From an uncultured Desulfobacterales bacterium (GTDB lineage Bacteria; Desulfobacterota; Desulfobacteria; Desulfobacterales; Desulfobacteraceae): a stretch of 64,000 bases of DNA. Location: positions 201 to 64,200 of the forward strand of contig CAYNHL010000002.1 of assembly GCA_964397015.1 (NCBI GenBank), written 5' to 3'. The translations under genes were made by a program, and so were the position numbers. Positions 1-64,000 of the stretch are shown here, piece after piece; positions within the stretch are counted from its first letter, which is position 1, and each line of letters begins with the position of its first letter. The notes beneath the pieces were generated by a model that searched no databases, was not told the origin of the DNA, and worked only from the letters and a program-made list of their open reading frames with translations.

Positions 1-1007
1 TTCATATTTATTCGCACCTTTTGCATATGCTTCTACCATATGGGTGATGGCATCTGTCATGGACGGCCATCTGGGCATTTCATTGGGCAAAAAGGCCACT
101 ACAACCTTGGAAAACTTGGGATCTGAAATCCGGTTGGAAACCTTGCCGCCGGCCATGAGCACGATGCCGTCACCTTCGGTATCTGCAAGCGGCATTGACG
201 GACACATGGTGTAGCAGTTTCCGCAATACATGCATCTTTCATTTTTAACGCTCACGGATTTCACTTCGTTGCCGTTAGGCAGGGTGACTTTGGCCGGTTT
301 GATGGCCGCTGTCGGGCAGGCTGATACAGCCAGCGGAATTTCACATACCTTGTCCAGGTACTCGTGATCCAGCATGGGCGGTTTTCTGTGATACCCGAGG
401 ATCGCGATATCAGAACAGTGGACCGCGCCGCACATGTTCAGGCAGCAGGCCATGGAAACACGAAGCTGGGCCGGAAGCCGCATATCCTGGAAGTCTTTGA
501 ACAGAACATCCATGGCAGCTTTTACCGTACCTGAGGCATCGGTTGCAGGGGTATGGCAGTGAATCCATCCCTGGGTATGGATAATATTGGTGATGCCGGC
601 TCCAGTACCGCCGATGGGAAACTTGAATGATCCGCCGGCAAATTTTCTGGATGACAGATCATTTTTCAACGGTTCCAGTTTATCCTTGGAATCCACCATG
701 AATTCCACATTGTTTCGGGTGGTAAACCGCAAATAACCATCACAGTGCTTGTCCGCAATATCACAAACTTCATTGATCAGACCGGTGGACATCAATCGGG
801 CGCCACCCACCCGGACCGTATATACTTCATCTCCTGAATCGGCCACATGCACGAGTACACCGGGCTCAAGGATTTCATGGTGAGACCATTTTCCCTTGTT
901 TTTGGCGATCACAGGAGGATAGAACTCGTTATAGTCTCTCGGGCCGATGTCAGTGATTCTGTTTTCCATCGGTTTTGCTGGATCATAACCAGTAGAAATA
1001 AATGCCA
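1..1007 (-). CDS. dsrB: Dissimilatory sulfite reductase beta subunit; C-terminus cut by window edge
   Basis: Not in the ORF track because it has no stop in the window. My minus-strand translation from ATG at 1007 reads [26 protein letters not shown]...[28 protein letters not shown]...[12 protein letters not shown]. It starts 16 nt after the dsrA stop. Confidence 0.9.
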
Positions 1008-1023
1008 TTATTATTCTCCCTTC

Positions 1024-2352
1024 CTATCTCTTATGGTGTTTTCTGTATTCATCGACATCACGTTCCCAGCCACCCGGTACTTCGTCTTCTTTCCAGAAGA
1101 TATAGGGGTTGGTCCTCGGGTAGGCAACGTGCTGCGGCATCGGGTCGATACCAGTCACTTCCAGAAGTGTCTGGAAACCCTGACGCATGATCAGTTCACC
1201 CAGTCTTTCGCGGTTTTTGCCTTCTTCCATCCACCAGTCCCAGATGTTTTCAATCACTTCCGTAATTGCTTCATAATCATTGTCAGGATTGACTTCAATA
1301 AACGGAACCAGCAAAGACCCCATCTGGGCACCATCAAGAATCGGTGCTTTTGCACCGCAAAGAATGGAACAACCGGTTTCTTTACCAATTTTCAGGGCTC
1401 TTGGCATGACATTGATGCAATGCATGCAACGGGTGCAGTTGGCATTGTCAATGGTAAGTTTCTTGTTTTCAAATTTCATGCATTTGGTGGGACACAGGCC
1501 CAAAACTTCTTTTTCAATGTCGAACGGACCCCAGTCCTTGCTGCCTTTGTAGGCACCGGCATTGGCCGGGTAAGCCGGATCGTTTTCAACATATTTGTTA
1601 ACGGCATCCTGATCGATGCGGATGTCATCTTTCCATGTACCGATAAAGGACATGTCTGAACGTGCAATGGATGCCACACAGCAGTTGGGGCAACCGTCCA
1701 GTTTGAACTTGAATTTGTAGGGGAATGCCGGTCTGTGAAGTTCATCCTGGTATTCATTGGTCAGAAAATACACCAAGGCGTTGGTGTCATAGCAGGCATA
1801 TTCACAACGGGATTCACCCAGGCAGTCGGACGGGGTTCTCAGGTTGGAACCCGAGCCCCCAAGGTCCTGGTTCATGTCATGTGTCAATGTCCAGAAGATT
1901 TCTTCCAGCTGGGGTGTTGTGGTCCCGAGAAGGATGATATCACCGGTGGAGCCGTGCATGTTGGTTACGCCGGATCCCCTGAGGTCCCAAAGATCACAGA
2001 TTTCCCTGAGATACTTTGTTGTATAGTATTTGCCGGCGGGCTGATTCACACGCATGGTGTGGAAGGCCTCGACACCGGGAAAATTTTCAGGCTGATCGCA
2101 GTACCGGCCGATAACACCGCCGCCGTATCCGAATACACCGACAATTCCGCCGTGTTTCCAGTGGGTTCTGCCATGCTTGTATGACAGCTCCATGATACCG
2201 AGAAGATCATCCACACAGTCCTGGGGGATCTGGAATTCAATATTTGCCTCATTTTTAGCTCTTTTTTCAGCCTGCTCCTTCAGGTCGGAAACAAAGCTAG
2301 GCCATGGGCCGGATTCCAGCTGGTCCAGTAAAGGAGTTTCATGCTTAGCCAT
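1024..2352 (-). CDS. dsrA: Dissimilatory sulfite reductase alpha subunit
   Basis: 442-aa ORF. Sequence is typical DsrA (MAKHETPLLDQLESGPWPSFVSD, HGSTGDIILLGT, CEYACYD, ferredoxin-like CTRCMHCINVMP). SD GGAGGT lies upstream of the ATG. Confidence 0.95.
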   Translation of the reverse strand: MAKHETPLLDQLESGPWPSFVSDLKEQAEKRAKNEANIEFQIPQDCVDDLLGIMELSYKHGRTHWKHGGIVGVFGYGGGVIGRYCDQPENFPGVEAFHTMRVNQPAGKYYTTKYLREICDLWDLRGSGVTNMHGSTGDIILLGTTTPQLEEIFWTLTHDMNQDLGGSGSNLRTPSDCLGESRCEYACYDTNALVYFLTNEYQDELHRPAFPYKFKFKLDGCPNCCVASIARSDMSFIGTWKDDIRIDQDAVNKYVENDPAYPANAGAYKGSKDWGPFDIEKEVLGLCPTKCMKFENKKLTIDNANCTRCMHCINVMPRALKIGKETGCSILCGAKAPILDGAQMGSLLVPFIEVNPDNDYEAITEVIENIWDWWMEEGKNRERLGELIMRQGFQTLLEVTGIDPMPQHVAYPRTNPYIFWKEDEVPGGWERDVDEYRKHHKR

Positions 2353-2502
2353 TTACTTACCTCCGTTAAAAGTTAATTTACAATTCTAATGAAAAGAATC
2401 TTGAACTTTTCATTCATAGTTTAAATAAAAAGGCTTTAAATCTAAGGTGGAAATTATGGCTTACCAAATTTAAAGCACTATTTTGCTCAAAATAACATTG
2501 CA

Positions 2503-2531
2503 GATATAGAATGTCTGGCAGGACATGTCAA
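2503..2531 (-). promoter_or_regulatory. Candidate sigma70 promoter for dsrAB
   Basis: The minus strand reads TTGACA (2531-2526), a 17-nt spacer, then TATATC (2508-2503). This implies a 5' UTR of about 140 nt. Confidence 0.5.
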
Positions 2532-2555
2532 TAAAAAAGGTATTTTTAAAAGGAT

Positions 2556-3731
2556 TTATCTCCCGGGCCATGCGGTGGTGATGTCCTTGAGGCAGGAGTG
2601 AAAGAAGAAACAATGATCTTCAAGGTGGGTCCTGATCAGTGAGATCTCGGATGCCTCCTGGTTGCAGGCACAGATTATCTGTTCTGAAATCGTGTAAAGA
2701 TCTTCAAAAGAAAGTGATGAGAGAATGGTTGGCAGCAGCTGCCTGATGCCCGGGCGCAGCTCAAGTGTCCGGTGTGTGTCAAGGGCTTCGAGTGCGCCTT
2801 CGACAGCCTGGCGGATCAGCATGCCGGGCAGCCAGGCACTGCCTTTGGTGCCGTCTGTTCTATCCAGCCGCATCCTTAGGCCGAGATTGACAATAAAATG
2901 AACAATGTTTGTCAAACAGGCCTGGTCCCGGCTGAGCTCTCCTGTCTCCATGTCTGCCAGGGACTGGTATCCCCTGACCGTGATCAGCTTTACATCAAAT
3001 CCTGCCGGCCCTGGACCGGCAATGAAATCACCTGTTGCATGATGCCATGGAAAAATCTGTTCCCCTGTTTCAGGGTTGAAAAAATGGGCAAGGATCCGGC
3101 CTGCCTGCCTGAATATGGAGCAGGCATCAGACGGGTCAAGCCTGGCGATGGAGCCTTCGGATAACCAGAGACCAATGGCGTAACCGCCGGGTTCCGGCGT
3201 GGCGTGAAATTCATAGTGGTTGTCAAACCATTGTCCCAGGAAAAGGGAAACCGGCCCTTTATGGGTTGAAACAGTGTCAAAGCCGAAAACTTTCGGCAGG
3301 AAGCCCTGTTCGTCAATTTTTTCCAGTCGGGACAGTAGTTGGTATTCCTGGCCTGCAAGTGAAAGGCCGGGTTCTGACACCGCACCGTTGACAACAAAAC
3401 TGGTACGTGTCCCCCGGGCTTTTACCGATGCCCTGACCGGGTGGTAGAACGGGCCGTGTTTTTCAAGGGTCAGGTCCAGTGCTTCCGGTATGACCTGTGA
3501 ACCGGTGGTCTTGTACAGGGCATGTTTCAAGATCGTTTCGTCTTTCTGCAAAAGGAACATGCAGACGGCGGCCAGGTAACCGGCGACTGTCATGTGCGGG
3601 GCGCTGTCGTGGAGAGGCTCCTGGCCGGGATCTCTGGTCAGGCTGCTGCCTGAATCTGTTTCACGGTCAATGGCGATCGGGACGTCATCTATGCCGGCTA
3701 TGAAAAAACGGACGGGTATCCGGGTGTCCAT
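2556..3731 (-). CDS. Hypothetical protein (391 aa), no domain recognised
   Basis: Long ORF. Its ATG overlaps the stop of the upstream TPR gene (ATGA at 3729-3733). It lies directly upstream of dsrA. Confidence 0.6.
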   Translation of the reverse strand: MDTRIPVRFFIAGIDDVPIAIDRETDSGSSLTRDPGQEPLHDSAPHMTVAGYLAAVCMFLLQKDETILKHALYKTTGSQVIPEALDLTLEKHGPFYHPVRASVKARGTRTSFVVNGAVSEPGLSLAGQEYQLLSRLEKIDEQGFLPKVFGFDTVSTHKGPVSLFLGQWFDNHYEFHATPEPGGYAIGLWLSEGSIARLDPSDACSIFRQAGRILAHFFNPETGEQIFPWHHATGDFIAGPGPAGFDVKLITVRGYQSLADMETGELSRDQACLTNIVHFIVNLGLRMRLDRTDGTKGSAWLPGMLIRQAVEGALEALDTHRTLELRPGIRQLLPTILSSLSFEDLYTISEQIICACNQEASEISLIRTHLEDHCFFFHSCLKDITTAWPGR

Positions 3732-4387
3732 CAGCGGTGAGGTGCCAGTTCTTCTATAAGCCGGGGGGAAACCTCGTAGCCGAGCCTGACCGCTTCATCA
3801 CAATGCTTGATGGCGGATGCATAGTCGTTTGTCTCCAGGTAGGCAACGGCCAGGTTGTTGTGGGCCACGGGAAACTCCGGCTGTACCCGTACCGCTTCCA
3901 GGTTGGCTTCTATACTTTCTTTGATCAGGCCTTTCATGACATATGCGGTGCCAAGGGTTGTGTAGGCCTGGACGAAATTCTTGTTGTGGATAATGGCTTT
4001 TTTCAGGAATTTGATGGCTTTGTCCGCCTTTTCTTCATCTTCTTTGGGATCAGTGCCGTCACACAGCTGGAGCAGTACAAAGGCCATGTTGGCGTATCCT
4101 TCTGCAAAGCCGGCCCTTACTTTTGTGGCCCGTTGATTGAACCTGTAACAGCCTTCCAGGTCTTTTCGCTGGAGGCACAGCCCGCCGAGAAGAACATAGG
4201 CCTCTGCAAGGGTGGGGCTTTTATCAATGGCGTCGTGGAGCATTTTTTCGGCTTCATCATATTCCTGTTTTCCCATCAGGGCTACCGCGAGGTTGTAAAG
4301 GGTCGTGCCGCAGTCCGGGTTTCCCGAAAGGTTCACTCTTAGCTGGTTAATATGCTCATCAACGTTCCTGGGTGTCTGTTTTGTCAT
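3731..4387 (-). CDS. Tetratricopeptide (TPR) repeat protein
   Basis: 218 aa with repeated A-x-x-Y-x-x-L-G/A 34-residue patterns (LYNLAVALMGKQEYDEA, AEAYVLLGGL, AYTTLGTAYVMKG, AHNNLAVAYLETNDY). Confidence 0.8.
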   Translation of the reverse strand: MTKQTPRNVDEHINQLRVNLSGNPDCGTTLYNLAVALMGKQEYDEAEKMLHDAIDKSPTLAEAYVLLGGLCLQRKDLEGCYRFNQRATKVRAGFAEGYANMAFVLLQLCDGTDPKEDEEKADKAIKFLKKAIIHNKNFVQAYTTLGTAYVMKGLIKESIEANLEAVRVQPEFPVAHNNLAVAYLETNDYASAIKHCDEAVRLGYEVSPRLIEELAPHR

Positions 4388-4647
4388 GGTCTTGTCCTTG
4401 TGTCAGCCTTTATTTTCTTAAAAAAATTATCATCGCAACCCAAAATAATAGTCAGTCATTTGTTTTATGTCAAGATTATTCAAGTCACACTCCAGGGCAA
4501 CCGCATGCAAAATACTTAAATGCGACAACCCTGAGTCACACTGTTGTTTGAGCAAAGATAAATCTTGAACACATTTGTGACATATGATAGCACAAAGAGA
4601 GCCATTTTGGTGGGCGCAAACAATTTTTCAAATCAGGAGTCAGCATT

Positions 4648-5679
4648 ATGAAAGCCGGATGTTACACTGCGTTGATCACTCCGTTCGACGCTGAAGGTGC
4701 CGTGGACGGCCAGGGATTGAAAAAGCTGGTGGACTTTCAGATCGATAACGGCATTACCGGTATTATTGCTACCGGCACAACCGGGGAAAGTCCGACACTT
4801 CAATGGGAAGAACATAACCGTGTGGTGGCTGAGATTTCCGGGCATACCCGGGAAAAATGTCTCTGTATTGCCGGTGCCGGCAGCAACAATACAAAAGAAG
4901 CCCTTGAAGCGGTAGAGCATGCGGTAAAAGAAAAGGTGGACGGGGTGTTGATGGTGGACCCCTATTATAACGGTCCAAGCTCCACCGAGATCAGAAAGGA
5001 GTATTACACTCCTGTTGCCGAGGCGTTTCCTGATACCCCGGTCATCCCCTATATTATTCCCGGCCGTACCGGTGCCCAGATGATGCCTCAGGATCTGGCT
5101 ATCCTGGCCGGCAGGTATTCAAACGTGGCTGCTGTAAAAGAAGCCACCGGAGATATTGAAAACATGAAGCTGACCCGCCGGCTGTGCGGAGAAGACTTTT
5201 TAATTTTTTCAGGTGACGACGCTCTGGTTTTCCAGATAATGACTGATCCTGAAATCCGGGCATCCGGTGCCATATCCGTAATGTCCAATATTGTGCCTGG
5301 CGCCATGTCCAAAATGGTGGCCGCCCTTATTCAGGGTGATATCGATGCGGCGCTGAAAATTCAAGCCGCAATAAAGCCCCTGCTGGATCTCGTGGTAGTG
5401 ACAACGACAGAGGAAACTCCCGTCGGCCCGGTAACCTGCAGGGCCCGTAATCCGCTGCCGTTGAAAACTCTGATGCAGCTTCTGGGCATGCCTTCCGGGC
5501 CGTGCCGCAGACCTATCGGAAAAATGACCCCGCATGGACTTGATATCATTGTCCGGGCGGCACAGAATGTATTAAAGCTCAATTCAGGCGTGTTTGAGCC
5601 CATTGCCCGCTTTTTTGATATCGATATCGAGGACCGGTTGTATAACCCGGTATTTAGGGATCATTTGAGTTATGGTTAG
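4648..5679 (+). CDS. dapA: 4-hydroxy-tetrahydrodipicolinate synthase family (long variant, 343 aa)
   Basis: Motifs TGTTGES, YIIPGRTG and catalytic-Lys motif AAVKEATGD. SD AGGAG lies 8 nt upstream. It carries an insertion and a C-terminal extension relative to my memory of E. coli DapA. Confidence 0.8.
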   Translation: MKAGCYTALITPFDAEGAVDGQGLKKLVDFQIDNGITGIIATGTTGESPTLQWEEHNRVVAEISGHTREKCLCIAGAGSNNTKEALEAVEHAVKEKVDGVLMVDPYYNGPSSTEIRKEYYTPVAEAFPDTPVIPYIIPGRTGAQMMPQDLAILAGRYSNVAAVKEATGDIENMKLTRRLCGEDFLIFSGDDALVFQIMTDPEIRASGAISVMSNIVPGAMSKMVAALIQGDIDAALKIQAAIKPLLDLVVVTTTEETPVGPVTCRARNPLPLKTLMQLLGMPSGPCRRPIGKMTPHGLDIIVRAAQNVLKLNSGVFEPIARFFDIDIEDRLYNPVFRDHLSYG

Positions 5680-6473
5680 GGCTTGGTCTTGAGTTTGAAT
5701 TTTTCTCTGCCCTGGTCAAACAGCAGGGACTTGAGCCATTCAAACCCGAACTGCAGCAGTTTGATCTCATCCTGTTCTATCGCTTCCACGGTGCCGGCAT
5801 CGATATCATAGCGGTCCAGGAAAGATGACTTGAACACGAATTGCCTGAACGCATCGATATCATAACAGGTGGTGAAAAACATTTTTTTTGTTTCAGGGGT
5901 CAGCCTCATGCTCTGGGGCACAGATTTTTTCCGGACAATCAGGTTGGCCCATCCCTCATTTACTTCATCCCTGAGGTCTACACCCTGGTCCTGGCGCCAT
6001 TCGGCCACCGTCCATTCCTTTTTTTCCTCAAAGCCGAAACAGTGGGCTTCTTTGACTGTAAAGAAAAATTCATCTTTTTCACCCAGTTCGTTGGCATAGC
6101 TCAATGATCCGACTCCTAAAGGATAGTACCGGCAGGTTGTGGGCCGGTCCTCGTAAATGATGCACCCTTCTTTGTCCTTGACAAACGGACATGAGTTGCG
6201 GTCGTCATCCAGCAGTTTCAACGTTACAATCGGCAGGTCCGCTTTTTCAAGAAGCTGCGGAGTGGTATAAATGGCGAGGAATTCACTGGATGTCAGATCC
6301 AGCCGCTTTTTCATGGTAATTATATCATAGGGGGTCAGCATCAGGGAGATCCCCCTGCAGCAATTGGTAAAACATTTGACTCCCTTGTGGCACTCAAATT
6401 GAAACCGGCTGTTATATCCCAGTTGTTCCGGAGGTATTTCAGATTCAGGGCGTTGGTTCGGTGTTGTATCCAT
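5676..6473 (-). CDS. YkgJ/UPF0153-type cysteine-cluster (CxxCxxCC) protein
   Basis: Motif FECHKGVKCFTNCCRG near the N-terminus plus a later Cys cluster (CPFV...CRYYP). 265 aa. Confidence 0.7.
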   Translation of the reverse strand: MDTTPNQRPESEIPPEQLGYNSRFQFECHKGVKCFTNCCRGISLMLTPYDIITMKKRLDLTSSEFLAIYTTPQLLEKADLPIVTLKLLDDDRNSCPFVKDKEGCIIYEDRPTTCRYYPLGVGSLSYANELGEKDEFFFTVKEAHCFGFEEKKEWTVAEWRQDQGVDLRDEVNEGWANLIVRKKSVPQSMRLTPETKKMFFTTCYDIDAFRQFVFKSSFLDRYDIDAGTVEAIEQDEIKLLQFGFEWLKSLLFDQGREKFKLKTKP

Positions 6474-6768
6474 GATGGCTCCATCTTTCTTGAATTATTG
6501 CATAAAAAGTAATGTTTATATACAAAATTAATAATAATGTCAATTAATTATGAAAAAAAGAAATAATTGTCTCCCGCCGGCCGGGCACGGGTATGTTCCT
6601 GGTTGATCAGGCCTTGAAAAGATGCTGGATGATTGAAACAGCATGAACTTTTTTGAAAGTATTTTTCTTTGACATAATTCAAAATGCCGGTTACAAATGA
6701 GGATATTTGGAAAAACGGCACACTGTTGCGCAGATATAAATTTTCCACGGGTGAAACAAGGAGATGCG

Positions 6769-7644
6769 ATGAAAATAAAAAAAGCGGTTTTTCCGGTTGC
6801 AGGTCTTGGGACCCGTTTTCTTCCGGCCACTAAGGCAATGGCAAAGGAAATGCTTCCCGTCGTGGACAAGCCCATTATTCAGTATGCAGTTGAAGAGGCT
6901 TTTGAAGCGGGTATCGAACAGATAATCTTTGTTACCGGCCGGGGTAAAAAAGCGCTCGAGGATCATTTTGACCGGTCCTTTGAACTCGAGCTGAGTTTAA
7001 AGGAAAAGCAGAAACTTGATTTGCTCAAAATGGTGGAAGAACTTGTCCCTACAACCGGAACCATTATTTATACCCGCCAGAATCAGCCTCTCGGGCTGGG
7101 CCATGCCATCTGGTGCGCCAGGGATATTGTCGGAGACGAGCCCTTTGCCGTTCTGCTGGCCGATGATCTGATACAGACAAACGGCCGGCCGGTGCTGTCT
7201 GATATGGTTGAACGTTTTGACCGGCTCAGGGCGTCAATGGCGGCTGTCATGGAGGTGGAAACCGATCAGACCGACAAATACGGCATCCTGGATGCGGTAA
7301 AAACAGAAGAACAGATCTACCGGATCAATGACATGATTGAAAAACCACCTCCTGAGAAAGCGCCTTCCAACCTGGCCATTATCGGCAGGTATATCCTGAT
7401 GCCCAAAATATTCGAGTTTCTTGGCAGAAAACGCCCGGGAGCAGGAGGTGAAATTCAGCTGACAGACGCCATGAGGCTGCTGTTAAAGGAGCAGCCGGTT
7501 TACGGTTATAAATTTGAAGGACTGCGGTTTGACTGCGGTGACAAGGCAGGTTTCCAGATGGCAAACCTGGCCTTTGCCATGGAACGGCCGGATATCCGGG
7601 ACCGGCTGATCAAATTTATAACGGAAATGAAACAGACGTTTTAA
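6769..7644 (+). CDS. galU: UTP-glucose-1-phosphate uridylyltransferase
   Basis: MKIKKAVFPVAGLGTRFLPATKAMAKEMLPVVDKP is the GalU signature. I moved the start to the ATG at 6769, which is preceded by AAGGAG. The track ORF starts at 6697. Confidence 0.9.
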   Translation: MKIKKAVFPVAGLGTRFLPATKAMAKEMLPVVDKPIIQYAVEEAFEAGIEQIIFVTGRGKKALEDHFDRSFELELSLKEKQKLDLLKMVEELVPTTGTIIYTRQNQPLGLGHAIWCARDIVGDEPFAVLLADDLIQTNGRPVLSDMVERFDRLRASMAAVMEVETDQTDKYGILDAVKTEEQIYRINDMIEKPPPEKAPSNLAIIGRYILMPKIFEFLGRKRPGAGGEIQLTDAMRLLLKEQPVYGYKFEGLRFDCGDKAGFQMANLAFAMERPDIRDRLIKFITEMKQTF

Positions 7645-8219
7645 GTTTTTTTGATGTTGCTGTAAATCCTCATGACCTTTTCCACGTACTGGCGGGTTTC
7701 GGAAAACGGGGGGATGGACCGGTAGCGGTCCACTGCATTCGGTCCGGCATTGTAGGCTGCAAGCACCAGCGGCAGCTTGTTGTTGTATCTATGGAGAAGC
7801 TGCTTGAGGTACAACGTGCCTCCCATGATGTTCTGGGAGGGATCGAAAGGGTCTATCACATTCAGGCTGGTATAGTTCTGGGGCATGATCTGCATGAGTC
7901 CCTTGGCCCCTTTGCGGGATACGGCCCCGGGATCGAAGCCTGATTCCACCTGTATCACCGCCTTGACCAGTGAAAAATCAACCCCGTATTTATTACTGGC
8001 TTTCTCTATGATGCTGTCATAGGCCGTATGGTGGACAGGCCGGGTTCCATATTCGGATTTTTCTTTGATATAGAGCTTGTAGTTGCTGGAAGTCGGTACA
8101 TTTGTGAAGTGAACGACCCCGCTGCTGTCAATGTACTTGTAGATATCTGCGCGGCAGGGACCGGTATGGATAAATGCCGGCAAAAAGACCACCAGGGCTG
8201 TCCAGAACATTTTTTTCAT
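7641..8219 (-). CDS. Secreted lytic transglycosylase (SLT domain) with N-terminal DUF4124-like segment
   Basis: Signal peptide MKKMFWTALVVFLPAFI. SLT catalytic motif VIQVESGFDPGAVSRKGAKGLMQIMP and the AYNAG motif. Confidence 0.85.
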   Translation of the reverse strand: MKKMFWTALVVFLPAFIHTGPCRADIYKYIDSSGVVHFTNVPTSSNYKLYIKEKSEYGTRPVHHTAYDSIIEKASNKYGVDFSLVKAVIQVESGFDPGAVSRKGAKGLMQIMPQNYTSLNVIDPFDPSQNIMGGTLYLKQLLHRYNNKLPLVLAAYNAGPNAVDRYRSIPPFSETRQYVEKVMRIYSNIKKT

Positions 8220-8226
8220 TTATTTT

Positions 8227-8601
8227 TCACCTGCTGCACACGTCTTGATACTTTTTCAAAACCAGCTTCAGTGCAAAGACAGGTTTTTCGATATAGGGTT
8301 TTATATTGGCTAAAAAGGCTTTTTGCATGTCATCAAACACCCGGTCTTTTTCATGGTCCATGATCATGTTTCTTGTCGCGGTGTACTCATAGGTGACACA
8401 ATTTCCCAATTTATTGATTATATCATCCGGATCCAGTGAATTCAAACGGTTTCCTTCAAACAGGTCCCTTGTGACCGGAACACTCATGGAGGCTTTGAAT
8501 TTTACTACAAAGGTGTCGGCGGCAATTTTCCTGGATAGATCTTCGATTATCAGCATGTAACCGCCGGCCAGCATAATTGTCTGTACAATGTTTTCTTTCA
8601 T
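8227..8601 (-). CDS. Hypothetical protein (124 aa)
   Basis: The ORF is packed between the helicase fusion (1 nt gap) and the SLT gene (7 nt gap). No motif recognised. Confidence 0.5.
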   Translation of the reverse strand: MKENIVQTIMLAGGYMLIIEDLSRKIAADTFVVKFKASMSVPVTRDLFEGNRLNSLDPDDIINKLGNCVTYEYTATRNMIMDHEKDRVFDDMQKAFLANIKPYIEKPVFALKLVLKKYQDVCSR

Positions 8602-8602
8602 T

Positions 8603-11600
8603 TTATGGTTCCGTTTTTTTGTCTGTCATGTTATGGCCGGCTCCAAACAGATCCATCTGCCTTGCCGCCGGAGCTGTTCTGCGTTTCTTGTATTCAGGCC
8701 GGACATATTGTTTCAGCCGGTCCTCCACATCTGACAGAAATGTGGACCTGTTCTGTTTTTGTTCAAGGCCGAATATGCGTCTTTTTTTTGCATAAGTCAA
8801 ACAAAGAATCCTGCGGGCACGGGTCATGCCGACATAAAACAGGCGGCGTTCTTCATCGATATCATCCGGTTCGTTTCCCGGTCTTGCGTATGGGATCAAT
8901 CCCTGCTCGCACCCGGTGATGAATACCACCGGAAATTCGAGTCCTTTTGATGCATGAAGGGTCATGAGGCTGACTTTTTCCACACGGGTATCGATCTGGT
9001 CCGGGTCCTGGTTCAATGCCAGCCGGTCCAGGAACAAGGGTATGTCATGGGCATGGCGAAAAGGAAAATCGAGGATATCCTGGTAAGCCGCTGCGGATCT
9101 GTCATTGGCCTGGATCAGGTCGTGGAGGCCTGATTTGCGTGCCAGGCAGTCAACTGCCCGGGTAAAGGTTTTTTTTCTGATACTCAAGGCAAGTGCTTTT
9201 AAGAATTCAATTGAGTCTTTAACCCCTGAAGCACAAGCGAGATGTGCATCGACAATTTTATTATCGATAAAAGTGGCCTTGTCATAAAGTACCCGCATAA
9301 GGCTTATCAGTTCGCGGATGCCTTCCTGGGAGAAGATGTCAACCTTGTCGGCTGTCTGGCAGGGAATGCCGTGTTTTTCAAGAGCTGAAAAAAAGGCCTG
9401 CCCTTGTTTCCTTGTCCTGTACAGAACTGCGAAATCGGCAAAGGAAAACTGGTTATCCATGGTGGAATCGGTTTTTGAGGCATCCATGGAAAAAAATGAG
9501 GTTCCGCCGATATAATGTTCAATCGTTTTCCCGACAAAGGCCGCTTCTGCCTGCTCACTTGCGGTTTCACAGATGACCAGTTTTCTGGATGTGGTGTCAT
9601 CGGAGAAAATGGCGGTTTTGGCCCGGCCCGGATCTTTTCCGTTAATCATTTGAAAGGAGGCGTCAAGGATGGTCTGGGTGGAGCGGTAATTCTGTTTCAG
9701 GGTTATTCGTTCGGCATCCGGATGCTCCCGGGTGAACAGTTTGAAATAGGAAGGATCAGATCCCCTGAATCCGTATATGGACTGGTCCGGGTCTCCGATT
9801 ACCAGCAGGCGGCTTTTCCTGCTGATGAGTCTTGTCAGCAGGTACTGGCCCTTGTTGATGTCCTGGTATTCATCTACGAATATATATGAAAACCGGTCCT
9901 GTATCTCTTCAAGTGTTTTCCTTTCAGTCTCGAGGATATCGAGGGTCATGGAAATCAGGCCTTCAAAATCCACCAGGCAAAATGACGAGCACAGTTCTTC
10001 ATAGGTTTTGAAGACAAGTTTCACTGAATCGATCCGGTCTACGGGCACCACGTCGGCAAGGTCATCATCCGCGGACAGACGGTTCTGTTTGCAAAGTCCT
10101 ATCAGGTGGTCCAGGTTTCCGGCCCTGGTCTTGTTGATACGGGCAGCTTCTTTTACCAGCTCTTTTCTGGTTACGTCATCGGCAACGGAAAACGGGGTGC
10201 TCCGGTACTGCCGGAGAAAAGCCAGGCAGAATGAATGAAATGTTCCTGTTTCCACTGCACCGGCTGTTTTGGACAGGTGGGGAGTAAGCCGTTGTTTTAT
10301 TTCATTGGCCGCCTTGTTGGTAAAGGTCAGGGCCAGAATGCGGCTGGGCGGGGTTTTCTTTTCAGATATCAGCCAGGCCATTTTGGCAATCAATGTACGG
10401 GTTTTTCCGGTTCCGGGACCGGCGTTGATAATGGTTCTCCGGGCGTCGGAAAAGACAGCCAGTTGCTGCTCCGGGTTCAGGCTGTCTATCAGGTTGCCGC
10501 CGGTGACGGAACGGGTGGTTTCTTCACTATCCTGCGGCGGTGAGAGCTGTCGTGATTGCCGTGCCACCCGGCTTTTTTTCTGTTTAGTCCCTTGATCCTC
10601 TGCAGGCCGGGCGTTGAACAGCTGCCTGGTATGGCCGGCAGCGGCCTGTCGTTGTTTTTCGGAAAAAAGGACTACCTTGCCGAATTCACCGTCATAGCCC
10701 GGATTTATGATCACGTCCCCGGCACGCATTTTACCGATGGCCAAAGCCAGCAGGGGAATGCTGGTTTTTTCGATATCGGCCAGTGGGGTGTCCAGCAAAA
10801 TTGTCAGCTCCGGCCCGAGCAGGGTAATGGCTTTGTTATAGTAATGTGCCACTTTTTTGGTTTTGGGGCCCTGCATGAAAATCTGGGCCAGGATATCGGT
10901 CAAAGGAATGATGTACCGGAATCCATGGCGGTTCTGTGGCTGATATCCGTCAGGCCTTTGGGCAAGTTCCCGGACACGGTACAGAACTCCGAGGGTCAGC
11001 GGCCGGCCGCAGACAGGGCATCTGCCGCCATGCTCACGGGTTTTTTCAGGATCGAGACAGATCCCGCATTTGCGGTGGCCGTCGTAATGATACTTGCCTT
11101 CTTCAGGATACATGTCCAGCGTACCGCCATAGGCATTCATGTCATGGATGGCCAGTGCCTGGCGAATATGAAAAAAGGATAGCTGCGTCGTGAAAACCGA
11201 GGCGTTTCGCCCCAGGTACATGGGAGAATGGGCATCGGAACAGGAGATCAGCCTCCGGTCGTCCAGCTGTGGAACCCGCCAGTTCATGGGAGGATCGGAA
11301 GAAAGGCCGGTTTCAACCGCAAAAATATGTGAACTCAAATCGGAAAAGCATTCATCGATGGAATCAAATCCTGATTTGGACCCGAAGAGGGAAAACCAGG
11401 GTGTCCAGATATGGGCCGGAACAAACATGCCTTTCTCATTGATTTCAAGCATGATTTCCAGCAGGTCACGGGCGTCCAGGCCAAGAATAGGCCGCCCGTC
11501 AGACTTGATATTGCCGATTTTGTCCAGCCTGGTATCAAAAGAGGTCACACTGTCGATGTCAGGGAAAAAAACCAGGTTGTGGTTTTTCCTGACCTTGTCA

Positions 11601-11902
11601 TTTTTTTTGTAGATGCTGCTGATTTCAGTCTGAAGTATAAAACGGACCCTGCCCCGGCAGGATTTTGGAATTTCCCGGTCCAGCCTGGTTGAAACGGTTT
11701 TTTTGAGTTTGAACAATCCCGGTTCTGCAGGCACCAGTTTCTGCTTGATTTCATCCAGCCAGGCAGGATGGGTAAAATCACCGGTGCCGACAAGCGAAAT
11801 CCCCTTGAGCAGGGCGGCCTGGTAGATGTTTTCCAGGTCCAGATTGCGTGCCGTAGCCCTGGAATACTTTGAATGGATGTGCAGATCAGCTGTAATTTTC
11901 AT
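8603..11902 (-). CDS. Endonuclease Q-like PHP nuclease fused to UvrD/PcrA-type SF1 helicase
   Basis: N-terminal half: DLHIHSKYSRA, GTGDFTHP, PAHIWTPW, SCSDAHSP, zinc ribbon CGICL..CPVCGRPLTLGVLYRV, PGYDGEFGKV. C-terminal half: GPGTGKT, LTFTNKAANE, VDEYQD, GDPDQSIYGFRG, QNYRST, LHASKGLEFP, YVGMTRAR. The start is either ATG 11902 (MKITADLHIH) or TTG 11926. Confidence 0.85.
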   Translation of the reverse strand: MKITADLHIHSKYSRATARNLDLENIYQAALLKGISLVGTGDFTHPAWLDEIKQKLVPAEPGLFKLKKTVSTRLDREIPKSCRGRVRFILQTEISSIYKKNDKVRKNHNLVFFPDIDSVTSFDTRLDKIGNIKSDGRPILGLDARDLLEIMLEINEKGMFVPAHIWTPWFSLFGSKSGFDSIDECFSDLSSHIFAVETGLSSDPPMNWRVPQLDDRRLISCSDAHSPMYLGRNASVFTTQLSFFHIRQALAIHDMNAYGGTLDMYPEEGKYHYDGHRKCGICLDPEKTREHGGRCPVCGRPLTLGVLYRVRELAQRPDGYQPQNRHGFRYIIPLTDILAQIFMQGPKTKKVAHYYNKAITLLGPELTILLDTPLADIEKTSIPLLALAIGKMRAGDVIINPGYDGEFGKVVLFSEKQRQAAAGHTRQLFNARPAEDQGTKQKKSRVARQSRQLSPPQDSEETTRSVTGGNLIDSLNPEQQLAVFSDARRTIINAGPGTGKTRTLIAKMAWLISEKKTPPSRILALTFTNKAANEIKQRLTPHLSKTAGAVETGTFHSFCLAFLRQYRSTPFSVADDVTRKELVKEAARINKTRAGNLDHLIGLCKQNRLSADDDLADVVPVDRIDSVKLVFKTYEELCSSFCLVDFEGLISMTLDILETERKTLEEIQDRFSYIFVDEYQDINKGQYLLTRLISRKSRLLVIGDPDQSIYGFRGSDPSYFKLFTREHPDAERITLKQNYRSTQTILDASFQMINGKDPGRAKTAIFSDDTTSRKLVICETASEQAEAAFVGKTIEHYIGGTSFFSMDASKTDSTMDNQFSFADFAVLYRTRKQGQAFFSALEKHGIPCQTADKVDIFSQEGIRELISLMRVLYDKATFIDNKIVDAHLACASGVKDSIEFLKALALSIRKKTFTRAVDCLARKSGLHDLIQANDRSAAAYQDILDFPFRHAHDIPLFLDRLALNQDPDQIDTRVEKVSLMTLHASKGLEFPVVFITGCEQGLIPYARPGNEPDDIDEERRLFYVGMTRARRILCLTYAKKRRIFGLEQKQNRSTFLSDVEDRLKQYVRPEYKKRRTAPAARQMDLFGAGHNMTDKKTEP

Positions 11903-11917
11903 GGTATAATTCTCGTC

Positions 11918-11937
11918 ATTACTCAACTTTCGGGCTT
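11918..11937 (+). repeat. Copy A of a ~20-nt intergenic repeat (ATTACTCAACTTTCGGGCTT)
   Basis: Read directly from the sequence. The reverse complement recurs at 14653-14676 with a 3-nt insertion. An 18/20 copy lies at 43275-43294. Confidence 0.7.
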
Positions 11938-12023
11938 TATCTTTACACGATTTTGCATTAATTTAAAAGAAACATCGACTTTAAAATCCATGAGCCAGTC
12001 ATGGAACAGGTAAAGGATACAAT

Positions 12024-13673
12024 ATGAACAAGACCCCATGCCGGATGCTGACAATGATCCAGGACCCCGGGCTGCCTGATATTCTGCGCAGGGCTGTGAG
12101 TACACTCGATGATATCGAGATTGTCCGGGTTTCGGCACTGGATGATCTCTTCGATTCCCTTATGGAATCGCTTTTTTTCCTTGTGGTGGTGGAGTCAGAT
12201 CCATCTGAAAAGCCGCTCGAGAATCTTGTAATGCGGATAGGCGCCACCCGGCGGCTGGACCATACCCCCCTGCTTGTGTTGACAGACAAGGCATCGAAAC
12301 TTCCTGCAGAATTGCCGGGCAATACAGCATGGGTGGACTGCATGGTTATGCAGAAAAAAACAGTGCAGCTCGAGCTTGCGGCACGGATCAGGCTGTATCA
12401 TGAACTGTTCAAACAGCGGCAGGCGGTCGCCCGAAGCATTGAAGAACTGGATAACATTTATGCCCGGCTGGCCAGGAACCAGGATGCCATGAATTTCCAC
12501 AAGGCTGTTTTGTACAAGACCGCTTTTTCAACAGCAACTTTTGCAACAAAACTGGATCATTCCCTGAGGATGCTGAAAAGCAGCCTGCATGGCATGGAAA
12601 AGCATGACAACCTGCCCGCCGGCTGCAGGCCTTACCTGTCCGGTATCCGTACTGTCATACGGAGTGTCCGCGGGATAGCCGCCAGTATTCAGGCGGGAAA
12701 ACGGTCCGGGGCTGTAATGGAGACCATTCAGCAGCAGCCGGAAGAAATGATCAGGGTGCTGGCAGTCCTGTCGTCCAGCGATGATTTCAACATGCTTCGC
12801 CATGCTCTGAACCAGGGCATGGCCAGCTGCCTGAAGCATGCTGAAACACTGGAACAGGCCTTTGTATTCGTTACAGATGAGCCATTTGACCTGGTTTTCT
12901 CAGGGGACAGCTTTTTTGACGGTACAGGTTTTGATTTTTTGGATTACCTGCGTCAGATAAGGTCAAACATCCCTGTGATTTATGTAACCGGCAAAAGCGA
13001 AGGTGATAAAGCGGCCCGTGCTGTCAGCAAAGGGGCGTATGACTTCATGTTCAGGGAAGATATTTCCATTCCGGCCGTATCGGCGCTGGTAAAGGGAACT
13101 TTTGAAAAAGCCGCCCTGGAAAGGGAAGTCTCGGCTACCAGGCACCGCATTGAAATGCTTTCGAGTATAGACCATTTAACCCGGCTCAATACTAAAAAAT
13201 GTTTTGATGAGACCCTGGAGTTGGAAATAGCCAGATCCAGGCGGTATGAACTGCCGTTGTCCATATTGATTGTCGATTTTGATCACTTCAGGAATGTCAA
13301 TGAAACCTGCGGTTATCCGGACGGGAACACCGCCCTTGCGGTCAGTGCCGGGATTATTGAGAGTACGGTCCGTTCCCATGATGTGGTTTGCCGTTACGGC
13401 GGGGAAGAGTTCGGGGTGGTATTGCCCAACACGAGTGAACAGGGGGCTGTTATCCTGGCAGAAAGGATCCGGAGAAAAATTGAAGACCAGGTATTTGCCT
13501 GTGACAGCGGTCAGGCCCGCCTGACCGTCAGTATCGGTGCAGCAGTATTCAGCCCGGGCTCAGCAGGCGGACCTGGTACCATGGTGAAGCAGGCCCTGGA
13601 TGCACTGTCAAAGGCTATGGCTGAAGGCGGCAACAGGGTCGCGTTGCCGGAAACAGGAAAGACAAACCCATGA
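12024..13673 (+). CDS. Response-regulator-type diguanylate cyclase (degenerate REC, coiled coil, REC, GGDEF)
   Basis: C-terminal GGDEF domain (RYGGEEFGVVLP, DHFRNVNETCGYPDGN). Central REC-like segment (VLAVLSSSDDF...DLVFSGDSFFDGTGFD...VIYVTGK). Confidence 0.85.
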   Translation: MNKTPCRMLTMIQDPGLPDILRRAVSTLDDIEIVRVSALDDLFDSLMESLFFLVVVESDPSEKPLENLVMRIGATRRLDHTPLLVLTDKASKLPAELPGNTAWVDCMVMQKKTVQLELAARIRLYHELFKQRQAVARSIEELDNIYARLARNQDAMNFHKAVLYKTAFSTATFATKLDHSLRMLKSSLHGMEKHDNLPAGCRPYLSGIRTVIRSVRGIAASIQAGKRSGAVMETIQQQPEEMIRVLAVLSSSDDFNMLRHALNQGMASCLKHAETLEQAFVFVTDEPFDLVFSGDSFFDGTGFDFLDYLRQIRSNIPVIYVTGKSEGDKAARAVSKGAYDFMFREDISIPAVSALVKGTFEKAALEREVSATRHRIEMLSSIDHLTRLNTKKCFDETLELEIARSRRYELPLSILIVDFDHFRNVNETCGYPDGNTALAVSAGIIESTVRSHDVVCRYGGEEFGVVLPNTSEQGAVILAERIRRKIEDQVFACDSGQARLTVSIGAAVFSPGSAGGPGTMVKQALDALSKAMAEGGNRVALPETGKTNP

Positions 13674-14653
13674 CCGAATTTGGCACAGGTGAAATCCGCC
13701 GTATCCATGAGTGGGATCAGCAGCAGTCACAGGATATCGAACTGCTGTTCGATTTTACAAACCATCCGGCTGACAGTCATTTTGAAAATCTGGCCCGGCA
13801 GCTTGAACACCTGGCTTCCCGCATGAAGATAACCCGGAGAAAAGATACAAATACGGCTGGCCGCAAGCAGCTTCCGGGCATAGTGATAAATGACCGTATC
13901 CGGTATTCGGCGCTGCCGTATGCCAAGGCATTGCCGTCCTTTCTGGCCGCCCTTTCCGGCAGGCAGGCAGAGCCTGATGACAAAATCAGGCAGATGGTGG
14001 AAAAGATTGAGATTCCCCTCGAGTTGAAACTTTATGTCGCACCGGCCTGTCCGCACTGCCCGGCAATGGTTGATACCCTGCTGTCCATGACAGCCGACTG
14101 TCCGCAGATATCCCTGCATATCGTGGACGGAACCCTTTTTGAAGAAAGTGCCGCTAACGACAGGGTGATGTCAGTGCCCTGCCTGATCCGGGACGATGGT
14201 TTCCAATGGACAGGTACTGCCGATGCTATTGATATCTGCAGCATGATAGTGGACAGGGATTTGTCCGGGCTGTCCACCCATGCGCTGAAAACTGTCCTTG
14301 AACAGGGAAAGGCAGGCTGGATAGCGGAACAGATGATGGCAAAGAATAAAATTTTTCAAGGTTTTTTTGGATTGCTCGTACACGAGACCTGGTCGGTGCG
14401 GCTCGGGGCAATAGTGGTCGTGGAAACACTTGCCGAACAGCATCCGGTCCTTGCTGAAAAACTTTGTCCTTTCCTGCTGGCCCAGTTTTCACAAAGTGAT
14501 GTTACGGTTCAAGGAGATATTCTGTATGCCCTGGGCGAGGCCGGGAACAGGGCAGTTCGTGACCATATCCTGGAGATCATGGAGACCGTTGATAACGAGG
14601 CGGTCCGCCAGGCGGCGCAGGAGGCCGTCGAGACCATCGATTCCAGGTGTTGA
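13670..14653 (+). CDS. Thioredoxin/glutaredoxin-like (CPHC) protein with C-terminal HEAT-like repeats
   Basis: LKLYVAPACPHCPAMVDTL followed by VPCLI is the thioredoxin-fold pattern. The C-terminus has helical repeats (SVRLGAIVVVETLAE, QGDILYALGEAGN). ATGA overlap with the GGDEF gene. Confidence 0.7.
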   Translation: MTEFGTGEIRRIHEWDQQQSQDIELLFDFTNHPADSHFENLARQLEHLASRMKITRRKDTNTAGRKQLPGIVINDRIRYSALPYAKALPSFLAALSGRQAEPDDKIRQMVEKIEIPLELKLYVAPACPHCPAMVDTLLSMTADCPQISLHIVDGTLFEESAANDRVMSVPCLIRDDGFQWTGTADAIDICSMIVDRDLSGLSTHALKTVLEQGKAGWIAEQMMAKNKIFQGFFGLLVHETWSVRLGAIVVVETLAEQHPVLAEKLCPFLLAQFSQSDVTVQGDILYALGEAGNRAVRDHILEIMETVDNEAVRQAAQEAVETIDSRC

Positions 14654-14676
14654 AGCCCGAAAGAAAGTTGAGTAAT
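14653..14676 (-). repeat. Copy B (inverted) of the ~20-nt intergenic repeat
   Basis: The plus strand reads AAGCCCGAAAGAAAGTTGAGTAAT, the reverse complement of copy A with a CTT insertion. It starts at the last base of the TGA stop (14651-14653) of the preceding gene. Confidence 0.7.
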
Positions 14677-14707
14677 TGATAAAAATAAAATTCAGGAGGT
14701 TGGCATC

Positions 14708-15058
14708 ATGAAACATATCCATTACAAAGATATCGCTCCGGTTACCATCGAGCACCAAGAGGCTGTGAATGTATCGGGTCGCCTGCTAATAGGAGGAAAA
14801 GACGGGGCGCAGAATTTTGTCATGAGGTGCTTTGAGGTAGGTCCCGGGGGACACACACCAAGGCATATCCATGAATGGGAGCACGAAGTGTTCGTCCACC
14901 AGGGCAGGGGAAAGGTTCTGCTCGAAGATGCCTGGCATGATCTGTCACCGGGCTCGGTGGTGTTTGTTCCCGGCAATGTTGAGCACCAGTTCCAGAATAA
15001 GTCGGATGCTCCCCTGACATTTATATGCCTTATTCCTTCAGGACCGCCGGAGCTGTGA
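14708..15058 (+). CDS. Cupin domain protein
   Basis: 116 aa with cupin metal motifs GGHTPRHIHEWEHEVFV and FVPGNVEHQF. SD AGGAGG upstream. Confidence 0.8.
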   Translation: MKHIHYKDIAPVTIEHQEAVNVSGRLLIGGKDGAQNFVMRCFEVGPGGHTPRHIHEWEHEVFVHQGRGKVLLEDAWHDLSPGSVVFVPGNVEHQFQNKSDAPLTFICLIPSGPPEL

Positions 15059-16698
15059 TGAAGATCAGGACCTGCGTATCAAAACAGGGCCGTTTTATTA
15101 CAGGTGTCCATTCTCCCGGGTTCAAGGTGGCCAACATGCGTGAGAACGACAGCCTGTCTGTTTTGGGAAAAGATTTCGAGGGCAGGGAGATCCAGAATTC
15201 AGCCAATTTTCCTCGAGGAGATGTCCATGCCCCAAACGCGGACCGGATTTATGAAATTCACAACCCGCTGGGTTTCAGGGGCGCCACTTTCATAAACAGT
15301 GCATGGGCCGGACCCGCGGCCGAAAATCCCCAGTCGATAAGCCTGCCTGCTCCTGAAAGCCATTCGTTTCTCGATGCCCTGACCCGCTGGCTGGGAGGGG
15401 AACATCCGGACGGCAAACCGGTTGAAACCCTGCTGGAACAACTACCCGTCCCCATGCAGGTGGCCCTGGCAGGCTCCTCACAGGATCCCGGGGAACTGAC
15501 ATACCTGTCCCGCATGTGTTGCGAGCTTTTATTCGAGTCCGATTCATCCGGACCTTCGGGCATGGTTATGAGGCCTGATAAAGACGGAGCTTTTAAACCC
15601 GTTATCCGGAATCATGATATTTTTGAAGCACTGGTGAACAATCCGGCCCTGCCCGAGGCCTATAAACAGGCAATGGTTCTCAGGCCCGGCATCCAGGGGA
15701 CCAGTGAAATTGTCGGGGAGTATGCCTGCAGTAAAGGCCGCAGTCATGTGTTTGAATATCTGCGGCAAAACAGTTATATTCCCTGGGGACACTATGCCGC
15801 CAACATGGCTGACGACGCTGTGCGCTACAGTATCAGGGATCTTTTGCCCAAAGACATGACCGGGATGCGGCACCTTTATTACCAGCGGACTTTTATCCGC
15901 CTGGCCGGGCAGCTTGGGATAGATGTCCAGGCATCGAGAAGGGCACTGACTCCTGGTGAACTGGAAGCCTGCCGACTTGAAATACTTGAAAAACTGGCCT
16001 CCGTTGAGCCCGGTGCACTGGAGTTCAACGGGGTGTTGTGGGGATGGAATTTCGGGTTTCAACTGGCCCATACCGGATACCGCCTTCACGCGTCCCACCA
16101 GCAGGTCCACCAGCAGAACGCCATGATTCCTGCACAGGTGGAGAGCTTGTCCGGTCATGAAACCATGCCGGCCTTTGCCTGCGGTGACATGGTGGATGAA
16201 TTCGTCCGGCAGTACCGCCGGGAAACCGGCAGGCCCTTTTTTGAAAATTACATTGCCGCGGTCAGGAACAATACCCGGACCGACGGTGACCTGGAAAAAC
16301 CATCCAGCCTGGTGATACACGAGGATGATCATACCATGCTGTTTGTGCCCAAGGCCCAGGTTTCACAATGGGAGCTCCAGCTCATGCCGAAAACATCCTG
16401 CGGAAATATTCTCGAGGCCGATCCGGCAATGAGACAATCACTGGATAACTCAATTCTCAAGGCACTGCAGGCTTTAGAATCCCTTGGAGCCAGGATGGTG
16501 ACAAGCATCGAGTTTTCCAGGCGGTTTGATAATCGAAACCGGGATCAGTATCTTTTGTATTCGTTTATTCCGCGTCTTCCCCAGGCGCCGCCAACATTCA
16601 GCGAAGCCCAGTTCAGGTGGATCAGCGGCTGTTATCCGGAAGACGTTGCTCTTGCATGCAGGCTGGCATTGAAAGGAATACCGGATGATACGTCATGA
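15058..16698 (+). CDS. Hypothetical protein; C-terminal half resembles the GalT/HIT-superfamily nucleotidyltransferase fold
   Basis: The start is set at the ATG overlapping the cupin stop (TGATG). LHASHQQVHQQ followed about 65 aa later by HTMLFVPKAQVSQWELQLMPK parallels the GalT HPHGQ ... VVPYWAAWPFETLLLPK layout. This comparison is from memory and was not searched. Confidence 0.55.
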   Translation: MKIRTCVSKQGRFITGVHSPGFKVANMRENDSLSVLGKDFEGREIQNSANFPRGDVHAPNADRIYEIHNPLGFRGATFINSAWAGPAAENPQSISLPAPESHSFLDALTRWLGGEHPDGKPVETLLEQLPVPMQVALAGSSQDPGELTYLSRMCCELLFESDSSGPSGMVMRPDKDGAFKPVIRNHDIFEALVNNPALPEAYKQAMVLRPGIQGTSEIVGEYACSKGRSHVFEYLRQNSYIPWGHYAANMADDAVRYSIRDLLPKDMTGMRHLYYQRTFIRLAGQLGIDVQASRRALTPGELEACRLEILEKLASVEPGALEFNGVLWGWNFGFQLAHTGYRLHASHQQVHQQNAMIPAQVESLSGHETMPAFACGDMVDEFVRQYRRETGRPFFENYIAAVRNNTRTDGDLEKPSSLVIHEDDHTMLFVPKAQVSQWELQLMPKTSCGNILEADPAMRQSLDNSILKALQALESLGARMVTSIEFSRRFDNRNRDQYLLYSFIPRLPQAPPTFSEAQFRWISGCYPEDVALACRLALKGIPDDTS

Positions 16699-17080
16699 AT
16701 TTGTATACAGCTGGGACGGAAAAACCCATGACAATGAAAAACCCGTTGCCTGGTGGCCCGGATCTTACCGGGTGCGCATAGTTGACCTGGATCACGGCAA
16801 AAAAAACGTTACATTCATAAAACCCCTGGCGGTTATAATGAAAAACAATGGCAAAGGTACATCCATAAGGCACTGCATTCACAATTTCGCCCTGAAAATA
16901 TCTAAAAAGTACGGATTTGATCTTGAAAAAGCCCTTTGGGTAGAAATGGATGACGATATCCGGGTGGCAAGGGTTGCCGGCAGGCAGGAATTGCAGGATG
17001 GGCCTCTTTACCGCATGACATGGCGAAAGGCACTGCCCAACGAGCGTGAAATGCTGGCCCCTTTTTTGTTCGATAAGTGA
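16685..17080 (+). CDS. Hypothetical protein (131 aa)
   Basis: The ORF overlaps the preceding gene by 14 nt and is followed by a strong terminator. No motif recognised. Confidence 0.5.
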   Translation: MIRHEFVYSWDGKTHDNEKPVAWWPGSYRVRIVDLDHGKKNVTFIKPLAVIMKNNGKGTSIRHCIHNFALKISKKYGFDLEKALWVEMDDDIRVARVAGRQELQDGPLYRMTWRKALPNEREMLAPFLFDK

Positions 17081-17127
17081 AAAAAAGCGCCTGCTTTTGC
17101 TTCAGGCGCTTTCCCTGTCTTTTTTTA
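17081..17127. terminator. Bidirectional rho-independent terminator
   Basis: Stem AAGCGCCTG (17085-17093) pairs with CAGGCGCTT (17103-17111). An A-run lies on the left and a T-run on the right. It sits between convergent genes. Confidence 0.75.
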
Positions 17128-18477
17128 TCAGACGATTCCCTGGTCTATCATGGCGTCGGCCACTTTTACAAAACCTGCTATATTGGCACCATTTACGTAA
17201 TTGCCCGGGGTGCCGTACTCTTCTGCAGCATCCTTGCAGATCGAGTGAATATTTTTCATTATTGTCTTAAGCTTGTCTTCCACTTCATTGCGAGACCACT
17301 TGATCCGCATGCTGTTCTGGCTCATCTCGAGGCCGGACACGGCTACGCCGCCGGCATTGGCAGCTTTACCCGGGGCATAGAGCAGCTTGCTGTCAATGAA
17401 TATATCGACACCCTCAGGAGTGGTCGGCATGTTGGCCCCTTCACTGACCACAGATACCCCGTTTTTAACCATGTTCATTGCATCGATATCATTTATTTCG
17501 TTCTGGGTGGCGCTGGGAAAGGCGCAGTCGGCCTTGTGATTCCACAGGGGATTGTGATCTATGACGGCGCCAAATGGTGTGTATACAGCATCAGGATAAG
17601 TTTCGACATATTCCTTTATCCGGGCTCGTCTGACATTTTTCAGGTACATGACATGAGCCAGTTTTGCATCGTCAATTCCGGCCTCGTCATAAATATATCC
17701 TGAAGAATCGGACAGGGTCACCACCCGGCCCCCCAGATGGTTGATTTTCTGGGTGGTGAACTGGGCCACATTGCCGGAGCCGGAGACCAGGCATGTTTTG
17801 TTTTCAAGGGTTTCATTTTTTGTGGCAAGCATTTCCTGGGCAAAGAAAACCGCCCCGTATCCCGTTGCTTCGGGCCGGATAAGGCTGCCGCCCCAGTTCA
17901 GGCTTTTGCCGGTCAGCACGCCTGAAAATTCATTGCTCAGTTTTTTGTATATGCCGAACAGGTATCCTATTTCCCGGCTGCCCACGCCGATGTCACCGGC
18001 AGGTACATCCGTATTGGACCCTATGTGCCGGAAAAGCTCGGACATGAAACTCTGGCAGAAACGCATGACTTCATTGTCGGATTTGCCCTTGGGATCAAAA
18101 TCAGAACCGCCTTTACCACCGCCCATGGGCAGCGTGGTCAAAGCATTTTTAAAAACCTGTTCAAATGCCAGGAATTTCAGGATGGAAAGGTTGACGGACG
18201 GATGGAAGCGCAGTCCACCTTTGTACGGACCGATGGCGGAATTCATCTGTATCCTGAACCCCCGGTTGACCTGGACAATTCCCTGGTCATTGACCCATGG
18301 CACCCTGAACTGCAGGATTCGTTCAGGTTCGACCATCCTCTCCATGATTCCGGCATGCCGATACTCAGGATTCTTGTCCAGCACAGGTTTTATCGATTCT
18401 GCCACTTCACTGACAGCCTGGTGGAATTCCTTTTCAAAAGGATCTTTCGCCGTTACAATGTCCATAATTGTACTCAT
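17128..18477 (-). CDS. gdhA: NADP-specific glutamate dehydrogenase
   Basis: Motifs FRVPWVNDQG, KGGLRFHPSVN, PMGGGKGGSDFDP, GSGNVAQ. The start is moved to the ATG at 18477 (MSTIMDIV), preceded by AGGAGA. Confidence 0.92.
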   Translation of the reverse strand: MSTIMDIVTAKDPFEKEFHQAVSEVAESIKPVLDKNPEYRHAGIMERMVEPERILQFRVPWVNDQGIVQVNRGFRIQMNSAIGPYKGGLRFHPSVNLSILKFLAFEQVFKNALTTLPMGGGKGGSDFDPKGKSDNEVMRFCQSFMSELFRHIGSNTDVPAGDIGVGSREIGYLFGIYKKLSNEFSGVLTGKSLNWGGSLIRPEATGYGAVFFAQEMLATKNETLENKTCLVSGSGNVAQFTTQKINHLGGRVVTLSDSSGYIYDEAGIDDAKLAHVMYLKNVRRARIKEYVETYPDAVYTPFGAVIDHNPLWNHKADCAFPSATQNEINDIDAMNMVKNGVSVVSEGANMPTTPEGVDIFIDSKLLYAPGKAANAGGVAVSGLEMSQNSMRIKWSRNEVEDKLKTIMKNIHSICKDAAEEYGTPGNYVNGANIAGFVKVADAMIDQGIV

Positions 18478-18712
18478 GCTCTTTCTCCTGAAAATTTTGT
18501 TAAAAGACAGGTAAGTCATACCCCCGACCAGCCCTGCCGTCAACTGCAAATATTTTTATTGAGTATGTTAAGGTCGTGGTCGTCACAGTGACACGCCGCC
18601 GAATTGATTTTTACATGCGATAACCCTGGAGGGTTTTTATTCCATGCTTGACAAAACAGGGCAATGACTGTAAAAAAAATCTTTGTCCGGATCCTGAAAC
18701 AAGTGATGAGGC

Positions 18713-19630
18713 ATGATCGAATCTCTTTTATCCCGAACAATGGTCGTTAAATCTCCCCCGTCAATGGCCCTGATTATGGCCAAAGGGTTTTTGCTGTCCA
18801 TGGTCAGATCCGGTGACCCGGCAATGCCCCCCGCCATTGAAAAGGTGAGGGTGGTGAGAAAAGGGGTGCGCCTGGATAGAGGAAAAGTGTCGATGTTCAA
18901 CGCTGTCTGTCAATACCCGCGCAACCTGACAATCGTTCCTGCAGCCTATATCCAGACTTTGTTCATAGGTCTGCTCGGCCGGTATATTACGTCGACAGCC
19001 TTTCCTTTAAATCCCATGGGGCTGATTCATACTTTTCAGAATATAAGTCTTTTGGAGCCTGTATCAATTAAAGATTCACTGGACCTGTACTGCAGTCTTC
19101 AGAAACTGCGGCCGGTTGAAAAGGGTTTTGAACTGGATTTCAAGCTGGCGGCCCATCGTGATGGGCGGCCGGTATGGCAGGGTCTGTCCACTTTTCTGGT
19201 CAGGACGGTTTTCGTGCAGTCAAAAAAAAAGGGTGGGCCAGACAAGGAGTCCCGGCTGCCGGTCCGGGCCCTGTTTAATGCCGAAAAAAATACCGGGCGC
19301 CTTTATGCCAGGGCTTCAGGAGATTACAATCCTCACCATCTGAGTGTTGTGCCGGCCAGGATCCTGGGATTCAAAGCCAGTATTGCTCATGGTATGTGGA
19401 GCCTGGCAAGGTCCCTTGCCGAAGTTACAAAAGTCATGCCGGTTTACTGCCCGGTTAGCATCGATGCCCGGTTCAAGCTTCCGGTCTATCTGCCTGCCTG
19501 TCTGGCACTCGGGTATGGCCCCTGGAACAGTCAACAGACTGAGTCAGGGGGGCTTGTGTTTGAACTCAGGGACGCCCGCAGCGGGCATCCCCATATTGCA
19601 GGATCGATTCTCTGCCCGGGACTGGGGTGA
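18713..19630 (+). CDS. MaoC-like (double hot-dog) dehydratase family protein
   Basis: SGDYNPHHLSVVPARILGFKASIAHGMW is the MaoC hydratase motif. The start codon is uncertain because there is no good SD. Confidence 0.6.
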   Translation: MIESLLSRTMVVKSPPSMALIMAKGFLLSMVRSGDPAMPPAIEKVRVVRKGVRLDRGKVSMFNAVCQYPRNLTIVPAAYIQTLFIGLLGRYITSTAFPLNPMGLIHTFQNISLLEPVSIKDSLDLYCSLQKLRPVEKGFELDFKLAAHRDGRPVWQGLSTFLVRTVFVQSKKKGGPDKESRLPVRALFNAEKNTGRLYARASGDYNPHHLSVVPARILGFKASIAHGMWSLARSLAEVTKVMPVYCPVSIDARFKLPVYLPACLALGYGPWNSQQTESGGLVFELRDARSGHPHIAGSILCPGLG

Positions 19631-19634
19631 AACA

Positions 19635-20525
19635 GTGCTGGGATCTGTGCTGTCTTTGGCTTCAGCCTTTTTCTGGGCCATGGCCGTTATCCTTTATAAA
19701 AAAAGCCGGGATGTTTTTTCGCCGGTATCTTTAAATATTTATAAAAGTATTGTGGCTTTTGTCATGCTCCTGGTGACCATGCTGGTGATGGGAATTCCGG
19801 TTTTTCCACAGGAACCTCTCAATCACTGGCTGTTGCTGACATTGTCAGGTCTGCTTGGAATAACACTGGCCGACCTGCTTTTCTTCATGGCCATGGGAAG
19901 GCTTGGAGCCGGCCTTCTGGCGATTTCGGAATGCCTGTATCTTCCCATGGTCATCATGCTCTCCTTTTTTCTGCTTGGAGAGCAGTTGAGTGCCGGGGGG
20001 ATTGCCGGGGGGATCTTGATCCTGTGCGCCATTGCCATAGGTTCCCTGTATGGTACGGGAAGCAGCCTGGTCCAGCCTGTCGATTCAAAACAGATTGCAT
20101 GGGGCATGGTTCTGGGCTGCCTGTCCATGGTGTTCCTTGCTCTCGGCATTGTCATGGTCAAGGAGGTTCTGGAAACCACAAACGTATTGTGGGCCACCCT
20201 GGTGCGGGTAACTGCCGGAGTTGTATCCCTGGCAGTGGTGATCCTGCTCCACCCGGGGCGTAAAAGATACCTGGATGAATTGAAATTTTCAAAATCCTGG
20301 CTGACGGCACTTCCGGCATCTGTGGCAGGCAATTACCTGGCCCTGATATGCTGGATGGGAGGCATGAAATACACCACGGCATCCAGGGCGGCCATTTTGA
20401 ACCAGATGTCCACCATTTTCATTTTTATTCTTGCAGCGTTTTTTTTAAAAGAGAGAATCACCATCAGCAAAACCGTTGCCATCTTTCTTGCTGTCAGCGG
20501 GGCCTGGCTGACTCTTATGAATTAA
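19635..20525 (+). CDS. EamA/DMT family transporter
   Basis: About 10 hydrophobic helices with two EamA-like halves. The start is placed at GTG 19635, just after the upstream stop. The track ORF extends to 19344, but that part overlaps the MaoC gene. Confidence 0.7.
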   Translation: MLGSVLSLASAFFWAMAVILYKKSRDVFSPVSLNIYKSIVAFVMLLVTMLVMGIPVFPQEPLNHWLLLTLSGLLGITLADLLFFMAMGRLGAGLLAISECLYLPMVIMLSFFLLGEQLSAGGIAGGILILCAIAIGSLYGTGSSLVQPVDSKQIAWGMVLGCLSMVFLALGIVMVKEVLETTNVLWATLVRVTAGVVSLAVVILLHPGRKRYLDELKFSKSWLTALPASVAGNYLALICWMGGMKYTTASRAAILNQMSTIFIFILAAFFLKERITISKTVAIFLAVSGAWLTLMN

Positions 20526-20608
20526 CCATACAAGCAGTTGCCTGTCATGCTCACAAACCGGTGCCGATAGACAGGTTGTTCGGTATAATGAATTCACGGG
20601 CAGTAAAA

Positions 20609-21616
20609 TCACAGGCGGTGCTTTTTTTTCAGTCCCCTGAACTGGTCATAGGTCAGGCCAAGTATCCGGGCCGCTTTTTTCTGGTTGTGTCTGCATGTTT
20701 CAAGGGCATTTGACAGGCGGGTTTTTTCCAGGGTCAATACGGCTTCTTTGATCGGCATATGGTTCAATCTTTCCATGACGTCGACCGGTGCGCCATTTGT
20801 GCCGGATGGATTAAGGTATTTTGACAAAGGTGAATCAAAAGGATTGAAATGGATGTTTGAGATAACCGGTGTCGCGGATCTGTAAACTGCCCGTTCAATG
20901 ACATTTTTAAGTTCCCTGATATTGCCTGGCCAGGCATAGGTTTCAAGGGCCAGGGCAGCTTTTTCGCTGAATCGGGGGATTTGGGGCCGGCCGAGTTCGT
21001 AGGCCATGCGCTGGGCAAAATGGTCGGCTATCAGGAGAATATCCCCTTCTCTCTCCCGCAGTGGCGGGACAAAAATCACTTCAAAGGACAGCCGGTCTAA
21101 AAGATCCTGTTTGAACTGTCCTGCAGCGGCCATTGCCGGCAGGTTGGCATTGGTGGCAGCAACGATGCGGACATCCACGGAAACAGGCTGCGGGCTGCCC
21201 ACCCGCTCAAAGCGGTTGTATTCAACCACCCTTAAAATTTTTTCCTGGACCTCCATGGGAATGGTGCCTATTTCATCGAGGAACAGGGTGCCTTCGGATG
21301 CGATTTCAAAACGGCCCGGCTGCCGGGCTGCGGCACCTGTAAATGCCCCTTTTTCATACCCGAACAATTCCGACCCGATAAGGCCGGGGGTCAATGAAGA
21401 GCAGTTCAGTGTGACCAGGTTTTTCTGCCAGCGGCCGGACAGGTAGTGGATGCGGGCGGCGGCCAGTTCCTTGCCTGTGCCGCGTTCCCCAATGATGAGA
21501 ACCGGGCGGTTGATGGGGGCGACCTGGGAGATCTGGTCCTGGAACGCTAAAAAGGAATCTGACTGGCCAATTGCTTCGGGCAGGTTAGACGGTGTGCGCA
21601 TTATGTCAGAGGACAT
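20609..21616 (-). CDS. pspF: Sigma54-dependent activator lacking a receiver domain (PspF-like)
   Basis: AAA+ core (GERGTGKE, GAFTGA, ESELFGYEKGAFTG-like segment, RFERVG) plus a C-terminal HTH. It is divergent from pspA. Confidence 0.85.
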   Translation of the reverse strand: MSSDIMRTPSNLPEAIGQSDSFLAFQDQISQVAPINRPVLIIGERGTGKELAAARIHYLSGRWQKNLVTLNCSSLTPGLIGSELFGYEKGAFTGAAARQPGRFEIASEGTLFLDEIGTIPMEVQEKILRVVEYNRFERVGSPQPVSVDVRIVAATNANLPAMAAAGQFKQDLLDRLSFEVIFVPPLREREGDILLIADHFAQRMAYELGRPQIPRFSEKAALALETYAWPGNIRELKNVIERAVYRSATPVISNIHFNPFDSPLSKYLNPSGTNGAPVDVMERLNHMPIKEAVLTLEKTRLSNALETCRHNQKKAARILGLTYDQFRGLKKKHRL

Positions 21617-21639
21617 TTGTTTCTCCTGGTGCGGGCAGA

Positions 21640-21667
21640 TAATTGGTTAAAATAACTGTTAATTGGT
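21640..21667. promoter_or_regulatory. Candidate enhancer (UAS) for PspF: two TAATTGGT direct repeats exactly 20 bp apart
   Basis: TAATTGGT occurs at 21640-21647 and 21660-21667, about 80-105 bp upstream of the sigma54 promoter. Confidence 0.3.
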
Positions 21668-21744
21668 ATTTTTTACCATATAGATTCTGAAGGGTCAATA
21701 TAAAATCTGTTGATATCATTGGCATTTTTCACGCCCTGCACTTC

Positions 21745-21760
21745 TGGCACAGTATATGCT
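21745..21760 (+). promoter_or_regulatory. Sigma54 (-24/-12) promoter of pspABC
   Basis: TGGCAC-agtat-ATGCT, with 10 nt between GG and GC. It lies about 78 nt upstream of the pspA ATG. Confidence 0.7.
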
Positions 21761-21836
21761 CAAGCCCTGTGGTGTACCAGAAAAAATGATTAAAGGAATA
21801 AAAAGCAATATCAACATAAATTCAAGGAGAAAACAG

Positions 21837-22517
21837 ATGGGAATTTTTACAAGATTCAGGGACATTATCACATCCAATATCAATGCAATGCTGGACAGGG
21901 CGGAAGACCCGGAAAAACTGATAAAACTGATGATCCGGGAAATGGAAGATACCCTGGTCGAGCTCAAGGCCTCCTGTGCCAACACCATTGCCAGCCAGAA
22001 AAAAGTGGGGCGGATAATCAATGACATCAAAGACAAGGAGGACTTCTGGGAGTCCAAGGCCCAGCTGGCGGTTGACCGGGGAAGAGATGATCTTGCCCGC
22101 CAGGCGCTCAAGGAAAAAAAGGGGTATTCAAGGCGCCTGGAAACCCTGGAGACGGAGGTGGCTGAGCTTGACGCCATTGTCGAGCAGTACCGGGATGATA
22201 TACAGGCCCTTGAAGACAAACTGAAGACAGCCAGGGAAAAACAGCGCATGCTGGTTCAGCGGCATATCCGGGCCAGCCGGAAAAAAAAGGTCCACGAAGA
22301 GATCAGGCGGGCTGACAGCGCGGAAATCATACAGAAATTTGATGAAATGGAAAATCATATAGAGCAGATGGAAGCTGAAGCCGATTTGGTCAATTACGGA
22401 AAAAAAGGCTCCCTGGAAGAGGCGTTCGATGATCTGGTCATGGATGATGAAATTGAAGCCGAACTGTCTGAGCTTAAATCGACCAAAGTTTTGGAAAATG
22501 ATGAAAAAATTTCATAG
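21837..22517 (+). CDS. pspA: Phage shock protein A
   Basis: MGIFTRFRDIITSNINAMLDRAEDPEKLIKLMIREME is the PspA/IM30 N-terminus. Coiled coil throughout. SD AAGGAGA. The start is moved from 21756. Confidence 0.9.
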   Translation: MGIFTRFRDIITSNINAMLDRAEDPEKLIKLMIREMEDTLVELKASCANTIASQKKVGRIINDIKDKEDFWESKAQLAVDRGRDDLARQALKEKKGYSRRLETLETEVAELDAIVEQYRDDIQALEDKLKTAREKQRMLVQRHIRASRKKKVHEEIRRADSAEIIQKFDEMENHIEQMEAEADLVNYGKKGSLEEAFDDLVMDDEIEAELSELKSTKVLENDEKIS

Positions 22518-22559
22518 TCAACCGCTTGGAGCGAACTGCTATAAGGAGAATTTTGTTTT

Positions 22560-22823
22560 ATGGTAACCCTGATGATAATTATCGTGAGCATTGGCGGCGC
22601 CATTCTTCTGTTTTTGACTGTTGGACTTTTGATTATCGGGATCATCAGGACGGCTAAAACCGGGGGAATATTAAAAAAGGAAAAACTGGCCAATGCAGAG
22701 GAAGCCCGGATGATCCAGGACATTTACCATGGTTTGTCCAGAATGGAGGAACGGGTGGAGGCTCTTGAAACCATATTGATGGACCACAGTAAAAAAGGAG
22801 CTGACCATGCATCCGAAATCTAA
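22560..22823 (+). CDS. pspB: Phage shock protein B-like membrane protein
   Basis: One TM helix followed by EEARMIQDIYHGLSRMEERVEALETIL, which resembles the PspB C-terminal helix. Confidence 0.65.
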   Translation: MVTLMIIIVSIGGAILLFLTVGLLIIGIIRTAKTGGILKKEKLANAEEARMIQDIYHGLSRMEERVEALETILMDHSKKGADHASEI

Positions 22824-23244
22824 AAGGCGCGGTCGTCGTCATGGCCGTTTTTCAAGGGGTTTTTCACATGTTACCACCGGGTTCAACCGTGTGGTCGGTG
22901 GAAACGGCCTGTACCGGTCCAGAAAAGGCATTTTTCTGGGAGTTTGCCGGGGTGTGGCCGAATATTTCAACTTCAGCGTGTTCTGGACACGAATTATAAC
23001 CCTGGTTATATTTTTTCTCACCGGATTCTGGCCGGTGGTTATAGGGTATATTCTTGCTGGGCTTGTCATGAAGCCAGCACCGGTATCTCCCCTTCATACA
23101 GAAAGGGACAAGGAATTCTATGATACATATACCAGCTCCAGAGATTTTGCCGTACAGCGGGTCAAGCGAAAATATGACAATATCAACCGCAGGATACAGC
23201 GCATGGAGCATACTGTGACCTCCAGGGAATTTGACTGGGACTGA
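22807..23244 (+). CDS. pspC: PspC domain protein
   Basis: LYRSRKGIFLGVCRGVAEYFNFSVFWTRIITLV is the PspC domain signature, followed by a TM helix. Confidence 0.8.
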   Translation: MHPKSKRRGRRHGRFSRGFSHVTTGFNRVVGGNGLYRSRKGIFLGVCRGVAEYFNFSVFWTRIITLVIFFLTGFWPVVIGYILAGLVMKPAPVSPLHTERDKEFYDTYTSSRDFAVQRVKRKYDNINRRIQRMEHTVTSREFDWD

Positions 23245-23370
23245 TCCTGTGGATTAACGTCCTGTGATCTCAGCTGCCGGTGAACTGTGGATTTTTTTAA
23301 TTCTTGATTCAGATCAAGGATTTCTGTTATGGTTTTGCCTATGATCGTTACATAATCTTGGGAGAGGGCA

Positions 23371-23907
23371 ATGATCATTCCGGTTCAGGGCACAAACCAG
23401 ATTTCAAAAGATGTACAGGCGCATGCCACCGATGTGAATTTCAACACCTGCCTTCACTGTAAGAGCTGCGCCAATGCCTGCCCTTTCCTGGCGGCCATGG
23501 ATTTTCACCCCAATGTGGTGCTGCGCATGATTCAGATGGGAATGGAAAATCAGGTACTGGAAAGCGGTACCATCTGGGTGTGCGTGGGCTGCAATACCTG
23601 TTGTGACAACTGTCCCATGGCCATTGATATCCCGGCGGTAATGGATGCTCTAAGGCAGCTTGCAATGGAAAAAGAGGCGGTCATCAAAGAGCCGGATGTA
23701 TTGAATTTCCATGAGCAGGTCATGAATTCCATTCAAAGATACGGCCGCGCCCACAAACTTGAGATCATGATGCGGTACAAGCTGAAAAAGAAGGATTTTT
23801 TCCAGGATATCGGGCTGGGGCTGACCATGCTCAAGAAACGTAAGCTGGATCTGATGCCGTCAAAAATAAAGGATACCCGGGCCATTGAAATCATATTCAG
23901 AAGATAA
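23371..23907 (+). CDS. Heterodisulfide reductase subunit C-like 4Fe-4S protein
   Basis: Two CxxCxxCxxxCP motifs (CLHCKSCANACP, CVGCNTCCDNCP). Confidence 0.75.
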   Translation: MIIPVQGTNQISKDVQAHATDVNFNTCLHCKSCANACPFLAAMDFHPNVVLRMIQMGMENQVLESGTIWVCVGCNTCCDNCPMAIDIPAVMDALRQLAMEKEAVIKEPDVLNFHEQVMNSIQRYGRAHKLEIMMRYKLKKKDFFQDIGLGLTMLKKRKLDLMPSKIKDTRAIEIIFRR

Positions 23908-24748
23908 CGCCAATCAGTATTCTTATTTTCCCGGATGTTCACTGGCCGCCACCGGGCATGAAAACAACCTTTCCATTCATAGATTCTGTGACAGGATCGG
24001 AATTGATTTGATGGAACTGCCCGACTGGAACTGCTGTGGCTCATCTTCCGCTCACAGCGTCAATGCAAGGGCTGCCCGACTGCTGCCGCAGCGGAACCTG
24101 TCACTGGTCCCCAAAGGCCTTTCTTTGCTGGTAGCCTGCCCGAGTTGCTATCTCAGATTACGTCAGAGCCATGTTCAGATTTTGAACGATCCTTTTATGC
24201 AGGACGAATACGAATCTCTCTGGAACCGGGCATTTGATCCTGACCTGGAGATCATTCATTTTTTCGACCTGTTTTCCAGGATCCGCCTGGCCGATTTTAT
24301 TCCCAAAGGCAGCCTGGGACTCAATAAACTGAAATTTGCCCCTTATTACGGGTGCATGCTGGCCAGGCCGCCTTTATTGAGACGGGAGAAAACCCATCGC
24401 GGTCTTCTGGAAAAAACACTGCAGTCCATTGGAGCCACTCCTGTTTTCTGGCCCCATTATTCAAAATGCTGCGGAACCTACCTGTCCGTGGCCAAACCGG
24501 CTGCCGCCACAGCGGTGGTGAACCAGATCATGACCAGCGCCATCGATTCCGGCGCAGAATGCCTTGTAACAGCCTGTGCCATGTGCCATCTCAACCTGGA
24601 AATCCGTTGTACACTTGATAAACAGATCCCCACCCTCCATTTTTCAGAGCTCTTGTCCCTTGCCCTTGGCGTGGATGATCATGAAAAATGGTTTAAAAAA
24701 CATCTCGTGGACCCCACCGGACTGCTGGAATCCCGCAAGGTGATATGA
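23885..24748 (+). CDS. Heterodisulfide reductase subunit B-like (two CCG domains)
   Basis: YFPGCS, NCCGSSS and KCCGTY motifs. It overlaps the hdrC-like gene by 23 nt. Confidence 0.8.
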   Translation: MKSYSEDNANQYSYFPGCSLAATGHENNLSIHRFCDRIGIDLMELPDWNCCGSSSAHSVNARAARLLPQRNLSLVPKGLSLLVACPSCYLRLRQSHVQILNDPFMQDEYESLWNRAFDPDLEIIHFFDLFSRIRLADFIPKGSLGLNKLKFAPYYGCMLARPPLLRREKTHRGLLEKTLQSIGATPVFWPHYSKCCGTYLSVAKPAAATAVVNQIMTSAIDSGAECLVTACAMCHLNLEIRCTLDKQIPTLHFSELLSLALGVDDHEKWFKKHLVDPTGLLESRKVI

Positions 24749-24756
24749 CTTTCAGT

Positions 24757-26598
24757 TTAAAGTGTCTTTGGCTCGCCAGGCTGTTTGATGTGGAGATCCC
24801 GCTGGGGAAACGGAATGACGATGCCGTTGGCTTTGAAGATGTTGTCAATTTCGAACCTCAGGTTACTCTCGGCCAGGATGAAGTCATTGATGGTGGTCCA
24901 GAACCGTACCCGGAAATCAAGCGAACTGTCCCCAAAGTCGATGAAATGTACGGCCGGAGCCACAGGGTGCCGGTACACCTCCTTTACATTGTCCGCAGCC
25001 TGGAGCAGCAGCTCTTTGACCTGTGCCGTGTCCGATCCGTAGGCCACGCCGATATTCACATCTCTTCTGATAAAAGGGTCTTTATGGCTCCAGTTTGTCA
25101 CCTTGGCGCTGATAAATTCAGAATTCGGTAAAATAAGGCTGGAATTGTCATAGGTCTGGACCAGTGTGGCGCGGACATTGATTTTTTTGACTTCTCCCCA
25201 TGCGCCGCCGATTTCAACCACGTCGCCCACCTGTATGGGGCGTTCAAACAACAGGATCAATCCACTGATGAAATTGTTGAAAATGTTCTGGAGTCCGAAT
25301 CCAAGCCCTATGCCCAGTGCCCCTAAAGCAACGGTCAGGCCCGTGGTGTTCAAGCCGAAGACACTCAGGCTGATCAGGATGCCGACTGACCAGATCAGGT
25401 AGTTCAAGATGGTGATTACTGAATCCCTGGCTCCCAGGGACAGGCCGCTTTTGTCAAGCACGCGGCCTGCCATGATTTTTTGCCACACCTGGGTGAACAG
25501 GTATGTCAGCAAAAGGATCAAAACGGAATTAAAAAATCCGGAAAAGCTCAGTTCCAGTTTTCCCATCATGAATTTTTTGTTCAACACCTGCCAGGTCTGT
25601 GAGAAAAAGTCGTTCCCGGCTCCCCATGACAGGGCGATACCGGCAATAGCGACTGCCATGATGAAAAGATACAGTCCGTTGTAAAAAAACCAGTATAGTG
25701 GATACGGGACACCTTTGTAGGTCCGGGATACAGGGTCCAATTTGCCCTTGACCCCGAGGTTCAGGTCTATAAGGGAATAAACGAGCAGTGCACCTACACA
25801 TGCGGCAACGATTGTTCCTCCCCACGAGACCAGCCACCGGGAGGCAAAATCATTGTAACCGGCCAGATCGGCCAGTAATCCGGTCAATGCCACCAGTTTT
25901 GATCCGCCGTTTGCCAGCTTGAATTTTATTCCCTGACTGCCGGCCCTGATTTTTTTAAACCGGTACCAGAAGAAAAATATACCTGCGGTCAAAACAATCT
26001 CTGAGAGAATGCGAATCGGTGTCAAAAGGAAATGTTCCGGAGAAACAAACCGGTATATGGCCAGGTAGACCAGGGCGTAAAACCGGATCGCCCAGACAGC
26101 CGTGTTTGTCCACCGTTCAAAAAAGGTCCGTTCGGCAGAAGTGTTCTCCTGTCCCATCAACCGGAGGATATGGCCGGCTATTTTGGTGCACAGGGAAACC
26201 GTGATAAAGGTTTGTAAAAAAAGGAGAAAATCCGGGAACACACTATAAATCCGGGTGTTAAGCAGAAGAGTGCATGCCGCCAGCAGGTAAAGCCATAATC
26301 CGGATGCTTTGATCACTTTCAGCGGATAACCGGCTTTTTTTTGCAATACTTTCTGCAAGGCGGGTTTTTGCCAGAGCCAGGCCATTGCCCGGTATATCAG
26401 CAGGCCTGAAATAAGGATGACAATAAGAATGACAGCGGCATTTGCATCCATGTGCCGGCGTGCCAGATCCCATTTTTCAGCCAGGTTCTCTTTTGGCAAC
26501 AGGTCGGCACCAACTGCACTGGAAAGCATTCCCGGCAGCATGATCATAACCCCGATAGAGCAGAAAAACAGGAGCTTATGTATGATAGATCCTTGCAT
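24757..26598 (-). CDS. Large mechanosensitive channel, MscS/MscK family
   Basis: Multiple TM helices followed by the MscS core (GLQNIFNNFISGLILLFERPIQVGDVVEIGG..G.V..I..R.T). The start is moved to ATG 26598, just after the upstream stop. Confidence 0.85.
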   Translation of the reverse strand: MQGSIIHKLLFFCSIGVMIMLPGMLSSAVGADLLPKENLAEKWDLARRHMDANAAVILIVILISGLLIYRAMAWLWQKPALQKVLQKKAGYPLKVIKASGLWLYLLAACTLLLNTRIYSVFPDFLLFLQTFITVSLCTKIAGHILRLMGQENTSAERTFFERWTNTAVWAIRFYALVYLAIYRFVSPEHFLLTPIRILSEIVLTAGIFFFWYRFKKIRAGSQGIKFKLANGGSKLVALTGLLADLAGYNDFASRWLVSWGGTIVAACVGALLVYSLIDLNLGVKGKLDPVSRTYKGVPYPLYWFFYNGLYLFIMAVAIAGIALSWGAGNDFFSQTWQVLNKKFMMGKLELSFSGFFNSVLILLLTYLFTQVWQKIMAGRVLDKSGLSLGARDSVITILNYLIWSVGILISLSVFGLNTTGLTVALGALGIGLGFGLQNIFNNFISGLILLFERPIQVGDVVEIGGAWGEVKKINVRATLVQTYDNSSLILPNSEFISAKVTNWSHKDPFIRRDVNIGVAYGSDTAQVKELLLQAADNVKEVYRHPVAPAVHFIDFGDSSLDFRVRFWTTINDFILAESNLRFEIDNIFKANGIVIPFPQRDLHIKQPGEPKTL

Positions 26599-26603
26599 GT
26601 TTT

Positions 26604-28289
26604 CTATGATTGGCGTTTTTTTAACCGGGCCGCGCCCAGTTTCATGGGAACGATTATGCACAGCACACTGATAACCGGTACCAGCGTAAAACAGAATATG
26701 TTCCACACCCATTCACTTGTGGACAGGGCCCTGTTTTTTATACCGGACATGAAAATGGAATATACCGGCCCGGCCTCCAGCATGATAACACCACCCACCA
26801 GGATGGCACAGCAGATCATGTATACCATGCCGCCGAAACCTGTCACGCTCTTTAAAGGGTTTTCAAGGTTGAAGTCGGCGTATATACTTCCAATACCTAT
26901 GGCCAGGGCGATGATGGCCGGTACCAGGATGGCGGTGGTGACAATGGAAAGCCCCATCATGAAGGGGGTAACGTTTAAAAGGATGTTGGTCCAGACGATA
27001 AGCACCTGGGTCAGGATAAAAAGGGGAACCAGGTAAACAAAAAATTTGATCCACAAGACCCTGGAAAGCGATACAGGTGATGACTGAATGATCCAGAAGG
27101 CATCGGACTCCAGGCTGACAGCCGGATAGGCAAACCGCCCGGCTATCGCTGTAAGTACAAACAGGGCCAGTCCCATGTTCAGAAAACTCAATAGGTTCTG
27201 AAGATAAAATTCGCCTATGGGAGATCTTTCCAGGGGCAGCAAAGTAAAATTATACACGTAGATTATGATCAGGGCACCCACCAGGAAAATCTGGCTCCAC
27301 TGGGTCTGGTCCCTGAAAAAAAACCGGATTTCCTTTATTGCAAGAGCCCGGATGATGGATGGTTTTTGTCTGAGAATCTGTTTGTCGGGCTTTGGCTTTA
27401 CCTTGTGTTCGGTTTTGCCCAGACTCTTGGATAGTCCTTTTTTATAAAGCAGGTCGGCCACTGCCAGCATAAGCATAATGCCTGCAATGGAAAAGCTCCA
27501 TGACAGGCCCAGGTTCAAAAGCGCCCCGGACCAGTTGTTTTCAAGCAGTTCCCTGATGCAGTCAAATACCCAGGTGCCGGGGAAAAAGGGGGACGAAGGG
27601 GTTTTCAGGGAAGAAATATACAAAAGAACCGTGTTGAATGCTTCCGGGTCCACGAACTGCTCGGGCTTGATCATGCGGGCAAAGATATACAACAGGCTGA
27701 ACAGCACAATTCCGAGAATGACAAAGATACTTTTGAGACGTCCGGCCGGGATGGCCATGACCAGGATGATGACCAGTGAGGCGCCGGCTGCCGTAGCGGT
27801 GACCGCCAGGGATATGATAGCAGTTCCCATGATGAAAAACGCTGCGGCCCCGCCGTCAAAAACCATGAGATAAGACAGGAGGATGGGAATGATATACAAA
27901 AAGACCATCCAGGAACTGTCGATAAAACTGAGCAGCCACCGGGACAAAAGTACCTGCCACGTGGCCACCGGCATGGCATGAATACAGATCAGGTCCTTTG
28001 ATAGAAAAAATCTGGATACACTGGTAATGACCGCACTGATGAAGAACAGGGAAAAAGCGACGGCAATTATCATGGACAGCAGCTTGAACGACAGCAGATA
28101 ACCGATTTCCTCAATGGTTGAAAAATAAACCAGGACCTTGTGGGAGATCATGAAAAGACCTGCCCAGAAGAGAATTCCGATGATGGCCATGATAATGAAC
28201 TTCCAGGGACGACGGGTGCCCGACCGGTTGATTAACCGGTTTTTCAGGCCGGTAATGCCTGGTGTCAACAGGGTGACGGCATCATTCAT
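26604..28289 (-). CDS. Polytopic membrane protein, probable permease partner of the adjacent ABC ATPase
   Basis: 561 aa with at least 10 hydrophobic segments. 8-nt overlap with the ATPase gene. Confidence 0.65.
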   Translation of the reverse strand: MNDAVTLLTPGITGLKNRLINRSGTRRPWKFIIMAIIGILFWAGLFMISHKVLVYFSTIEEIGYLLSFKLLSMIIAVAFSLFFISAVITSVSRFFLSKDLICIHAMPVATWQVLLSRWLLSFIDSSWMVFLYIIPILLSYLMVFDGGAAAFFIMGTAIISLAVTATAAGASLVIILVMAIPAGRLKSIFVILGIVLFSLLYIFARMIKPEQFVDPEAFNTVLLYISSLKTPSSPFFPGTWVFDCIRELLENNWSGALLNLGLSWSFSIAGIMLMLAVADLLYKKGLSKSLGKTEHKVKPKPDKQILRQKPSIIRALAIKEIRFFFRDQTQWSQIFLVGALIIIYVYNFTLLPLERSPIGEFYLQNLLSFLNMGLALFVLTAIAGRFAYPAVSLESDAFWIIQSSPVSLSRVLWIKFFVYLVPLFILTQVLIVWTNILLNVTPFMMGLSIVTTAILVPAIIALAIGIGSIYADFNLENPLKSVTGFGGMVYMICCAILVGGVIMLEAGPVYSIFMSGIKNRALSTSEWVWNIFCFTLVPVISVLCIIVPMKLGAARLKKRQS

Positions 28290-29019
28290 TGGCGGCTCCG
28301 GGTTCGGTCAGGTGCAGAAAAAGGTCTTCGAGGCGCTGGTGGCTGACACTGGATTCTTTTTGAAGATCTGACATGCTGCCCCGGGCCAGGATCTTCCCCT
28401 TGTGTATAATGGCCACCATATCGCATATGCTTTCGGCGATTTCAAGGGTATGGGTGGACATGAAAATAGTTTTCCCCCTTGCGGCCAGCTCCTGAAACAG
28501 CTTTTTAACGAGCCGGATGGCTGCCGGATCCAGTCCGACCATGGGCTCATCCACGACAATGATCTGAGGATCGTGAATCAGGGCCGATGCCATGACTATC
28601 CGCTGTTTCATCCCGTGGGAATAGGATTCAATCAGATTGTCCGCATAGTCCCGCATCGTGAACAGTGACAGGTAGCGGTCCCGTGCCGCAATGAAGTCGG
28701 CAGGCGGCACCTTGTAGATATCGGCACAGAATTTCAGGAATTCATTGCCGGTCATTTTTTCATACAGATATGGCCTGTCCGGAATGAACCCGATTTTCTG
28801 CTTGGCCTTTTCCGGTTGTTTTTCAAGATTGATGCCGGCTATTTCAACAGTGCCTGAATCAGGCAGCAGTATGCCGGAAAGAATCCGGATAGTGGTGGTT
28901 TTCCCGGCACCGTTGGGTCCTATGAATCCAAACAGGCAGCCCTCGGGGATGCTCAGGTTCAGGTTGTCCAGGGCTTTGAGCTTATGGTAGGTCTTTGTGA
29001 TATTCTTCAATAGAATCAT
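28282..29019 (-). CDS. ABC transporter ATP-binding protein
   Basis: Walker A GPNGAGKTT, signature YSHGMKQR, Walker B IIVVDEP. Confidence 0.9.
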   Translation of the reverse strand: MILLKNITKTYHKLKALDNLNLSIPEGCLFGFIGPNGAGKTTTIRILSGILLPDSGTVEIAGINLEKQPEKAKQKIGFIPDRPYLYEKMTGNEFLKFCADIYKVPPADFIAARDRYLSLFTMRDYADNLIESYSHGMKQRIVMASALIHDPQIIVVDEPMVGLDPAAIRLVKKLFQELAARGKTIFMSTHTLEIAESICDMVAIIHKGKILARGSMSDLQKESSVSHQRLEDLFLHLTEPGAANE

Positions 29020-29020
29020 A

Positions 29021-30493
29021 TTATTCCATGTCTACAATCTTGATGGTGATGTTGCCGATGACACCTGCAAGTTCTATTCCGGTACCCTTTTTTGATTCGG
29101 CGAGCCTGATATGGGTTACATCGGCGGGAAACTGGTTGAAAACCGCGTCCGCCGTTACCCATTCGCCGGCGTAAAATGCGTTCCATGCATGGTACATGAA
29201 AAGATTGTTTTGATAATACAAGCCTGTCTCAATCCGTGTGGGAATACCGGCAGCTCTCCCGAGTGCGGCCAGTAAAACAGCATGTTCGTTACAGTCCCCC
29301 TGCCTGGTGTTCAATGTGGATAGGGCATCCGGCACAGAAGGCAAGGGCCGTTTTTCAATGTTTTCATAAACCCAGGTCAAAAGGGCCATGATTTTTTCTA
29401 CAGGCGATGTCTTGTCATGGGTTATGGACCGGGCCAAATCGATGATATCGTCATTGTCCGACTGGACAAAGGGGCCTGGCGACAGGTATGGGGCCATGTC
29501 GGGGCCCGGTTTTTCAAAAGGACCACTGGGAATGGATTCCTTCTTTACAGTCAGGCGCTTGCCTTTAACGGATTGCCTCCGGGTGTCGAGTATGTAATCT
29601 GAAAGATCGATACCGCCTATTTCGATCACGAGCTGTACCAGGGATTCTTTGTCTGTTATGGGAGTCTTTGTCGATACGCCGGCCAGCCGGGTCAGGTCCT
29701 GTTCAGGATGCGATGTGATGCCCGACAGCGCCTTCTGCCGTTCCATTGCCCTGATTGTCATGCCCAGCATGCCTGCCTCCTTGAGCACCCGGCCCCGGGT
29801 ATCCATCCATAGAGTCTGGGTCATTCCAGCCACTGAAAGTTCCACCATAATGGCCTGAACGGTTTCATTTGAAATATCGACGGGTTCAATGCCCTTGACC
29901 TGGACGGTGGCCGGCATGAATTCCATGCTGAGCGGTTCAAAAAGTGCATACTCCATCTTTGGATCAATGGACGGGTATCGCGTTGCCACATCCAGCAGGA
30001 TTCCAGAGGCCAGAAAGGGGGGTGATTCGACATCGATGGAAATTTTTCTGGGAATATCTTCGGCCCCTGAAGTGTGAATCGTGAACAAATTTTCTTCAAG
30101 CCGGCCCCGGGCCTTGAAGGTAAAAAGGCTGGAATGGATTGCAAGAGAAAATGATTCAAGGCTGAAATCGTTTTTAAGCCGGGCACTGGTTTCCATTTTG
30201 ATGTCCTGGACCATGCCCATGGTATTGAAACGGAAAAAGGCGCTGTCCTCTGAAGCGTAGCCGGTTTGAGTCGCCTGCAGGCTGGATACGGCATACCCGG
30301 CTTTTTCATCGTTGATGAAAATTCCTTTCCATGTTTCATGGTCAAGCACGGTTGCCTGTTCGGTGTCCGGCTGAGCCGTGGTGGAGGGGCCCAAGCCGGC
30401 CGGCTGGTAAAACCTTGCCCGGAAGATGACCAGGAACACCGCCATTGCAGCGGCAAACACTATAATAAACCATTTTTGCCTGAATAAAGCCAT
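29021..30493 (-). CDS. Membrane-anchored transglutaminase-like domain protein
   Basis: N-terminal TM helix. C-terminal RQGDCNEHAVLLAALGRAAGIPTR...YHAWN.. matches the Cys-His transglutaminase core. Confidence 0.75.
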   Translation of the reverse strand: MALFRQKWFIIVFAAAMAVFLVIFRARFYQPAGLGPSTTAQPDTEQATVLDHETWKGIFINDEKAGYAVSSLQATQTGYASEDSAFFRFNTMGMVQDIKMETSARLKNDFSLESFSLAIHSSLFTFKARGRLEENLFTIHTSGAEDIPRKISIDVESPPFLASGILLDVATRYPSIDPKMEYALFEPLSMEFMPATVQVKGIEPVDISNETVQAIMVELSVAGMTQTLWMDTRGRVLKEAGMLGMTIRAMERQKALSGITSHPEQDLTRLAGVSTKTPITDKESLVQLVIEIGGIDLSDYILDTRRQSVKGKRLTVKKESIPSGPFEKPGPDMAPYLSPGPFVQSDNDDIIDLARSITHDKTSPVEKIMALLTWVYENIEKRPLPSVPDALSTLNTRQGDCNEHAVLLAALGRAAGIPTRIETGLYYQNNLFMYHAWNAFYAGEWVTADAVFNQFPADVTHIRLAESKKGTGIELAGVIGNITIKIVDME

Positions 30494-30594
30494 ATGATCT
30501 TTTACGAAAACACCCCGGGGTTAATATAAAATGTCCAGAATGCAGGGGATCTTCAGTTCGTTGTCTTCAGGATAAGACAAAAACGGTTGTGCTG

Positions 30595-31554
30595 TCAAGA
30601 AGATACCGTTGTGACAAATTTACTGGCCGTGCCGGTGCGGTATATATCGGTTTTCATAAAGTTGATAAACGCTTTTTCCGTCAGCGTTAAAACCTTGTCC
30701 TGAAGGAGGACCAAAGAAATTTTGTTGATAATGTCTTTTTTCCCGGTCCTGATGGGAATGATCCGGCCCTGCTTCAATTCCCTGCTCACTATGTGGGAAG
30801 CTACGACGCCGAGCCCTAGATGGCTTTTCATGCCGGATATGACGGCCTGGTGGTTGTCCACTGTCAAGACACGGTTCAATATCATGGAATGCTTGTTGAA
30901 GTGGTGTTTGAACCAGTTTATAAGGGGCAGCGAGCTTTTCTGGTAGGAAATGAATTCCTTTGTGGAAAGATTTTTAAAAGAATGATCCTTGTTGATCTTC
31001 CGTTCATAATAGTCACTGGAGCAGGCCAAAATGATCTCTTCGTCGATCAGTGGCTCGATGCTGTAGATGCCGAAATCCCTGGAGATCTGCTCCCTGGTTA
31101 AAAAGGCATCCACCAGGCCGAAATCAAGCTCGCCTTTGGCAATCATGGGGAAGATGCGGGCCGGGTCCCCTAACGTCATGGTAAATATCACTTCGGGATA
31201 AAGATCCCTGAAACCGGCAAAAAGACCCGGAAAATAGAATTTACCAAATTCAATGGGGGCCCCGATTCTCAGGACACCGGAAGGAATTTTTTTGCGGCTG
31301 ATAATGCTTTCAGTTCCATAGTCCAGCTGTTTTACAAAAGGCTGAATTATATCGAACAGTTCCTGCCCGGCCAGGGTGGGAACCAGTTTTTTGTGCAAAC
31401 GGATGAACAACAGAGTGTTAAGTTCTTCTTCAAGCCTTGTAAGTCTCTGGCTGACGGCTGAAGGTGAAATGTTCAGTTCCCTGGCCGCGCCTGCCACGCT
31501 GGTCTGGAGAAACACAAAGTAAAAGACTTTGAGGCGGTTAAAATCAGGAAGCAT
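30595..31554 (-). CDS. LysR family transcriptional regulator
   Basis: N-terminal wHTH (FVFLQTSVAGAARELNISPSAVSQRLTRLEEEL) plus a substrate-binding domain. Confidence 0.9.
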   Translation of the reverse strand: MLPDFNRLKVFYFVFLQTSVAGAARELNISPSAVSQRLTRLEEELNTLLFIRLHKKLVPTLAGQELFDIIQPFVKQLDYGTESIISRKKIPSGVLRIGAPIEFGKFYFPGLFAGFRDLYPEVIFTMTLGDPARIFPMIAKGELDFGLVDAFLTREQISRDFGIYSIEPLIDEEIILACSSDYYERKINKDHSFKNLSTKEFISYQKSSLPLINWFKHHFNKHSMILNRVLTVDNHQAVISGMKSHLGLGVVASHIVSRELKQGRIIPIRTGKKDIINKISLVLLQDKVLTLTEKAFINFMKTDIYRTGTASKFVTTVSS

Positions 31555-31559
31555 TAGAA

Positions 31560-31576
31560 AATCTTAATCTAAGATT
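31560..31576. promoter_or_regulatory. Candidate LysR operator (perfect inverted repeat AATCTTA-ATC-TAAGATT)
   Basis: Read directly from the sequence. It lies 6 nt upstream of the LysR ATG in the divergent region and fits the T-N11-A style dyad. Confidence 0.45.
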
Positions 31577-31676
31577 AAATTGTTTTAATTTTACTTAATA
31601 TCATTAATGATTTATATTGTACAGCATAAAAGATCTGATTGCCGGTACAGGCAATCCTTGAAAAGGAGAAAACACG

Positions 31677-31865
31677 ATGAAAGCCATTATAGACCAGCTC
31701 ACAAAAGTACTCGTATACATGGTAACCCCTGAAGATTCAACCAGGATGGGAAACAGTGTCCTGAGCTTCGGCCTGTCGTCAAGGCTGGTAAGTCTCGGGT
31801 CATTTAAAGCCCTGTTCTGGGTTTTCAATTCCATGGTGATTTTGTATTTGATAACCTTGCTATAA
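31677..31865 (+). CDS. Possible small protein (62 aa), divergent from the LysR gene
   Basis: Good SD (AAAGGAGAAAACACG-ATG) and a downstream hairpin. There is no recognisable domain, the region is AT-rich, and a competing 90-aa antisense ORF exists. Confidence 0.25.
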   Translation: MKAIIDQLTKVLVYMVTPEDSTRMGNSVLSFGLSSRLVSLGSFKALFWVFNSMVILYLITLL

Positions 31866-31913
31866 AAATACCTCAAACAGCGGCCCTAAAAAGGGCTGGT
31901 TATCAAACTCCCC

Positions 31914-31952
31914 GGCAGGCAGGTCATGTATATGGCCTGCCTGCTTCATTTT
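31914..31952 (+). terminator. Stem-loop with T-rich tail
   Basis: GGCAGGCAGG (31914-31923) pairs with CCTGCCTGC (31936-31944), followed by TTCATTTT. Confidence 0.45.
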
Positions 31953-32003
31953 CAGGCCTGGGTAATGCACTGCCCGGCGTTTTTTGTCACGATGATTTCA
32001 AAA

Positions 32004-33041
32004 TCAGTCCAGGGACCGGTTCTCTTCCACTGCATGGCAGGCGACAAAGGTACCGTTATCCAGCCTGGTCATGAGGGGCACTTCAGCGGTACACCGCTTG
32101 TCGGCGTATACGCAACGGTTGTGGAAAACACACCCGGTCGGCAGGTTTACCGGCGTGGGCACTTCGCCCTTGAGCCTGATATGCTTGGCTTTTTTTTCGC
32201 CAATCCTGGGAATGGCACTCAGCAGTGCCCGGGTATAGGGGTGCCGCGGGGCTTCAAAAAGATTTTCAGCGCTGGCCACTTCACAAAGAGTACCCAGGTA
32301 CATGACTGCAACGCGGGTACTGATATGGCGGACCACGGACAAATCGTGGGTGATGAAAAGATATGTCAGGTCACGCTTTTCAGCGGCTTCCATCAGCAGG
32401 TTCAGGATCTGGGCCTGGATGGACACATCCAGGGCGGATACCGGTTCGTCTGCCACAATGAATTCCGGGTTGAGGATCAGCCCGCGGGCAATGCTTATCC
32501 GCTGGCGCTGACCGCCTGAGAATTCATGAGGATGCCGCCGGATCCATGCAGGATCCACGCCGACCTGGAGCATCACTTCAGCTATCATGTCCATTATCTG
32601 GGATGAGGGCAACCTGGGATTATGGAACCGCAGCGGTTCTTCCAGGGTCTGCTGCACTGTTTTCCTTGGGTTGAGAGAGGCATACGGGTCCTGGAAAATC
32701 ATCTGCATTTTTTTCCTGAACGGCAGCATTTGACCATGGTCCAGATTGTCTATACGTTTACCGTCATAGTATATTTCACCCGAGTTTGGTGCATAGAGTC
32801 CTATTACCACCCTGGCAAGCGTTGACTTACCGCATCCGCTTTCCCCTACAACACTAAGGGTTTCACCTTTCTGGACGGCAAGAGATACATTGTTGACAGC
32901 CTTGACGGTAGTTCTTTCACGCGTGAAACGGCCATTTTTGAATTTGATCTGATCGAGAAGTCCGCCTGAAATGTCAAAGTGCTTTACAATATTGTTGATG
33001 GATACGAGTGTATGATCTGTCTTCATGGGTTGCTCAAACAT
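32004..33041 (-). CDS. Oligopeptide/dipeptide ABC transporter ATPase (OppF/DppF type)
   Basis: Walker A GESGCGKST, LSGGQRQR-like FSGGQRQR, Walker B IVADEP, and a C-terminal oligopeptide-type extension with Cys (HNRCVYADKRC). Confidence 0.9.
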   Translation of the reverse strand: MFEQPMKTDHTLVSINNIVKHFDISGGLLDQIKFKNGRFTRERTTVKAVNNVSLAVQKGETLSVVGESGCGKSTLARVVIGLYAPNSGEIYYDGKRIDNLDHGQMLPFRKKMQMIFQDPYASLNPRKTVQQTLEEPLRFHNPRLPSSQIMDMIAEVMLQVGVDPAWIRRHPHEFSGGQRQRISIARGLILNPEFIVADEPVSALDVSIQAQILNLLMEAAEKRDLTYLFITHDLSVVRHISTRVAVMYLGTLCEVASAENLFEAPRHPYTRALLSAIPRIGEKKAKHIRLKGEVPTPVNLPTGCVFHNRCVYADKRCTAEVPLMTRLDNGTFVACHAVEENRSLD

Positions 33042-33048
33042 CCTTATC

Positions 33049-34005
33049 TTATTTCATGTGGCAAGCGGCAAGTGAACCGTTGATATCACGTAACAGCGGT
33101 GTTTCTCTGGTACAGATATCCTGCTTGAGTTCACATCTCGGGTTAAATGGGCATCCCGGGGGAATATCGGTCAGTGTCGGCATCATTCCCGGAATCTGGC
33201 TGAGTTTTTCACCGGGAGGTATGATACCGGGGATGGAGGTAATCAACCCCTGGGTGTAGGGGTGAACCGGATGCTGGATTATCTGGTCGGTCAATCCGTA
33301 CTCTATGATTCTACCGGCATACATGACCGCGATTTTCTCGGTCACCTGGGAGACAACGGCCAGATCATGGGTGATCAGAATCAATCCCATCTGTTCAGTG
33401 GTGCAAAGTTCCTGCAGCAGATCCATGATTTCCGCCTGTATGGTGACATCCAGTGCGGTTGTTGGTTCATCGGCTATTATGATGGCCGGGTCTGCCAGAA
33501 GTGAGATGGCGATGATGATTCGCTGCCGCATACCGCCTGACAATTCGTGCGGGTATTGTCGAAGGCGCTTTTCAGGTGAAGGAATCTGGACCTTCTTCAG
33601 CTTTTCCAGGGCAATACGTTCCGCCTCTTTTCGGGAGATGCTCCTGTGTGCCTTGAGGGTCTCAACCATCTGGGTGCCGATGGTGAATACCGGGTTCAGA
33701 GTCATCATCGGATCCTGGAAAATCATGCTGATGCGGTTTCCCCTGATCCGGCGCATCTTTGAAAAGGAGTACGAGCTGATTTCGTTGCCCTCGAACAGGA
33801 TACGGCCTTTTGATATATAACCGGGCTTGCTGATCAGGTTGATAATGGCGAATCCTGTCACGGATTTGCCGGCACCGCTTTCCCCCACTATTCCCAGTTT
33901 TTCCCCTTTGTCCAGGGTGAAGCTGACACCGTCGATGGCGGTGATATCACCAAATCTCAATGCAAATTTAACTTCAAGGTCTTGGACTTCTAAAAGATGA
34001 GACAT
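33049..34005 (-). CDS. Oligopeptide/dipeptide ABC transporter ATPase (OppD/DppD type)
   Basis: GESGAGKS, LSGGMRQR, IIADEPTTALD, and C-terminal CPFNPRC. Confidence 0.9.
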   Translation of the reverse strand: MSHLLEVQDLEVKFALRFGDITAIDGVSFTLDKGEKLGIVGESGAGKSVTGFAIINLISKPGYISKGRILFEGNEISSYSFSKMRRIRGNRISMIFQDPMMTLNPVFTIGTQMVETLKAHRSISRKEAERIALEKLKKVQIPSPEKRLRQYPHELSGGMRQRIIIAISLLADPAIIIADEPTTALDVTIQAEIMDLLQELCTTEQMGLILITHDLAVVSQVTEKIAVMYAGRIIEYGLTDQIIQHPVHPYTQGLITSIPGIIPPGEKLSQIPGMMPTLTDIPPGCPFNPRCELKQDICTRETPLLRDINGSLAACHMK

Positions 34006-34014
34006 CTTGCTTGT

Positions 34015-34935
34015 TTATCCTTTATACAGTTTTGGGTTCAGCACATCCCTGAGCCAGTCACCTAAAAGATTGACCACCAGAACAAACAGTACCAGTACAA
34101 GTCCGGGGAAGATAGTGATCCACCATGAGCCGGAAAATATGTACTCGAATCCTGACCGGATCAAGGATCCCAAAGAGGGTTTGGTAATGGGCATGCCCAG
34201 TCCGAGAAATGAAAGGGCGGCTTCGCTCATGACAGCATTGGCTACCTGCAGCGTGGAGATGACCATTATGGATGTCAGGGCGTTGGGCAGCACGTGACGT
34301 ACCATGATCACCGGCCGGGAAAGACCTATTACCCTGGCGGCCTCGACATATTCCTTGTTTTTTTCTCCCATGACAGCGGCCCGGATGGTCCTGGCATACA
34401 TGGGCCACTCCGCCAGGCCGATAATGACGATCAGCAGTGGTACTGCCAGCTGTTCATATTTTCCTAAGCCGAATACTATCTGGAAAATAGCTCCTATAAA
34501 AATGGCCACCATCAGGTAGGGAAAGGAAAACTGGATATCTGCAATCCGCATGAGGAATGAATCCATCCGCCCTCCCAGGTAACCGGCGGTAAGGCCCATT
34601 AAAATACCAATGGTTGCCTGCAGGGTCACGGCACCCATGCCAATGATAATGGAGGTACGAAGTCCATAGAGCATGGTGGACAGCATGTCCCGTCCCATGT
34701 TATCCGTTCCCAGCAGGAAGTCCTCGGTCCCGCCTTCAATGAACGTGGGCGGGATTTCTGAATTCATGATATCGATATTGTGAGGGTCGTACGGATCCAT
34801 TGGGGCAAGCAGGGGGGCGAACAGGGCCATCATCAGGAAGATCACCAGTACGATGAAACTGGCAATAGCCACCTTGTCCCGCTTGAAACTGTACAGAAAA
34901 TATGAGTTCTTGAACTTTTTAAGCTTTTCTTTCAT
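34015..34935 (-). CDS. Peptide ABC transporter permease (DppC/OppC type)
   Basis: EAA-loop region EAARVIGLSRPVIMVRHVLPN. The start is moved to ATG 34935, which overlaps the upstream stop (ATGA). Confidence 0.9.
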   Translation of the reverse strand: MKEKLKKFKNSYFLYSFKRDKVAIASFIVLVIFLMMALFAPLLAPMDPYDPHNIDIMNSEIPPTFIEGGTEDFLLGTDNMGRDMLSTMLYGLRTSIIIGMGAVTLQATIGILMGLTAGYLGGRMDSFLMRIADIQFSFPYLMVAIFIGAIFQIVFGLGKYEQLAVPLLIVIIGLAEWPMYARTIRAAVMGEKNKEYVEAARVIGLSRPVIMVRHVLPNALTSIMVISTLQVANAVMSEAALSFLGLGMPITKPSLGSLIRSGFEYIFSGSWWITIFPGLVLVLFVLVVNLLGDWLRDVLNPKLYKG

Positions 34936-35915
34936 TTTGTTCCTGTTATTCTGACGGTGGGGTTGATCAGCCCGTAAAGGATGTCTACAACTGTATTGAC
35001 AATAACAAACACACATGCCACTACCACCAGGTAGGCTATCAGCAGGGAGATATCCGCACGCTGGACCGCTTCCAGGAACATGAATCCCATGCCCTGCCAT
35101 TGAAACACGGTTTCCGTGAGAATGGTAAAGGCGAACATGATTCCGATCTGGACACCGAACACGGTGATAACGGGCAGCAACGTGTTCTTGAACGCATGGA
35201 CCAGCCAGATTCTCATGGGGGACAACCCCTTGGCCCAGGCATACTTGATGTACTCGGTCTCCAGTACCTCCATCATTTCCGACCGGATCAGCCGGATATA
35301 CAGCGGCATCATGATGGAGGACAGGGAAATACAGGGCAATATGAGGTGTTTAAGGCCGTCAACGGTCAAAAATCCTGTCTGCCAGTACTCGCTTCCGAAC
35401 AAAGCCACTGTTTCACCGCGGCCGTAAGACGGCAGCACCCCCAGTATGATCGCGAACAGGTAAATCAGGAGGATGGCCGTTAAAAATACCGGCATGGATA
35501 CCCCCAGGGTGGAAAAACTCATGATGAACCTCGACAGCAGGCTGTGAGGTTTCAGGGCCGAATAGACCCCCAGGGGTAAAGAGACCACGATGATGATCAG
35601 GGCTGTTCCAAACACCAGTTCAATGGTGGCAGGAGCGTGTTTGAGTATGACTTCAAGGGCGGGCCGGCTGTACATGAACGACATGCCCAGGTCTCCCTTT
35701 AAGGCATTTTTTACAAACCGGACATACTGGACAAAAAAAGGATCGTTCAATCCCATTTCATCAGCCATTTTGGCCCTCTGGGCCGGTGTTACGCGCTCTC
35801 CTACCAGGTCACGGATGGGATCACCGATCTGGGATTTGATGGAAAATCCAACCATTCCTATAATAAGCATCACCAGGATGGCCTGGGCAATTCTTCTCAA
35901 TATAAATGCAACCAT
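34932..35915 (-). CDS. Peptide ABC transporter permease (DppB/OppB type)
   Basis: MVAFILRRIAQAILVMLII N-terminus and the YIKYAWAKGLS motif are typical of the family. Confidence 0.9.
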   Translation of the reverse strand: MVAFILRRIAQAILVMLIIGMVGFSIKSQIGDPIRDLVGERVTPAQRAKMADEMGLNDPFFVQYVRFVKNALKGDLGMSFMYSRPALEVILKHAPATIELVFGTALIIIVVSLPLGVYSALKPHSLLSRFIMSFSTLGVSMPVFLTAILLIYLFAIILGVLPSYGRGETVALFGSEYWQTGFLTVDGLKHLILPCISLSSIMMPLYIRLIRSEMMEVLETEYIKYAWAKGLSPMRIWLVHAFKNTLLPVITVFGVQIGIMFAFTILTETVFQWQGMGFMFLEAVQRADISLLIAYLVVVACVFVIVNTVVDILYGLINPTVRITGTK

Positions 35916-35945
35916 AATTTTTTCTTGTATAAAGACATTGAAGAA

Positions 35946-35980
35946 CCTGCCGGAAGCCGGAAAATCCGGATTCCGGCAGG
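35946..35980 (-). promoter_or_regulatory. Intercistronic stem-loop between the binding-protein and permease genes
   Basis: 10-bp arms CCTGCCGGAA/TTCCGGCAGG with an inner CCGG/CCGG pairing. The position is typical of mRNA-stabilising or attenuating hairpins after SBP genes. Confidence 0.5.
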
Positions 35981-36020
35981 ATGGTCAGTACCATTTTCGT
36001 GTCATTGCATCAATAACTCA

Positions 36021-37580
36021 CTATTCAATGACCAGGTCACCGAAATAGGGGAAGTTCATTGCATTGATGATCGGACGGACACGGACGTTTTTCTTTGCAC
36101 CATAGGAATGGTTCTGCCAGTGATAGGGAACAAAGGCGGCGTCGTCGTAGAGAATCTGCTCGACTTCCTGGAGCATGCTGGCCCTCTTGTCAAGGTCTGT
36201 TTCAGACTGGGCTGCCAGGACAAGCTCGTCCACTTTCGGGTTGCAGTACATGCCTGAGTTGAACTGGCCGTAGCCGGTCTCGGCATCAGGGCACATCGTC
36301 AGGAATTCAGAGAAATTGCCGGAATCTTCGGTATCTGAATGCCATCCGATCATCATCATGTCGGCAGCCTTTGCATCGAATTCATCCCAGTACTGTGCCT
36401 TGGGCAAGGTTTTCAGGTTGACCTTGATGTTGATTTTTCCCAGCATCTGGGCGGTGGCTTCTGCAATCTTGGCATCATTGACATAACGGTTGTTGGGAGC
36501 CATCATGGAAATCTCGAAGCCGTCTTCATAACCGGCTTCCTTCATGAGTGCCTTGGCTTTTTCAAGATCATAACGGGGTTTGAGGTTTTCCTTGTACCCG
36601 ACATATCCCCTGGGACCCTGCTGGCCAGCAACTGTGGCGGTGCCTTTCATGATCTGCTGAACGATGCCTGTATTGTTGACTGCATGTACGATAGCCTGGC
36701 GGACTCTGACATCCTTGAAGGCGGGAACCCTTTCCTGGTTCATCTGGAAAGTGATGATCCGGCCGCCGGAAATTGTTTCAAGCTTGACCTTGTCGTCAGA
36801 GTTGATGCGTTTGAAATCCTGGGGCGGTACCGGAGAGATGAAATCCACGTCACCTGACAGCAGGGCGGCCACGCGGGTGGCGTTTTCCTTGATCGGGGTC
36901 AGGGTCAGCTCGGTAACGTTGCCCGGGCAGTTTGCATCCCAGTAATCGGGATTGCGTTTTAAAACGAGTTTTACGCCGTGATCACGTTCAGCAACGGTGA
37001 ATGCGCCTGTACCGGAGGCATTGTGCTCGGCAAAGGAATCTCCGACCTTGATTACGTCATCTTTTTTCTGGCCGGGTCTTTTGGGATCGTCACCTGAATA
37101 GAATTCAGAATCCAGGGGGAAAATATAGGTGGCCATGTTGATCAGCAGAGCATAGGGTTTTTTGGTTTTGATGTCCACTGTGTAGTCATCCACAACGGTA
37201 CATCCTTCAAATGGTGCAAAAAGGCCCTTGAAGTCAGCGCTTTTGTAAAAGCGGTCAAATGTGAATTTGACATCTTTTGCTGTAAACGGATTGCCGCTGT
37301 GGAATTTGACGCCCTTGCGCAGGTGGAAGCGCATGGTCAGATCATCGATTCTTTCCCAGCTGGTGGCCAGGCGGGGTTCGAATTCCATGTCCTGGGTCCA
37401 GCGTACAAGCGGATCAAATACCCAGTGGGACAGCTGCAGCATGCCGCCGGACAGCTGAACCTGGGGATCGAGCGACACGGGGTCGGCATCGAGTCCGACT
37501 TTGAATGTCTTTGCGCCGGCAGAAGCCGCAAAAGACAGTACCATGAAAAGACTTAGTGCAATCAGTGCTAATTTTTTCAT
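36021..37580 (-). CDS. ABC transporter substrate-binding protein, family 5 (peptide/nickel)
   Basis: Signal peptide MKKLALIALSLFMVLSFAASAGA and family-5 features (LDPQ, FHSGNPFTAKDV, NPDYWD). The start is moved to ATG 37580, after GGAGGG. Confidence 0.9.
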   Translation of the reverse strand: MKKLALIALSLFMVLSFAASAGAKTFKVGLDADPVSLDPQVQLSGGMLQLSHWVFDPLVRWTQDMEFEPRLATSWERIDDLTMRFHLRKGVKFHSGNPFTAKDVKFTFDRFYKSADFKGLFAPFEGCTVVDDYTVDIKTKKPYALLINMATYIFPLDSEFYSGDDPKRPGQKKDDVIKVGDSFAEHNASGTGAFTVAERDHGVKLVLKRNPDYWDANCPGNVTELTLTPIKENATRVAALLSGDVDFISPVPPQDFKRINSDDKVKLETISGGRIITFQMNQERVPAFKDVRVRQAIVHAVNNTGIVQQIMKGTATVAGQQGPRGYVGYKENLKPRYDLEKAKALMKEAGYEDGFEISMMAPNNRYVNDAKIAEATAQMLGKINIKVNLKTLPKAQYWDEFDAKAADMMMIGWHSDTEDSGNFSEFLTMCPDAETGYGQFNSGMYCNPKVDELVLAAQSETDLDKRASMLQEVEQILYDDAAFVPYHWQNHSYGAKKNVRVRPIINAMNFPYFGDLVIE

Positions 37581-38113
37581 CCTACCCTCCAAAAAAAACC
37601 AAAAATTAAATAAAGTTGAACTAATACAAAAAAACAAACGCCACTATCATTTTGTAGCATGTAACAAAAATATAACAATCTGTCAGGACCTACCAGAAAA
37701 AAATAAAATGGTCAAGATATATCAGGGGTATCAACGGGCAGGCGTATGTAAAAATTCCCCGGAAACGGGATATGAAAATGGGTTCATATTTTTCATATGG
37801 AATTTCAGGGATTAGTGAAAATAATTATTGACTATTTTAAAATTTAATGTAATGAATGGTTATTCATTTTTGTACTTTTTATTTTCAAGGGTGTTTAACA
37901 CCATCGCAGTTTTTTTGATGATTGTTACAATCTCTTGTTTTTATAATATTTATCTTTTTTTACTGTATGATTTATTCAAATATCACAGGGATGCAGCAAG
38001 CCTTGTACAGGCGGATGTTTTATATGAGTGTTAATTCATTTGTCTAAATACAGACCGGGTGACATTATTGCATTGCCGACATACAACAACACAGCGACAC
38101 CAGGAGGAAAAAA

Positions 38114-39928
38114 ATGGGACAGCTTATTTCTGATCGCAGGGATATCGATTTTGTCGTTCATGAACAGTTGAACGCACAGCAGCTGGCGGATCTGAATGAC
38201 AATTTTGCGGATTTCAATAAAAAAACCATCGATCTTGTCATTTCAGAAGCAAGGAATTTTGCCTTGAAGGAACTACTTCCGGCAAACAAGGAAGGGGATG
38301 AACAAGGATGCCTTTTGGAGAATGGAGTGGTCAGGACACCGGATTCCTTTAAAAGGCTGTTTGAAATTTTCAATGAAGGAGAGTGGCTGGCAGTGACCGA
38401 GGACCCCGAATGGGGCGGTCAGGGGATGCCCAGGACAATAACTTCGGCTGTGGCTGAGTACTTCAATGGAGCCAATTTTCCGTTCATGATGTATCCGGGC
38501 CTTACCCAGGGGGCGGGTCATTTGGTGGAAAAATTCGGTACCCGTGAGCAAAAGGAAATTTACCTGAAGAATATGTATACCGGGAAATGGACCGGAACCA
38601 TGCTGCTTACCGAACCCGGAGCAGGGTCGGATGTCGGCGCGCTGACCACAAAAGCGGTCAGAAACGATGACGGCACCTTTTCCATTACTGGTGAAAAAAT
38701 CTTTATTTCCGGCGGCGACCATGACCTGGCCGAAAATATCATACATCCGGTCCTTGCAAGAATTGAAGGGGCTCCGGAAGGATCCAAGGGGATTTCCCTT
38801 TTCCTGGTTCCCAAGTACCGGGTCAATCCGGACGGTTCACCGGGCGAGTTCAATGACGTGATCTGCACCGGTCTTGAACATAAACTCGGAATTCATGGAA
38901 ACAGCACCTGTTCATTGTCCCTGGGGTCCAGGGGTAATTGTATCGGAACCCTGCTGGGTGAGGAAAACAAGGGCATGAAGGCCATGTTCCTGATGATGAA
39001 CGAGGCAAGGCGACTGGTTGGATTCCAGGGATTTGCCTGTGCCAGTGCCGCCTACATGTATGCCTTGAATTATGCCAGGGATAGGGTCCAGGGAAAAAAT
39101 CTGCTGGAAGTGATGAACCCGGACGCAGAATCGGTCGCCATCATAAGGCATCCGGATGTCCGGCGCCAGTTGATGATGATGAAGGTGCTGGTTGAAGGAA
39201 TGCGGAGCCTGCTGTATTTTGTGCAGTATTGCGCGGACATGGCGGCCAACGCCGAAAAAGAGGAGGAAAGGGAGAAGTACCAGGGGTTTGTAGAGGTGCT
39301 GACCCCCATTGCAAAGGGGTATGTGACAGACCGGGCTTTTGAGGTCTGTTCCCAGGGGATGCAGGTGTACGGCGGATATGGATACATCGAGGAATATCCC
39401 ATGGCCCAGCTGCTCAGGGACTGCAGGATCACCCTGATCTATGAAGGTACCAACGGGATCCAGGCCATGGACCTTCTGGGCAGAAAACTGGGTCTTAACA
39501 AGGGCAAGCCCATTATGGACCTGTTTGGAGAAATTCAAAAAACCATTGCAGAAGGCAAGGATCATCCCATGCTGGAATCCATGGCCGGGAGGGTGGAAGA
39601 GGCTGCCAACAAGCTTGCCGAAGTCGCGATTCACATGGGAACCACCGCCATGTCGGACAAGGTGCTCAACGCTTTTGCCAATGCTCATCCGTTCCAGGAT
39701 GCAACCGGTGATGTTATCATGGCCTGGATGCACCTGTGGCGTGCCACTATTGCCGTTGGGAAAATTGAAAAGGCAAAGAAGAAAGACAAGGCTTTTTACG
39801 AAGGCATGATAAAATCTCTCCAGTTCTACGTGGAAACCCAGCTGCCCGTCACCATGGGTAGATTTGCCGCCCTGATGAACACCAGTGGTGTGGCCAACGA
39901 GATAGATGACGCTTCTTTCCCTTCCTGA
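38114..39928 (+). CDS. Long-form acyl-CoA dehydrogenase (604 aa)
   Basis: ACAD N, middle and C-terminal domains (LLTEPGAGSD, IFISGGDHD, QVYGGYGYIEEYP, IYEGTNGIQ) plus a C-terminal extension. SD AGGAGG. Confidence 0.9.
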   Translation: MGQLISDRRDIDFVVHEQLNAQQLADLNDNFADFNKKTIDLVISEARNFALKELLPANKEGDEQGCLLENGVVRTPDSFKRLFEIFNEGEWLAVTEDPEWGGQGMPRTITSAVAEYFNGANFPFMMYPGLTQGAGHLVEKFGTREQKEIYLKNMYTGKWTGTMLLTEPGAGSDVGALTTKAVRNDDGTFSITGEKIFISGGDHDLAENIIHPVLARIEGAPEGSKGISLFLVPKYRVNPDGSPGEFNDVICTGLEHKLGIHGNSTCSLSLGSRGNCIGTLLGEENKGMKAMFLMMNEARRLVGFQGFACASAAYMYALNYARDRVQGKNLLEVMNPDAESVAIIRHPDVRRQLMMMKVLVEGMRSLLYFVQYCADMAANAEKEEEREKYQGFVEVLTPIAKGYVTDRAFEVCSQGMQVYGGYGYIEEYPMAQLLRDCRITLIYEGTNGIQAMDLLGRKLGLNKGKPIMDLFGEIQKTIAEGKDHPMLESMAGRVEEAANKLAEVAIHMGTTAMSDKVLNAFANAHPFQDATGDVIMAWMHLWRATIAVGKIEKAKKKDKAFYEGMIKSLQFYVETQLPVTMGRFAALMNTSGVANEIDDASFPS

Positions 39929-39952
39929 TTTTGATACATGACAGCATTTTTT

Positions 39953-39994
39953 CCGGCCGGCATCTTTTTTTTAGGTGCCGGCCGGTTTATTTTT
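39953..39994 (+). terminator. Rho-independent terminator
   Basis: 10-bp GC stem CCGGCCGGCA/TGCCGGCCGG followed by TTTATTTTT. Confidence 0.75.
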
Positions 39995-40035
39995 GACGTG
40001 AATGGTGATATGTACCTTCTTTGACCATAATAACC

Positions 40036-41121
40036 ATGCACAATGAGGATATGATGCCCCGTTTTTTTGCCGATGCACTGCCGTTGTTGATCGGATCGCT
40101 GCCCATGGATGACCATGATGCTGCCACCCGGCTGGTTTTTGAGCATACTCCGCAGATCCCCTTGTGGGTTCAGCTGCCCGGGTATCCGCAGGAAGGCATG
40201 ATTGAACAGTTTATGGACGGACTTCCCGGTCTTGTCAAAACCCCGGAAAAAAGTTATCTGGATACCGCGGGACCTGATTTTGAAAACCAGGTGCTGGCTT
40301 TTTACGAGGACTATCTTGCCGTCACCGAATCCGGAAAGGAGCTTGCCGGGTCCAGGTTCGAGCTGCCCGATGATAAACGCAGGGGTTTTGACGCTTTTCT
40401 TCGACAGCTCGAAAGGTGCAAGCCGATGCCTCATGCCGTCAAAGGCCAGGTCACGGGTCCGGTGACATTCGGCACCCGGATGACAGACCAGACCGATACC
40501 GCTGTTTTTTACAACGACTCCCTGCGTGACATGGCCATCAAAAAACTGGCCATGAACGCAAGATGGCAGGCGCGGACATTTTCCAGTAAAGGCGCTGTCC
40601 CCATTATTTTTATTGATGAACCGGTCCTTGCCGGCCTGGGTACATCCGCCTATATAACGATTTCATCACAGGCGGTGACCCAGAGTATCGAAGAGGTGGC
40701 TGATGCTGTTCATCAGGAACAAGGTCTGGCCGGGGTGCATGTCTGCGCCAATACAGAGTGGAACCTGTTGCTTGAATCCAATATCGACATAATCAGTTTT
40801 GATGCCTGTCACTATTTTGACCGGTTTATCCTGTACCCTGACCAAATTCTTGCTTTTCTGGAAAAAGGAGGCATCCTGGCCTGGGGGATAGTACCGACAA
40901 TGTCGGCCGGGGAGATCCGGGATGCAACGGTTGATTCGCTGCTGGAGGAATTCAATGTCCAGCTACAGCAGGTATCCGCCCTGGGTATCAGCCGGGAGAC
41001 CATACTGCGTCAGTCTTTCATTACGCCGAGCTGCGGGACCGGCCCGTTGTCCTTTGAACTGGCCAAAAGGGTACTCTCATTGACCAGGGATCTTTCCATG
41101 GTGATCAGGGAAGACGCATGA
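40036..41121 (+). CDS. Hypothetical protein (about 360 aa)
   Basis: Long ORF with normal composition. The start is ambiguous (TTG 40021, ATG 40036, 40051 or 40054). A weak impression of a MetE/URO-D-like barrel is not supportable by eye. Confidence 0.5.
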   Translation: MHNEDMMPRFFADALPLLIGSLPMDDHDAATRLVFEHTPQIPLWVQLPGYPQEGMIEQFMDGLPGLVKTPEKSYLDTAGPDFENQVLAFYEDYLAVTESGKELAGSRFELPDDKRRGFDAFLRQLERCKPMPHAVKGQVTGPVTFGTRMTDQTDTAVFYNDSLRDMAIKKLAMNARWQARTFSSKGAVPIIFIDEPVLAGLGTSAYITISSQAVTQSIEEVADAVHQEQGLAGVHVCANTEWNLLLESNIDIISFDACHYFDRFILYPDQILAFLEKGGILAWGIVPTMSAGEIRDATVDSLLEEFNVQLQQVSALGISRETILRQSFITPSCGTGPLSFELAKRVLSLTRDLSMVIREDA

Positions 41122-41142
41122 TAATCGGTAATATTTTCCCTG

Positions 41143-41820
41143 CTAAGGGTTTACAATGGTTTCGCTGGCAAAATCCGTTCCGGCTTTATCGAGATTTTTG
41201 AAGTACAAAGGGTATTTTTCAAGAGATGCCTTGATTATAAGATCATAGGGAAGATCGCTGAAATTTCCGTGATCCTTCACGTATTCCATGTGCCTGTCAC
41301 CCCTTGTATTGTAAGCGTGAAAAATAGAGTCACAGGTGCCGTCAAACTCCAGCGGCATGACCCCTGCCTTGCTGCAGAGGTTTTTGTCAAAAGCCGGGGT
41401 GGCCTTGACCCACTTCTGGTCCAGGTATAATTCCGTAAATCCATGGTAAATAAACAGGTCTGTTTCCATAAGCGCACGCAGCCGTTTTGAATTCAGGTGA
41501 TTTTTGACATCGGCGAATCCGAGCCGGGCCGGAATGCCCTGGTGTCGAGCGACAGCTGCCAGCAGGACAGCCTTGGCCACGCAATAGCCGTGTTTTTTAT
41601 TTAAAATGGCGCTGGCCTTCATTGACTTCCGGGACGCTTCAAGGCTGTAAGGGTCGTACCGGATACCGTCCCTGACAGCATAGTAAAGGCTTATCGCCTT
41701 TTTTACGGGATCGGTTTCATTGCGGCATGCCTGTTTTGCAAAATTTGAAACAGCGGGTGAGTCAAAGTCCATGAAATAAGTGGGCACAAGGTACAAGCCG
41801 GTATCCAGTTGACGGGGCAT
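41143..41820 (-). CDS. Transglutaminase-like cysteine peptidase domain protein
   Basis: KHGYCVAKAVLLAAVARHQGIPARLGFADVKNH...YHGFTE matches the Cys/His/Asp core pattern. Confidence 0.8.
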   Translation of the reverse strand: MPRQLDTGLYLVPTYFMDFDSPAVSNFAKQACRNETDPVKKAISLYYAVRDGIRYDPYSLEASRKSMKASAILNKKHGYCVAKAVLLAAVARHQGIPARLGFADVKNHLNSKRLRALMETDLFIYHGFTELYLDQKWVKATPAFDKNLCSKAGVMPLEFDGTCDSIFHAYNTRGDRHMEYVKDHGNFSDLPYDLIIKASLEKYPLYFKNLDKAGTDFASETIVNP

Positions 41821-41865
41821 GAAGATATTTCCTTTCTGAAAGCCGGCACAGCCGGCACAGCCTTA

Positions 41866-41885
41866 TTGAAACAGTAGTGTTTCAA
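41866..41885. promoter_or_regulatory. Perfect 20-bp palindrome TTGAAACA-gtag-TGTTTCAA; candidate enhancer-binding-protein site
   Basis: Read directly from the sequence. It lies about 80-100 bp upstream of the sigma54 promoter at 41964. Confidence 0.45.
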
Positions 41886-41963
41886 AATATGAGACAGACC
41901 GATACGGGTCATGGGTACAGTTAAACCTGATTCTACGGGCTTTGTCAAATTTTTTATGACAGG

Positions 41964-41979
41964 TGGCATGTTTTATGCT
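41964..41979 (+). promoter_or_regulatory. Candidate sigma54 (-24/-12) promoter
   Basis: TGGCAT-gtttt-ATGCT, with 10 nt between GG and GC. It has the same -12 form as the pspA promoter and lies about 60 nt upstream of the ATG at 42039. Confidence 0.6.
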
Positions 41980-42038
41980 CATGTATTTTATAAAAAATGC
42001 ATATGACCTGATTCACAAAGAAATTAAAGAGGATTTTC

Positions 42039-42725
42039 ATGCCACAGGGCCGGAAAAACAAACAAAAAGCGGGACAGATTCTGCAGATATCCGACAGGCA
42101 GGCCGCACTTGAGCAATTGCAGCAGATTCCGGACAATCAATTGATTGCCCCGCTGATGGGATTTTTCTACAGCACGGATGACCTGATCCGGTTTCGCAGC
42201 ATTGAAGCTATGGGGCATCTTGCGGTTCGCATGGAACAAAAAAAGCGTGAAAAAACCCGTGATCTTTTAAGGCGGCTGATGTGGAACCTGAATGATGAAT
42301 CAGGCGGCATCGGGTGGGGTTCGGCGGAGGCCATGGGTGAGATATTGTGCCGCTGTCCCGTGCTGGCAGCAGAATTCGGTTCCATTCTACTGGCATACCT
42401 GGATCCCCGCGGAAACTACATAGACAACGAAAGCCTGCAGCAGGGCATATTGTGGGGAATCGGGACATTTATGGCAACTGCCGGGAAAACAGCGGCGGAC
42501 TCAATTGATAACATTGCCGCCTTCCTGGAATATAGTGACCCTGTAAAACGGGCATACGCGGTTCGGGCACTGTGCCGCTGTCAAGGATACAACCGGGAAT
42601 TTCCGGGGCATATTTACAGGGACGATCACCCGGTCTGGATTTTCAAAAACTGGGAAATGATTCGTACCACAATTTCCGGGCTGGCGGCCTGCCTGTCCGA
42701 AGGAATGGAAAAAAACCAATGTTAA
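42039..42725 (+). CDS. HEAT/armadillo-like repeat protein of unknown function
   Basis: 228 aa, all-helical, with repeat-like segments (DDLIRFRSIEAMGHL, DPVKRAYAVRALCRC). Confidence 0.6.
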   Translation: MPQGRKNKQKAGQILQISDRQAALEQLQQIPDNQLIAPLMGFFYSTDDLIRFRSIEAMGHLAVRMEQKKREKTRDLLRRLMWNLNDESGGIGWGSAEAMGEILCRCPVLAAEFGSILLAYLDPRGNYIDNESLQQGILWGIGTFMATAGKTAADSIDNIAAFLEYSDPVKRAYAVRALCRCQGYNREFPGHIYRDDHPVWIFKNWEMIRTTISGLAACLSEGMEKNQC

Positions 42726-42970
42726 AGAAAAAATGTGATAACAACATCGCACGCACCATCGAGCTGGCCGAAAGGATGATACAGCTGGCAGCCGAAGGGG
42801 ATGCCCATCGTGAGGACCCAGGATGCGGCATTCTTTACGGTATTCTCCTGGATTCAGGATTCCGTCTTTTAAAACTGGCTGAAAAGGAAAAACAGGCCCA
42901 TATGGACAAGGGCTGGTGGCAGCAGTCAGGACCGGTTCAAGATCCTGTTGCTAAAAAAGGTCCTTTATGA
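42719..42970 (+). CDS. Small hypothetical protein (83 aa)
   Basis: ATG 42719 overlaps the upstream stop, and its own stop overlaps the ferredoxin ATG (ATGA). The track ORF starts further upstream at 42572, inside the previous gene. Confidence 0.5.
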   Translation: MLKKKCDNNIARTIELAERMIQLAAEGDAHREDPGCGILYGILLDSGFRLLKLAEKEKQAHMDKGWWQQSGPVQDPVAKKGPL

Positions 42971-43152
42971 AACAACCAGTGATTGATATGTCATCCTGTG
43001 TGCTGTGCGGCATCTGCACGGAGCTTGCGCCGAATGTGTTTTACTTCAACGATCTTGGCTTCATTGAAGTGCTGCCTTTGCCCGATTATTCTGATCCCGC
43101 CGTCCACGATGCCATGATAAACTGCCCTAAAGACTGCATCCTGTTTGAATGA
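42967..43152 (+). CDS. Small single-cluster ferredoxin
   Basis: 61 aa with CVLCGICTELAP and a distal CPKDC, the pattern of monocluster [3Fe/4Fe-4S] ferredoxins. Confidence 0.8.
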   Translation: MKQPVIDMSSCVLCGICTELAPNVFYFNDLGFIEVLPLPDYSDPAVHDAMINCPKDCILFE

Positions 43153-43278
43153 CCTTTTTTATCCTTCCCCGTTTTTCCATATTTTTCTTTGAATAATCAT
43201 TGCATCTGATACACAAATGTGCCATGTAACACCTGTATGCGCAGGGCAATATCCTGTGGTGACGTATAATAGGGATAA

Positions 43279-43322
43279 CTCGACTTTCGGGCTTCATGAC
43301 CCCATTTACTCCGAAAGTTGAG
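43279..43322 (+). promoter_or_regulatory. 5'-leader hairpin built from the intergenic repeat; the 3' arm runs into the SD
   Basis: CTCGACTTTCGG (43279-43290) pairs with CCGAAAGTTGAG (43311-43322): 12 bp including one G-U, with a 20-nt loop. TATAAT at 43265-43270. SD GAGGGGGA starts inside the 3' arm. ATG at 43334. Confidence 0.5.
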
Positions 43323-43333
43323 GGGGATAATAT

Positions 43334-44716
43334 ATGGAACAATTCAACCATCGGCTGCTTGGCAGCGATGATCTTGTAACGGTAATCGACAACCTGAAGA
43401 TAGGTGTCATTGCACATACCATGGAAAGAACCATTACGCTTTTCAACAGGGAGGCCGAACGGATTACCGGCTTTTCCAGAAAAGAGGTGCTTGGCCGGGA
43501 TTGCCACGTGGTTTTTCAGGCTCCTTTTTGCGGGGGCAAATGCTCCTTTTGTAACGGGAATCCCGATTTTTCGGCCGGGTTCAAGGAATACCCGATCAAT
43601 TTCATTTCACGGGACGGCACCACCCGGCAGATGGAGATGACTGTGACGCCGATGAAGGATTCTTTGAAAAATGTCGTTGGAGTCCTGGCAGCTTTCAGGG
43701 ACCTGACCCAGACCCTGGATTTGTCCTTTAAAGCGGAAACCCTTTCCAGTTTTACCGGGATTATCGGCAAAGAAAAGGTTATGCAGGAAATATTCAAGCA
43801 GATACGGGACGTGGCGGTTTATCATTACCCGGTTCATATTTTCGGGGCCACGGGGACAGGAAAGGAACGGGTGGCCAATGCCATCCACACGATAAGTTCC
43901 TACGGCCATGGTGCTTTTGTGCCTGTCAACTGCGGTGCCATACCGGAAGGTATTGTCGAAAGCGAGTTGTTTGGTCATGTAAAAGGTGCTTTTTCAGGGG
44001 CAATCAGGGAACGCAAAGGTCGTTTTGAGCTGGCCCACAAGGGAACACTTTTTTTGGACGAGGTGGCGGAACTGCCATTGAAAACTCAAGTCAAACTGCT
44101 GCGGTTTCTCCAGGAAGGTGTGTTCGAGAAAGTGGGGGGAGAAAAGCCCGTATCCGTGGAAACCCGTATTATCAGCGCCACCAACAAGGATCTGAAGGCA
44201 GAGGTCGCGGCCGGCAGGTTCAGGGAAGACCTGTATTACAGGCTCAATGTGATTCCGATTAAACTGCCGCTCTTGAAACAGCGCAAGCTTGATATCCCGC
44301 TTCTGATCGACCATTTTTTAAAGGAAGCAGAAGAGGAAAGCGGGCGGAAGGCTCCGAAAATTTCTTCAAAAGCACTGGATCTCATGCTCAAGTATCACTG
44401 GCCGGGAAATGTCCGGGAGTTGAAAAACGTGATCCAGTTTTCAGTGGTCCATTCAAAGGGTGATCATATCCTGCCCCGGGATCTTCCAATGGAACTGTTC
44501 GGGCCCCAGGAATCGAAGCAGGATGGACCCGGTTCAAGCGGGGACTATCCAGGGCCGGTTGCCGGAAAACTTGATCCGGTATCGGTAAAAGCCGCCCTTA
44601 AAACTGCAGGAGGAAATAAATCAAAGGCTGCAAAACTGCTCGGTGCCGGCAGGGCAACCCTTTACAGGTTTTTAAAACAGAACCCGGATATAAATGAATA
44701 TGCCAATAACCTCTAA
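43334..44716 (+). CDS. PAS-domain sigma54-dependent transcriptional activator
   Basis: N-terminal PAS with a Cys-rich segment (CGGKCSFCNG), AAA+ core (GATGTGKE, GAFSGA, ESELFGHVKGAFSG), and a C-terminal Fis-type HTH. Confidence 0.9.
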   Translation: MEQFNHRLLGSDDLVTVIDNLKIGVIAHTMERTITLFNREAERITGFSRKEVLGRDCHVVFQAPFCGGKCSFCNGNPDFSAGFKEYPINFISRDGTTRQMEMTVTPMKDSLKNVVGVLAAFRDLTQTLDLSFKAETLSSFTGIIGKEKVMQEIFKQIRDVAVYHYPVHIFGATGTGKERVANAIHTISSYGHGAFVPVNCGAIPEGIVESELFGHVKGAFSGAIRERKGRFELAHKGTLFLDEVAELPLKTQVKLLRFLQEGVFEKVGGEKPVSVETRIISATNKDLKAEVAAGRFREDLYYRLNVIPIKLPLLKQRKLDIPLLIDHFLKEAEEESGRKAPKISSKALDLMLKYHWPGNVRELKNVIQFSVVHSKGDHILPRDLPMELFGPQESKQDGPGSSGDYPGPVAGKLDPVSVKAALKTAGGNKSKAAKLLGAGRATLYRFLKQNPDINEYANNL

Positions 44717-44735
44717 ATCGGGACAAGTATAAAAA

Positions 44736-45857
44736 ATGACTCGGAAAAACGCTGAAAAAGCAGTCAGGGGCCTGCTCGAAACGGCCGGTATTACATTGAA
44801 CGGGACTGATCCATGGGATATCACCGTTGTGGATGACCGGTTTTATGAACGGGTGCTGGCCCAGGGCGCACTTGGACTCGGGGAGTCCTTTATGGACAAG
44901 TGGTGGACCTGCCCTGCTGTAGACCAGTTCATCGACAGGGTGCTGCGGGCTGATCTTCAGTCACGGGTGAAGAAAAACCCGTCTTTTTATCTATACTGCC
45001 TTGCGGCAAAGCTTTTTAACCGGCAGGCCAGGCGCCGGGCATTCGAGGTCGCGAAAAAACATTATGATATCGGAAACGACCTCTACGTAAGAATGCTGGA
45101 CAAGCAGATGCTGTATACCTGTGCCTACTGGAAAAATGCAGATACGCTCGAGCAGGCTCAAAAAGACAAACTGGACCTGGTATGCCGGAAAATCGGGTTG
45201 AAATCCGGGATGACAGTGCTGGACCTGGGGTGCGGGTATGGTGCGTTTGCCAAGCATGCGGCACAGAACTACGGGGCCAGGGTCGTCGGATACACGGTGT
45301 CAAAGAGGCAGGCTGAACTTGGCCGTGAAATGAACAAGGGGCTGGAGGTGGATATCCGGCTGGATGATTACCGGTCAGCGACCGGCCATTTTGACCGCGT
45401 TGTCTCCATCGGGCTGATGGAGCATGTGGGATACAAGAACTACCGGACATATATGACAAAAGTGGACCAGACGCTCAAAAAGGATGGTATCGCCTTTATC
45501 CATACCATCGGAGCCAACCATACCTCACTGGTTACCAATGGATGGACTGAAAAGTACATTTTTCCCAATGGCAAAATCCCTTCCATTGCACAACTCGGCA
45601 GTGCCATGGAAGGGATGTTCGTTATGGAGGACTGGCACAATTTCGGAGAGGATTATGATAAAACCCTGATGGCATGGTATGACAATTTCACCCGGTCCTG
45701 GCACGAGATCAAAGACCGTTATTCCGATCGTTTTTACCGGATGTGGGAATATTACCTGCTGTCCTGTGCAGGCGGGTTCAGGTCCCGGCATCTCCAGTTG
45801 TGGCAGATTGTCATGACCCGCATGGGCAGGCCCGCTCCGGAATGCAGGTTCAGCTGA
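44736..45857 (+). CDS. cfa: Cyclopropane-fatty-acyl-phospholipid synthase family SAM methyltransferase
   Basis: HYDIGNDLY, VLDLGCGYG, SIGLMEHVG and YYLLSCAGGFR are classic Cfa/mycolic-acid methyltransferase motifs. Confidence 0.85.
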   Translation: MTRKNAEKAVRGLLETAGITLNGTDPWDITVVDDRFYERVLAQGALGLGESFMDKWWTCPAVDQFIDRVLRADLQSRVKKNPSFYLYCLAAKLFNRQARRRAFEVAKKHYDIGNDLYVRMLDKQMLYTCAYWKNADTLEQAQKDKLDLVCRKIGLKSGMTVLDLGCGYGAFAKHAAQNYGARVVGYTVSKRQAELGREMNKGLEVDIRLDDYRSATGHFDRVVSIGLMEHVGYKNYRTYMTKVDQTLKKDGIAFIHTIGANHTSLVTNGWTEKYIFPNGKIPSIAQLGSAMEGMFVMEDWHNFGEDYDKTLMAWYDNFTRSWHEIKDRYSDRFYRMWEYYLLSCAGGFRSRHLQLWQIVMTRMGRPAPECRFS

Positions 45858-45861
45858 TTCC

Positions 45862-46872
45862 ATGCGAACGGTCGATGCAATTATTGTGGGCGGGGGGCCG
45901 GCTGGTGCCAGCTGCGCATGGGAGCTGGCCAGGCAGGGGCTGACACCGCTGATCCTGGAAAAAAAGGTGTTTCCGCGCCAGAAGCTGTGTGCCGGCTGGG
46001 TGACTCCCGAAGTTTTCAGGGCGCTTGAGTGTGACCCGTCGCAATATCCTTTTGGCATCGAGCGGGTTAACACCATTTTTTTTCATTTGTTCAAGCTGAC
46101 ACTTCCATTGAAAACCCGGCAATACTCAATCCGGCGGATTGAATTCGACCAGTGGATGCTGAACCGGTCCGGGGCCGAGGTGATTTGTCACCGGGTAGCG
46201 AAAATAGACAGGGAAAAGGACATGTTTGTCGTGGACCAGGCCTTCAGATCACGGTTCATTATCGGAGCAGGGGGAACCAACTGCCCTGTGGCCCGGCATT
46301 TTTTTTCACGCAGAGAAAAGCCGTCAGCCGCCGAATGCATTATCACCCTTGAAAAGGAATTTTATGGCACAAGCCGGCTTTCCGGCTGCCACCTGTGGTT
46401 TTTCAGGCACCACCTGCCCGGATATGCCTGGCTGGTTCCCAAGGCCGGGGGATACCTGAACATAGGTATCGGCGGTAAACTGGCCGGGTTGAAAAAAAGA
46501 AAAACAACGATTGAAAATCATTGGCACCGGTTTATAAACGACCTGAAACTATCGGGCCATATCCGGGATATGGCCCACAGGCCCAGAGGATATGCCTATT
46601 ATCTCAGGCAGCCCGGACAAACCGCCCATAAAGGTAATGCATTTATCATAGGGGATGCACTGGGCATGGCCACAAGGGACATGGGAGAAGGGATCGGTCC
46701 TGCAGTCAGAAGCGGAATACTGGCAGCCCGGGCAATGGCCTCAGGTAAGCCTCTGTACCTGGATAGCATTGCCCGGTTCAGCCTGCCGGCCATGGTGGCG
46801 GCCGGAATTAAATCCTTGAATCCTGTCCGGCATAAACCAGTTCCAGGCTCTGGCCGGAAGAAGAAAGGGTAA
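45862..46872 (+). CDS. FAD-dependent oxidoreductase, geranylgeranyl-reductase-like
   Basis: [22 protein letters not shown] dinucleotide fold and the later GDALG motif. It starts 4 nt after the cfa stop. Confidence 0.8.
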
Positions 46873-49420
46873 CTGTTATCGTGCTGTTGTCCTGGAAATC
46901 TCCTTTTAAAATAGCCATGGAAAGGGGGTTTTCAAGCTCCTGCTGTATGACGCGTTTCAGGGGTCTGGCTCCGAATACCGGGTCATACCCCTTTTTAGCT
47001 ACGTAATCCATGGCATCTTCATCCAGCTGGACCTGCATGCCGCGTGTTTTAAGCCTTGTATTCAGTTTGTCGACCTGGATCCGGGCAATATCCTTTATAT
47101 CCTCTTGTGTCAGGGAATGGAACGAGATGATATCGTCCACCCTGTTCAGGAATTCAGGCCGGAATACCTCTTTCAATGCCTGGAAAATACCCTCCTGTAT
47201 TTTCGGATCATCCAGATTGTCTGCCGTTCCAGCTTCCTGGAGAAAACGGGAACCGACATTGGATGTCATGATGATGATCGTGTTCCTGAAATCCACTGTC
47301 CTGCCGTGACCGTCTGTCATCCTTCCGTCGTCGAGCACCTGGAGCAGAATATTGAAGACATCGGGATGGGCTTTTTCGATTTCATCAAACAGGAGAACCG
47401 AATAGGGACGGCGGCGGACGGCTTCGGTCAGAAATCCTCCCTCGTCATACCCGACATAGCCGGGAGGAGCCCCGATCAGTCGTGCCACGGAATGTTTTTC
47501 CATGTATTCTGACATATCCATGCGGATCATGGCCTGGTCGCTGTCAAAGATAAATTCGGCAAGGGATTTGGCCAGTTCGGTTTTCCCCACCCCTGTAGGA
47601 CCCATGAAAATAAAAGTGCCAATAGGCCTGTCTTCAGGCTGCAAACCCGAACGGGCGCGCCGGACAGCATTGGAAACAGCGTCAATGGCTTTTTTCTGGC
47701 CTATGACCCGTTTCTGGATGTAGGTCTCCATCTGGACTAGTTTTTCCTGTTCGCTTTTCAGCATACGAGCCACCGGAATACCGGTCCAGGAAGATACCAC
47801 TTCCGCCACATCGGCTTCGTCCACATCTTCCTTGAGCATGCCACCGTTTTCCTGCAGTTTATCGAGTTCCTTCTTTTTATCAGTCAGTTTTTTCTGCAGT
47901 TCTTCAATGGTTCCGTACCTGATCTGTGCCACTTTTTCAAGATCTCCGGCCCTTTCGGCCATCTGGGCCTGTGTCTGGTATTTGTCAATGTCTTCTCGGA
48001 TACCGGAAATTTCCTGGATCAATTTTTTCTCGCTGTCCCAGTGCAGTTTCATGGGGCCGATTTCATCTTTTAATTCCGCCAGTTCCTTTTCAAGTTTGTC
48101 CAGACGGTCCCGGGAGGCCTTGTCTTTTTCCTTGAGCAGGGCCTGCCGTTCGATCTGGGCCTGTGTGATCCTGCGCTGGATTTCATCGATGACCCGTGGC
48201 ATGGAGTCAATTTCAATACGCAGGCGGGAAGCACATTCATCAATCAGGTCCACGGCCTTGTCAGGCAGGAACCTGTCTGCAATGTACCGGTTGGACAGGG
48301 TGGCTGCGGCCACAATGGCCGAATCCTTGATCCTTATGCCGTGATGTACTTCATACTTTTCCTTGAGTCCCCGCAATATGGAAATAGTGTCTTCCACGGT
48401 GGGTTCCCTGGCCATGACCGGCTGGAAGCGACGTTCGAGTGCCGCATCTTTTTCAATGTATTTCCGGTACTCGTTCAGGGTGGTCGCTCCGACACATCGC
48501 AGCGTACCTCTTGCCAGCGCGGGTTTGAGCATGTTGGATGCATCCACCGATCCCTCGGCAGCCCCGGCTCCGACCACGGTATGGAGTTCATCTATAAACA
48601 GGACAATTTCACCTTCGGCCGCTTCTATTTCCTTTAAAACCGCTTTGAGACGTTCTTCAAATTCGCCCCTGAACTTGGCCCCGGCCAGAAGTGCACCCAT
48701 GTCCAGGGCGATGACACGCCGGTCAACAAGTGATTCAGACACATCGCCTTCGACAATGCGCTGTGCCAGGCCTTCGACAATGGCGGTTTTCCCGACACCG
48801 GGTTCCCCGATCAGGACCGGGTTGTTCTTCCGGCGCCGGGACAGGACCTGTACGATCCTGCGGATTTCCTCGTCCCTGCCGATAACCGGGTCCAGTTTCC
48901 CGGTACGGGCCAGTTCTGTCAGGTCTCGGCCGTATTTTTCCAGAGCCTGGTATTTTTCTTCCGGGTTGGGGTCTGTAATGGTCTGGTTGCCGCGGATATC
49001 CTTCAATACCGTAAAGACCGTATCCCTCGTGATACCGTGCCGCTGCAGGATTTTCTGAGCGCTGGATGTCACCTGGGCCATTGCCAGCAGGATATGCTCT
49101 AAGCTGACATACTGGTCTTTCATTTTCCGGGCTTCTTCCAGTGCCTTGTCCAGGATTTTTTTGGCTGTCCCTGACAGGTATGTGTCGGCAGCACCGGAGA
49201 CCTGTACCAGCTTCTCGAGTGCGGCGGTCGCATCCTGCTGCAGCTGGGAAACCGGAACGCCGAGTTTTTTGAAAATGGAAACACAGATGCCCTCGGAATC
49301 AGCCAGCATGGCCATGAGGAAATGCTCGGGCTCGATGTACTGGTGATTTTTTTTGCTGGCAATGTCATGGGCATTTTGAATCAATGCCTGTGATTTCATG
49401 GTAAATTTATCAAAAGTCAT
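46808..49420 (-). CDS. clpB: Chaperone disaggregase ClpB
   Basis: Two AAA+ modules ([18 protein letters not shown]), a long middle coiled coil and a Clp N-domain. The start is set at MTFDKFT (49420). Confidence 0.95.
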
Positions 49421-49557
49421 TTTATTTAGTCCTTTCATTATTTTTCATTATTTAATACATAAAGTAATGCTGCCTCCTGTGACGTCAAGGGGTTGTTCCT
49501 GTTTCTTTTTTCAGCACGAAACCAGAGCCGGGTCTATTGATCTTTGGAATGCCATTC

Positions 49558-49586
49558 TTGACAGCTCCCACCATGTGGTATATTTT
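49558..49586 (+). promoter_or_regulatory. Candidate sigma70 promoter giving a leaderless or near-leaderless mRNA
   Basis: TTGACA (49558-49563), then TATATT/TATTTT at 49579-49586. The ATG at 49593 is only about 7 nt downstream and has no SD. Confidence 0.4.
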
Positions 49587-49592
49587 ACCAGG

Positions 49593-49982
49593 ATGGACAA
49601 CACGCAATTCAAACAGATCCGGTCCCGTCTGAACCGGACCCAGAAGCAGATGGCACAGCTGCTCGGGGTTTCCATAAAGGCCGTGCACTCCTATGAACAG
49701 GGATGGCGGAAAATACCCCATCATGTCGAAAGACAGCTGTTTTTTCTGCTGTACCGTTTCTTGAATCACCACCATAACGCCAGTGAAACAGCATGCTGGA
49801 TAATTCTGGACTGTCCCAAAAGCCGGCATGAAAACTGCCCCGCCTGGGAATTCAATACCGGTGATTTGTGCTGGTTCATAAACGGCACATGCTGCAACGG
49901 CCGGATACACGATACCTGGGAGGAAAAAATGGAGGCGTGCAGAAAATGTCCTGTTTTTTTAACACAGATCAAGGAAACCTGA
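49593..49982 (+). CDS. XRE-type HTH regulator with a C-terminal Cys/Trp-rich domain
   Basis: FKQIRSRLNRTQKQMAQLLGVSIKAVHSYEQG is an XRE HTH. The C-terminus reads ACWIILDCP...CPAWEF...LCWFINGTCCNG...CRKCP. The start is moved from 49398. Confidence 0.7.
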   Translation: MDNTQFKQIRSRLNRTQKQMAQLLGVSIKAVHSYEQGWRKIPHHVERQLFFLLYRFLNHHHNASETACWIILDCPKSRHENCPAWEFNTGDLCWFINGTCCNGRIHDTWEEKMEACRKCPVFLTQIKET

Positions 49983-49985
49983 CTT

Positions 49986-50963
49986 ATGAGCAACAGAAAA
50001 AAGGATCATGCCGCCTGCCAGACCGAGTTGATGGATCAGCTGAATTACCGCCGCAAACTGCCTGATGTCATTGATCATGTTATAAGTTCAATTGATGATG
50101 ACCGCTGCTTTGCCCATGTGGGAGACGATCCGCTGCATTTTTCGACATCTGTTACGGAAATGATCGATAAATTCAGGGAAATTCTTTTCCCGGGATATTT
50201 TTCAAGTGAAAAGGTGGATCATGCCAACCTGCGTTACCATATAGGCCAGGCCGTGTCCAGGCTGTATGATATACTGTCCCACCAGGTGATGCATGTGCTT
50301 CGGCATGATTGTCTGAGATACGGCCAGGTCTGCACGGTCTGCGAGGAAAAAGGCAATTCAGTGGCAATGAAAGTGATCGAAGCCATCCCGTCCCTGCGCA
50401 TCATACTTTCCAAGGATGTAAGGGCCGCTTATGCTGGAGATCCGGCAGCCAAAAGCTTTGACGAGATCATTTTTTCATATCCAGGGCTCTATGCCATCAT
50501 GGTGTACCGTATTGCTCACCTGCTGTTTGAGAACGGCGTTCCCCAGCTGCCCCGGATTTTAACTGAACATGCCCATTCCGTGACCGGGATCGATATTCAT
50601 CCGGGGGCCCGGATCGGTGAGAATTTCGTTATCGATCACGGGACCGGTATTGTAATAGGAGAAACCAGTGAAATCGGAAGCAATGTAAGGATCTACCAGA
50701 ATGTCACTATCGGAGCGCTGTCCCTGCCGGCGGACGCCGGGGACAAACTGCGCTGGGCCAAGCGCCATCCTACGATCGAGGACGATGTCATCGTCTATTC
50801 AGGCGCGACCATTCTCGGTGGAGAGACCCGCATCGGCGCCCGTTGTGTCATTGGCGGCAATGTCTGGCTGACTGAATCGGTACCGCCGGATACCAAGGTT
50901 TTTATCGAAACCCCCCGGCAGGTATTTAAAAACCATGATGCAGAAAAAGGCGGTGAAAAATGA
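49986..50963 (+). CDS. cysE: Serine O-acetyltransferase (long N-terminal form)
   Basis: Hexapeptide-repeat core GIDIHPGARIGENFVIDHGTGIVIGETSEIGSNVRIYQNVTIG. Confidence 0.85.
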   Translation: MSNRKKDHAACQTELMDQLNYRRKLPDVIDHVISSIDDDRCFAHVGDDPLHFSTSVTEMIDKFREILFPGYFSSEKVDHANLRYHIGQAVSRLYDILSHQVMHVLRHDCLRYGQVCTVCEEKGNSVAMKVIEAIPSLRIILSKDVRAAYAGDPAAKSFDEIIFSYPGLYAIMVYRIAHLLFENGVPQLPRILTEHAHSVTGIDIHPGARIGENFVIDHGTGIVIGETSEIGSNVRIYQNVTIGALSLPADAGDKLRWAKRHPTIEDDVIVYSGATILGGETRIGARCVIGGNVWLTESVPPDTKVFIETPRQVFKNHDAEKGGEK

Positions 50964-51880
50964 TGATAAAACCTGATATGACCCACACCTGCTTCAATAC
51001 CCCGCTGGTACGCCTGGAAAAGGCCAGCGCCGAGTCAGGAGCCATATTGCTGGCAAAGGTCGAATTTTTCAACCCCACCGGCAGTGTCAAGGACAGAATA
51101 GGGTACGCCATGATCGAAGATGCCTGGGAAAAGGGTCTGATCAACCGGCAGTCGGTAATAGTGGAACCTACCAGCGGTAATACAGGTATAGCCCTGGCTT
51201 TTGTCGCCGGGATCAAGGAACTGACTTTGATATTGACCATGCCGGAATCGATGAGCATAGAGCGAAGAAAGCTGCTCAAACACCTGGGTGCCCGCCTGGT
51301 TCTCACTCCCGGGGCCCAAGGAATGAAGGGTGCCATCAGTGAAGCCGTAAGAATTGTTGAAAACACTCCCGATGCCTATATGCCGGACCAGTTTTCCAAT
51401 CCGTCCAACCCGAAGATCCATCGGGAAACAACGGCTGTCGAAATCTGGGAAGACACCGGCGGCCAGGTGGATATCTTTGTTGCAGGTGTAGGTACCGGCG
51501 GAACAATTACCGGCGTGTCAGAGGTGTTGAAACAAAAGAAGCCCGCAATACGCTCCGTTGCCGTGGAACCGGCTGATTCTCCGGTGCTTTCCGGTGGGAA
51601 ACCCGGTCCTCATTCAATCCAGGGAATTGGTGCCGGATTTGTGCCTGCCGTATTGAACCGGGATATCATTGACGATATTGTAACAATAACCACAGCCCAG
51701 GCACTTTCCGGGGCAAGACAGCTGGCCCTGCAGGCCGGAATGCTCTGCGGCATCTCCTCCGGCGCCAATTATGCAGCCGCCCGGCAGGTGGCTTCAAGGC
51801 CGGAGAACCGGGGGAAAACCATCGTGTTCGTGGTCTGTGATACCGGAGAGAGGTATATCAGTACCGGCCTGTTCAGCTGA
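50960..51880 (+). CDS. cysK: Cysteine synthase A (O-acetylserine sulfhydrylase)
   Basis: NPTGSVKDR PLP-lysine motif, EPTSGNTGIALA and GTGGTITG. ATGA overlap with cysE. Confidence 0.92.
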   Translation: MMIKPDMTHTCFNTPLVRLEKASAESGAILLAKVEFFNPTGSVKDRIGYAMIEDAWEKGLINRQSVIVEPTSGNTGIALAFVAGIKELTLILTMPESMSIERRKLLKHLGARLVLTPGAQGMKGAISEAVRIVENTPDAYMPDQFSNPSNPKIHRETTAVEIWEDTGGQVDIFVAGVGTGGTITGVSEVLKQKKPAIRSVAVEPADSPVLSGGKPGPHSIQGIGAGFVPAVLNRDIIDDIVTITTAQALSGARQLALQAGMLCGISSGANYAAARQVASRPENRGKTIVFVVCDTGERYISTGLFS

Positions 51881-51895
51881 AGCTCAAACTCAATC

Positions 51896-53065
51896 TTATA
51901 CTGCAGCCCCGTCTTTCCAGAAAGGTGACATGTCCCTGAGTTTTTGAATGGCAGGCACCATGACATTGACAATGCGGTCCATTTCTTCCCTTGTATTGTC
52001 GCATGAAAGGGAAAACCGTATGGAGCCGTGGGCGGACTTGAATGGTACCTTCATGGCCATGAGTACATGGGATGGTTCAAGGGACCCTGATGTACAGGCC
52101 GATCCCGAGGAGGCACAGATTCCCTCCCGGTCCAGCAGCAGCAGGATGGATTCCCCTTCAACAGCATCAAATCCTATGCTCAATGTATTGGGCAGCCGGT
52201 GCGTTATATCGCCGTTTACCGATGTGCCTGGTATTTTGGCCAGCAGCTGGGATTCAAGGTGATCCCTGAGTTCCCTGACATGGGTATCCATTTTGTCAAT
52301 GTGTGCTCCTGCAAGCTCACAGGCCTTTCCTAAACCGATAATGGATGCCGTGTTTTCAGTTCCTCCCCGCCGGCCTTTTTCCTGGTGTCCGCCGATAAGG
52401 AAGGGCTTGAACTTGAGTCCCTTTCTGACATAAAGTGCAGCTACCCCTTTGGGGGCATGTATTTTATGGCCTGATAAAGACAGCATGTCCACACCGGCTT
52501 TGTTTACATCTATGGGGATTTTGCCTGCAGCCTGTACCGCGTCGGTGTGAAAGACAATGCCCTTTTCACGGGCCATGCCGGCAATTTCTTCAATGGGAAA
52601 TATCACCCCTGTTTCATTGTTGGCCCACATGATGGAAATGACTGCAGTATCGCCGGACATGCTGGTATAAAGGGTGTCCATATCCAGGTTCCCTTTTTTG
52701 TCAACCGGTACAAAGGTGACCCGGTAGCCTTTTTTTTCAAGGGTTTTGAATAAGCTGTCAATGGCAGGATGTTCGACGCTGGAGGTGATGATATGCTTTT
52801 TTTCGGGTGCATTCAAAAGTGCGGCATTGACTGCGGCATTATCACTTTCAGTGCCGCAGCTGGTAAATATGATTTCCCCGGGATCGGCATTGATCAATCC
52901 GGCCACCTGCTGCCTGGCAGCGGACAGTTCTCTTGCGACATTGCCGCCGAATGAATGCATGGACGACGGATTGCCGTAATAGCGGCCGAAAAAAGGCAGC
53001 ATTTTTTCGATCACTTCGTCTGCCACCCGGGTGGTGGCATTGTTGTCTGTATATATGATATCCAT
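51896..53065 (-). CDS. nifS: Cysteine desulfurase, NifS type
   Basis: YTDNNATT, GTESDN, SGHKIHAPKG (PLP Lys) and the active-site loop SSGSACTS. Confidence 0.9.
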   Translation of the reverse strand: MDIIYTDNNATTRVADEVIEKMLPFFGRYYGNPSSMHSFGGNVARELSAARQQVAGLINADPGEIIFTSCGTESDNAAVNAALLNAPEKKHIITSSVEHPAIDSLFKTLEKKGYRVTFVPVDKKGNLDMDTLYTSMSGDTAVISIMWANNETGVIFPIEEIAGMAREKGIVFHTDAVQAAGKIPIDVNKAGVDMLSLSGHKIHAPKGVAALYVRKGLKFKPFLIGGHQEKGRRGGTENTASIIGLGKACELAGAHIDKMDTHVRELRDHLESQLLAKIPGTSVNGDITHRLPNTLSIGFDAVEGESILLLLDREGICASSGSACTSGSLEPSHVLMAMKVPFKSAHGSIRFSLSCDNTREEMDRIVNVMVPAIQKLRDMSPFWKDGAAV

Positions 53066-53082
53066 GTGAACAGTATCCTTGT

Positions 53083-53640
53083 CTAAGCTTTCACCGATTC
53101 AATAATGTCTTCGATTTTTTCGATGCAATTTCCGCAACCGCCTCCGGCCTTGAGATAGTTGGTGACATCTTCCACTGAATCCAGTTTTCGGGTCTTAACG
53201 GCATCGATGATTTCCAGGTCGGTGATGCCAAAACACTCGCAGACGATTTCACCCGGTTTGTCCAGTATCTGGACTCCACGGTAAGATGCAATGGCTTTTT
53301 TAAGAGCCTGTTGTCCCATGACGGAGCAGTGCATCTTTTCTTTGGGAAGTCCCCCTAAATAATCAGCAATGTCTTCATTGGTTATTTTTTCCGCATCCTC
53401 GACGGTCATGCCCTTTATTATTTCCGTAAGGGCTGAGGAAGAGGCTACTGCACTGGCACATCCAAAAGTCATGAAGCTTGCATCCATGATACGGCCATTC
53501 TTGTTGATTTTCAAAAACAGCCTGAGGGCATCCCCGCAGGAGAGTGATCCGGTTTCGCCAACAGCATTGGCATCCTTCATTTCACCCACATTCCTGGGGT
53601 TTAAAAAATGTTCCTTGACTTCATCTGTATATTCCCACAT
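53083..53640 (-). CDS. nifU: NifU-like Fe-S scaffold (IscU-like domain plus BFD-like [2Fe-2S] domain)
   Basis: GSLSCGDALRL, TFGCASAVASSS, LPKEKMHCS, then CECFGI...GGCGNC. Confidence 0.85.
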   Translation of the reverse strand: MWEYTDEVKEHFLNPRNVGEMKDANAVGETGSLSCGDALRLFLKINKNGRIMDASFMTFGCASAVASSSALTEIIKGMTVEDAEKITNEDIADYLGGLPKEKMHCSVMGQQALKKAIASYRGVQILDKPGEIVCECFGITDLEIIDAVKTRKLDSVEDVTNYLKAGGGCGNCIEKIEDIIESVKA

Positions 53641-53882
53641 GGTGACTCCTTGTTCAAATACATGGTATTGTCTTTTACCGCCACCAATAAAATACGACTT
53701 TGTGGTAGAAAGTCAATGATAAAAAGATGGTTGTACCAGACTCAGTGGCGGCTGTCCGGCAAAAGTAATAGCAAAAAAGATACCATGAGGGTCTTGACTT
53801 TGGAACTTTTGCGGTTCTAGTATAAAAATTTCGTTCATGACTCAACTTACATAGATATTATTTATCAAGGAGATACAGTTTT

Positions 53883-54737
53883 ATGCTCAAGGAAAAAAAA
53901 ATCGGGTTTATCGGTGGCGGAAATATGGCGGAAGCCCTTGTGAGCGGACTGGTCCAGTCCGGAGCGGCACAGCCCGATAATATTATATGTTCAGATATCT
54001 ATGATGATGTGCTGGCCGCTCTTGAAGAAAAATACAAGGTCCATACCACCAGAGATAACCGCGAGGTGGTATCGGAGTCCGACATTGTCATATTTGCTGT
54101 CAAACCGCAGATCCTGGGGTCGGTGCTCAAGGAAACGGCCGATGGCCTGGACATGTCCAAACTGATCATTTCAATAGCTGCAGGTGTTCCCCTGGCCGCC
54201 ATTGCTGCCGGCCTGAACAAAAAGCTGCGCCTGATCAGGGTCATGCCCAATATATGTGCATTTGTCAAGGAGAGTGCCACTGCCATAGCGGCCGGTGAAT
54301 ATGTCACTGACAAGGATGTCCCCTTTGCCAGGGCAATTTTTGATTCAGTGGGAAAAACGGTCTTTATACAGGAAAACGTCCTGATGGATGCTTTTACCGG
54401 TTTGAGCGGCAGCGGCCCTGCCTATATTTTCCTGATTATTGACGCCATGGCAGATGCCGGGGTTAAAATGGGACTGTCGCGGAAAGATTCCCGGTTATTG
54501 TCCACCCAGACAGTACTTGGGGCGGCAAAGCTGCTGCTGGAAACAAACGAGCATCCAGGCCAGCTCAAGGACCGGGTGACATCACCGGGCGGCACCGCCA
54601 TCGCAGGTATCCACACCCTCGAGGAAGGAGGGTTGCGGACCACGTTGATCAATGCGGTGGAGTCGGCCACCCGGCGCTCCAGGGAACTCGGGGAGATGAT
54701 GGTAAAAGAGTTTACCAGGGCCAACGGTGAAAAATAA
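53883..54737 (+). CDS. proC: Pyrroline-5-carboxylate reductase
   Basis: IGFIGGGNMAEAL, VMPN, and the GSGPAY...SPGGTT-like motif (TSPGGTAIAG). Confidence 0.9.
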   Translation: MLKEKKIGFIGGGNMAEALVSGLVQSGAAQPDNIICSDIYDDVLAALEEKYKVHTTRDNREVVSESDIVIFAVKPQILGSVLKETADGLDMSKLIISIAAGVPLAAIAAGLNKKLRLIRVMPNICAFVKESATAIAAGEYVTDKDVPFARAIFDSVGKTVFIQENVLMDAFTGLSGSGPAYIFLIIDAMADAGVKMGLSRKDSRLLSTQTVLGAAKLLLETNEHPGQLKDRVTSPGGTAIAGIHTLEEGGLRTTLINAVESATRRSRELGEMMVKEFTRANGEK

Positions 54738-54759
54738 CAGGTATTAAAAATCCAGCTGT

Positions 54760-55116
54760 TTACTGCACCTGCAGCTCTTTTTTCAGCCAGTTTTTAATAT
54801 TGCCTTCCACCGCATAAACACCCTTGTACTGGCCTATCCCGCTTAAAAATTCTTTTTCAAGCAGCTGCGGCAGTTCGAATTCGGCCAGCTCTTCAGAGTC
54901 GAATCCTTTTCTGCGGATCAGGCGCACCACCGGTGATTTGGACCAGGTACTGATCACAAAATAGACGGTTTCATTGTCGTTGTCCCGTGAATTGTAATAG
55001 GCCTGTGACCGCAGCGGCCCCCATTCAAGATGGAGCGCAATGGCCTCTTCGGGGGTCATTTCCCAGTCCACGGAGTTTATCAGTTGTGTGTCGGTTTTTA
55101 TATCTTCAAGTTTCAT
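54760..55116 (-). CDS. Hypothetical protein (118 aa)
   Basis: The ORF has SD AGGAGGATACA-ATG. No motif recognised. Confidence 0.55.
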   Translation of the reverse strand: MKLEDIKTDTQLINSVDWEMTPEEAIALHLEWGPLRSQAYYNSRDNDNETVYFVISTWSKSPVVRLIRRKGFDSEELAEFELPQLLEKEFLSGIGQYKGVYAVEGNIKNWLKKELQVQ

Positions 55117-55328
55117 TGTATCCTCCTGATTTCAAATGTTGCTGACACCTCTTGCTATAGTTGAGCTAATAAGAGGAGTAGCAAACATTGTGCCTGATGA
55201 AGCGGTCATTATCCAATATCCTGTAATTATATATAGAATTATAAAGTTGATCCAAAAATCGGGGATGTGAACAACAGCTGTCGATACAGTATTGTATTGA
55301 TTGTGGTTGATACATTATTGTATCGACT

Positions 55329-55356
55329 GAAAAACAGGGCTTTGCCTGGTTTTTCA
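55329..55356 (-). terminator. Weak stem-loop flanked by A/T runs, downstream of the Sec-rhodanese operon
   Basis: The plus strand reads GAAAAACAGGGCTTTGCCTGGTTTTTC. A larger imperfect 17-bp hairpin (GTCGATACA...TGTATCGAC) lies at 55281-55328. Confidence 0.4.
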
Positions 55357-55396
55357 AAAAGCAGTTATTAACCGGTTGAAAGGGCGCAGAAGAAAA

Positions 55397-57571
55397 TTAT
55401 GCCTGTTTTCGTTTCCAGGCATGAAATTTTTTTACAAGGGTCAGTAATTTTTGAGGGGCGTGATTCTTTTTCCAGATTCCGGCCGCGTATTTGTTTGCTT
55501 CAGCCATGGTCGGGTATATATGAATGGTGCCCAGAATTTTGTTCAGGCCTATGCCTTGCTTCATCGCCAGCACATACTCGGCGATGATATCGGCTGCATG
55601 CTGGCCTGCAATGGTCACTCCAAGGATGGTGTCTTTCCCCTTCGGGGTGATAACCTTCACAAATCCACGGGCCTGTCCGTCTGTAATCGCCCGGTCCAGT
55701 CCTGCAATATCAAATATGGTGATCTCGTGATTTATGTTTTTTTCTTTTGCCTGTGTTTCATTCAGGCCGACCCTCGCAACCTCCGGTTCTGTATAGGTTG
55801 CCCAGGGAATGGTGCCGTAATCGACCCGGAAGGACTTGATGGTTCCAAAAAGGGCATTGACGCAGGCATACCAGGACTCATGTGACGCTGTATGGGTAAA
55901 TTGAAATGCATTGTTCACATCTCCGCTGCAGTAAATGTTTGGAAAATTTGTCTGAAGCAGCTCATTGGTCTCAATTGAAGTGTTGTTCTGGCTGAATGTC
56001 ACACCAAGGTCTTCAAGGCCGAACCCTGTGATGTTGGGTTTGCGTCCCAATGCAATGAGCAGGTCGTCAAAAGGAATTTCGACCGTCTGGTCCAGGTTTC
56101 GGCACACCAGTATCCTGGATCCGTCTTTTTCCTTGATTTTTATGGCTGCATGTCGGGTCAGCACCACGATACCCTCGGATTCAAACTGTCCCTGCACCAG
56201 TTGCGAGACATCCGGGTCTTCTTTTTTTAAAATCCTGTTTCCCCGCTGGACAAGGGTCACACGGGAACCCAGCCGGGAAAAGGCCTGGGCCAGTTCACAC
56301 CCGATAGGCCCGCCTCCGAGCACCAGCAGCCTGCGGGGCAGGTCCCGGATGCTCCAGATGGTGTCGGAGGTATGGTAAGGTACTCGGGAAAGGCCCTCGA
56401 GGTCCGGTATCATTGGCGAGGCACCGGTGGCCACAATGATGTTTCGTGTAGTCAGGCGGCGGTTATTGACCTCGACGGCAAAAGGGGAGACGATCCGGGC
56501 CCGGCCATGTATACAGTCAACGCCCAGGCCCGTATATCGTTCAACAGAATCATTGGGTGCGATCTGCCCGATAATATCCTGGATCCTGTTCATGACCGCC
56601 TTGAAATTGACTTCTGCTCCCTGGGTGTGGATTCCAAATTCATTTGACCGGTTGATCAGGGAACAGACCCTGGCACTCTGCAGCAATGCCTTGCTGGGCA
56701 CACACCCGGTGTTCAGGCAGTCACCTCCCATTCGGGATGCCTCGATCAGGGCCACCCTGGCCTTGACCGCAGCTGCTATATATGCAGCCACCAGGCCGGC
56801 TGAACCGGCACCTATGACTACCAGGTTGTAATCATATGCTGCAGGTTTGGGGTAGGGCCTGTAGATCCGCCGTTTTTTCAGAATGCGGATTGTCCATCGG
56901 GCAAAAAGGGGAAATATTCCCAGCAGGGCAAAGGAGACGATCAGCCTGGCAGACAGTATGTGGCTCAAAGAATCGATACTTGCCAGTGCCGTGCCGGCAT
57001 TGACATAGACAATGGTTGCAGGAAGCATTCCCAGTTGACTTATGCCGTAGAATAACGGGGTTGAAATGGATGTCACGCCCATGACAAGATTGATGATGAA
57101 AAAGGGAAAAATTGGTACAAGGCGCAGGGAAAAAAGGTAGAACCCCCCGTCTCTTTCAATCCCTCTGTCGATGGCAGCCAGGCGGGAGCTGAATTTTCTT
57201 TTGACCAGGTCACGGAACAGGTAGCGGGATAAAAGAAAGGCCAGTGTGGCTCCTATGGTGCTGCCGAAGGAAACCAGGACAGTACCGGTTAAAAGCCCGA
57301 ACAACGCTCCGCCGGCCAGTGTCATGACCAGGGCGCCCGGAAGGGAAATGGCGGTCACGACAATGTATATGGCCAGGAAAACAGCCATGGACAACCACCG
57401 GTTGTCAATTGTCAGCTGTTTTAGAACATGGGCCTGTTCCTTGAGAAAATCAAGCGAAAGGTATCGGCCCAGATCAAGCATAAAAAAGATCCCGGCCAGC
57501 AGCACAAGTAACAGTACCAGCACAATTTTAACAATTTTTCGGGATCTTGCGGTTTCAGGCGCCGGCCTCAC
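55397..57571 (-). CDS. Fusion of a DedA/TVP38-type membrane domain and a class I pyridine nucleotide-disulfide oxidoreductase
   Basis: The N-terminal ~230 aa have 5-6 TM helices with a DedA-like LPGALVMTLAGGALFG motif. The remainder has VVIGAGSAG, the redox-active GGDCLNTGCVPSK, a second Rossmann LLVLGGGPIGCE, and the C-terminal HIYPTMAE dimerisation/His-Glu motif. The GTG start overlaps the upstream stop (GTGA). Confidence 0.85.
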   Translation of the reverse strand: MRPAPETARSRKIVKIVLVLLLVLLAGIFFMLDLGRYLSLDFLKEQAHVLKQLTIDNRWLSMAVFLAIYIVVTAISLPGALVMTLAGGALFGLLTGTVLVSFGSTIGATLAFLLSRYLFRDLVKRKFSSRLAAIDRGIERDGGFYLFSLRLVPIFPFFIINLVMGVTSISTPLFYGISQLGMLPATIVYVNAGTALASIDSLSHILSARLIVSFALLGIFPLFARWTIRILKKRRIYRPYPKPAAYDYNLVVIGAGSAGLVAAYIAAAVKARVALIEASRMGGDCLNTGCVPSKALLQSARVCSLINRSNEFGIHTQGAEVNFKAVMNRIQDIIGQIAPNDSVERYTGLGVDCIHGRARIVSPFAVEVNNRRLTTRNIIVATGASPMIPDLEGLSRVPYHTSDTIWSIRDLPRRLLVLGGGPIGCELAQAFSRLGSRVTLVQRGNRILKKEDPDVSQLVQGQFESEGIVVLTRHAAIKIKEKDGSRILVCRNLDQTVEIPFDDLLIALGRKPNITGFGLEDLGVTFSQNNTSIETNELLQTNFPNIYCSGDVNNAFQFTHTASHESWYACVNALFGTIKSFRVDYGTIPWATYTEPEVARVGLNETQAKEKNINHEITIFDIAGLDRAITDGQARGFVKVITPKGKDTILGVTIAGQHAADIIAEYVLAMKQGIGLNKILGTIHIYPTMAEANKYAAGIWKKNHAPQKLLTLVKKFHAWKRKQA

Positions 57572-58689
57572 AATGCTTTTTCCATGTCCTGGAATTTTTT
57601 CATGAAGCGCATATCTATAAAATCCTTTATTTTAAAGGCCAGGGTGCCGGAGAATACCAGCCTGCTTTTTTTCAGTACCCCTTTTGCCCCCCCGACGTTG
57701 AAGATCAACAGGTAGTCGGGGCCAGGATCGAAGGGTTCCAGGGGAGCCTGCTCCAGGGCGGCCATCAGGTTGTGATACAGTACCGGATTTTGGCGGACGG
57801 CATAAACACCGACTTTGTCCAGCGGGGCATCCTTGAAATATATGCAGTCTCCTCCGCCGAAAATTTCGGGATACGCTGTACACTGGAGATAGGTATTGAC
57901 TTCAAGCCCGTTGTCCGGCCCCATCGGAAGCCCTGATTCCTTGAAAATAGGTGACGGGGTGACACCTGTTGCCAGAAAAATAAAATCGGTTTTGAATTTG
58001 TCCCCGGTTTCAAGGCGGATACCGCCATTGTCCATCTCCTTGACATACCCGTTTTCATAAAGGGTGATCCCCCTTTTTTCCAGCATGGCAATAATTTTCA
58101 ATCTAACCTGGTCCGGGAAACGCGACATGAATTTTTTCCCTGCAAAAATGCGGATTTCCGGCATGGGGCTGTTTATCCTTCGGGCCAGCTGCCATACATT
58201 GCCCGCAATTTCAGCGGACGAGGGACCGCCCCCCACTATGCTGATGATCTTTTTGCCTTTGGCCATCATGTCGCGTAATTTTTCCTGGGCCGTCATAAGG
58301 CGCTCGATGGGTTTTACTGAAAAAATAAGGTCATCACTGCCGCTGATCAAGTTCCTGGGCACAAAGCTGCCCGCGTTGAAAGACAATACGTCATAGGATA
58401 CCGTTTCTTTTGATTCCAAAAAAATGATCCTTTTATCAGGATCGATCCTGACCACCTTGTCTTTGATAAATTTTCCGCCCTGTTTTTCAACAGTATGGCG
58501 GGTGGCGAACCGGATATCTTCCGGTGAATAGGTCATGCCCAGCATGCCGGGTCCCATACCTGAATAGTAATGGTAATCAGACGGGCCTATGACAGTGACC
58601 TGGTGTCCTTTTTCAATGAATCGGCTTATATTGGCAAGGGTCACCATATGGGCATGGCCCCCGCCCACCAGTACCAGTTGTTTTCCCAT
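57568..58689 (-). CDS. NAD(P)/FAD-dependent oxidoreductase (NDH-2/SQR-like fold, no CxxxxC)
   Basis: MGKQLVLVGGGHAHM N-terminal FAD fold, a second Rossmann IVGGGPSSAEIAG, and a GGGDC-like FGGGDCIY motif. The start is set at ATG 58689 after AGGAGA. The track start at 58722 is also possible. Confidence 0.8.
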   Translation of the reverse strand: MGKQLVLVGGGHAHMVTLANISRFIEKGHQVTVIGPSDYHYYSGMGPGMLGMTYSPEDIRFATRHTVEKQGGKFIKDKVVRIDPDKRIIFLESKETVSYDVLSFNAGSFVPRNLISGSDDLIFSVKPIERLMTAQEKLRDMMAKGKKIISIVGGGPSSAEIAGNVWQLARRINSPMPEIRIFAGKKFMSRFPDQVRLKIIAMLEKRGITLYENGYVKEMDNGGIRLETGDKFKTDFIFLATGVTPSPIFKESGLPMGPDNGLEVNTYLQCTAYPEIFGGGDCIYFKDAPLDKVGVYAVRQNPVLYHNLMAALEQAPLEPFDPGPDYLLIFNVGGAKGVLKKSRLVFSGTLAFKIKDFIDMRFMKKFQDMEKAL

Positions 58690-58740
58690 GATATCTCCTG
58701 TCCTGTATCGGGTTTTGGGCATAGCGGAATGCCTCTGGAT

Positions 58741-59571
58741 CTACAGGGAATCGATCAGTTCCCCCAGGTGCCTGAGATGCTGTTTTTCCTCATTGGCAAT
58801 ACGGTAGAGCATGTCCCTGCTTTCAGGCGTGTCAGCCTGTTTTGCCGCACGTTCATAAAGATCGAGCGCCTGGGCTTCGATTGACATGGCCATGGCAATG
58901 ACCTCGGCAGGAACATTCAGGTCTGTTTTAAACAGCTCCAGGTATTCTGATGATGTCATGCCGCCTTCCAGAACCGTATCATCCACTTTTGCCTCGAGGG
59001 CCTGCTTGTCTGTATCCGGGTCAACCCGGTCCTGGTATTCTTTAAGCAGCCGGTCCTGGTGGATGATTTCAATGTCAGCCAGTTTTGAAAAAAGATCGCG
59101 TACGGCTGAATTGTCTGTTTCATCGGCCATGGAAAGGTAGAACTGTCTCAAACCGATTTCCAGAGAATAGGCTGTCAACAGGTTTTTATCCAGGGATTCA
59201 TTACCTGAGAACAGTTCAAGACCCTGGGTCTGGGGCCCGACAGCCACATTCCCCTGGTATCCCTTTATTCCCCCTGAAATATTGTAAACTTTATCAAACC
59301 CTTTCCCGGAAAGCATCTGCGCAGCCACCCGGCTACGTCCGCCAATAGCTCAATAGACCAGGACCGGTTTGTGGGGATCGATTTCACCCATCCGGTCCGA
59401 CAGTTCGGGAAATGGAATCAGGGTGGCGCCGGGAATATGACTCTCCTGGTATTCTGACGGCTGCCGGACATCCAGAAGGGTGAATTCGTTTCCCGGAGTT
59501 TCATTGATAAATGACCGGGTTTCAGGCCCGGTCATCGATTTGACCGGTGTAAAAAACTGTTTCCATTTCAT
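58741..59571 (-). CDS. Predicted selenoprotein: rhodanese domain (Sec at the catalytic position) fused to a ferritin/rubrerythrin-like diiron domain
   Basis: Two same-frame track ORFs are joined by a single TGA (59350-59352), giving ...HKPVLVY-U-AIGGRSRVAAQML..., the rhodanese C-x4-R-S loop. A SECIS-like hairpin follows. The C-terminal domain has two ExxH motifs (EIIH, EKQH). SD TGAGGA before ATG 59571. Confidence 0.75.
59320..59337 (-). promoter_or_regulatory. Candidate bacterial SECIS hairpin
   Basis: The mRNA reads CGUAGCC-GGGU-GGCUGCG: a 7-bp stem including one G-U, spanning nt +16 to +33 from the U of UGA, with apical-loop G/U at +23 to +26. Confidence 0.55.
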
Positions 59572-59637
59572 GATATATCCTCAAATTATTTATTGAACAT
59601 GGTGCCTGCCCTTAGTGGAAAGACAATTGTGTCTCAA

Positions 59638-59799
59638 TTATTTTTTCCCGATACGCTCATCGGTCGGCTGACCGTCACAATCCGGTGTGTAGCATGAATT
59701 GTCCACAAAAGAGCACCGGCTTTTACAGGAAGGACATTCTTCCGGCGGTGCAGCGGTTTCCAGTTGATATCCGCATTTTTCACATACCCAGTTGCTCAT
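59638..59799 (-). CDS. Small Cys-rich zinc-ribbon / rubredoxin-like protein (53 aa), absent from the ORF track
   Basis: My translation is MSNWVCEKCGYQLETAAPPEECPSCKSRCSFVDNSCYTPDCDGQPTDERIGKK. The CxxC...CxxC knuckles resemble the rubredoxin-like domain of rubrerythrin. Strong SD AAAGGAGG 7 nt upstream. Confidence 0.7.
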   Translation of the reverse strand: MSNWVCEKCGYQLETAAPPEECPSCKSRCSFVDNSCYTPDCDGQPTDERIGKK

Positions 59800-59963
59800 A
59801 AAAACCTCCTTTAATAATTGCTGGCATGATTGACATTAAGATCCTCATCAAAAGAATCATCTATATTAAAGAAAATACAATCAATAATTGTGCCAGAAAA
59901 TCAAAGCAGATATTTTTATCCTGGCATCTGTTGAGCAGAACAGCCTCTTTCAGGCAGCTTTGA

Positions 59964-61745
59964 TCAGATGGGGCGTGTCTTGGTTTTCAGCCACTGCCTG
60001 ACCGGTGGATCCAGTAACGGGGAAACGGTCTGGTATACCCGTTCATGGTAGTCGTTGATCCAGGCTGTTTCATCGTCATCCATCAGGGTTTTGTCTATCA
60101 GGGCCACTTCATAATGACAGAGAGTGAGGGTTTCAAAGGACAAAAACTGCCCAAATTCAGTTTTTATATCTTTTCTGGCCAGCAGCATGTTTTCAATGCG
60201 GATTCCCCATCTGCCCTCCCGGTAGATACCGGGCTCATCAGTTAGCACCATCCCTGGTTTTATGGCTGAGTCAACGGGATGGGGGCTGATGCTGGCAGGT
60301 CCCTCGTGAATATTGAGGAAAAAGCCTACTCCATGGCCTGTGCCATGCCCGAAATTGATGCCCTGCCGCCACATGGCCTGCCTTGCCAGCGTGTCCAGCC
60401 CGAATCCCCGGGTCCCTTTCGGGAAGCGGGCTCTGGCCAGGGCGATATGTCCCTTCATTACCAGGGTATAATCTTTTATCGCCTGGTCGGGAGGGTCTCC
60501 AAGATAGACAGTCCGGGTGATGTCTGTTGAGCCGCTCATATAGTGCCCGCCGGTGTCAGATAAAAACATGCCCGGTTTTTTAATGCCATAATCGGTTTCG
60601 GCGGTAGCGGCATAATGACAGACAGGGGAGTGGTCTTTGAAGGCCATGATGGGATTGAAGCTGTCCTCCATGAACTCCGGCTGCTGTTTTCTGAAATCGT
60701 GAATTTTTTGTCCTGCCGAAATTTCGGTGATCCTGCCTGTTTCATGGCAGGTTTCCACCCAGTGCAGAAAACTGATGACAGCCGCACCGTCCTTGATCAT
60801 GGTCTCCCTTAAATGCCGTATTTCAACTTCATTTTTAACTGATTTCAGCCGGGTTGCAACAGAAGGTGCATTTATGATCCGGCAGTTTTTTTCCACAGCC
60901 GAGAAAATGGCATGGTTGACTGTTTTTTCACAAATCAGTGCCGTATTTTTCTTATCCTGTCGCGTGGACAGGAACAAAACAAGGTCATCGTAGTCATGGA
61001 TCTGGACATTGTCTGATTCCAGCCTAAGAATCAATGAGCTGTCCAGCTTGTTCTTGTTGATAAACAGGTGCGCTTTTTGTGTTTCTATTACTGCAAAGGC
61101 GATATTGACAGGGCTGTGACTGATATCCGCCCCCCTGAGATTGAATATCCAGGCAATGTCATCGAGCCCGGTGACAATGTAAAAATCGGCATGTGACTCC
61201 TTTATACTGCAGCGTAACTGTTCAATTTTTGCCTTCCGGTCCATGCCTGAAAAAGCTACAGGAAACTCCCAGGCAGGTGAATCCGGAAGGGCCGGCCTGT
61301 CTGTCCACAGTCTGGTGACATGATCTGTCCGGGTGTTTAAGACAATCTGTCTTGCAGAAAATGTCTTTTCAAGATTGTGAACTGTTTCTGCGCTGAACAG
61401 TTTCTGGTCTATCCCGACAACGGCGTTGTCCGGCAGGTGATCTGTCAGCCATTTTGTATAGGTGGGAACACCGGGCTCCCCTGTTTTCATCAGTTCAAAT
61501 TCAGAAGAGGCGATCTGGCGGGCGGCCTGGATAAAGTAACGTGAGTCGGTCCATAAAAGGGCTTTGTCACGGGTCACCACGGCTGTACCGGCAGAGCCGG
61601 TGAAACCGGTCAGCCATCGCCTTGTCTGCCAGTGGTCAGGCAGGTATTCGCTCAAGTGTGGGTCCCTGTCAGGGACAATACAGGCGCTGATGCCTTCTTC
61701 GGCCATCAGCGCACGGAGTTTTGAAAGCTTGTCATCAGTTGTCAT
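59964..61745 (-). CDS. Xaa-Pro aminopeptidase (M24B, three-domain form)
   Basis: Creatinase/prolidase N-domains plus the pita-bread core ([21 protein letters not shown]). Confidence 0.9.
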
Positions 61746-63870
61746 TTTTAATTATAAACCGGCGAATCAGTTGCTTGAGAGTGTCATTGTATGTGTTCAT
61801 CTTTATGACATCCTGTTTGATATCCTCTCCGCTCTGGCTCATTTCCCCTGCGCCGTCATTGACCCGGGTCATGTCGCCTGCAATGTGGGAGGCACTTTCA
61901 TCAAATGTATGTATACTTGTGTTGACCTGTTTCATGCCCTGGGCGGCGGTGGATGTTTTGTCCGCAATTTCCTGGACAGCCAGGGTCTGCTGCTCGATGG
62001 CAAGGGCGATTTCTTTGACAATTTCATTCATCCGTGAAAATGAATTGGAAATATTGTCCATGTCGCTCAAGGAGTCCTGTGAAGCATTGCGTACATTGTC
62101 TATTTTATTCTTTATGTCACTTGTGGCCAGGGCCGTCTGCTGGGCCAAAGTTTTGATTTCACCTGCGACAACGGCAAACCCCCGGCCTGCCTCCCCGGCC
62201 CGGGCAGCTTCGATGGTGGCGTTCAATGCCAGAAGATTGGTCTGTTCGGAAATTTCACTTATGGATTCCGTAAAAGACTGGATGGCTTCGGCAACGGAAC
62301 CTAGTTCGTTGAGCTTGTTGCTGGTGCGTTGAATCCAGTCTTCGGTCTCCTGGCTCATCTGCCTTGCCCGTGAGGCATTTTCAGAAATCTGGGTAATAGT
62401 GGAAGTCATTTCTTCCACAGATGAAGCGATCAAGTCAAGGTCGTCCGAGGCGCTGTTGACAACCTGGGAAGTGGACGATGCATCTTCGCTCACCTGGGAA
62501 GTAGATTGTGTAACAGCCTGGGTGATACCGTTCATGTCAGTCGCCGTGGCGCAGATACGTTCAGAGTGGTCCTGGATAATGCCGGCGGACTTTGAAAGCA
62601 GGGCGTGGTTTCTTGAGATGTCGGCAATCATCTGTTCAAGATTGGTCACAAAGGTGTTGAACCAGTTTGACAGTTCGCCTACCTCGTCCTTTGATTTTAT
62701 TTCGATTCTTTTGGTCAGATCCCCGTCTCCTTGGGCAATGTCCTTGAGATTTGTCGTGACATTGTTGATGGATTTGACCATGGCGTTGGATAAAATAAGG
62801 GCAACAGGTATCACTACGGCCAGGCAGACAAGGTATACCGCCAGGAGGATAACCAGGATTTTAATGGTGTTTTCAACCGCTGTTTCGTTGGATTTGAACA
62901 GGGAAAACGCCCCGGCAAACCGGCCATTGTCATATACGGGAAGAACGGCTTCCATGTATTTTGTATTGTTGACCTGCAAAATGCCTGTAACGGGAACCTG
63001 GTCTAAAAGCCGCCAGCTATCTTGAACGGTTTCAGGGATACCGGGGTTTTTCAATTCTTCATAATCGGGCAGTGTGCCGGTCGAAAAGGAGGCTTCGGCA
63101 AAGATATTGATACCCATGCCGGTCAGCTGGACAAGCTGGTCGACAAAGCTTTTGTCAAAGAACTTGGTCAATACGATCTGTCCTATATGGGCCGGTTCCA
63201 TTTGATCGGTTTCTTTGTTGAATTCATCCTGAGTTACGGGAATGCCCATTTTGATACCGAGCCTGTCATCGATGGAGACCAGCTTGAGGGTGGATTCCTT
63301 TGAAAGGACCTTTGGATCGCTGGCACTGAACGAAAGCCCGGGTACGGTCTTGGCGGTCTGGAAACGGCTTTTTTTAAGATCGGTATTGTTTTTCAGTGTG
63401 GTATATTTAAAAGTCTTTTGAGGGTTGACATAATAAAACCCGGCGATTCTTGTATCTGCACCGGTTTTCTGGGAAAATGAAACAAGCTCGCCATTGATGT
63501 CGTAAATGGCCATGCCGTGTATATCATCGGCGCATGCAGTTGAATAAACGGCATTGACCAGTTCGATAAAGGCAGGTTCTGTCATGCTCAGATCAAACTG
63601 TGATTTAAAATCAAGTATGAACTTGGTATTTTCGCCGATTTTGAAAAGCACGGCAGCCTGGCTGATTTTCTGATCCAGGTTGCTGCGCAGTTCTTCAATT
63701 TTGGTTGTAACGGTGTTTGCCGCTGTTTTCAATTGCGTGCCGGTTGCCTGGATATTCTGCTGGTAGATCATGTATGCGGCAGCAAGAGAAGACAGAACCA
63801 TAACAATTGCCAGGACACCGATAATTACACCGAGGATTTTGTGTTTGAGCTTCAGCGAAAAAAAATTCAT
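61735..63870 (-). CDS. Methyl-accepting chemotaxis protein with a large periplasmic (Cache-like) sensor
   Basis: N-terminal TM, ~300-aa extracytoplasmic region, second TM, HAMP, and the conserved signalling hairpin ([34 protein letters not shown]). Confidence 0.9.
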
Positions 63871-64000
63871 AAATTCACCTTTTTCAATGTCTGAGTTATC
63901 TTACTGGTTATATATTTGTAATAGGCTATTTTGAGCAAAATTCATAGTTTTTTTTCTTGATATCCGCTATTAACAAGGTCATATATATCAAAGGTGATTA

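Follow-up and report, generated by a model that had tools for sequence, protein, structure and literature searches.

A fused EndoQ-type nuclease and UvrD-like helicase in a Desulfobacterales genome: a widespread long form of EndoQ with predicted clamp-docking motifs

The locus analysed here lies on the minus strand of a 64,000-nucleotide window from an uncultured Desulfobacterales bacterium (assembly GCA_964397015.1, contig CAYNHL010000002.1), and raises the question of whether an EndoQ-type nuclease and a UvrD-like helicase are genuinely encoded as one polypeptide and, if so, what such a protein might do. At positions 8603..11926, a single open frame of 1107 codons covers both modules. The features retained are listed in the table.

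Features of the fusion gene and its product (residues in the 1099-aa numbering)
Feature	Position	Strand	Basis
EndoQ-UvrD-like fusion CDS	8603..11902	-	1099 aa + stop; homologues and database copy begin at ATG
EndoQ module, residues 1-413	10664..11902	-	TIGR00375, PfuEndoQ and Foldseek matches
DLHIHS, residues 6-11 (metal ligands H8, H10; PfuEndoQ numbering identical)	11870..11887	-	PfuEndoQ alignment
E93 and H108 (PfuEndoQ E76 and H84, essential catalytic Zn ligands)	11570..11632	-	Alignment; mutational data in PMC5961232
PAHIWTPW 162-169, ETGLSS 197-202, SDAHSP 222-227 (lesion pocket/metal)	11222..11419	-	PfuEndoQ alignment
Zn ribbon, C279-x2-C282 ... C295-x2-C298 (CGIC 279-282, CPVC 295-298)	11009..11068	-	Motif map
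Junction motif TRQLF, residues 425-429	10616..10630	-	Degenerate copy of the clamp-binding motif ending stand-alone EndoQ proteins
Basic low-complexity linker, residues 430-469	10496..10615	-	Predicted disordered, AF2 pLDDT <50
UvrD/PcrA-like SF1A helicase core, residues 470-1062	8717..10495	-	Pfam PF00580, PF13361; PcrA 1pjr; Foldseek UvrD
Motif I (Walker A) GPGTGKT, residues 495-501	10400..10420	-	Invariant in alignment
Motif II DEYQD, residues 677-681	9860..9874	-	Invariant in alignment
Motif VI VGMTRAR, residues 1024-1030	8813..8833	-	T1027, R1028, A1029 invariant
C-terminal putative beta-clamp motif QMDLF, residues 1082-1086	8645..8659	-	Disordered tail, pLDDT <50

Integrity of the gene

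Inspection of the frame revealed neither a stop nor a frame change at the EndoQ-helicase boundary. As for the start codon, the ATG at 11902 encodes a methionine opening the M-K/R-F/I-x-A-D-L-H-I-H pattern of all relatives. Since the database copy of the protein (1099 aa) and all relatives begin there, this ATG is, from the sequence comparison, most likely the true start, and the TTG at 11926 chosen in the preliminary description is probably eight codons too far upstream.

The source genome is a 342-contig draft, 94.8% complete, with a single copy of the gene, and split EndoQ and helicase gene pairs occur in other phyla. Both the draft state and these pairs could favour an artefact of assembly or sequencing, or the merging of two neighbouring genes by a pseudogene-like read-through. 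However, the frame is continuous and stop-free, the linker can be aligned among relatives, and the same architecture is found in at least 8000 database proteins of independent origin, including complete genomes of 5-6 Mb and, among cultured strains, for example Desulfobacula phenolica and Desulfobacter vibrioformis. Among the 80 best species-level genome matches, 65 carry the fused form, and they span more than ten phyla. A continuous frame together with a layout recurring in thousands of independent assemblies indicates that the fusion is neither a matter of chance nor of sequencing; a frameshift or merge artefact is thereby refuted, its probability being practically nil. The in-frame fusion initially described was thus borne out, and the gene is confirmed to encode one protein joining an EndoQ-type nuclease, a UvrD-type helicase and predicted clamp-docking motifs.

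The nuclease and helicase modules

The EndoQ module comprises a PHP-type metal nuclease domain, a Zn-binding domain and a C-terminal helical domain. A profile search with NCBIfam TIGR00375 covered positions 2-374 of the 374 in the model (E 4.8e-49), residues 2-382 of PfuEndoQ (PDB 5zb8/7k30) aligned with query residues 10-420 (E 3.7e-44), and Foldseek superposed the module on 5zb8 and 7k30 with a TMt of 0.81-0.82 and an rmsd of 3.9. Relatives also carry the precomputed Pfam domain PF27218 (MJ0043_C). The fold is therefore the three-domain fold of archaeal EndoQ (PfuEndoQ PF1551, TkoEndoQ TK0887; PDB 5zb8, 7k30-7k33), at about 30% sequence identity.

The PHP metal ligands of PfuEndoQ, H8, H10, E76, H84, H139, D193 and H195, correspond to H8, H10, E93, H108, H164, D223 and H225, and, within the pocket and metal-site segments, H164, T167, E197, G199, L200, S201, D223 and H225 stand for Pfu H139, T142, E167, G169, L170, S171, D193 and H195, the lesion pocket being that defined for the archaeal enzyme (PMC5961232; PMC8307549). 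Metal-ligand and lesion-pocket residues are invariant in alignments of 66 fusions and of 21 mixed short and long forms. Two further motifs, GTGD (residues 39-42) and GYDGEFG (residues 402-408), are present. Concerning the Zn ribbon, C279, C295, C298 and H276 are invariant in relatives, whereas 20 of the 66 fusions have another residue in place of C282. A generic PHP phosphoesterase, once considered for this half, is ruled out by the full-length EndoQ match, the conserved pocket and the shared fold, and the assignment to EndoQ proposed from motifs alone stands as that of a full-length homologue.

The match to TIGR00375 over the whole profile nevertheless scores 167.7 bits, under the curated NCBIfam cut-off of 326.6 bits, which is reached by none of the 273 matching genomes of the phylum; the model is geared to the short forms of archaea and Bacillus. 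With a score below the cut-off, substrate specificity could differ from that of archaeal and Bacillus EndoQ. PHP domains elsewhere, e.g. in PolX and PolC, act as exonucleases or phosphoesterases. These two points, and the variable second cysteine of the Zn ribbon, would fit a nuclease that has drifted from base damage to 3'/5' end trimming or to flap or R-loop processing on behalf of the helicase. Against such a drift, every PfuEndoQ lesion-pocket and metal-site residue is invariant, the three-domain architecture and fold (TM 0.81) are retained, and the EndoQ of Bacillus, although likewise diverged, matches PfuEndoQ in activity, nicking at dU, dI and AP sites having reportedly been demonstrated (Shiraishi 2017, cited in PMC5961232). 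A drifted nuclease is therefore considered rather unlikely, and an EndoQ acting on damaged bases is preferred. The Bacillus pumilus and B. subtilis enzymes are stand-alone short forms without a helicase, unlike the fusion.

The C-terminal half matches the Pfam domains UvrD-helicase (PF00580; 2.5e-61, 208 bits) and UvrD_C (PF13361; 7e-46, 158 bits) above their cut-offs, PcrA 1pjr with an E of 2.7e-75 (the gap falling at query 411-492 vs. PcrA 403-531) and, by Foldseek, UvrD 2is1 with an E of 3e-33. Besides the motifs tabulated, GDPDQSIY (703-710), NYRS (738-741) and HASKGLEF (983-990) are present, so that SF1 motifs I-VI are intact, and they are invariant among relatives; the complete SF1 helicase reported at first reading is upheld. 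The 1A/1B/2A/2B core and all seven motifs are shared with UvrD, PcrA and Rep (PDB 2is1, 3pjr, 1uaa). Compared with PcrA, the 2B region lacks about 50 residues and the C-terminal domain is absent: nothing aligns past PcrA residue 648, and a basic tail with the clamp motif takes its place. PcrA, UvrD and Rep equivalog scores reach 320-359 bits vs. cut-offs of 911-1144; judged by these sequence scores, the helicase half is not orthologous to any of the three. A separate canonical UvrD/PcrA of 721 aa is encoded in the same genome, which makes the fused helicase an extra, specialised one.

AddA, RecB and AdnB are likewise single polypeptides with both a nuclease and a UvrD-like motor. Their nuclease, however, is a C-terminal PD-(D/E)xK domain acting on double-strand ends, whereas the fusion has a predicted N-terminal PHP/Zn nickase.

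Clamp motifs, distribution and genomic context

Archaeal EndoQ is a stand-alone protein of about 400-424 aa with the same metal-ligand and lesion-pocket residues as the fusion and a clamp-binding peptide on a flexible C-terminal tail; this peptide is a PIP box that binds PCNA, which stimulates the enzyme (PMC4858679). The fusion, by contrast, has an SF1 helicase of about 600 aa inserted before a bacterial QLxLF-type motif. Motifs of the form Q[LM][ED][LM]F occur within the last 25 aa of 120 of 121 fusions. In the window protein QMDLF is followed by 13 extra residues, while most relatives end at LF. At the junction, a strict Qxx[LMIF][FL] motif was found in 37 of 73 fused species and a loose one in 65 of 73, vs. 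a background of 2.1% of windows; that of the window protein is degenerate. The AF2 full-length model (pTM 0.48) gives no confident packing between domains and thus lends no structural support to the nuclease physically handing over to the helicase.

Long bacterial homologues have been on record since Shiraishi et al. 2016, whose Supplementary Fig. S1 tabulates proteins of 941-1244 aa with their C-terminal beta-clamp motif, including Desulfobacter curvatus WP_020586011 (1088 aa) and Desulfobacterium autotrophicum WP_015906045 (1156 aa), as well as proteins of Geobacter metallireducens, Desulfovibrio, Sorangium and Zymomonas (PMC4858679). The passages concerned tabulate the clamp motif only and describe no helicase or long-form experiment. 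From the same tabulation, the D. curvatus and D. autotrophicum proteins share length class, taxonomic order and a QLELF/QLDLF C-terminal motif with the window protein, which differs by its 13-residue extension; they are most likely orthologues of the same family. According to Miyazono 2018 (PMC5961232), EndoQ proteins have been divided into three families on the basis of their domain layout. Annotation pipelines label the present family merely 'UvrD-helicase domain-containing protein'. One of the EndoQ 'family 2/3' is, we presume, the helicase-bearing form. In the literature searched, neither a description of the helicase module nor biochemical or genetic data on any long-form EndoQ were found. 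The idea that EndoQ exists only as a stand-alone enzyme is in any case mistaken, given these long homologues and a fused form that is the commonest among the closest genomes.

Within the phylum, an EndoQ homologue was found in 273 of 401 genomes; the closest public relatives share only 50-56% identity with the window protein. A helicase gene of 507-662 aa directly follows a short EndoQ gene on the same strand in Nitrospirae, Peribacteria, Omnitrophota and Elusimicrobia, and each gene of the pair ends in its own clamp-type motif. These split-pair helicases score 269-304 bits against the helicase half of the window protein vs. only 186 bits for the canonical UvrD of the genome studied here; on this sequence evidence, split and fused helicases are of the same lineage, kept as a separate gene or fused depending on the phylum. 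No helicase was found within about 8 kb of solo EndoQ genes at 13 Desulfobacterota loci. Many members of this phylum thus have a solo EndoQ without a nearby helicase, which indicates that EndoQ does not need the helicase in order to function. The mapping of the fusion called for at the outset thus depicts a design common in bacteria, of which the window gene is an ordinary orthologue.

The neighbours of the fusion gene include a 124-aa protein, a lytic transglycosylase, GalU and a GGDEF regulator. The first three genes (fusion, 124-aa gene and transglycosylase) are tightly packed, with gaps of 1 and 7 nt, and across genera the locus stays syntenic with galU, DHDPS and other genes. The order of these three is, along with all the other neighbours, common only to the Desulfobacteraceae; in the 14 other genomes of the phylum that were compared, members of the 124-aa family are found either on a different contig from EndoQ or 63 kb-2.4 Mb from it. 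The 124-aa protein had no Pfam, NCBIfam or PADLOC match, its best fold match in the PDB (E 0.04) was not significant, and as a conserved partner it is ruled out. What had been described as an odd operon is therefore real in its order and packing, but not a conserved module: the 124-aa gene and the transglycosylase represent family-level synteny.

This context also bears on a possible role as an anti-phage or anti-plasmid nuclease-helicase comparable to Gabija GajB or Nhi and directed against foreign DNA with uracil or other non-canonical bases. The helicase half strongly matches the PADLOC GajB models (PDLC00117, E 6.6e-88), nuclease-helicase fusions are common in defence systems, and a review raises the possibility that EndoQ in bacteria has an antiviral role as well (PMC8307549). 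However, the GajB models are generically UvrD-like and neither a GajA ATPase-TOPRIM partner nor any other defence gene adjoins the fusion at the locus; the gene is a single copy in a housekeeping synteny, its distribution is not patchy, most genomes in the phylum carrying it, it has replisome-clamp motifs, and within clades the tree of the EndoQ domain is largely congruent with taxonomy. Gabija was accordingly rejected, and a defence function at large appears very improbable. On the contrary, the single copy, the conserved synteny, the presence in 273 of the 401 genomes and the lack of a detectable EndoV in this 94.8%-complete genome argue for a housekeeping character.

A proposed nick-and-unwind repair enzyme

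Long-form EndoQ is, in our judgement, probably a lesion-specific Zn/PHP nuclease joined to a dedicated UvrD-like 3'-5' SF1 helicase and tethered to the beta-clamp. The best reading of its sequence would be a repair enzyme that, tethered to the clamp, nicks and unwinds DNA at dU, dI and AP sites. That the two halves belong together is indicated by their fusion in many phyla and, in others, by a helicase gene immediately after EndoQ. From these features we infer the substrate range, helicase polarity, loading strand, clamp binding and order of steps, polarity and loading strand being assumed by analogy with UvrD and PcrA. UvrD unwinds from the nick after incision by UvrC or MutL/MutH, and PcrA after nicking by RepD; this nick-initiated unwinding offers a functional analogy for the fusion.

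In the proposed mechanism, the C-terminal QMDLF, perhaps with the junction motif too, would keep the enzyme attached to DnaN on double-stranded DNA, and the EndoQ module would flip out the deaminated or missing base (dU, dI, dX, AP) and nick the DNA on its 5' side. The helicase would then load at the nick onto the intact strand and move 3'-5' along it, so that the lesion-bearing 5'-ended strand would be peeled off while a polymerase on the same clamp would extend the 3'-OH. A 5' flap nuclease or an exonuclease, with a ligase, would complete the repair. The coupling of incision to strand displacement in one polypeptide, suggested in the preliminary description, is strengthened here and is, as we infer it, plausible.

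Two observations are new: the split helicase gene downstream of short EndoQ, each gene with its own clamp motif, and the clamp-like junction motif that fusions keep in addition to the C-terminal one. A more specific proposal is tentative and on balance slightly doubtful. The long form could have arisen from a fused ancestral pair of EndoQ and helicase genes, each bringing its own clamp motif, and could be a self-contained excision machine gripping the beta-clamp by two motifs. The junction and C-terminal motifs would each fill one pocket of the DnaN dimer, nickase and motor would flank the lesion, and the whole would account for the hitherto missing later step of the alternative excision repair that EndoQ initiates in bacteria.

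For the window gene itself, a member of a large cross-phylum family, the value of the analysis lies in a correct annotation rather than in a discovery. Since 2015 it has been a question how repair proceeds once EndoQ has nicked, the original paper giving no more than a sketch of 'removal by helicase activity' (PMC4357722, Fig. 10). The long form, in which a helicase and predicted docking motifs for the clamp are built into the nickase itself, would offer a direct, testable answer.

Reading frame and domain identity

The ORF listing of the window gives a single frame of 1107 codons on the minus strand, from 11926 to 8603. This uninterrupted frame, along with the same layout in many relatives, bears out the one-frame fusion of endonuclease Q (EndoQ) and a UvrD-like helicase seen in the preliminary description. 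The ORF lister took the TTG at 11926 as the start, probably wrongly. All relatives, fused or not, have the N-terminus M-x-F/I-x-A-D-L-H-I-H, the ATG corresponding to their start lies at 11902, and the database copy of the protein (P0002) has 1099 residues. Residue numbers below refer to this 1099-residue version, counted from ATG 11902.

Concerning the N-terminal half, the NCBIfam profile TIGR00375 is matched from position 2 to 374 of 374 (E 4.8e-49, 167.7 bits), and a search of solved structures returned the archaeal PfuEndoQ as sole match (5zb8, 7k30-7k33; E 3.7e-44, Pfu residues 2-382). The PfuEndoQ metal ligands H8, H10, E76, H84, H139, D193 and H195 (Miyazono et al. 2018, PMC5961232) align with H8, H10, E93, H108, H164, D223 and H225 of the window protein, and its lesion-pocket residues, including T142, E167, G169, L170 and S171 (PMC5961232, PMC8307549), with T167, E197, G199, L200 and S201. 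None of these positions varies among the 66 fusion proteins of alignment A1 or the 21 EndoQ domains, some fused and some stand-alone, that alignment A2 takes from the window's phylum; the invariant pocket argues against a nuclease specificity changed from that of EndoQ. With A1 as input, AlphaFold2 gave a model (pLDDT 75.3) that superimposes on PfuEndoQ with a TM of 0.81-0.82 and an rmsd of 3.9. Only against the curated TIGR00375 cut-off of 326.6 bits did the window protein fall short. Since no genome in the phylum sample (401 genomes) reaches it, the profile is evidently fitted to the short forms of archaea and Bacillus. As a whole, profile, structure and residue matches support the proposed identification of the N-terminal half as a true EndoQ.

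As for the zinc ribbon, its four cysteines are all kept in the window protein. At the position of the second, C282, 20 of the 66 fusions and 13 of the 21 mixed forms have S, R, L or V instead, while H276, three residues ahead of the first cysteine, is invariant in both alignments. Many bacterial EndoQs may thus have an H-C-C-C zinc site, not the archaeal C4.

The C-terminal half matches the Pfam domains UvrD-helicase (2.5e-61) and UvrD_C (7e-46), both far over threshold. Helicase motifs I, Ia, II, III, IV, V and VI, already listed in the preliminary description, are all present and invariant among the relatives in A1. The nearest solved structures are PcrA (2.7e-75) and UvrD (Foldseek E 3e-33), whereas the PcrA, UvrD and Rep equivalog scores reach only about one third of their cut-offs. 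The equivalent of the PcrA 2B domain is shorter by about 50 residues (query 411-492 vs. PcrA 403-531), and nothing aligns with the C-terminal domain of PcrA/UvrD, which is replaced by a basic disordered tail (AlphaFold2 pLDDT < 50 from residue 1063). Judging from its sequence, this half is a complete SF1A helicase, yet not PcrA, UvrD or Rep itself. A canonical 721-codon UvrD/PcrA is encoded on another contig of the same genome, which also has AddA-like and other paralogues; the helicase of the fusion thus comes in addition to these and is specialised. In the full-length model, the two well-folded modules are joined by a disordered linker (430-469) and have no fixed interface, with a low pTM of 0.48.

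Distribution of fused, short and split forms

A word-indexed search found at least 8000 long relatives. All of the best 120 have lengths of 972-1169 aa and carry both PF27218 (EndoQ) and UvrD Pfam domains; Desulfobacula, Desulfobacter, Desulfospira, Desulfotignum and related MAGs are their main sources, and 'UvrD-helicase domain-containing protein' is their usual name. These numbers rule out an artefactual fusion. Within the window's phylum, 273 of the 401 sampled genomes have an EndoQ homologue, in frames of about 410-480 or about 975-1200 codons. Scanning a single genome per species gave 505 relatives, the best 80 of which comprise 65 fused, 14 short and one masked form. The fused ones map to Desulfobacterota, Rhodothermaceae, Caldilineae, Planctomycetota, Myxococcota, Binatia, several actinomycete families, Acidobacteriota, Opitutaceae, Alphaproteobacteria, Bacteroidota and Latescibacterota. 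In an EndoQ-domain tree (101 rows, quick search, rooted with PfuEndoQ on a long branch), the fused/short label changes 7 times vs. a shuffled mean of 24, and the window protein groups with other Desulfobacteraceae fusions in a six-member clade that has full support.

In Nitrospirae, Peribacteria, Omnitrophota (two loci) and Elusimicrobia, a short EndoQ gene is directly followed, on the same strand, by a UvrD-like helicase gene (507-662 aa). Against the helicase half of the window protein they reach 269-304 bits, whereas the UvrD of the window's own genome reaches 186 bits. The occurrence of the same two functions as adjacent genes or as one gene is a classic sign of functional cooperation. The helicase is nevertheless an add-on to EndoQ, not a requirement, since no UvrD-like helicase was found within about 8 kb of the solo EndoQ in 13 Desulfobacterota loci.

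A beta-clamp-binding consensus at the C-terminus of bacterial EndoQ homologues was described by Shiraishi et al. 2016 (PMC4858679). Each split-pair protein ends in its own motif of this type (e.g. EndoQ ...QGTLF, helicase ...QMGLF), and Q[LM]x[LM]F closes 120 of 121 fusions. The fusions have a further motif at the junction, 20-27 residues past GYDGEFG, exactly where stand-alone EndoQ ends: of 73 fused species, 37 have the strict Qxx[LMIF][FL] and 65 have [LMIF]F, vs. 2.1% of background windows. The junction reads GEKxLLFxLP in Desulfobacteraceae, and a degenerate TRQLF in the window protein.

Genomic neighbourhood

Features compared in the window and in related loci
Feature	Location	Strand	Remark
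EndoQ-helicase fusion gene	window 8603..11902	-	
C282, second zinc-ribbon cysteine	window 11057-11068	-	compared in A1, A2
124-aa gene	window 8227..8601	-	ORF listing
DUF4124-SLT lytic transglycosylase gene	window 7641..8219	-	signal-peptide-like N-terminus
Receiver-GGDEF gene	window 12024-13673	+	549 aa, divergent from fusion
Split EndoQ and helicase pair	L074 5001-8234		
Split EndoQ and helicase pair	L084 1914-5148		
Split EndoQ and helicase pair	L096 4989-7965		
Split EndoQ and helicase pair	L097 5001-7907		
Split EndoQ and helicase pair	L090 5001-7858		
124-aa homologue and SLT region	L105 746-2047		

Downstream of the fusion gene, the 124-aa gene and the transglycosylase gene follow after only 1 and 7 nt, respectively, so the three are probably co-transcribed. 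The odd operon of the preliminary description is thus real as a gene order, but does not hold as a conserved module. Desulfobacula phenolica, Desulfobacter vibrioformis and a MAG have this order as well and also keep all other neighbours (thioredoxin-like gene, galU, CxxCxxCC, DHDPS), whereas the downstream genes differ at more distant fusions; the gene order is therefore characteristic of the lineage and does not mark a repair module. Of the 401 genomes, 105 have one copy of a 124-aa family gene. This gene adjoins EndoQ only in the window's genome and in G206, the only genome searched from the same taxonomic family; in the remaining 14 genomes compared by position, it is on a different contig or at a distance of 63 kb to 2.4 Mb. 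In G264, from the same order, the 124-aa homologue is directly upstream of an SLT gene while the EndoQ fusion is 2.4 Mb off, so that the 124-aa protein may travel with the transglycosylase, not with the fusion. Nine genomes further removed have no SLT gene near the homologue.

The family of the 124-aa protein is uncharacterised; a profile search for it gave 500 cluster representatives at E <= 1e-3. The protein carries an invariant R-N-x-I-M-D-H-E-K-D motif and has no match in Pfam, NCBIfam or PADLOC. Its fold, a beta-sheet followed by three helices, is confidently predicted (pLDDT 90.8, pTM 0.81), and has no significant match in the PDB (best E 0.04). On the other side of the fusion, the divergent gene codes for a response-regulator receiver with a GGDEF diguanylate cyclase; the closest relative among MAGs has it upstream of the fusion as well, other genes taking its place in Desulfobacula and Desulfobacter.

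PADLOC matches of the helicase half to GajB could suggest a role in defence. This is unlikely, as the matches are generic and come without the partner gene, and the fusion gene is single-copy, sits in housekeeping synteny and encodes a protein carrying replisome motifs.

Proposed mode of action and standing of the family

UvrD-like motors move 3'-5', and helicases of this type act at nicks of comparable geometry: PcrA at those made by RepD, UvrD at incisions introduced during nucleotide excision repair and mismatch repair. The PfuEndoQ cut lies 5' of the lesion and has a 3'-OH end (PMC4357722). Taken together, cut and polarity make a nick-and-displace model the most economical one: by analogy, the helicase would load at the EndoQ nick onto the intact strand and displace the lesion-bearing 5'-ended strand, while a clamp-bound polymerase would extend the 3'-OH.

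No match to EndoV (PF04493) was found in the window's genome, which is 94.8% complete, and the UDG superfamily gave just two weak matches there, one within a 636-codon frame. EndoQ may be a main hypoxanthine-repair route in this organism.

The preliminary description took EndoQ for a stand-alone enzyme, a premise which the wide spread of the fusion and the literature contradict. Bacillus and Desulfovibrio homologues were noted by Shiraishi et al. 2015 (PMC4357722). Supplementary Figure S1 of PMC4858679 tabulates the clamp consensus for short (405-464 aa) and long (941-1244 aa) proteins, the latter from Desulfobacter curvatus (1084-1088), Desulfobacterium autotrophicum, Geobacter metallireducens, Desulfovibrio spp., Sorangium, Caldilinea, Rhodothermus and Zymomonas. 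A 2017 paper, as cited by Miyazono 2018 (PMC5961232), distinguishes three EndoQ families 'based on the domain organization'. The long form is therefore already on record; the word 'helicase' was not found for it in the EndoQ papers text-searched for it, nor were experiments on long proteins in the EndoQ literature searched. The window gene is a further member of a known, widespread and experimentally unstudied family and, as such, of modest interest, whereas the family as a whole is a worthwhile bench target.

Follow-up and report, generated by a model that had tools for sequence, protein, structure and literature searches.

A selenocysteine rhodanese/di-iron protein and its flavoprotein partner: a gene pair kept in sulfate-reducing bacteria that probably reduces bound sulfur or selenium

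Introduction

What might a rhodanese with selenocysteine (Sec) at its catalytic position do when it shares a polypeptide with a di-iron domain and a neighbourhood with a flavoprotein? The question is raised by a locus of an uncultured Desulfobacterales bacterium, lying in a 64-kb stretch of DNA that was analysed as a whole (the window). An earlier note on this DNA had read four genes of the locus as an operon that takes up or reduces an oxidised selenium, sulfur or tellurium species at the membrane.

Results

Layout of the cluster

The four co-directional minus-strand reading frames described in that note are present and tightly packed, with the following features:

g1: 59638..59799, minus strand; 53 aa, rubredoxin-like and Cys-rich, presumably an Fe(Cys)4 protein or zinc ribbon
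g2: 58741..59571, minus strand; 276-residue selenoprotein, rhodanese plus ferritin-like di-iron four-helix bundle
Sec codon of g2 (UGA): 59350..59352, minus strand; residue 74, catalytic position in loop U-A-I-G-G-R-S of the rhodanese domain
SECIS-like hairpin: 59320..59337, minus strand; GGGU loop on a 7-bp stem (CGUAGCC/GGCUGCG), beginning 12 nt past the UGA
g3: 57568..58689, minus strand; 373-aa FAD/NAD(P)H flavoprotein, stand-alone relative of the SelD-fused PNDR domain
g4: 55397..57571, minus strand; 724 aa, membrane DedA/VTT domain plus class-I disulfide reductase, accessory
Two adjacent stem-loops 3' of g4: approximately 55280..55356, minus strand; putative transcription end

By ORF coordinates, g1 and g2 are separated by 66 nt and g2 and g3 by 51 nt, while the TGA stop of g3 and the GTG start of g4 overlap as GTGA, as had been observed before. 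The stem-loops reported after g4 were also recovered, as two adjacent hairpins at about 55356-55280. The fold of the 294-nt spacer that contains them (55410-55117) has an energy of -71.1 kcal/mol, where shuffled sequences average -52.0 (z = -3.87; 0/200 shuffles as good). They were missed by a simple consensus terminator scan, and neither promoters nor terminators scored above shuffle expectation.

The UGA codon of g2

The reading frame of g2 comprises 276 codons with a single in-frame TGA, which aligns with the invariant Cys of the motif CA[IV]GGRS in 16 homologues. Codon 74 was compared across 80 species-level genomes, whose loci, like the window, are all from Desulfobacterales; it is TGA in 66/80 and TGC or TGT in 14/80, and metagenome loci add 33 TGA and nine Cys forms. 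The SECIS-like hairpin appears in both MFE and centroid folds, and its loop is GGGU or GUGU in 67/67 Sec forms. The Ala codon that helps to form the stem has a final U in 66/67 Sec forms against 3/14 Cys forms (Fisher p = 3.5e-10), compensatory changes occur at two loci (L037 and L077), and the hairpin is maintained by TGA forms only. On these signals we regard the predicted decoding of the UGA as selenocysteine, already proposed in the earlier note, as real.

A true stop or inactivating mutation would divide g2 into fragments of 73 and 191 aa. This is how the database gene calls present it (P0001, 191 aa, and a 73-aa rhodanese fragment), and neither tRNA-Sec nor Sec machinery was found within the 64-kb window. 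We nonetheless consider this explanation highly improbable. The TGA recurs precisely at the catalytic Cys in 66 of the 80 genomes, frame and conservation run on past it, codon-level constraint on the 3' hairpin is confined to TGA forms (p = 3.5e-10), and the 73-aa fragment would be without the catalytic loop.

Domains of the four proteins

The g2 product is a true selenoprotein, a single-domain rhodanese (Pfam Rhodanese, 70.8 bits, residues 29-106) in which Sec74 replaces the catalytic Cys, fused to a ferritin-like di-iron domain (Pfam Rubrerythrin, a di-iron family; 55.2 bits, residues 129-271). The architecture recurs in over 1,500 homologues of similar length (about 276 aa). For a Cys homologue, AF2 modelling (pLDDT 78.8, pTM 0.77) gives an alpha/beta domain joined by a floppy linker to a four-helix bundle. 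There is no Cys in g2, so Sec74 is its sole chalcogen residue, held in an active-site loop, U/C-A-[IV]-G-G-R-S, of the six-residue sulfurtransferase form. In both sequence and structure, this rhodanese domain comes closest to rhodanese domains that are fused to redox enzymes handling persulfides: CoADR-RHD (3icr), Npsr (3nta/6pfz), CoA-persulfide reductase (8a56), PDO-rhodanese (3tp9/5ve3) and Sud (1qxn). The candidate di-iron ligands E138, E168-x-x-H171, E232 and E262-x-x-H265 are invariant among 50 sequences compared, giving a predicted ligand set, E / ExxH / E / ExxH, that is full. No NCBIfam model is passed by g2 (best 57.7 bits, cut-off 145), and BLASTP detects no similarity between its di-iron domain and the neighbouring canonical rubrerythrin (E = 0.58). 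Rubrerythrin has its second ligand Glu in an ExxE motif at the site where g2 has E-A-Q-A.

As judged from its sequence, g3 is an NAD(P)H/FAD flavoprotein of the NDH-2/SQR fold class and belongs to the wider family around TIGR03169. It matches Pyr_redox_2 at 106.7 bits, and its best curated family is TIGR03169 ('Nterm_to_SelD'; 249.4 bits, E = 6.8e-74, profile positions 2-365 of 365), followed by TIGR04369. The earlier note had suggested that GGGH(S/A)H-type oxidoreductases occur fused to SelD in some bacteria, and the family assignment bears this out; such fusions are documented, and the role of the fused reductase in making the SelD substrate is a prediction (PMC2432076, PMC4561486). The kinship to the fused domain is full-length, but the score lies under the TIGR03169 cut-off of 310 bits, and the 150 nearest 50%-identity representatives of g3 are all stand-alone, with no SelD fusion among them. 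The NirB, CoADR and SQR models reach at most 51 bits, placing TIGR03169 ahead by about 200 bits, and TIGR03385 scores 48.8 bits (cut-off 578.8). The nearest solved structures are NDH-2 YjlD (62.6 bits), FSP1 and SQR; similarity to the solved NADH:rubredoxin oxidoreductase 3klj is weak (30.9 bits), and g3 was rejected as an NROR orthologue. Its two Cys lie at residues 270 and 282 (GGGDC), there is no CxxxxC motif, and the CoADR-type active-site Cys of Npsr/CoAPR is absent. Metalloid contexts recur in the g3 family, one member of which is fused to arsenosugar glycosyltransferases. The longest g3 ORF starts at 58722 (384 aa, a length also given in the earlier note); we prefer the start at 58689 (373 aa) because it has an AGGAGA Shine-Dalgarno sequence, agrees with homologue starts and is the same as database call P0121.

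The small g1 protein, whose ATG is preceded by an AAGGAGG Shine-Dalgarno sequence, scores 31.6 bits against PF21349 (RUBY_RBDX, rubrerythrin's rubredoxin-like domain; cut-off 26.5) and 30.9 bits against NF045720, under the cut-off of 45. Its seven Cys, at residues 6, 9, 22, 25, 29, 36 and 41, include two CxxC pairs. In g4, about five hydrophobic segments within residues 7-228 and a VTT_dom match (80 bits, about 56993-57331) precede a reductase part (about 55484-56830) with Pyr_redox_2 (201 bits) and dimerisation (Pyr_redox_dim, 102.5 bits) matches. This part carries CLNTGC at residues 285-290 (56702-56719) and the His-Glu motif HIYPTMAE; a C-terminal Cys pair is absent. Scores against NF004991 (515.6 bits, cut-off 620) and MerA (385.8, cut-off 454) stay below threshold. 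DedA (COG0398/TVP38)-disulfide oxidoreductase fusions have the same domain order and are reported to be the commonest fusion of that subfamily (PMC10127716); what sets g4 apart from them is its coupling to g3 through the start/stop overlap.

Gene neighbourhood in relatives

The arrangement of g2 and g3 exceeds chance: among 73 related genomes that could be evaluated, 72 have g3 directly 3' of g2. The gap is at most 120 nt in 74/77, and the pairing is found with both Sec and Cys forms and survives changes in wider context. Orthologues of g3 occur without g2 in 14/60 metagenome cases, which implies that g3 has a function needing no g2, and distant family members stand in varied or unrelated contexts.

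The four-gene unit envisaged earlier did not emerge from this comparison as a conserved operon, only g2-g3 being near-universal. In 40/64 genomes a g1 homologue is encoded upstream of g2 at a distance of up to 2.5 kb, and in relatives the gene next after g1 is usually a SagB-like nitroreductase (22 loci) rather than g2; g1 belongs to the module in part. The g4 gene follows g3 in 32/59 genomes and 10/46 metagenome loci, always immediately 3' and on the same strand where present. The comparison lends support to the other idea of the earlier note, a split rubrerythrin, since a true rubredoxin gene lies directly upstream of g2 in many relatives (28-188 nt; 29/73 loci), and g1 and/or rubredoxin is found at 41/62. 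A canonical 191-aa rubrerythrin is encoded downstream in 37/59 and a SagB-like nitroreductase in 23/64; none of these three genes occurs in the 64-kb window, and more distant genomes keep the g2-g3 pair without rubredoxin or rubrerythrin nearby. Their presence at relatives' loci indicates oxidative or reactive-sulfur stress as much as selenium. No selD, selA, selB, yedE or yedF gene adjoins the pair at any inspected locus; the sole AIRS-domain neighbour, at L088, was rejected as SelD. The entire PepP-to-NifS region is syntenic, so the adjacency of g1 and g4 may come from shared ancestry. These observations support a functional core of g2 and g3, with g1 and g4 as frequent accessories.

Discussion

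We tentatively read the cluster as a split NAD(P)H-driven reductase for sulfur or selenium carried on Sec, working through an Fe(Cys)4/di-iron relay. This reading is drawn from Sec on an invariant catalytic Cys position, the sulfurtransferase-type loop, the invariant di-iron ligands, the g2-g3 pairing, nearby Fe(Cys)4 genes, persulfide-handling rhodanese precedents and the kinship of g3 with the SelD-fused reductase predicted to produce the SelD substrate (PMC2432076). There are also functional precedents: a flavoprotein and a rhodanese reduce persulfide or polysulfide with NADH (PMC7969121), and in MccSep Sec is essential for polysulfide reduction (PMC13510729).

We infer the following path, with its direction of reaction, its substrate and the parts played by g1 and g4. 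Together, g2 and g3 would reduce a zero-valent chalcogen: the Sec74 selenolate would attack a sulfane-sulfur donor (polysulfide, persulfide or thiosulfate) or a Se(0) donor, leaving an Se-S(-) or Se-Se(-) adduct on the enzyme. The FAD of g3 would take electrons from NAD(P)H and send them to an Fe(Cys)4 carrier (g1 in this cluster, an authentic rubredoxin in many relatives), from which they would reach the di-iron centre of g2. The bound atom would then leave as H2S or H2Se, restoring the selenol. The g4 protein would be a membrane-anchored glutathione-reductase-like disulfide reductase, translationally coupled to g3 in this genome, that may reduce (seleno)trisulfide or disulfide at the membrane.

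Several known systems resemble parts of this arrangement. Npsr, CoADR-RHD and CoA-persulfide reductase likewise combine a pyridine-nucleotide flavoprotein with a rhodanese whose catalytic chalcogen binds sulfane sulfur (PMC7969121). There, one polypeptide carries both parts, together with bound CoA and an N-terminal catalytic Cys of the CoADR type, whereas here the flavoprotein is encoded separately, belongs to a TIGR03169-like subfamily and has no such Cys, and the rhodanese carries Sec and a fused di-iron domain. The persulfide dioxygenase-rhodanese fusions CstB and BpPRF, structural neighbours of the g2 rhodanese domain, also place a rhodanese in one chain with a non-haem iron domain, which works on the persulfide that the rhodanese binds; in them this domain is a mono-iron, O2-using metallo-beta-lactamase fold, while g2 has a di-iron four-helix bundle, a strict anaerobe as host and an NAD(P)H flavoprotein partner. 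Rhodanese-like selenoproteins (forms 1-5 of a 2026 review, and the deltaproteobacterial 'rhodanese-related sulfurtransferase') share with g2 a catalytic-position Sec (UxxG) and are plentiful in Deltaproteobacteria, both symbiotic and marine (PMC13188914, PMC1976440, PMC8318568). The descriptions examined mention no rubrerythrin-like fusion or invariant flavoprotein partner. The NADH-oxidoreductase-SelD fusions (TIGR03169) and TIGR04369 are the relatives of g3, which aligns with TIGR03169 end to end and has no other curated family near it, but stands alone at 249 against 310 bits with a rhodanese/di-iron protein as partner.

The same parts allow other readings. The three redox parts of the cluster, a ferritin-like di-iron domain, an Fe(Cys)4 module and a flavoprotein of about 370 aa, are also those of the known NAD(P)H peroxidase chains built on rubrerythrin, ferriperoxin or, in anaerobes, NADH:rubredoxin oxidoreductase and rubredoxin (PMC3317640). 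The cluster might be a split rubrerythrin-type NAD(P)H peroxidase for peroxide or oxygen defence, passing electrons from g3 via g1 or rubredoxin to the g2 di-iron domain and on to H2O2 or organic hydroperoxides, with the Sec-rhodanese serving a secondary redox or repair function, for example on sulfenic or persulfide damage, or acting as a selenol peroxidase. The family matches of g1 and g2 to rubrerythrin point this way, as do the rubredoxin (29/73), rubrerythrin (37/59) and nitroreductase-family (23/64) genes at relatives' loci, which an oxidative-stress island fits at least equally well; moreover, the rubredoxin-less rubrerythrin homologue ferriperoxin is a peroxidase with only a flavoprotein and NADPH (PMC3317640). 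We think it unlikely all the same. It leaves unexplained the fusion, in all >1,500 homologues, of a sulfurtransferase-type rhodanese with its conserved catalytic Sec/Cys. In contrast to those known systems, separate genes encode the di-iron domain and the Fe(Cys)4 module, and the g2 domain is highly diverged (E = 0.58 against the neighbouring rubrerythrin, E-A-Q-A for ExxE) and fused to the Sec-rhodanese; g3 is close to 3klj only at 30.9 bits, and distant genomes keep g2-g3 without nearby rubredoxin or rubrerythrin. The split-reductase reading has difficulties of its own. Known persulfide reductases need no di-iron domain, which it therefore explains loosely, and it also weighs against it that g3 lacks the CoADR-type Cys, occurs without g2 in 14/60 cases and has varied contexts in distant family members.

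Selenium assimilation, the direction favoured by the earlier note, appears doubtful. The module would be a stand-alone equivalent of the NADH-oxidoreductase-SelD fusion that takes up or reduces oxidised or thiol-bound Se and hands selenide to SelD, the rhodanese acting as a perselenide carrier and the DedA fusion handling selenite or selenotrisulfide at the membrane. Rhodanese can hold selenium as perselenide, the window and the 80 genome loci are all from Sec-using Desulfobacterales, and g3 has TIGR03169 and then TIGR04369 as its best families, together with metalloid contexts in the arsenosugar glycosyltransferase fusion. However, g3 falls under the TIGR03169 cut-off with 0/150 SelD fusions, the five sel and yed genes are absent beside the pair at the inspected loci, and about half of the loci are without g4. 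Sec in selenoproteins is normally catalytic for sulfur or redox chemistry, and so is no evidence of a selenium substrate. The part played by the fusion in SelD substrate synthesis was predicted in PMC2432076 and PMC4561486. PMC10127716 cites a link between DedA and selenite (Ledgham 2005); the DedA-reductase fusion is a generic COG0398-subfamily architecture, discussed there for aerobic metabolism. Of the earlier interpretation, then, the anatomy, the Sec and the SelD-domain kinship stand and the split rubrerythrin gains support, while the four-gene unit and a link to SelD fusions or adjoining sel genes find none. It is also conceivable, if somewhat unlikely, that only g2 and g3 form a unit and that g1 and g4 are neighbours through the genome history of the lineage, the apparent operon having arisen by local deletion of the nitroreductase, rubredoxin and rubrerythrin genes of relatives. 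The counts for g1 (40/64, usually beside the nitroreductase at 22 loci) and g4 (32/59 and 10/46) and the PepP-to-NifS synteny agree with this; the GTGA overlap, the constant position and strand of g4, and an Fe(Cys)4-type gene with the pair at 41/62 loci argue against it.

Returning to the split reductase, its likely role would be to turn over or detoxify reactive sulfur species where oxic and sulfidic zones meet, with selenium as a possible alternative substrate. Overall, our analysis suggests that the g2-g3 pair, kept in sulfate-reducing bacteria, probably reduces bound sulfur or selenium.

Gene layout

The cluster consists of four co-directional minus-strand open reading frames within 55397-59799, exactly as the earlier note had set them out, and its anatomy and associations can be read directly from this and related loci.

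Genes of the cluster and the gene calls that split g2
59799-59638 (-): g1, Cys-rich rubredoxin-like protein, 53 aa with seven Cys including two CxxC pairs; PF21349, 31.6 bits
59571-58741 (-): g2, rhodanese/di-iron fusion, a 276-codon frame with a single TGA at 59352-59350; Rhodanese and Rubrerythrin-family di-iron domains
start 58689 (-): g3, FAD/NAD(P)H flavoprotein, 373 aa; AGGAGA Shine-Dalgarno, homologue starts, identity to P0121
57571-55397 (-): g4, 724 aa; class-I disulfide reductase preceded by a fused VTT/DedA membrane domain
59350-59571 and 58741-59316 (-): split g2 calls in this genome; also in two Logan contigs, L001 and L002

The PF21349 match of g1 is to the rubredoxin-like domain of rubrerythrin. 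Gaps of 66 nt and 51 nt separate g1 from g2 and g2 from g3, and the GTG start of g4 overlaps the TGA stop of g3 (GTGA), as had been stated. For g3 we prefer the start at 58689 because of its Shine-Dalgarno sequence, its agreement with homologues and its identity to the database protein P0121; the frame originally given for this gene stands, but its length of 384 aa was counted from an upstream ATG at 58722 and gives way to 373 aa. An exact database look-up of the g4 sequence returned no record, probably because the called start differs.

The stem-loops described 3' of g4 were recovered as two hairpins, in a spacer that folds better than 200/200 shuffles (z = -3.87). A consensus scan around the cluster called no useful terminator or promoter; since the sites occurred no more often than in shuffles and none was usefully placed, co-transcription cannot be argued from such signals. 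A short palindrome, AGACA-caat-TGTCT, lies at 59621-59634 (-) inside the g1-g2 spacer. It may be an operator or have arisen by chance, and it was not conserved in the inspected upstream regions of relatives.

A selenocysteine codon in g2

In alignments with full-length homologues (~276 aa; more than 1,500 were found), the in-frame UGA of g2 coincides with the invariant catalytic Cys of CA[IV]GGRS. A one-genome-per-species scan yielded 385 relatives, and among the best 80 of these, all Desulfobacterales, the catalytic codon is TGA in 66/80 (Sec forms) and TGC/TGT in 14/80 (Cys forms). Coding sequence is conserved on both sides of the UGA, as in a selenoprotein gene. Beginning 12 nt 3' of this codon is a 7-bp hairpin whose GGGU loop carries the apical-loop G of a SECIS element. 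The hairpin overlaps conserved codons (GRSRVAAQ), so a synonymous site was chosen for the test: the stem-pairing third base of the Ala codon is U in 66/67 Sec forms versus 3/14 Cys forms (Fisher p = 3.5e-10). All Sec forms have either GGGU or GUGU as the loop. Scans of the whole 64-kb window with Rfam (gathering thresholds) and ARAGORN gave no RNA and no tRNA matches, and thus add no independent support for a SECIS element or tRNA-Sec.

On this sequence evidence, we regard g2 as a real selenoprotein gene. Its predicted full-length product, about 31 kDa, has no Cys, so that Sec74, the residue specified by the UGA, would be its sole redox-active chalcogen. That the TGA is instead a stop codon seems barely credible. 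Public gene calls split g2 at this position into a 73-aa rhodanese and a 191-aa rubrerythrin-like fragment, a systematic mis-annotation of Sec forms. Rhodanese-like selenoproteins with a UxxG motif are known from existing catalogues, and deltaproteobacterial symbionts have them in abundance (PMC13188914, PMC1976440); a Sec-rhodanese as such is therefore of a known kind.

Conservation of the g2-g3 pair

A search with the proteins of the window (tblastn against 80 genome loci) separated a nearly constant core from more variable partners. The expectation that the neighbourhood would be conserved across Desulfobacterales is borne out for g2 and g3; g1 and g4 are patchy.

Gene order in related genomes
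g3 directly downstream of g2: 72/73 evaluable loci
g2-g3 gap of <=120 nt: 74/77 loci
g4 after g3: 32/59 loci
g1 <=2.5 kb upstream of g2: 40/64 loci

Adjacency of g2 and g3 is kept in Sec and Cys forms alike. Cultured carriers include Desulfospira joergensenii DSM 10085 (L022), whose Sec form is accompanied by g1, rubredoxin, g3 and g4, as well as Desulfobacula toluolica and Desulfobacter latus, the latter with a Cys form. Desulfotignum loci lack g4, and in more distant Desulfobacterales the g2-g3 pair stands alone in changing surroundings. In the reciprocal search of metagenomes, anchored on g3, g2 lies upstream in 45/60 cases and is frameshifted in one more, leaving 14 solitary g3 genes. Taken with the genome counts, this means that g2 is almost always accompanied by g3, and g3 not always by g2. 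One clade of solitary g3 orthologues (L090, L108, L110 and L117, all metagenomic; 65-68% identical) lacks g2 upstream and sits between genes of the opposite strand. Located 2-3 kb downstream of solitary g3, a 158-aa ferritin-like gene was considered as a relative of the g2 di-iron domain and set aside, its similarity being marginal.

Comparison of window regions 55117-55396 and 59572-59637 with L003-L082 revealed three genes of relatives that are absent here: a rubredoxin (~59 aa) 28-188 nt upstream of g2 in 29/73 loci, a SagB-like nitroreductase (~500 aa) between g1 and g2 in 23/64, and a canonical 191-aa rubrerythrin between g4/g3 and a DVU0772-family gene downstream in 37/59. What the window carries is thus a reduced form of the cluster. 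Next to the pair, no selD, selA, selB or yedE/F was seen in the inspected loci. A 539-aa HAD-hydrolase/AIRS fusion (L088 2354-3973), located 2 kb upstream of a Cys-form pair, was rejected as SelD because it is HypE/ThiL/SelD-like and falls below every curated cut-off.

Directly downstream of the module is a 118-aa gene of the DVU0772 family (54760-55116, -; NF045682, 104.7 bits), and no neighbour is better conserved (71-84% identity among relatives). Also near the module, in 49986-53640, the plus strand encodes a CysE-like hexapeptide acyltransferase and a CysK-like PALP enzyme, followed by NifS and NifU on the minus strand. These genes are a cysteine and Fe-S sulfur-mobilisation block, and many relatives keep NifU and NifS in synteny; a plus-strand proC and the DVU0772-family gene intervene, so the block does not belong to the operon of the module.

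Domain composition and family membership

The N-terminal part of g2 matches Rhodanese PF00581 (70.8 bits), and its catalytic loop, U-A-I-G-G-R-S, fits the six-residue C/U-x-x-G-x-R-[ST] pattern of rhodanese-type sulfurtransferases. Superposition of a structural model of P0012, a Cys homologue, on solved rhodaneses gave 1.3-2 Å. In a PDB fold search this model found rhodanese-domain matches only and none for the di-iron domain, so g2 has no solved two-domain precedent. The nearest sequence and structure neighbours of the rhodanese (CoADR-RHD, Npsr, CoA-persulfide reductase, PDO-rhodanese and Sud) are domains fused to persulfide-handling redox enzymes. The di-iron domain (PF02915, 55.2 bits) has the Glu/His ligands of a four-helix bundle, with E138, E168xxH171, E232 and E262xxH265 invariant. 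Rubrerythrin (NF045767) carries a C-terminal Fe(Cys)4 domain within the same polypeptide, whereas g2 has none, and the corresponding module is encoded separately by g1. Against NF045767, g1 alone in the cluster matches (24.1 bits, cut-off 200) and g2 not at all; BLASTP of the g2 C-domain with a neighbouring canonical rubrerythrin was non-significant (E = 0.58), and we accordingly rejected the label of rubrerythrin proper. No NCBIfam model is passed by g2.

For g3 the best curated family is TIGR03169, 'Nterm_to_SelD' (249.4 bits, E = 6.8e-74, profile positions 2-365 of 365), although the score lies below the cut-off of 310 bits. This agrees with the statement in the earlier note that oxidoreductases of the GGGH type occur fused to SelD in some bacteria, a fusion that is documented (PMC2432076, PMC4561486). 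NADH-oxidoreductase-SelD is the commonest SelD fusion and is predicted to make the SelD substrate (same sources). The second family is TIGR04369 (136 bits), and NirB, CoADR, SQR and ferredoxin-reductase models all score <=51 bits. At the locus itself SelD is neither fused nor adjacent, since g4 comes next after the stop codon of g3. When 1.84 billion representatives were searched exhaustively with HMMER, g3 fell among proteins that are nearly all stand-alone and ~370 aa long, with no SelD fusion in the 150 nearest; a profile built from distant members likewise retrieved stand-alone proteins and no SelD fusion. Eight sampled relatives score 243-285 bits against TIGR03169. The nearest solved structures are NDH-2 YjlD (62.6 bits), FSP1 and SQR. 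We rejected membership of NDH-2/SQR: even YjlD, the best match, scores no higher than that, SQR reaches ~44 bits over the N-terminal half only, and NF049943 (SQR_III_seleno) gives 46.3 against a cut-off of 525. Thus g3 shares the NDH-2/SQR fold class without belonging to the family. The TIGR03169 scores, the stand-alone nearest relatives and the nearest structures together mark it as a putative member of a sister group of the SelD-fused domain, one that is large and made up of stand-alone proteins. It lacks a redox-active disulfide, and Cys occurs at 270 and 282 only.

Distant members of the g3 family have no common partner. They lie near DsrC/DsrE, near PHO4 and MIP together with a radical-SAM gene of ArsS-like type, near a rhodanese, or near uninformative genes. 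The sole long match, P0350 (831 aa), was discounted as a SelD fusion since its partners are two arsenosugar-biosynthesis glycosyltransferases (TIGR04282, TIGR04283). Another member (L084 7105-10302) has a Radical_SAM+DUF3641 (ArsS-like) gene at a distance of ~2 kb and, beyond that gene, PHO4 and MIP transporters. Part of the TIGR03169-like family thus appears to occur in arsenic contexts.

The N-terminal region of g4 contains a DedA/VTT domain (PF09335, 80 bits, cut-off 33.9, residues 81-193) and about five hydrophobic segments within residues 7-228. The remainder is a class-I pyridine-nucleotide disulfide oxidoreductase of the GR/LipDH type (PF07992, 201 bits; dimerisation domain PF02852, 102.5 bits). 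Its redox-active CxxxxC is CLNTGC (residues 285-290), and close to the C-terminus it has the His-Glu motif HIYPTMAE; it passes no specific equivalog model. MerA possesses an NmerA domain and a C-terminal Cys pair, whereas the N-terminal domain of g4 is DedA and the Cys pair is missing (last Cys 570/724); with TIGR02053 at 385.8 against a cut-off of 454.45, this assignment was rejected. A disulfide-reductase fusion is the commonest fusion of the DedA(COG0398) subfamily (PMC10127716), and by analogy with that fusion type g4 would belong to COG0398.

Possible functions of the cluster

The reading that we tentatively prefer is a split reductase that draws on NAD(P)H and acts on zero-valent chalcogen carried by Sec74, on the basis of the component set and of the place of the g2 rhodanese among domains of persulfide-handling redox enzymes. 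The electron path, reaction direction and substrate are what we infer here: the chalcogen would sit on Sec74 as Se-S(-) or Se-Se(-), electrons would pass from NAD(P)H through the FAD of g3 and the Fe(Cys)4 site of g1 (rubredoxin in relatives) to the di-iron centre, with release of H2S or H2Se. Npsr provides a working likeness (PMC7969121), and the need of MccSep for Sec in polysulfide reduction (PMC13510729) fits such an enzyme. The likeness to Npsr/CoADR-RHD is functional only: there the rhodanese is fused to a CoADR-type flavoprotein with an N-terminal catalytic Cys, whereas here it is a separate gene, and g3 was rejected as that type by its TIGR03385 score (48.8 against a cut-off of 578.8) and the positions of its two Cys.

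Other readings draw on the same components. It is somewhat unlikely that g1, g4 or both are mere neighbours of g2-g3; since the region from PepP to NifS is syntenic throughout, their adjacency could plausibly be inherited, but the GTGA overlap of g3 and g4 and the frequency of an Fe(Cys)4 gene beside the pair speak for a closer tie. A rubrerythrin-type peroxidase chain is rather unlikely. The rubredoxin, rubrerythrin and nitroreductase neighbours in relatives and the precedent of ferriperoxin (PMC3317640) point towards it, yet it does not account for the catalytic rhodanese that is fused in every case, and the di-iron domain of g2 is not detectably similar to canonical rubrerythrin.

Selenium-specific supply of SelD, for which the family relation of g3 and a report linking DedA to selenite can be cited, is an unlikely function, given that neither a SelD fusion nor a link by neighbourhood was found and that g4 occurs in only part of the loci. 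A rhodanese can carry selenium as perselenide, which also suits this reading. More speculative still, g2-g3 might be a dedicated perselenide reductase for SelD in Desulfobacterales, within a TIGR03169-like family of general reductases for thiol- or selenol-bound zero-valent chalcogens and metalloids. Such an enzyme would supply the missing selenide step with a selenoprotein as carrier, as the stand-alone counterpart of the NADH-oxidoreductase-SelD fusion; the contexts of the family comprise SelD fusions, arsenosugar-glycosyltransferase fusions and DsrC/DsrE neighbourhoods.

Significance

All components come from known families, namely a Sec-rhodanese, a TIGR03169-like flavoprotein and a DedA(COG0398)-disulfide-reductase fusion. 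Judged by defining sequence features, the cluster falls outside the rubrerythrin, MerA, Npsr/CoADR, NDH-2/SQR and TIGR03169 families. Our literature search for a rhodanese-rubrerythrin fusion, for TIGR03169 or for their pairing found no description, so that both the rhodanese/di-iron fusion protein and its near-invariant pairing with a stand-alone relative of the SelD domain appear to be undescribed in the literature searched.

These findings bear on an unsettled question of selenium metabolism, the source of the reduced selenium used by bacterial SelD; the role of the oxidoreductase domain fused to SelD has been a prediction since 2008 (PMC2432076). We have identified a large stand-alone branch of this flavoprotein family, which in Desulfobacterales is almost invariably paired with a Sec/Cys rhodanese-di-iron fusion. 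The cluster is a defined two- or three-protein system that could be reconstituted with sulfur, selenium and peroxide substrates. If the substrate proves to be sulfur or peroxide, abundant marine sulfate reducers would possess in this pair a new type of reductase for persulfide, polysulfide or peroxide, and the pair would exemplify the use of Sec in a sulfur-carrier fold.

Follow-up and report, generated by a model that had tools for sequence, protein, structure and literature searches.

The window, i.e. the whole stretch of 64,000 nucleotides (64 kb) that was analysed, comes from a Desulfobacteraceae sulfate reducer, as indicated by dsrA. Its minus strand carries a predicted selenoprotein gene with an adjacent flavoprotein gene and several neighbours in the same orientation (Table 1). 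The reading frame of the predicted selenoprotein, read from the sequence, runs from an ATG at 59571-59569 to a TAG stop at 58743-58741, and its sole interruption is an in-frame TGA at 59352-59350. The locus contains no further stops or frameshifts. The initial annotation had proposed that the two ORFs into which the locus is split belong to a single minus-strand frame separated by one TGA, and we recovered the same frame and the same read-through translation, ...IDPHKPVLVY*AIGGRSRVAAQMLSGKGF..., in which the asterisk stands for the TGA. Elsewhere, the gene is annotated as two ORFs, of 73 and 191/195 aa.

Table 1. Features of the fusion gene and of its neighbourhood (positions in the window)
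Feature	Position	Strand	Remarks
Selenoprotein gene (predicted), complete	58741..59571	-	Single frame, one TGA; 276 codons plus stop, Sec at codon 74
Shine-Dalgarno GAGGA	59578..59582	-	6 nt 5' of ATG 59571; seen in the sequence itself
UGA codon 74, predicted selenocysteine	59350..59352	-	Catalytic Cys position, rhodanese loop U-A-I-G-G-R
Putative SECIS hairpin CGUAGCC-GGGU-GGCUGCG	59320..59337	-	Comparative conservation in TGA forms
Rhodanese domain, residues 29-106	59254..59487	-	PF00581, 1.5e-19
Rubrerythrin/ferritin-like four-helix di-iron domain, residues 129-271	58759..59187	-	PF02915, 1.3e-14
Partner FAD/NAD(P)-dependent oxidoreductase (Pyr_redox_2), 373 aa	57568..58689	-	ATG 58689, AGGAG 58699-58695
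Rubredoxin-like protein, 53 aa, rubrerythrin-type rubredoxin domain	59638..59799	-	PF21349 RUBY_RBDX, NF045720; upstream
VTT/DedA membrane domain plus MerA/lipoamide-dehydrogenase-like flavoprotein disulfide reductase (CxxxxC), 724 aa	55397..57571	-	Downstream
DVU0772-family small protein	54760..55116	-	NF045682, 104.7 bits vs cut-off 45; last gene of the same-strand cluster

Two in-frame codons downstream of the TGA might be taken for starts, a GTG at 59328 and an ATG at 59316, located 21 and 33 nt past it, respectively. The ATG (59316-59314, Met86) is the start chosen by gene callers for the 191-aa product, and the GTG falls within the loop of the putative hairpin. Thus, the statement that the downstream piece has neither an ATG nor a Shine-Dalgarno sequence of its own holds for the latter but not for the former. 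Since Met86 is also conserved inside the Cys-type homologues, it provides no evidence of a start.

Pfam searches were run on the joined 276-aa product. They identified a rhodanese domain (70.8 bits for PF00581, cut-off 22.2) and a di-iron domain (55.2 bits for PF02915, cut-off 22.8). The TGA was found at the catalytic Cys column of the rhodanese domain, as had been claimed, with the aligned sequences reading VY-C/U-AIGGRSR. Judging from the domain score and from the C-x-x-x-x-R loop that follows a strand (residues 70-72 of the predicted structure), the domain probably belongs to the catalytically active type of rhodaneses. Its sequence and fold match those of GlpE/PspE-type rhodaneses and of the rhodanese domains of CoADR-RHD, Npsr and PRF. 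The di-iron domain is modelled as four long helices with pLDDT values of 86-95. The putative ligands of its E, ExxH, E, ExxH pattern are E138, E168, H171, E232, E262 and H265. The two ExxH motifs (E168..H171 and E262..H265), which the initial annotation had already pointed out, are invariant among 26 homologues, together with E138 and E232. This domain has distant matches to the structures 1vjx and 2fzf. Foldseek returned matches to the rhodanese domain only, and no solved two-domain relative was found. The proposed fusion between a rhodanese and a ferritin-like protein is thus borne out by the Pfam domains, the invariant ligands, the predicted helices and the fold matches.

We next aligned the joined product with its homologues. 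All 25 full-length homologues, which are 274-282 aa long and co-linear with the joined product, have a Cys at the column of the TGA. At the level of codons, among the 79 classified loci from species-representative genomes, this column is TGA in 43, TGC in 23 and TGT in 13, in agreement with the prediction that it should be occupied by either Cys or TGA. The TGA-bearing loci include that of the cultured Desulfospira joergensenii DSM 10085, and >100 distinct 73-aa metagenomic protein clusters end at the same residue. The same TGA is present in two independent SRA assemblies, which amounts to the resequencing-type check that had been suggested. On the protein tree, the Sec and Cys forms are intermixed: the column has switched at least 12 times, and five sister pairs combine a Sec with a Cys member. 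Both halves of the protein are under equal purifying selection, with dN/dS ratios of ~0.15: the values are 0.14 and 0.17 for the two sides of the TGA in the TGA forms, and 0.16 and 0.15 for the two halves of the Cys forms, for a dS of ~1.6 in this comparison.

The putative SECIS hairpin is composed of a 5' arm (59337-59331), a GGGU loop (59330-59327) and a 3' arm (59326-59320). Its location, with the first base being the 13th nucleotide after the UGA and hence a spacer of 12 nt, is as initially described. The G/U of the apical loop, reported to lie at positions of about +23 to +26 relative to the U of the UGA, proved to be invariant in the TGA forms, as is the Val encoded at the loop positions. 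The conserved core consists of a 6-bp stem (59337-59332 paired with 59325-59320) and a C-G-K-G-U-N loop. Across 48 TGA forms, 92% of the hairpin pairs are kept, and none of 500 shuffles was as good; in contrast, the 67.6% of pairs kept in 36 Cys forms equal the value of shuffles. An A-U pair of the stem is present in 46 of the 48 TGA forms vs three of the 36 Cys forms. Correspondingly, the synonymous GCU at codon +9 that closes this A-U pair is found in 50/52 TGA forms vs 3/36 Cys forms, and in four of the five sister pairs, GCU is confined to the Sec member. As the 48 TGA sequences are phylogenetically related, these counts overstate their independence. We also observed compensatory C-G to A-U changes in the stem among the TGA forms, and a strain variant (U59335C) replaces a G.U pair of the hairpin by a G-C pair. 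RNAalifold predicts this hairpin only, with a covariation term of ~0 (-0.02); the support for the hairpin therefore comes from conservation rather than from abundant covariation.

Considered as a single sequence, the 48-nt stretch is not more stable than expected by chance (z = 0.30; of 200 dinucleotide shuffles, 119 fold as well or better). The idea that the hairpin alone proves the presence of a SECIS was thus rejected, and its significance derives from the comparative data. A comparison of Sec with Cys forms shows no difference in the minimum free energy of the 48-nt stretches (p = 0.40), whereas that of the local 27-nt hairpin window differs (p = 5.6e-5). No Rfam match was obtained over the window at the gathering threshold, nor over positions 59200-59450 at E <= 10; evidently, Rfam has no model that fits this candidate SECIS. 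Altogether, the locus has the features of a bacterial selenoprotein gene: an in-frame UGA within an otherwise intact, conserved ORF, orthologues with Cys and others with TGA, and a stem-loop at a fixed short distance that comparative data indicate to be under selection, its single-sequence stability being not significant.

NCBIfam annotation of about 48 proteins, the products of the window's main long ORFs, revealed no selA, selB or selD gene, and ARAGORN detected no tRNA-Sec, nor any other tRNA, in the 64 kb or in 30 related loci. One LysR regulator matches the 'selenium metabolism-associated LysR' model, far below its cut-off. TGA serves as an ordinary stop elsewhere in the window, e.g. at 57570-57568. 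A scan for other genes with in-frame TGA codons yielded 85 mechanical candidates. Those that we inspected, a few with long pieces on both sides, are opposite-strand shadows or merely adjacent genes; for instance, the plus-strand candidate at 847-2184 lies opposite dsrA. The lineage is rich in selenoproteins (PMC8318568, PMC1976440), and in a related Desulfobacula-like MAG, the Sec machinery is complete and 34 selenoproteins are predicted, one of them rhodanese-like (PMC8318568).

The gene immediately downstream of the fusion gene codes for a flavoprotein, whose longest ORF begins at 58722. This partner gene occupies the same position in 38 of 40 TGA loci and 27 of 32 Cys loci, i.e. in 65 of the 72 informative loci (about 90%). 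The best family of the partner is TIGR03169 'Nterm_to_SelD' (6.8e-74, model positions 2-365 of 365); with a score of 249.4 bits for a curated cut-off of 310, it appears to form a clade related to TIGR03169 without being a member by that threshold. It also matches TIGR04369 at 1e-39. The single conserved Cys of the partner is in a GGGDC motif, and there is no redox-active cysteine pair. CoADR models score 47-49 bits against it, with cut-offs of 458-579.

The other neighbours are less constant. A rubredoxin-like gene is present within 3 kb upstream of the fusion gene in 22/35 TGA loci vs 1/28 Cys loci. The gene for the DedA-flavoprotein fusion, which overlaps at its start with the stop of the gene before it, was found in 19 of 31 TGA loci vs three of 29 Cys loci; given these proportions, it is lineage-specific and outside the core. 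A DVU0772-family gene is present in 20 of 46 TGA loci; DVU0772 may be linked to a PerR regulon. Rubrerythrin and Fer4 genes are also found among the neighbours, and cysE, cysK, nifS and nifU are nearby.

Given the single frame, the two-domain layout, the alternation between Sec and Cys, the hairpin constraint associated with TGA and the conserved gene pair, the locus very probably represents one gene for a 276-residue selenoprotein composed of rhodanese and di-iron domains, with UGA74 recoded through a SECIS and a flavoprotein as the partner. We infer Sec insertion, SelB binding, the electron flow and the substrates of the fusion protein as follows. SelB, tethered to the hairpin 12 nt past UGA74, would deliver Sec-tRNA(Sec), and Sec would stand in for the catalytic Cys of the GlpE/PspE-type rhodanese domain. 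The fusion protein would work with the flavoprotein encoded directly downstream. Our best guess as to function, based on domain content and gene neighbourhood, is that electrons from NAD(P)H might flow to the flavoprotein and then to the fusion protein. The selenol might carry or reduce a persulfide or perselenide as its chalcogen adduct, with peroxide or O2 being handled at the di-iron site. The module could thus serve for redox-stress defence and sulfane-sulfur detoxification in sulfate reducers.

Other readings of the TGA have to be considered. It is one base away from TGC and TGT, and gene callers split the locus, as might be expected if a Cys codon had been mutated or misread, yielding a pseudogene or reflecting a sequencing or assembly error. 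However, the same TGA is present in three assemblies, one of which corresponds to a distinct strain, and it recurs in 43 of the 79 genome loci and in >100 metagenomic clusters. In addition, there are no other stops or frameshifts, and dN/dS is ~0.15 on both sides, as in the Cys forms. A pseudogene or an error is therefore effectively refuted. It is also highly improbable that the UGA terminates translation to yield a 73-aa fragment and a separate 191/195-aa protein initiated at GTG 59328 or ATG 59316, perhaps with non-covalent assembly of the two. Such a split would interrupt the active-site loop, with loss of the catalytic residue, and it accounts neither for the repeated interchange between Sec and Cys at that column nor for the TGA-specific hairpin. 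The in-frame GTG and ATG after the TGA would be compatible with it, but they correspond to ordinary conserved Val and Met residues of the Cys forms and are not preceded by Shine-Dalgarno sequences, and initiation at the GTG would take place inside the hairpin loop. The two pieces are indeed stored as separate proteins in databases. UGA/SECIS recoding is reportedly never 100% efficient (PMC4513850), so that some 73-aa product is to be expected in any case.

The conservation of the locus demands some form of read-through, and Sec machinery was not found within the window, which would suit a UGA decoded by a near-cognate Trp, Cys or Arg tRNA, by a suppressor or through a reassigned code rather than as Sec. 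The latter possibility conflicts with the use of TGA at the end of ordinary genes in the window, which shows that the code is not reassigned. Moreover, the UGA alternates with no residue other than Cys, which is the hallmark of Sec, and the position-fixed hairpin with its G/U loop corresponds to the need of SelB-dependent decoding. Taken together with the known abundance of selenoproteins in this lineage (PMC8318568, PMC1976440), this makes decoding as another amino acid extremely improbable.

At the level of function, the selenoprotein and its neighbours might form a module for selenium (chalcogen) trafficking and reduction rather than for stress defence. A rhodanese perselenide would be directed towards SelD, and the DedA-fused and TIGR03169-like flavoproteins would reduce selenium compounds. 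In vitro, rhodanese can carry selenium as a perselenide and pass it on to SelD, and DedA proteins are linked to selenite uptake. Consistent with such a role, the best family of the partner is of the SelD-fused type (TIGR03169, with TIGR04369 at 1e-39), the operon contains the VTT/DedA-flavoprotein reductase, and cysE, cysK, nifS and nifU are close by. Nevertheless, the TIGR03169 score is under the cut-off (249 vs 310 bits), the partner is equally present beside Cys forms (27/32), and the DedA fusion, found in 3/29 Cys loci, is lineage-restricted. It is not obvious what a di-iron domain would contribute to the delivery of selenium, and the rubredoxin-like, rubrerythrin, Fer4 and DVU0772 neighbours rather indicate oxidative-stress chemistry. 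We thus consider selenium trafficking unlikely.

The fusion family is widespread among sulfate-reducing bacteria and routinely mis-annotated as two genes. Among species-representative genomes, at least 542 candidate stretches contain relatives, and about half of the closest 79 family loci carry the TGA (predicted Sec). The splitting into two ORFs arises because no curated model flags the family as a selenoprotein; the best NCBIfam matches to the fusion are generic models whose cut-offs it misses by far. With a dedicated model, hundreds of genomes would be mended, among them those of cultured type strains (e.g. Desulfospira joergensenii). Together with their sister pairs, the Sec/Cys switches, of which there are at least 12, also represent a natural experiment on the gain and loss of SECIS elements in constrained coding sequence, as exemplified by GCU vs GCC/GCG/GCA at one Ala codon and by possible relic hairpins in recent Cys converts. 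A selenol rhodanese loop fused to a di-iron centre, beside a flavoprotein of the SelD-family type, would make a testable redox module in organisms inhabiting sulfide/oxygen interfaces, and the Cys forms, such as the natural orthologue of Desulfosarcina widdelii, offer easy recombinant access to it. More speculatively, there is an outside chance that the two-gene core represents an unrecognised NAD(P)H-dependent chalcogen-processing enzyme system. If so, the flavin of the partner would receive its catalytic selenol or thiol in trans, and the di-iron centre would couple persulfide/perselenide chemistry to the reduction of peroxide or O2. This might constitute a route for the handling of selenium or sulfane sulfur in sulfate reducers, in hundreds of species.

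Finally, we compared these elements with known systems. In the SECIS of E. coli fdhF, a G/U-bearing apical loop is found at a comparable distance from the UGA. Like SECIS elements of that type, the candidate hairpin is located inside the coding sequence, with a short spacer between the UGA and the stem and a loop whose invariant G and U are in a register fixed to the UGA. It differs by its 6-7 bp stem without an evident bulged U and by its unrelated sequence. As for the partner, it aligns with TIGR03169 flavoproteins over the full model but, unlike them, is not fused to SelD; the 'Nterm_to_SelD' family itself has no known function.

The di-iron domain resembles Desulfovibrio vulgaris rubrerythrin by its four-helix bundle and E/ExxH/E/ExxH ligands, and the two proteins also share an anaerobic sulfate reducer as the host and a setting with rubredoxin-like and rubrerythrin genes nearby. 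Nevertheless, the fusion lacks the C-terminal rubredoxin domain, its PF02915 match is moderate (55 bits), and the closest solved relatives of its di-iron domain are the uncharacterised ferritin-like proteins 1vjx and 2fzf. With no rubredoxin-like FeS4 domain within its 276 aa, it is not a canonical rubrerythrin.

The combination of a Pyr_redox_2 flavoprotein with a rhodanese domain is reminiscent of CoADR-RHD/Npsr (PDB 3icr, 3nta, 6pfz, 8a56), whose rhodanese domains are 29-36% identical to that of the fusion and match its fold. By analogy, this likeness points to chemistry driven by NAD(P)H on a carrier of sulfane sulfur. In CoADR-RHD/Npsr, a single polypeptide contains both parts, and a CoA-binding redox Cys is present in the flavoprotein, whereas here they are encoded by separate genes, the only conserved Cys of the partner is that of GGGDC, and the rhodanese carries an extra di-iron domain. 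With separate genes and no N-terminal redox Cys, the pair is distinct from the CoADR-RHD/Npsr persulfide reductases.

Rhodanese selenoproteins with a UxxG motif are already present in the prokaryotic selenoproteome literature (PMC13188914, PMC9312934, PMC1976440), in line with the earlier predictions mentioned in the initial annotation. Those from Zhang & Gladyshev 2005 and from the Sargasso Sea and Olavius-symbiont surveys have been tabulated (PMC13188914, PMC9312934), and a review gives MBM9537886.1 and MCY3690685.1 as representative accessions. The NF041203 rhodanese_LYCAU '(seleno)protein' family is distinct, as our protein scores 29.6 bits for a cut-off of 115 and has a Y-U-A rather than a C-x-U motif. 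The published proteins, like the fusion, have Sec in place of the catalytic Cys of a COG0607/PspE-GlpE-type rhodanese, a UxxG motif with which U-A-I-G agrees, an origin in Deltaproteobacteria/Desulfobacterota and Cys homologues. All of them are in silico predictions without a known function. The fusion family bears the database label 'rhodanese and rubrerythrin domain protein', and our literature search found no paper that names rubrerythrin together with a rhodanese selenoprotein. Rhodanese-type selenoproteins are already known, and the biochemistry of the fusion is uncharacterised. Compared by description, the published tables list the rhodanese domain only, whereas the predicted Sec-rhodanese described here continues into a di-iron domain and has the gene of a conserved flavoprotein beside its own.

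The rhodanese-rubrerythrin fusion gene occupies one minus-strand frame, from an ATG at 59571 with a GAGGA Shine-Dalgarno sequence 6 nt upstream to a TAG at 58743-58741, with a single interruption, the TGA at 59352-59350 (UGA74). The mechanical ORF list cuts it into 59350..59571 (73 aa) and 58741..59328 (195 aa, GTG start). TGA is also the ordinary stop of other genes of the window, including the next one (57570-57568). In the joined 276-aa product, Pfam places a Rhodanese domain at residues 29-106 (1.5e-19) and a Rubrerythrin domain at residues 129-271 (1.3e-14). The read-through peptide quoted in the initial annotation is present as described, as are the two ExxH motifs in the C-terminal part and the hairpin CGUAGCC-GGGU-GGCUGCG, which begins 13 nt past the UGA (59337-59320, minus strand). 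The downstream piece was said to lack an ATG of its own; one does exist in frame, at 59316-59314, and is the start chosen by gene callers for P0001, a 191-aa database protein.

A search with the joined protein yielded 1,588 relatives. Both domains are present in all of the top full-length sequences, which measure 274-282 aa, are 53-58% identical to the query and originate from Desulfobacter, Desulfobacterales and other Desulfobacterota. The TGA was proposed to replace the catalytic Cys, and all 25 aligned full-length relatives indeed have Cys in that column (VYCA[IV]GGRSR); the same alignment shows no variation at the putative di-iron ligands E138, E168, H171, E232, E262 and H265. With the 73-aa N-terminal piece as the query, 177 matches were obtained. 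Of the 120 matches listed, approximately 105 have a length of exactly 73 aa (55-73% identity), and these ORFs, from NCBI, JGI, ENA and Logan, end at the same residue as the upstream piece in the window.

Scanning one genome per species revealed at least 542 candidate stretches encoding relatives, of which the best 80 were kept and 79 classified, locus L047 having no motif match. The catalytic-column codon is TGA in 43 loci, TGC in 23 and TGT in 13; as the kept loci are those nearest to a TGA-form query, the 54% share of TGA is biased upward for the whole family. The TGA form occurs in the cultured Desulfospira joergensenii DSM 10085 as well as in numerous MAGs of Desulfobacula and Desulfotignum. 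Cys forms are found in Desulfobacter curvatus, strain NaphS2, Desulfosarcina widdelii, Desulfofustis glycolicus and Scalindua MAGs, among others. The Sec and Cys states are interspersed in a neighbour-joining tree, on which parsimony requires a minimum of 12 changes.

The possibility that the TGA is an assembly artefact or marks a pseudogene was ruled out by repeat assemblies and by substitution patterns. Two Logan assemblies from separate sequencing runs contain the gene, again with the TGA. One of them, an independent SRA assembly represented by locus L001, carries a strain-level variant: its sole difference from the window across the 831-nt gene is a T-to-C change at L001:1117 (window position 59335). 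Pairwise dN/dS values of TGA forms (0.14 for codons 1-73, 0.17 for codons 75-276) are indistinguishable from those of Cys forms (0.16 and 0.15), with synonymous sites near saturation (dS ~1.6). Thus, both sides of the TGA are kept as coding sequence.

We then compared 60 nt around the codon in two alignments free of indels, A2 with 48 distinct TGA forms and A3 with 36 Cys forms. The stem cells (59337-59332 with 59325-59320) are 92% paired in TGA forms, as high as in none of 500 column shuffles, versus 67.6% at the same positions in Cys forms, which 320 of 500 shuffles equalled. The A-U pair of the hairpin, present in 46/48 TGA forms versus 3/36 Cys forms, hinges on the synonymous choice of GCU as the first Ala codon of VAAQ (50/52 TGA forms versus 3/36 Cys forms, the rest having GCG, GCC or GCA), and G, G and U are invariant at three loop positions in TGA forms only. 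The Arg codon entering the loop is restricted to CGG or CGU in TGA forms and can also be CGC, AGG or CGA in Cys forms; the following residue is always Val in the former and also Ile, Met or Ala in the latter. Among TGA forms, three sequences show a compensatory C-G to A-U double change with an Ala-to-Ser replacement, and four show the same double change at the terminal stem pair. The L001 variant (T59335C) is synonymous (CGU to CGC; CGT to CGC in DNA) and turns the single G.U wobble of the hairpin into G-C.

RNAalifold, run blind, predicted this hairpin and nothing else. Its covariation term is close to zero; hence, the evidence for the hairpin lies in synonymous sites conserved along with the TGA and not in extensive covariation. 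Taken alone, the window hairpin is within chance (z = 0.30, 119/200 shuffles folding as well), and no Rfam model matches it. Minimum free energies over 48 nt do not separate Sec from Cys forms, but those of a local 27-nt window do (-11.2 versus -8.6 kcal/mol, p = 5.6e-5). The sequences being mutually related, we used tree mapping and sister pairs to lessen the phylogenetic problem. Of the five Sec/Cys sister pairs, four have GCU in the Sec member but not in the Cys member. The fifth pair, L075:6219 (TGA, Desulfosarcina MAG) and L086:6219 (TGC, Desulfosarcina widdelii), is identical over the 48 nt downstream of the codon, with a register-shifted hairpin (GAGCC/GGCUC) in both, which suggests that the switch between Sec and Cys happened very recently. 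Only three Cys forms, L024, L048 and L058, keep GCU (codon +9) and hence the A-U pair. L024 and L048 lie inside a mostly-TGA clade and L058 outside it; the hairpins of L024 and L048 may be relic SECIS elements left after conversion to Cys.

We consider it very likely that UGA74 is recoded as Sec. The hairpin, 12 nt downstream, would recruit SelB and Sec-tRNA(Sec), and termination at UGA74 would release a 73-aa by-product.

Features of the window, with the gene cluster of the predicted selenoprotein
Feature	Position	Strand	Remarks
dsrA	1024-2352	-	
327-aa ORF	13670-14653	+	AhpF N-terminal-like domain
pspF, pspA	20609-22517	-, +	divergent, phage-shock module
LysR-type regulator	30595-31554	-	
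clpB	46808-49438	-	
cysE and cysK, then nifS and nifU	49986-53640	+, then -	cysteine and Fe-S metabolism cluster near the locus
proC	53883-54737	+	between operon and Cys/Fe-S metabolism cluster
DVU0772-family protein	54760-55116	-	closes cluster
VTT/DedA domain + MerA/lipoamide-dehydrogenase-like flavoprotein fusion	55397-57571	-	724 aa, CxxxxC motif
FAD oxidoreductase	57568-58689	-	best family TIGR03169 'Nterm_to_SelD'
Predicted selenoprotein fusion	58741-59571	-	third in cluster
Rubrerythrin-type rubredoxin-like protein	59638-59799	-	53 aa, between M24 peptidase and fusion gene
M24 peptidase	59964-61745	-	first gene of same-strand cluster

The window is from a sulfate reducer. Its dsrA (dissimilatory sulfite reductase alpha, 602 bits) falls in a 90% cluster with Desulfobacula, Desulfotignum and Desulfobacteraceae sequences, and dsrB would extend past the window start. 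Another TGA-joined ORF pair (847-2184, plus strand) was rejected as a mere shadow of dsrA on the opposite strand. Over its first 180 residues, the 327-aa ORF is similar to the thioredoxin-like N-terminal domain of AhpF (4e-18). Some known selenoproteins belong to this domain class; the ORF itself showed no in-frame TGA. The sole strong NCBIfam match of the LysR-type regulator, 'selenium metabolism-associated LysR' (118 bits, below the cut-off of 250), probably reflects generic LysR similarity. The order cysE-cysK-nifS-nifU, with proC between these genes and the operon, recurs in the syntenic loci L006 and L007. DVU0772 itself probably belongs to the PerR regulon predicted for oxidative stress in Desulfovibrio vulgaris.

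The FAD oxidoreductase gene, whose true start is likely the ATG at 58689 (longest ORF, 57568-58722), directly follows the fusion gene in 38/40 TGA-form and 27/32 Cys-form loci. Thus, adjacency in 65 of the 72 loci of sufficient extent, Sec or Cys alike, identifies its product as a conserved partner. The 45 orthologues share a single conserved Cys, in the GGGDC flavin motif. The DedA-flavoprotein gene, which begins with a GTG overlapping the TGA that ends the oxidoreductase gene, accompanies 19/31 TGA-form versus 3/29 Cys-form loci, and the rubredoxin-like gene 22/35 versus 1/28, both mainly in the TGA-rich Desulfobacteraceae clade. Syntenic relatives carry Fer4 and canonical rubrerythrin genes in addition.

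The AlphaFold2 model of the fusion protein (pLDDT 80.4, pTM 0.77) has an alpha/beta rhodanese fold whose strand 70-72 runs into the U/C-AIGGR loop, then a low-confidence linker (residues 100-112) and a bundle of long helices. PDB sequence and fold searches gave clear matches to the rhodanese half only, namely GlpE/PspE-like single-domain proteins and the rhodanese domains of CoADR-RHD (36% identity), of the NADH-dependent persulfide reductase Npsr and of persulfide dioxygenase-rhodanese fusions. The di-iron half gave weak matches to TM1526 and encapsulated-ferritin-like proteins, and no solved structure among the matches combines the two domains.

Tentatively, the fusion protein and the flavoprotein might jointly process persulfide, sulfane sulfur and oxidants where sulfide meets oxygen. 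The rhodanese loop would hold an Se-S or Se-Se adduct, the flavoprotein, without a redox cysteine pair of its own, would feed in NAD(P)H electrons, and the di-iron bundle would reduce peroxide or O2 as in rubrerythrins. A role of the module in selenium trafficking appears rather unlikely. TIGR03169, a family found fused to selenophosphate synthetase, and the DedA fusion in the cluster point to it; however, the partner is equally present beside Cys forms, and its match to TIGR03169, although full-length (6.8e-74), scores 249 bits, under the cut-off of 310.

The label 'rhodanese and rubrerythrin domain protein' is already in database use for Cys forms and also for one of the 73-aa fragments. The NF041203 rhodanese-selenoprotein model gives the window protein 29.6 bits, below the curated 115, and no NCBIfam model flags it as a selenoprotein; hence the systematic split annotation. 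Our literature search found no paper joining rhodanese, rubrerythrin and selenoprotein. Predictions of rhodanese-type selenoproteins go back to 2005, and current reviews tabulate five 'forms' (PMC13188914, PMC9312934). Deltaproteobacterial symbionts of Olavius were reported to have eight such genes (PMC1976440), and a rhodanese-like protein is among the 34 selenoproteins predicted for a Desulfobacula-related MAG that encodes the complete Sec machinery (PMC8318568); a rubrerythrin domain is mentioned in none of these four papers. The UxxG motif of the fusion gene is common to two of the five forms (PMC13188914, PMC9312934). We conclude that this is very likely a standard bacterial Sec/SECIS gene within the known rhodanese selenoprotein class, whose uncharacterised fusion architecture and conserved partner deserve experiments.
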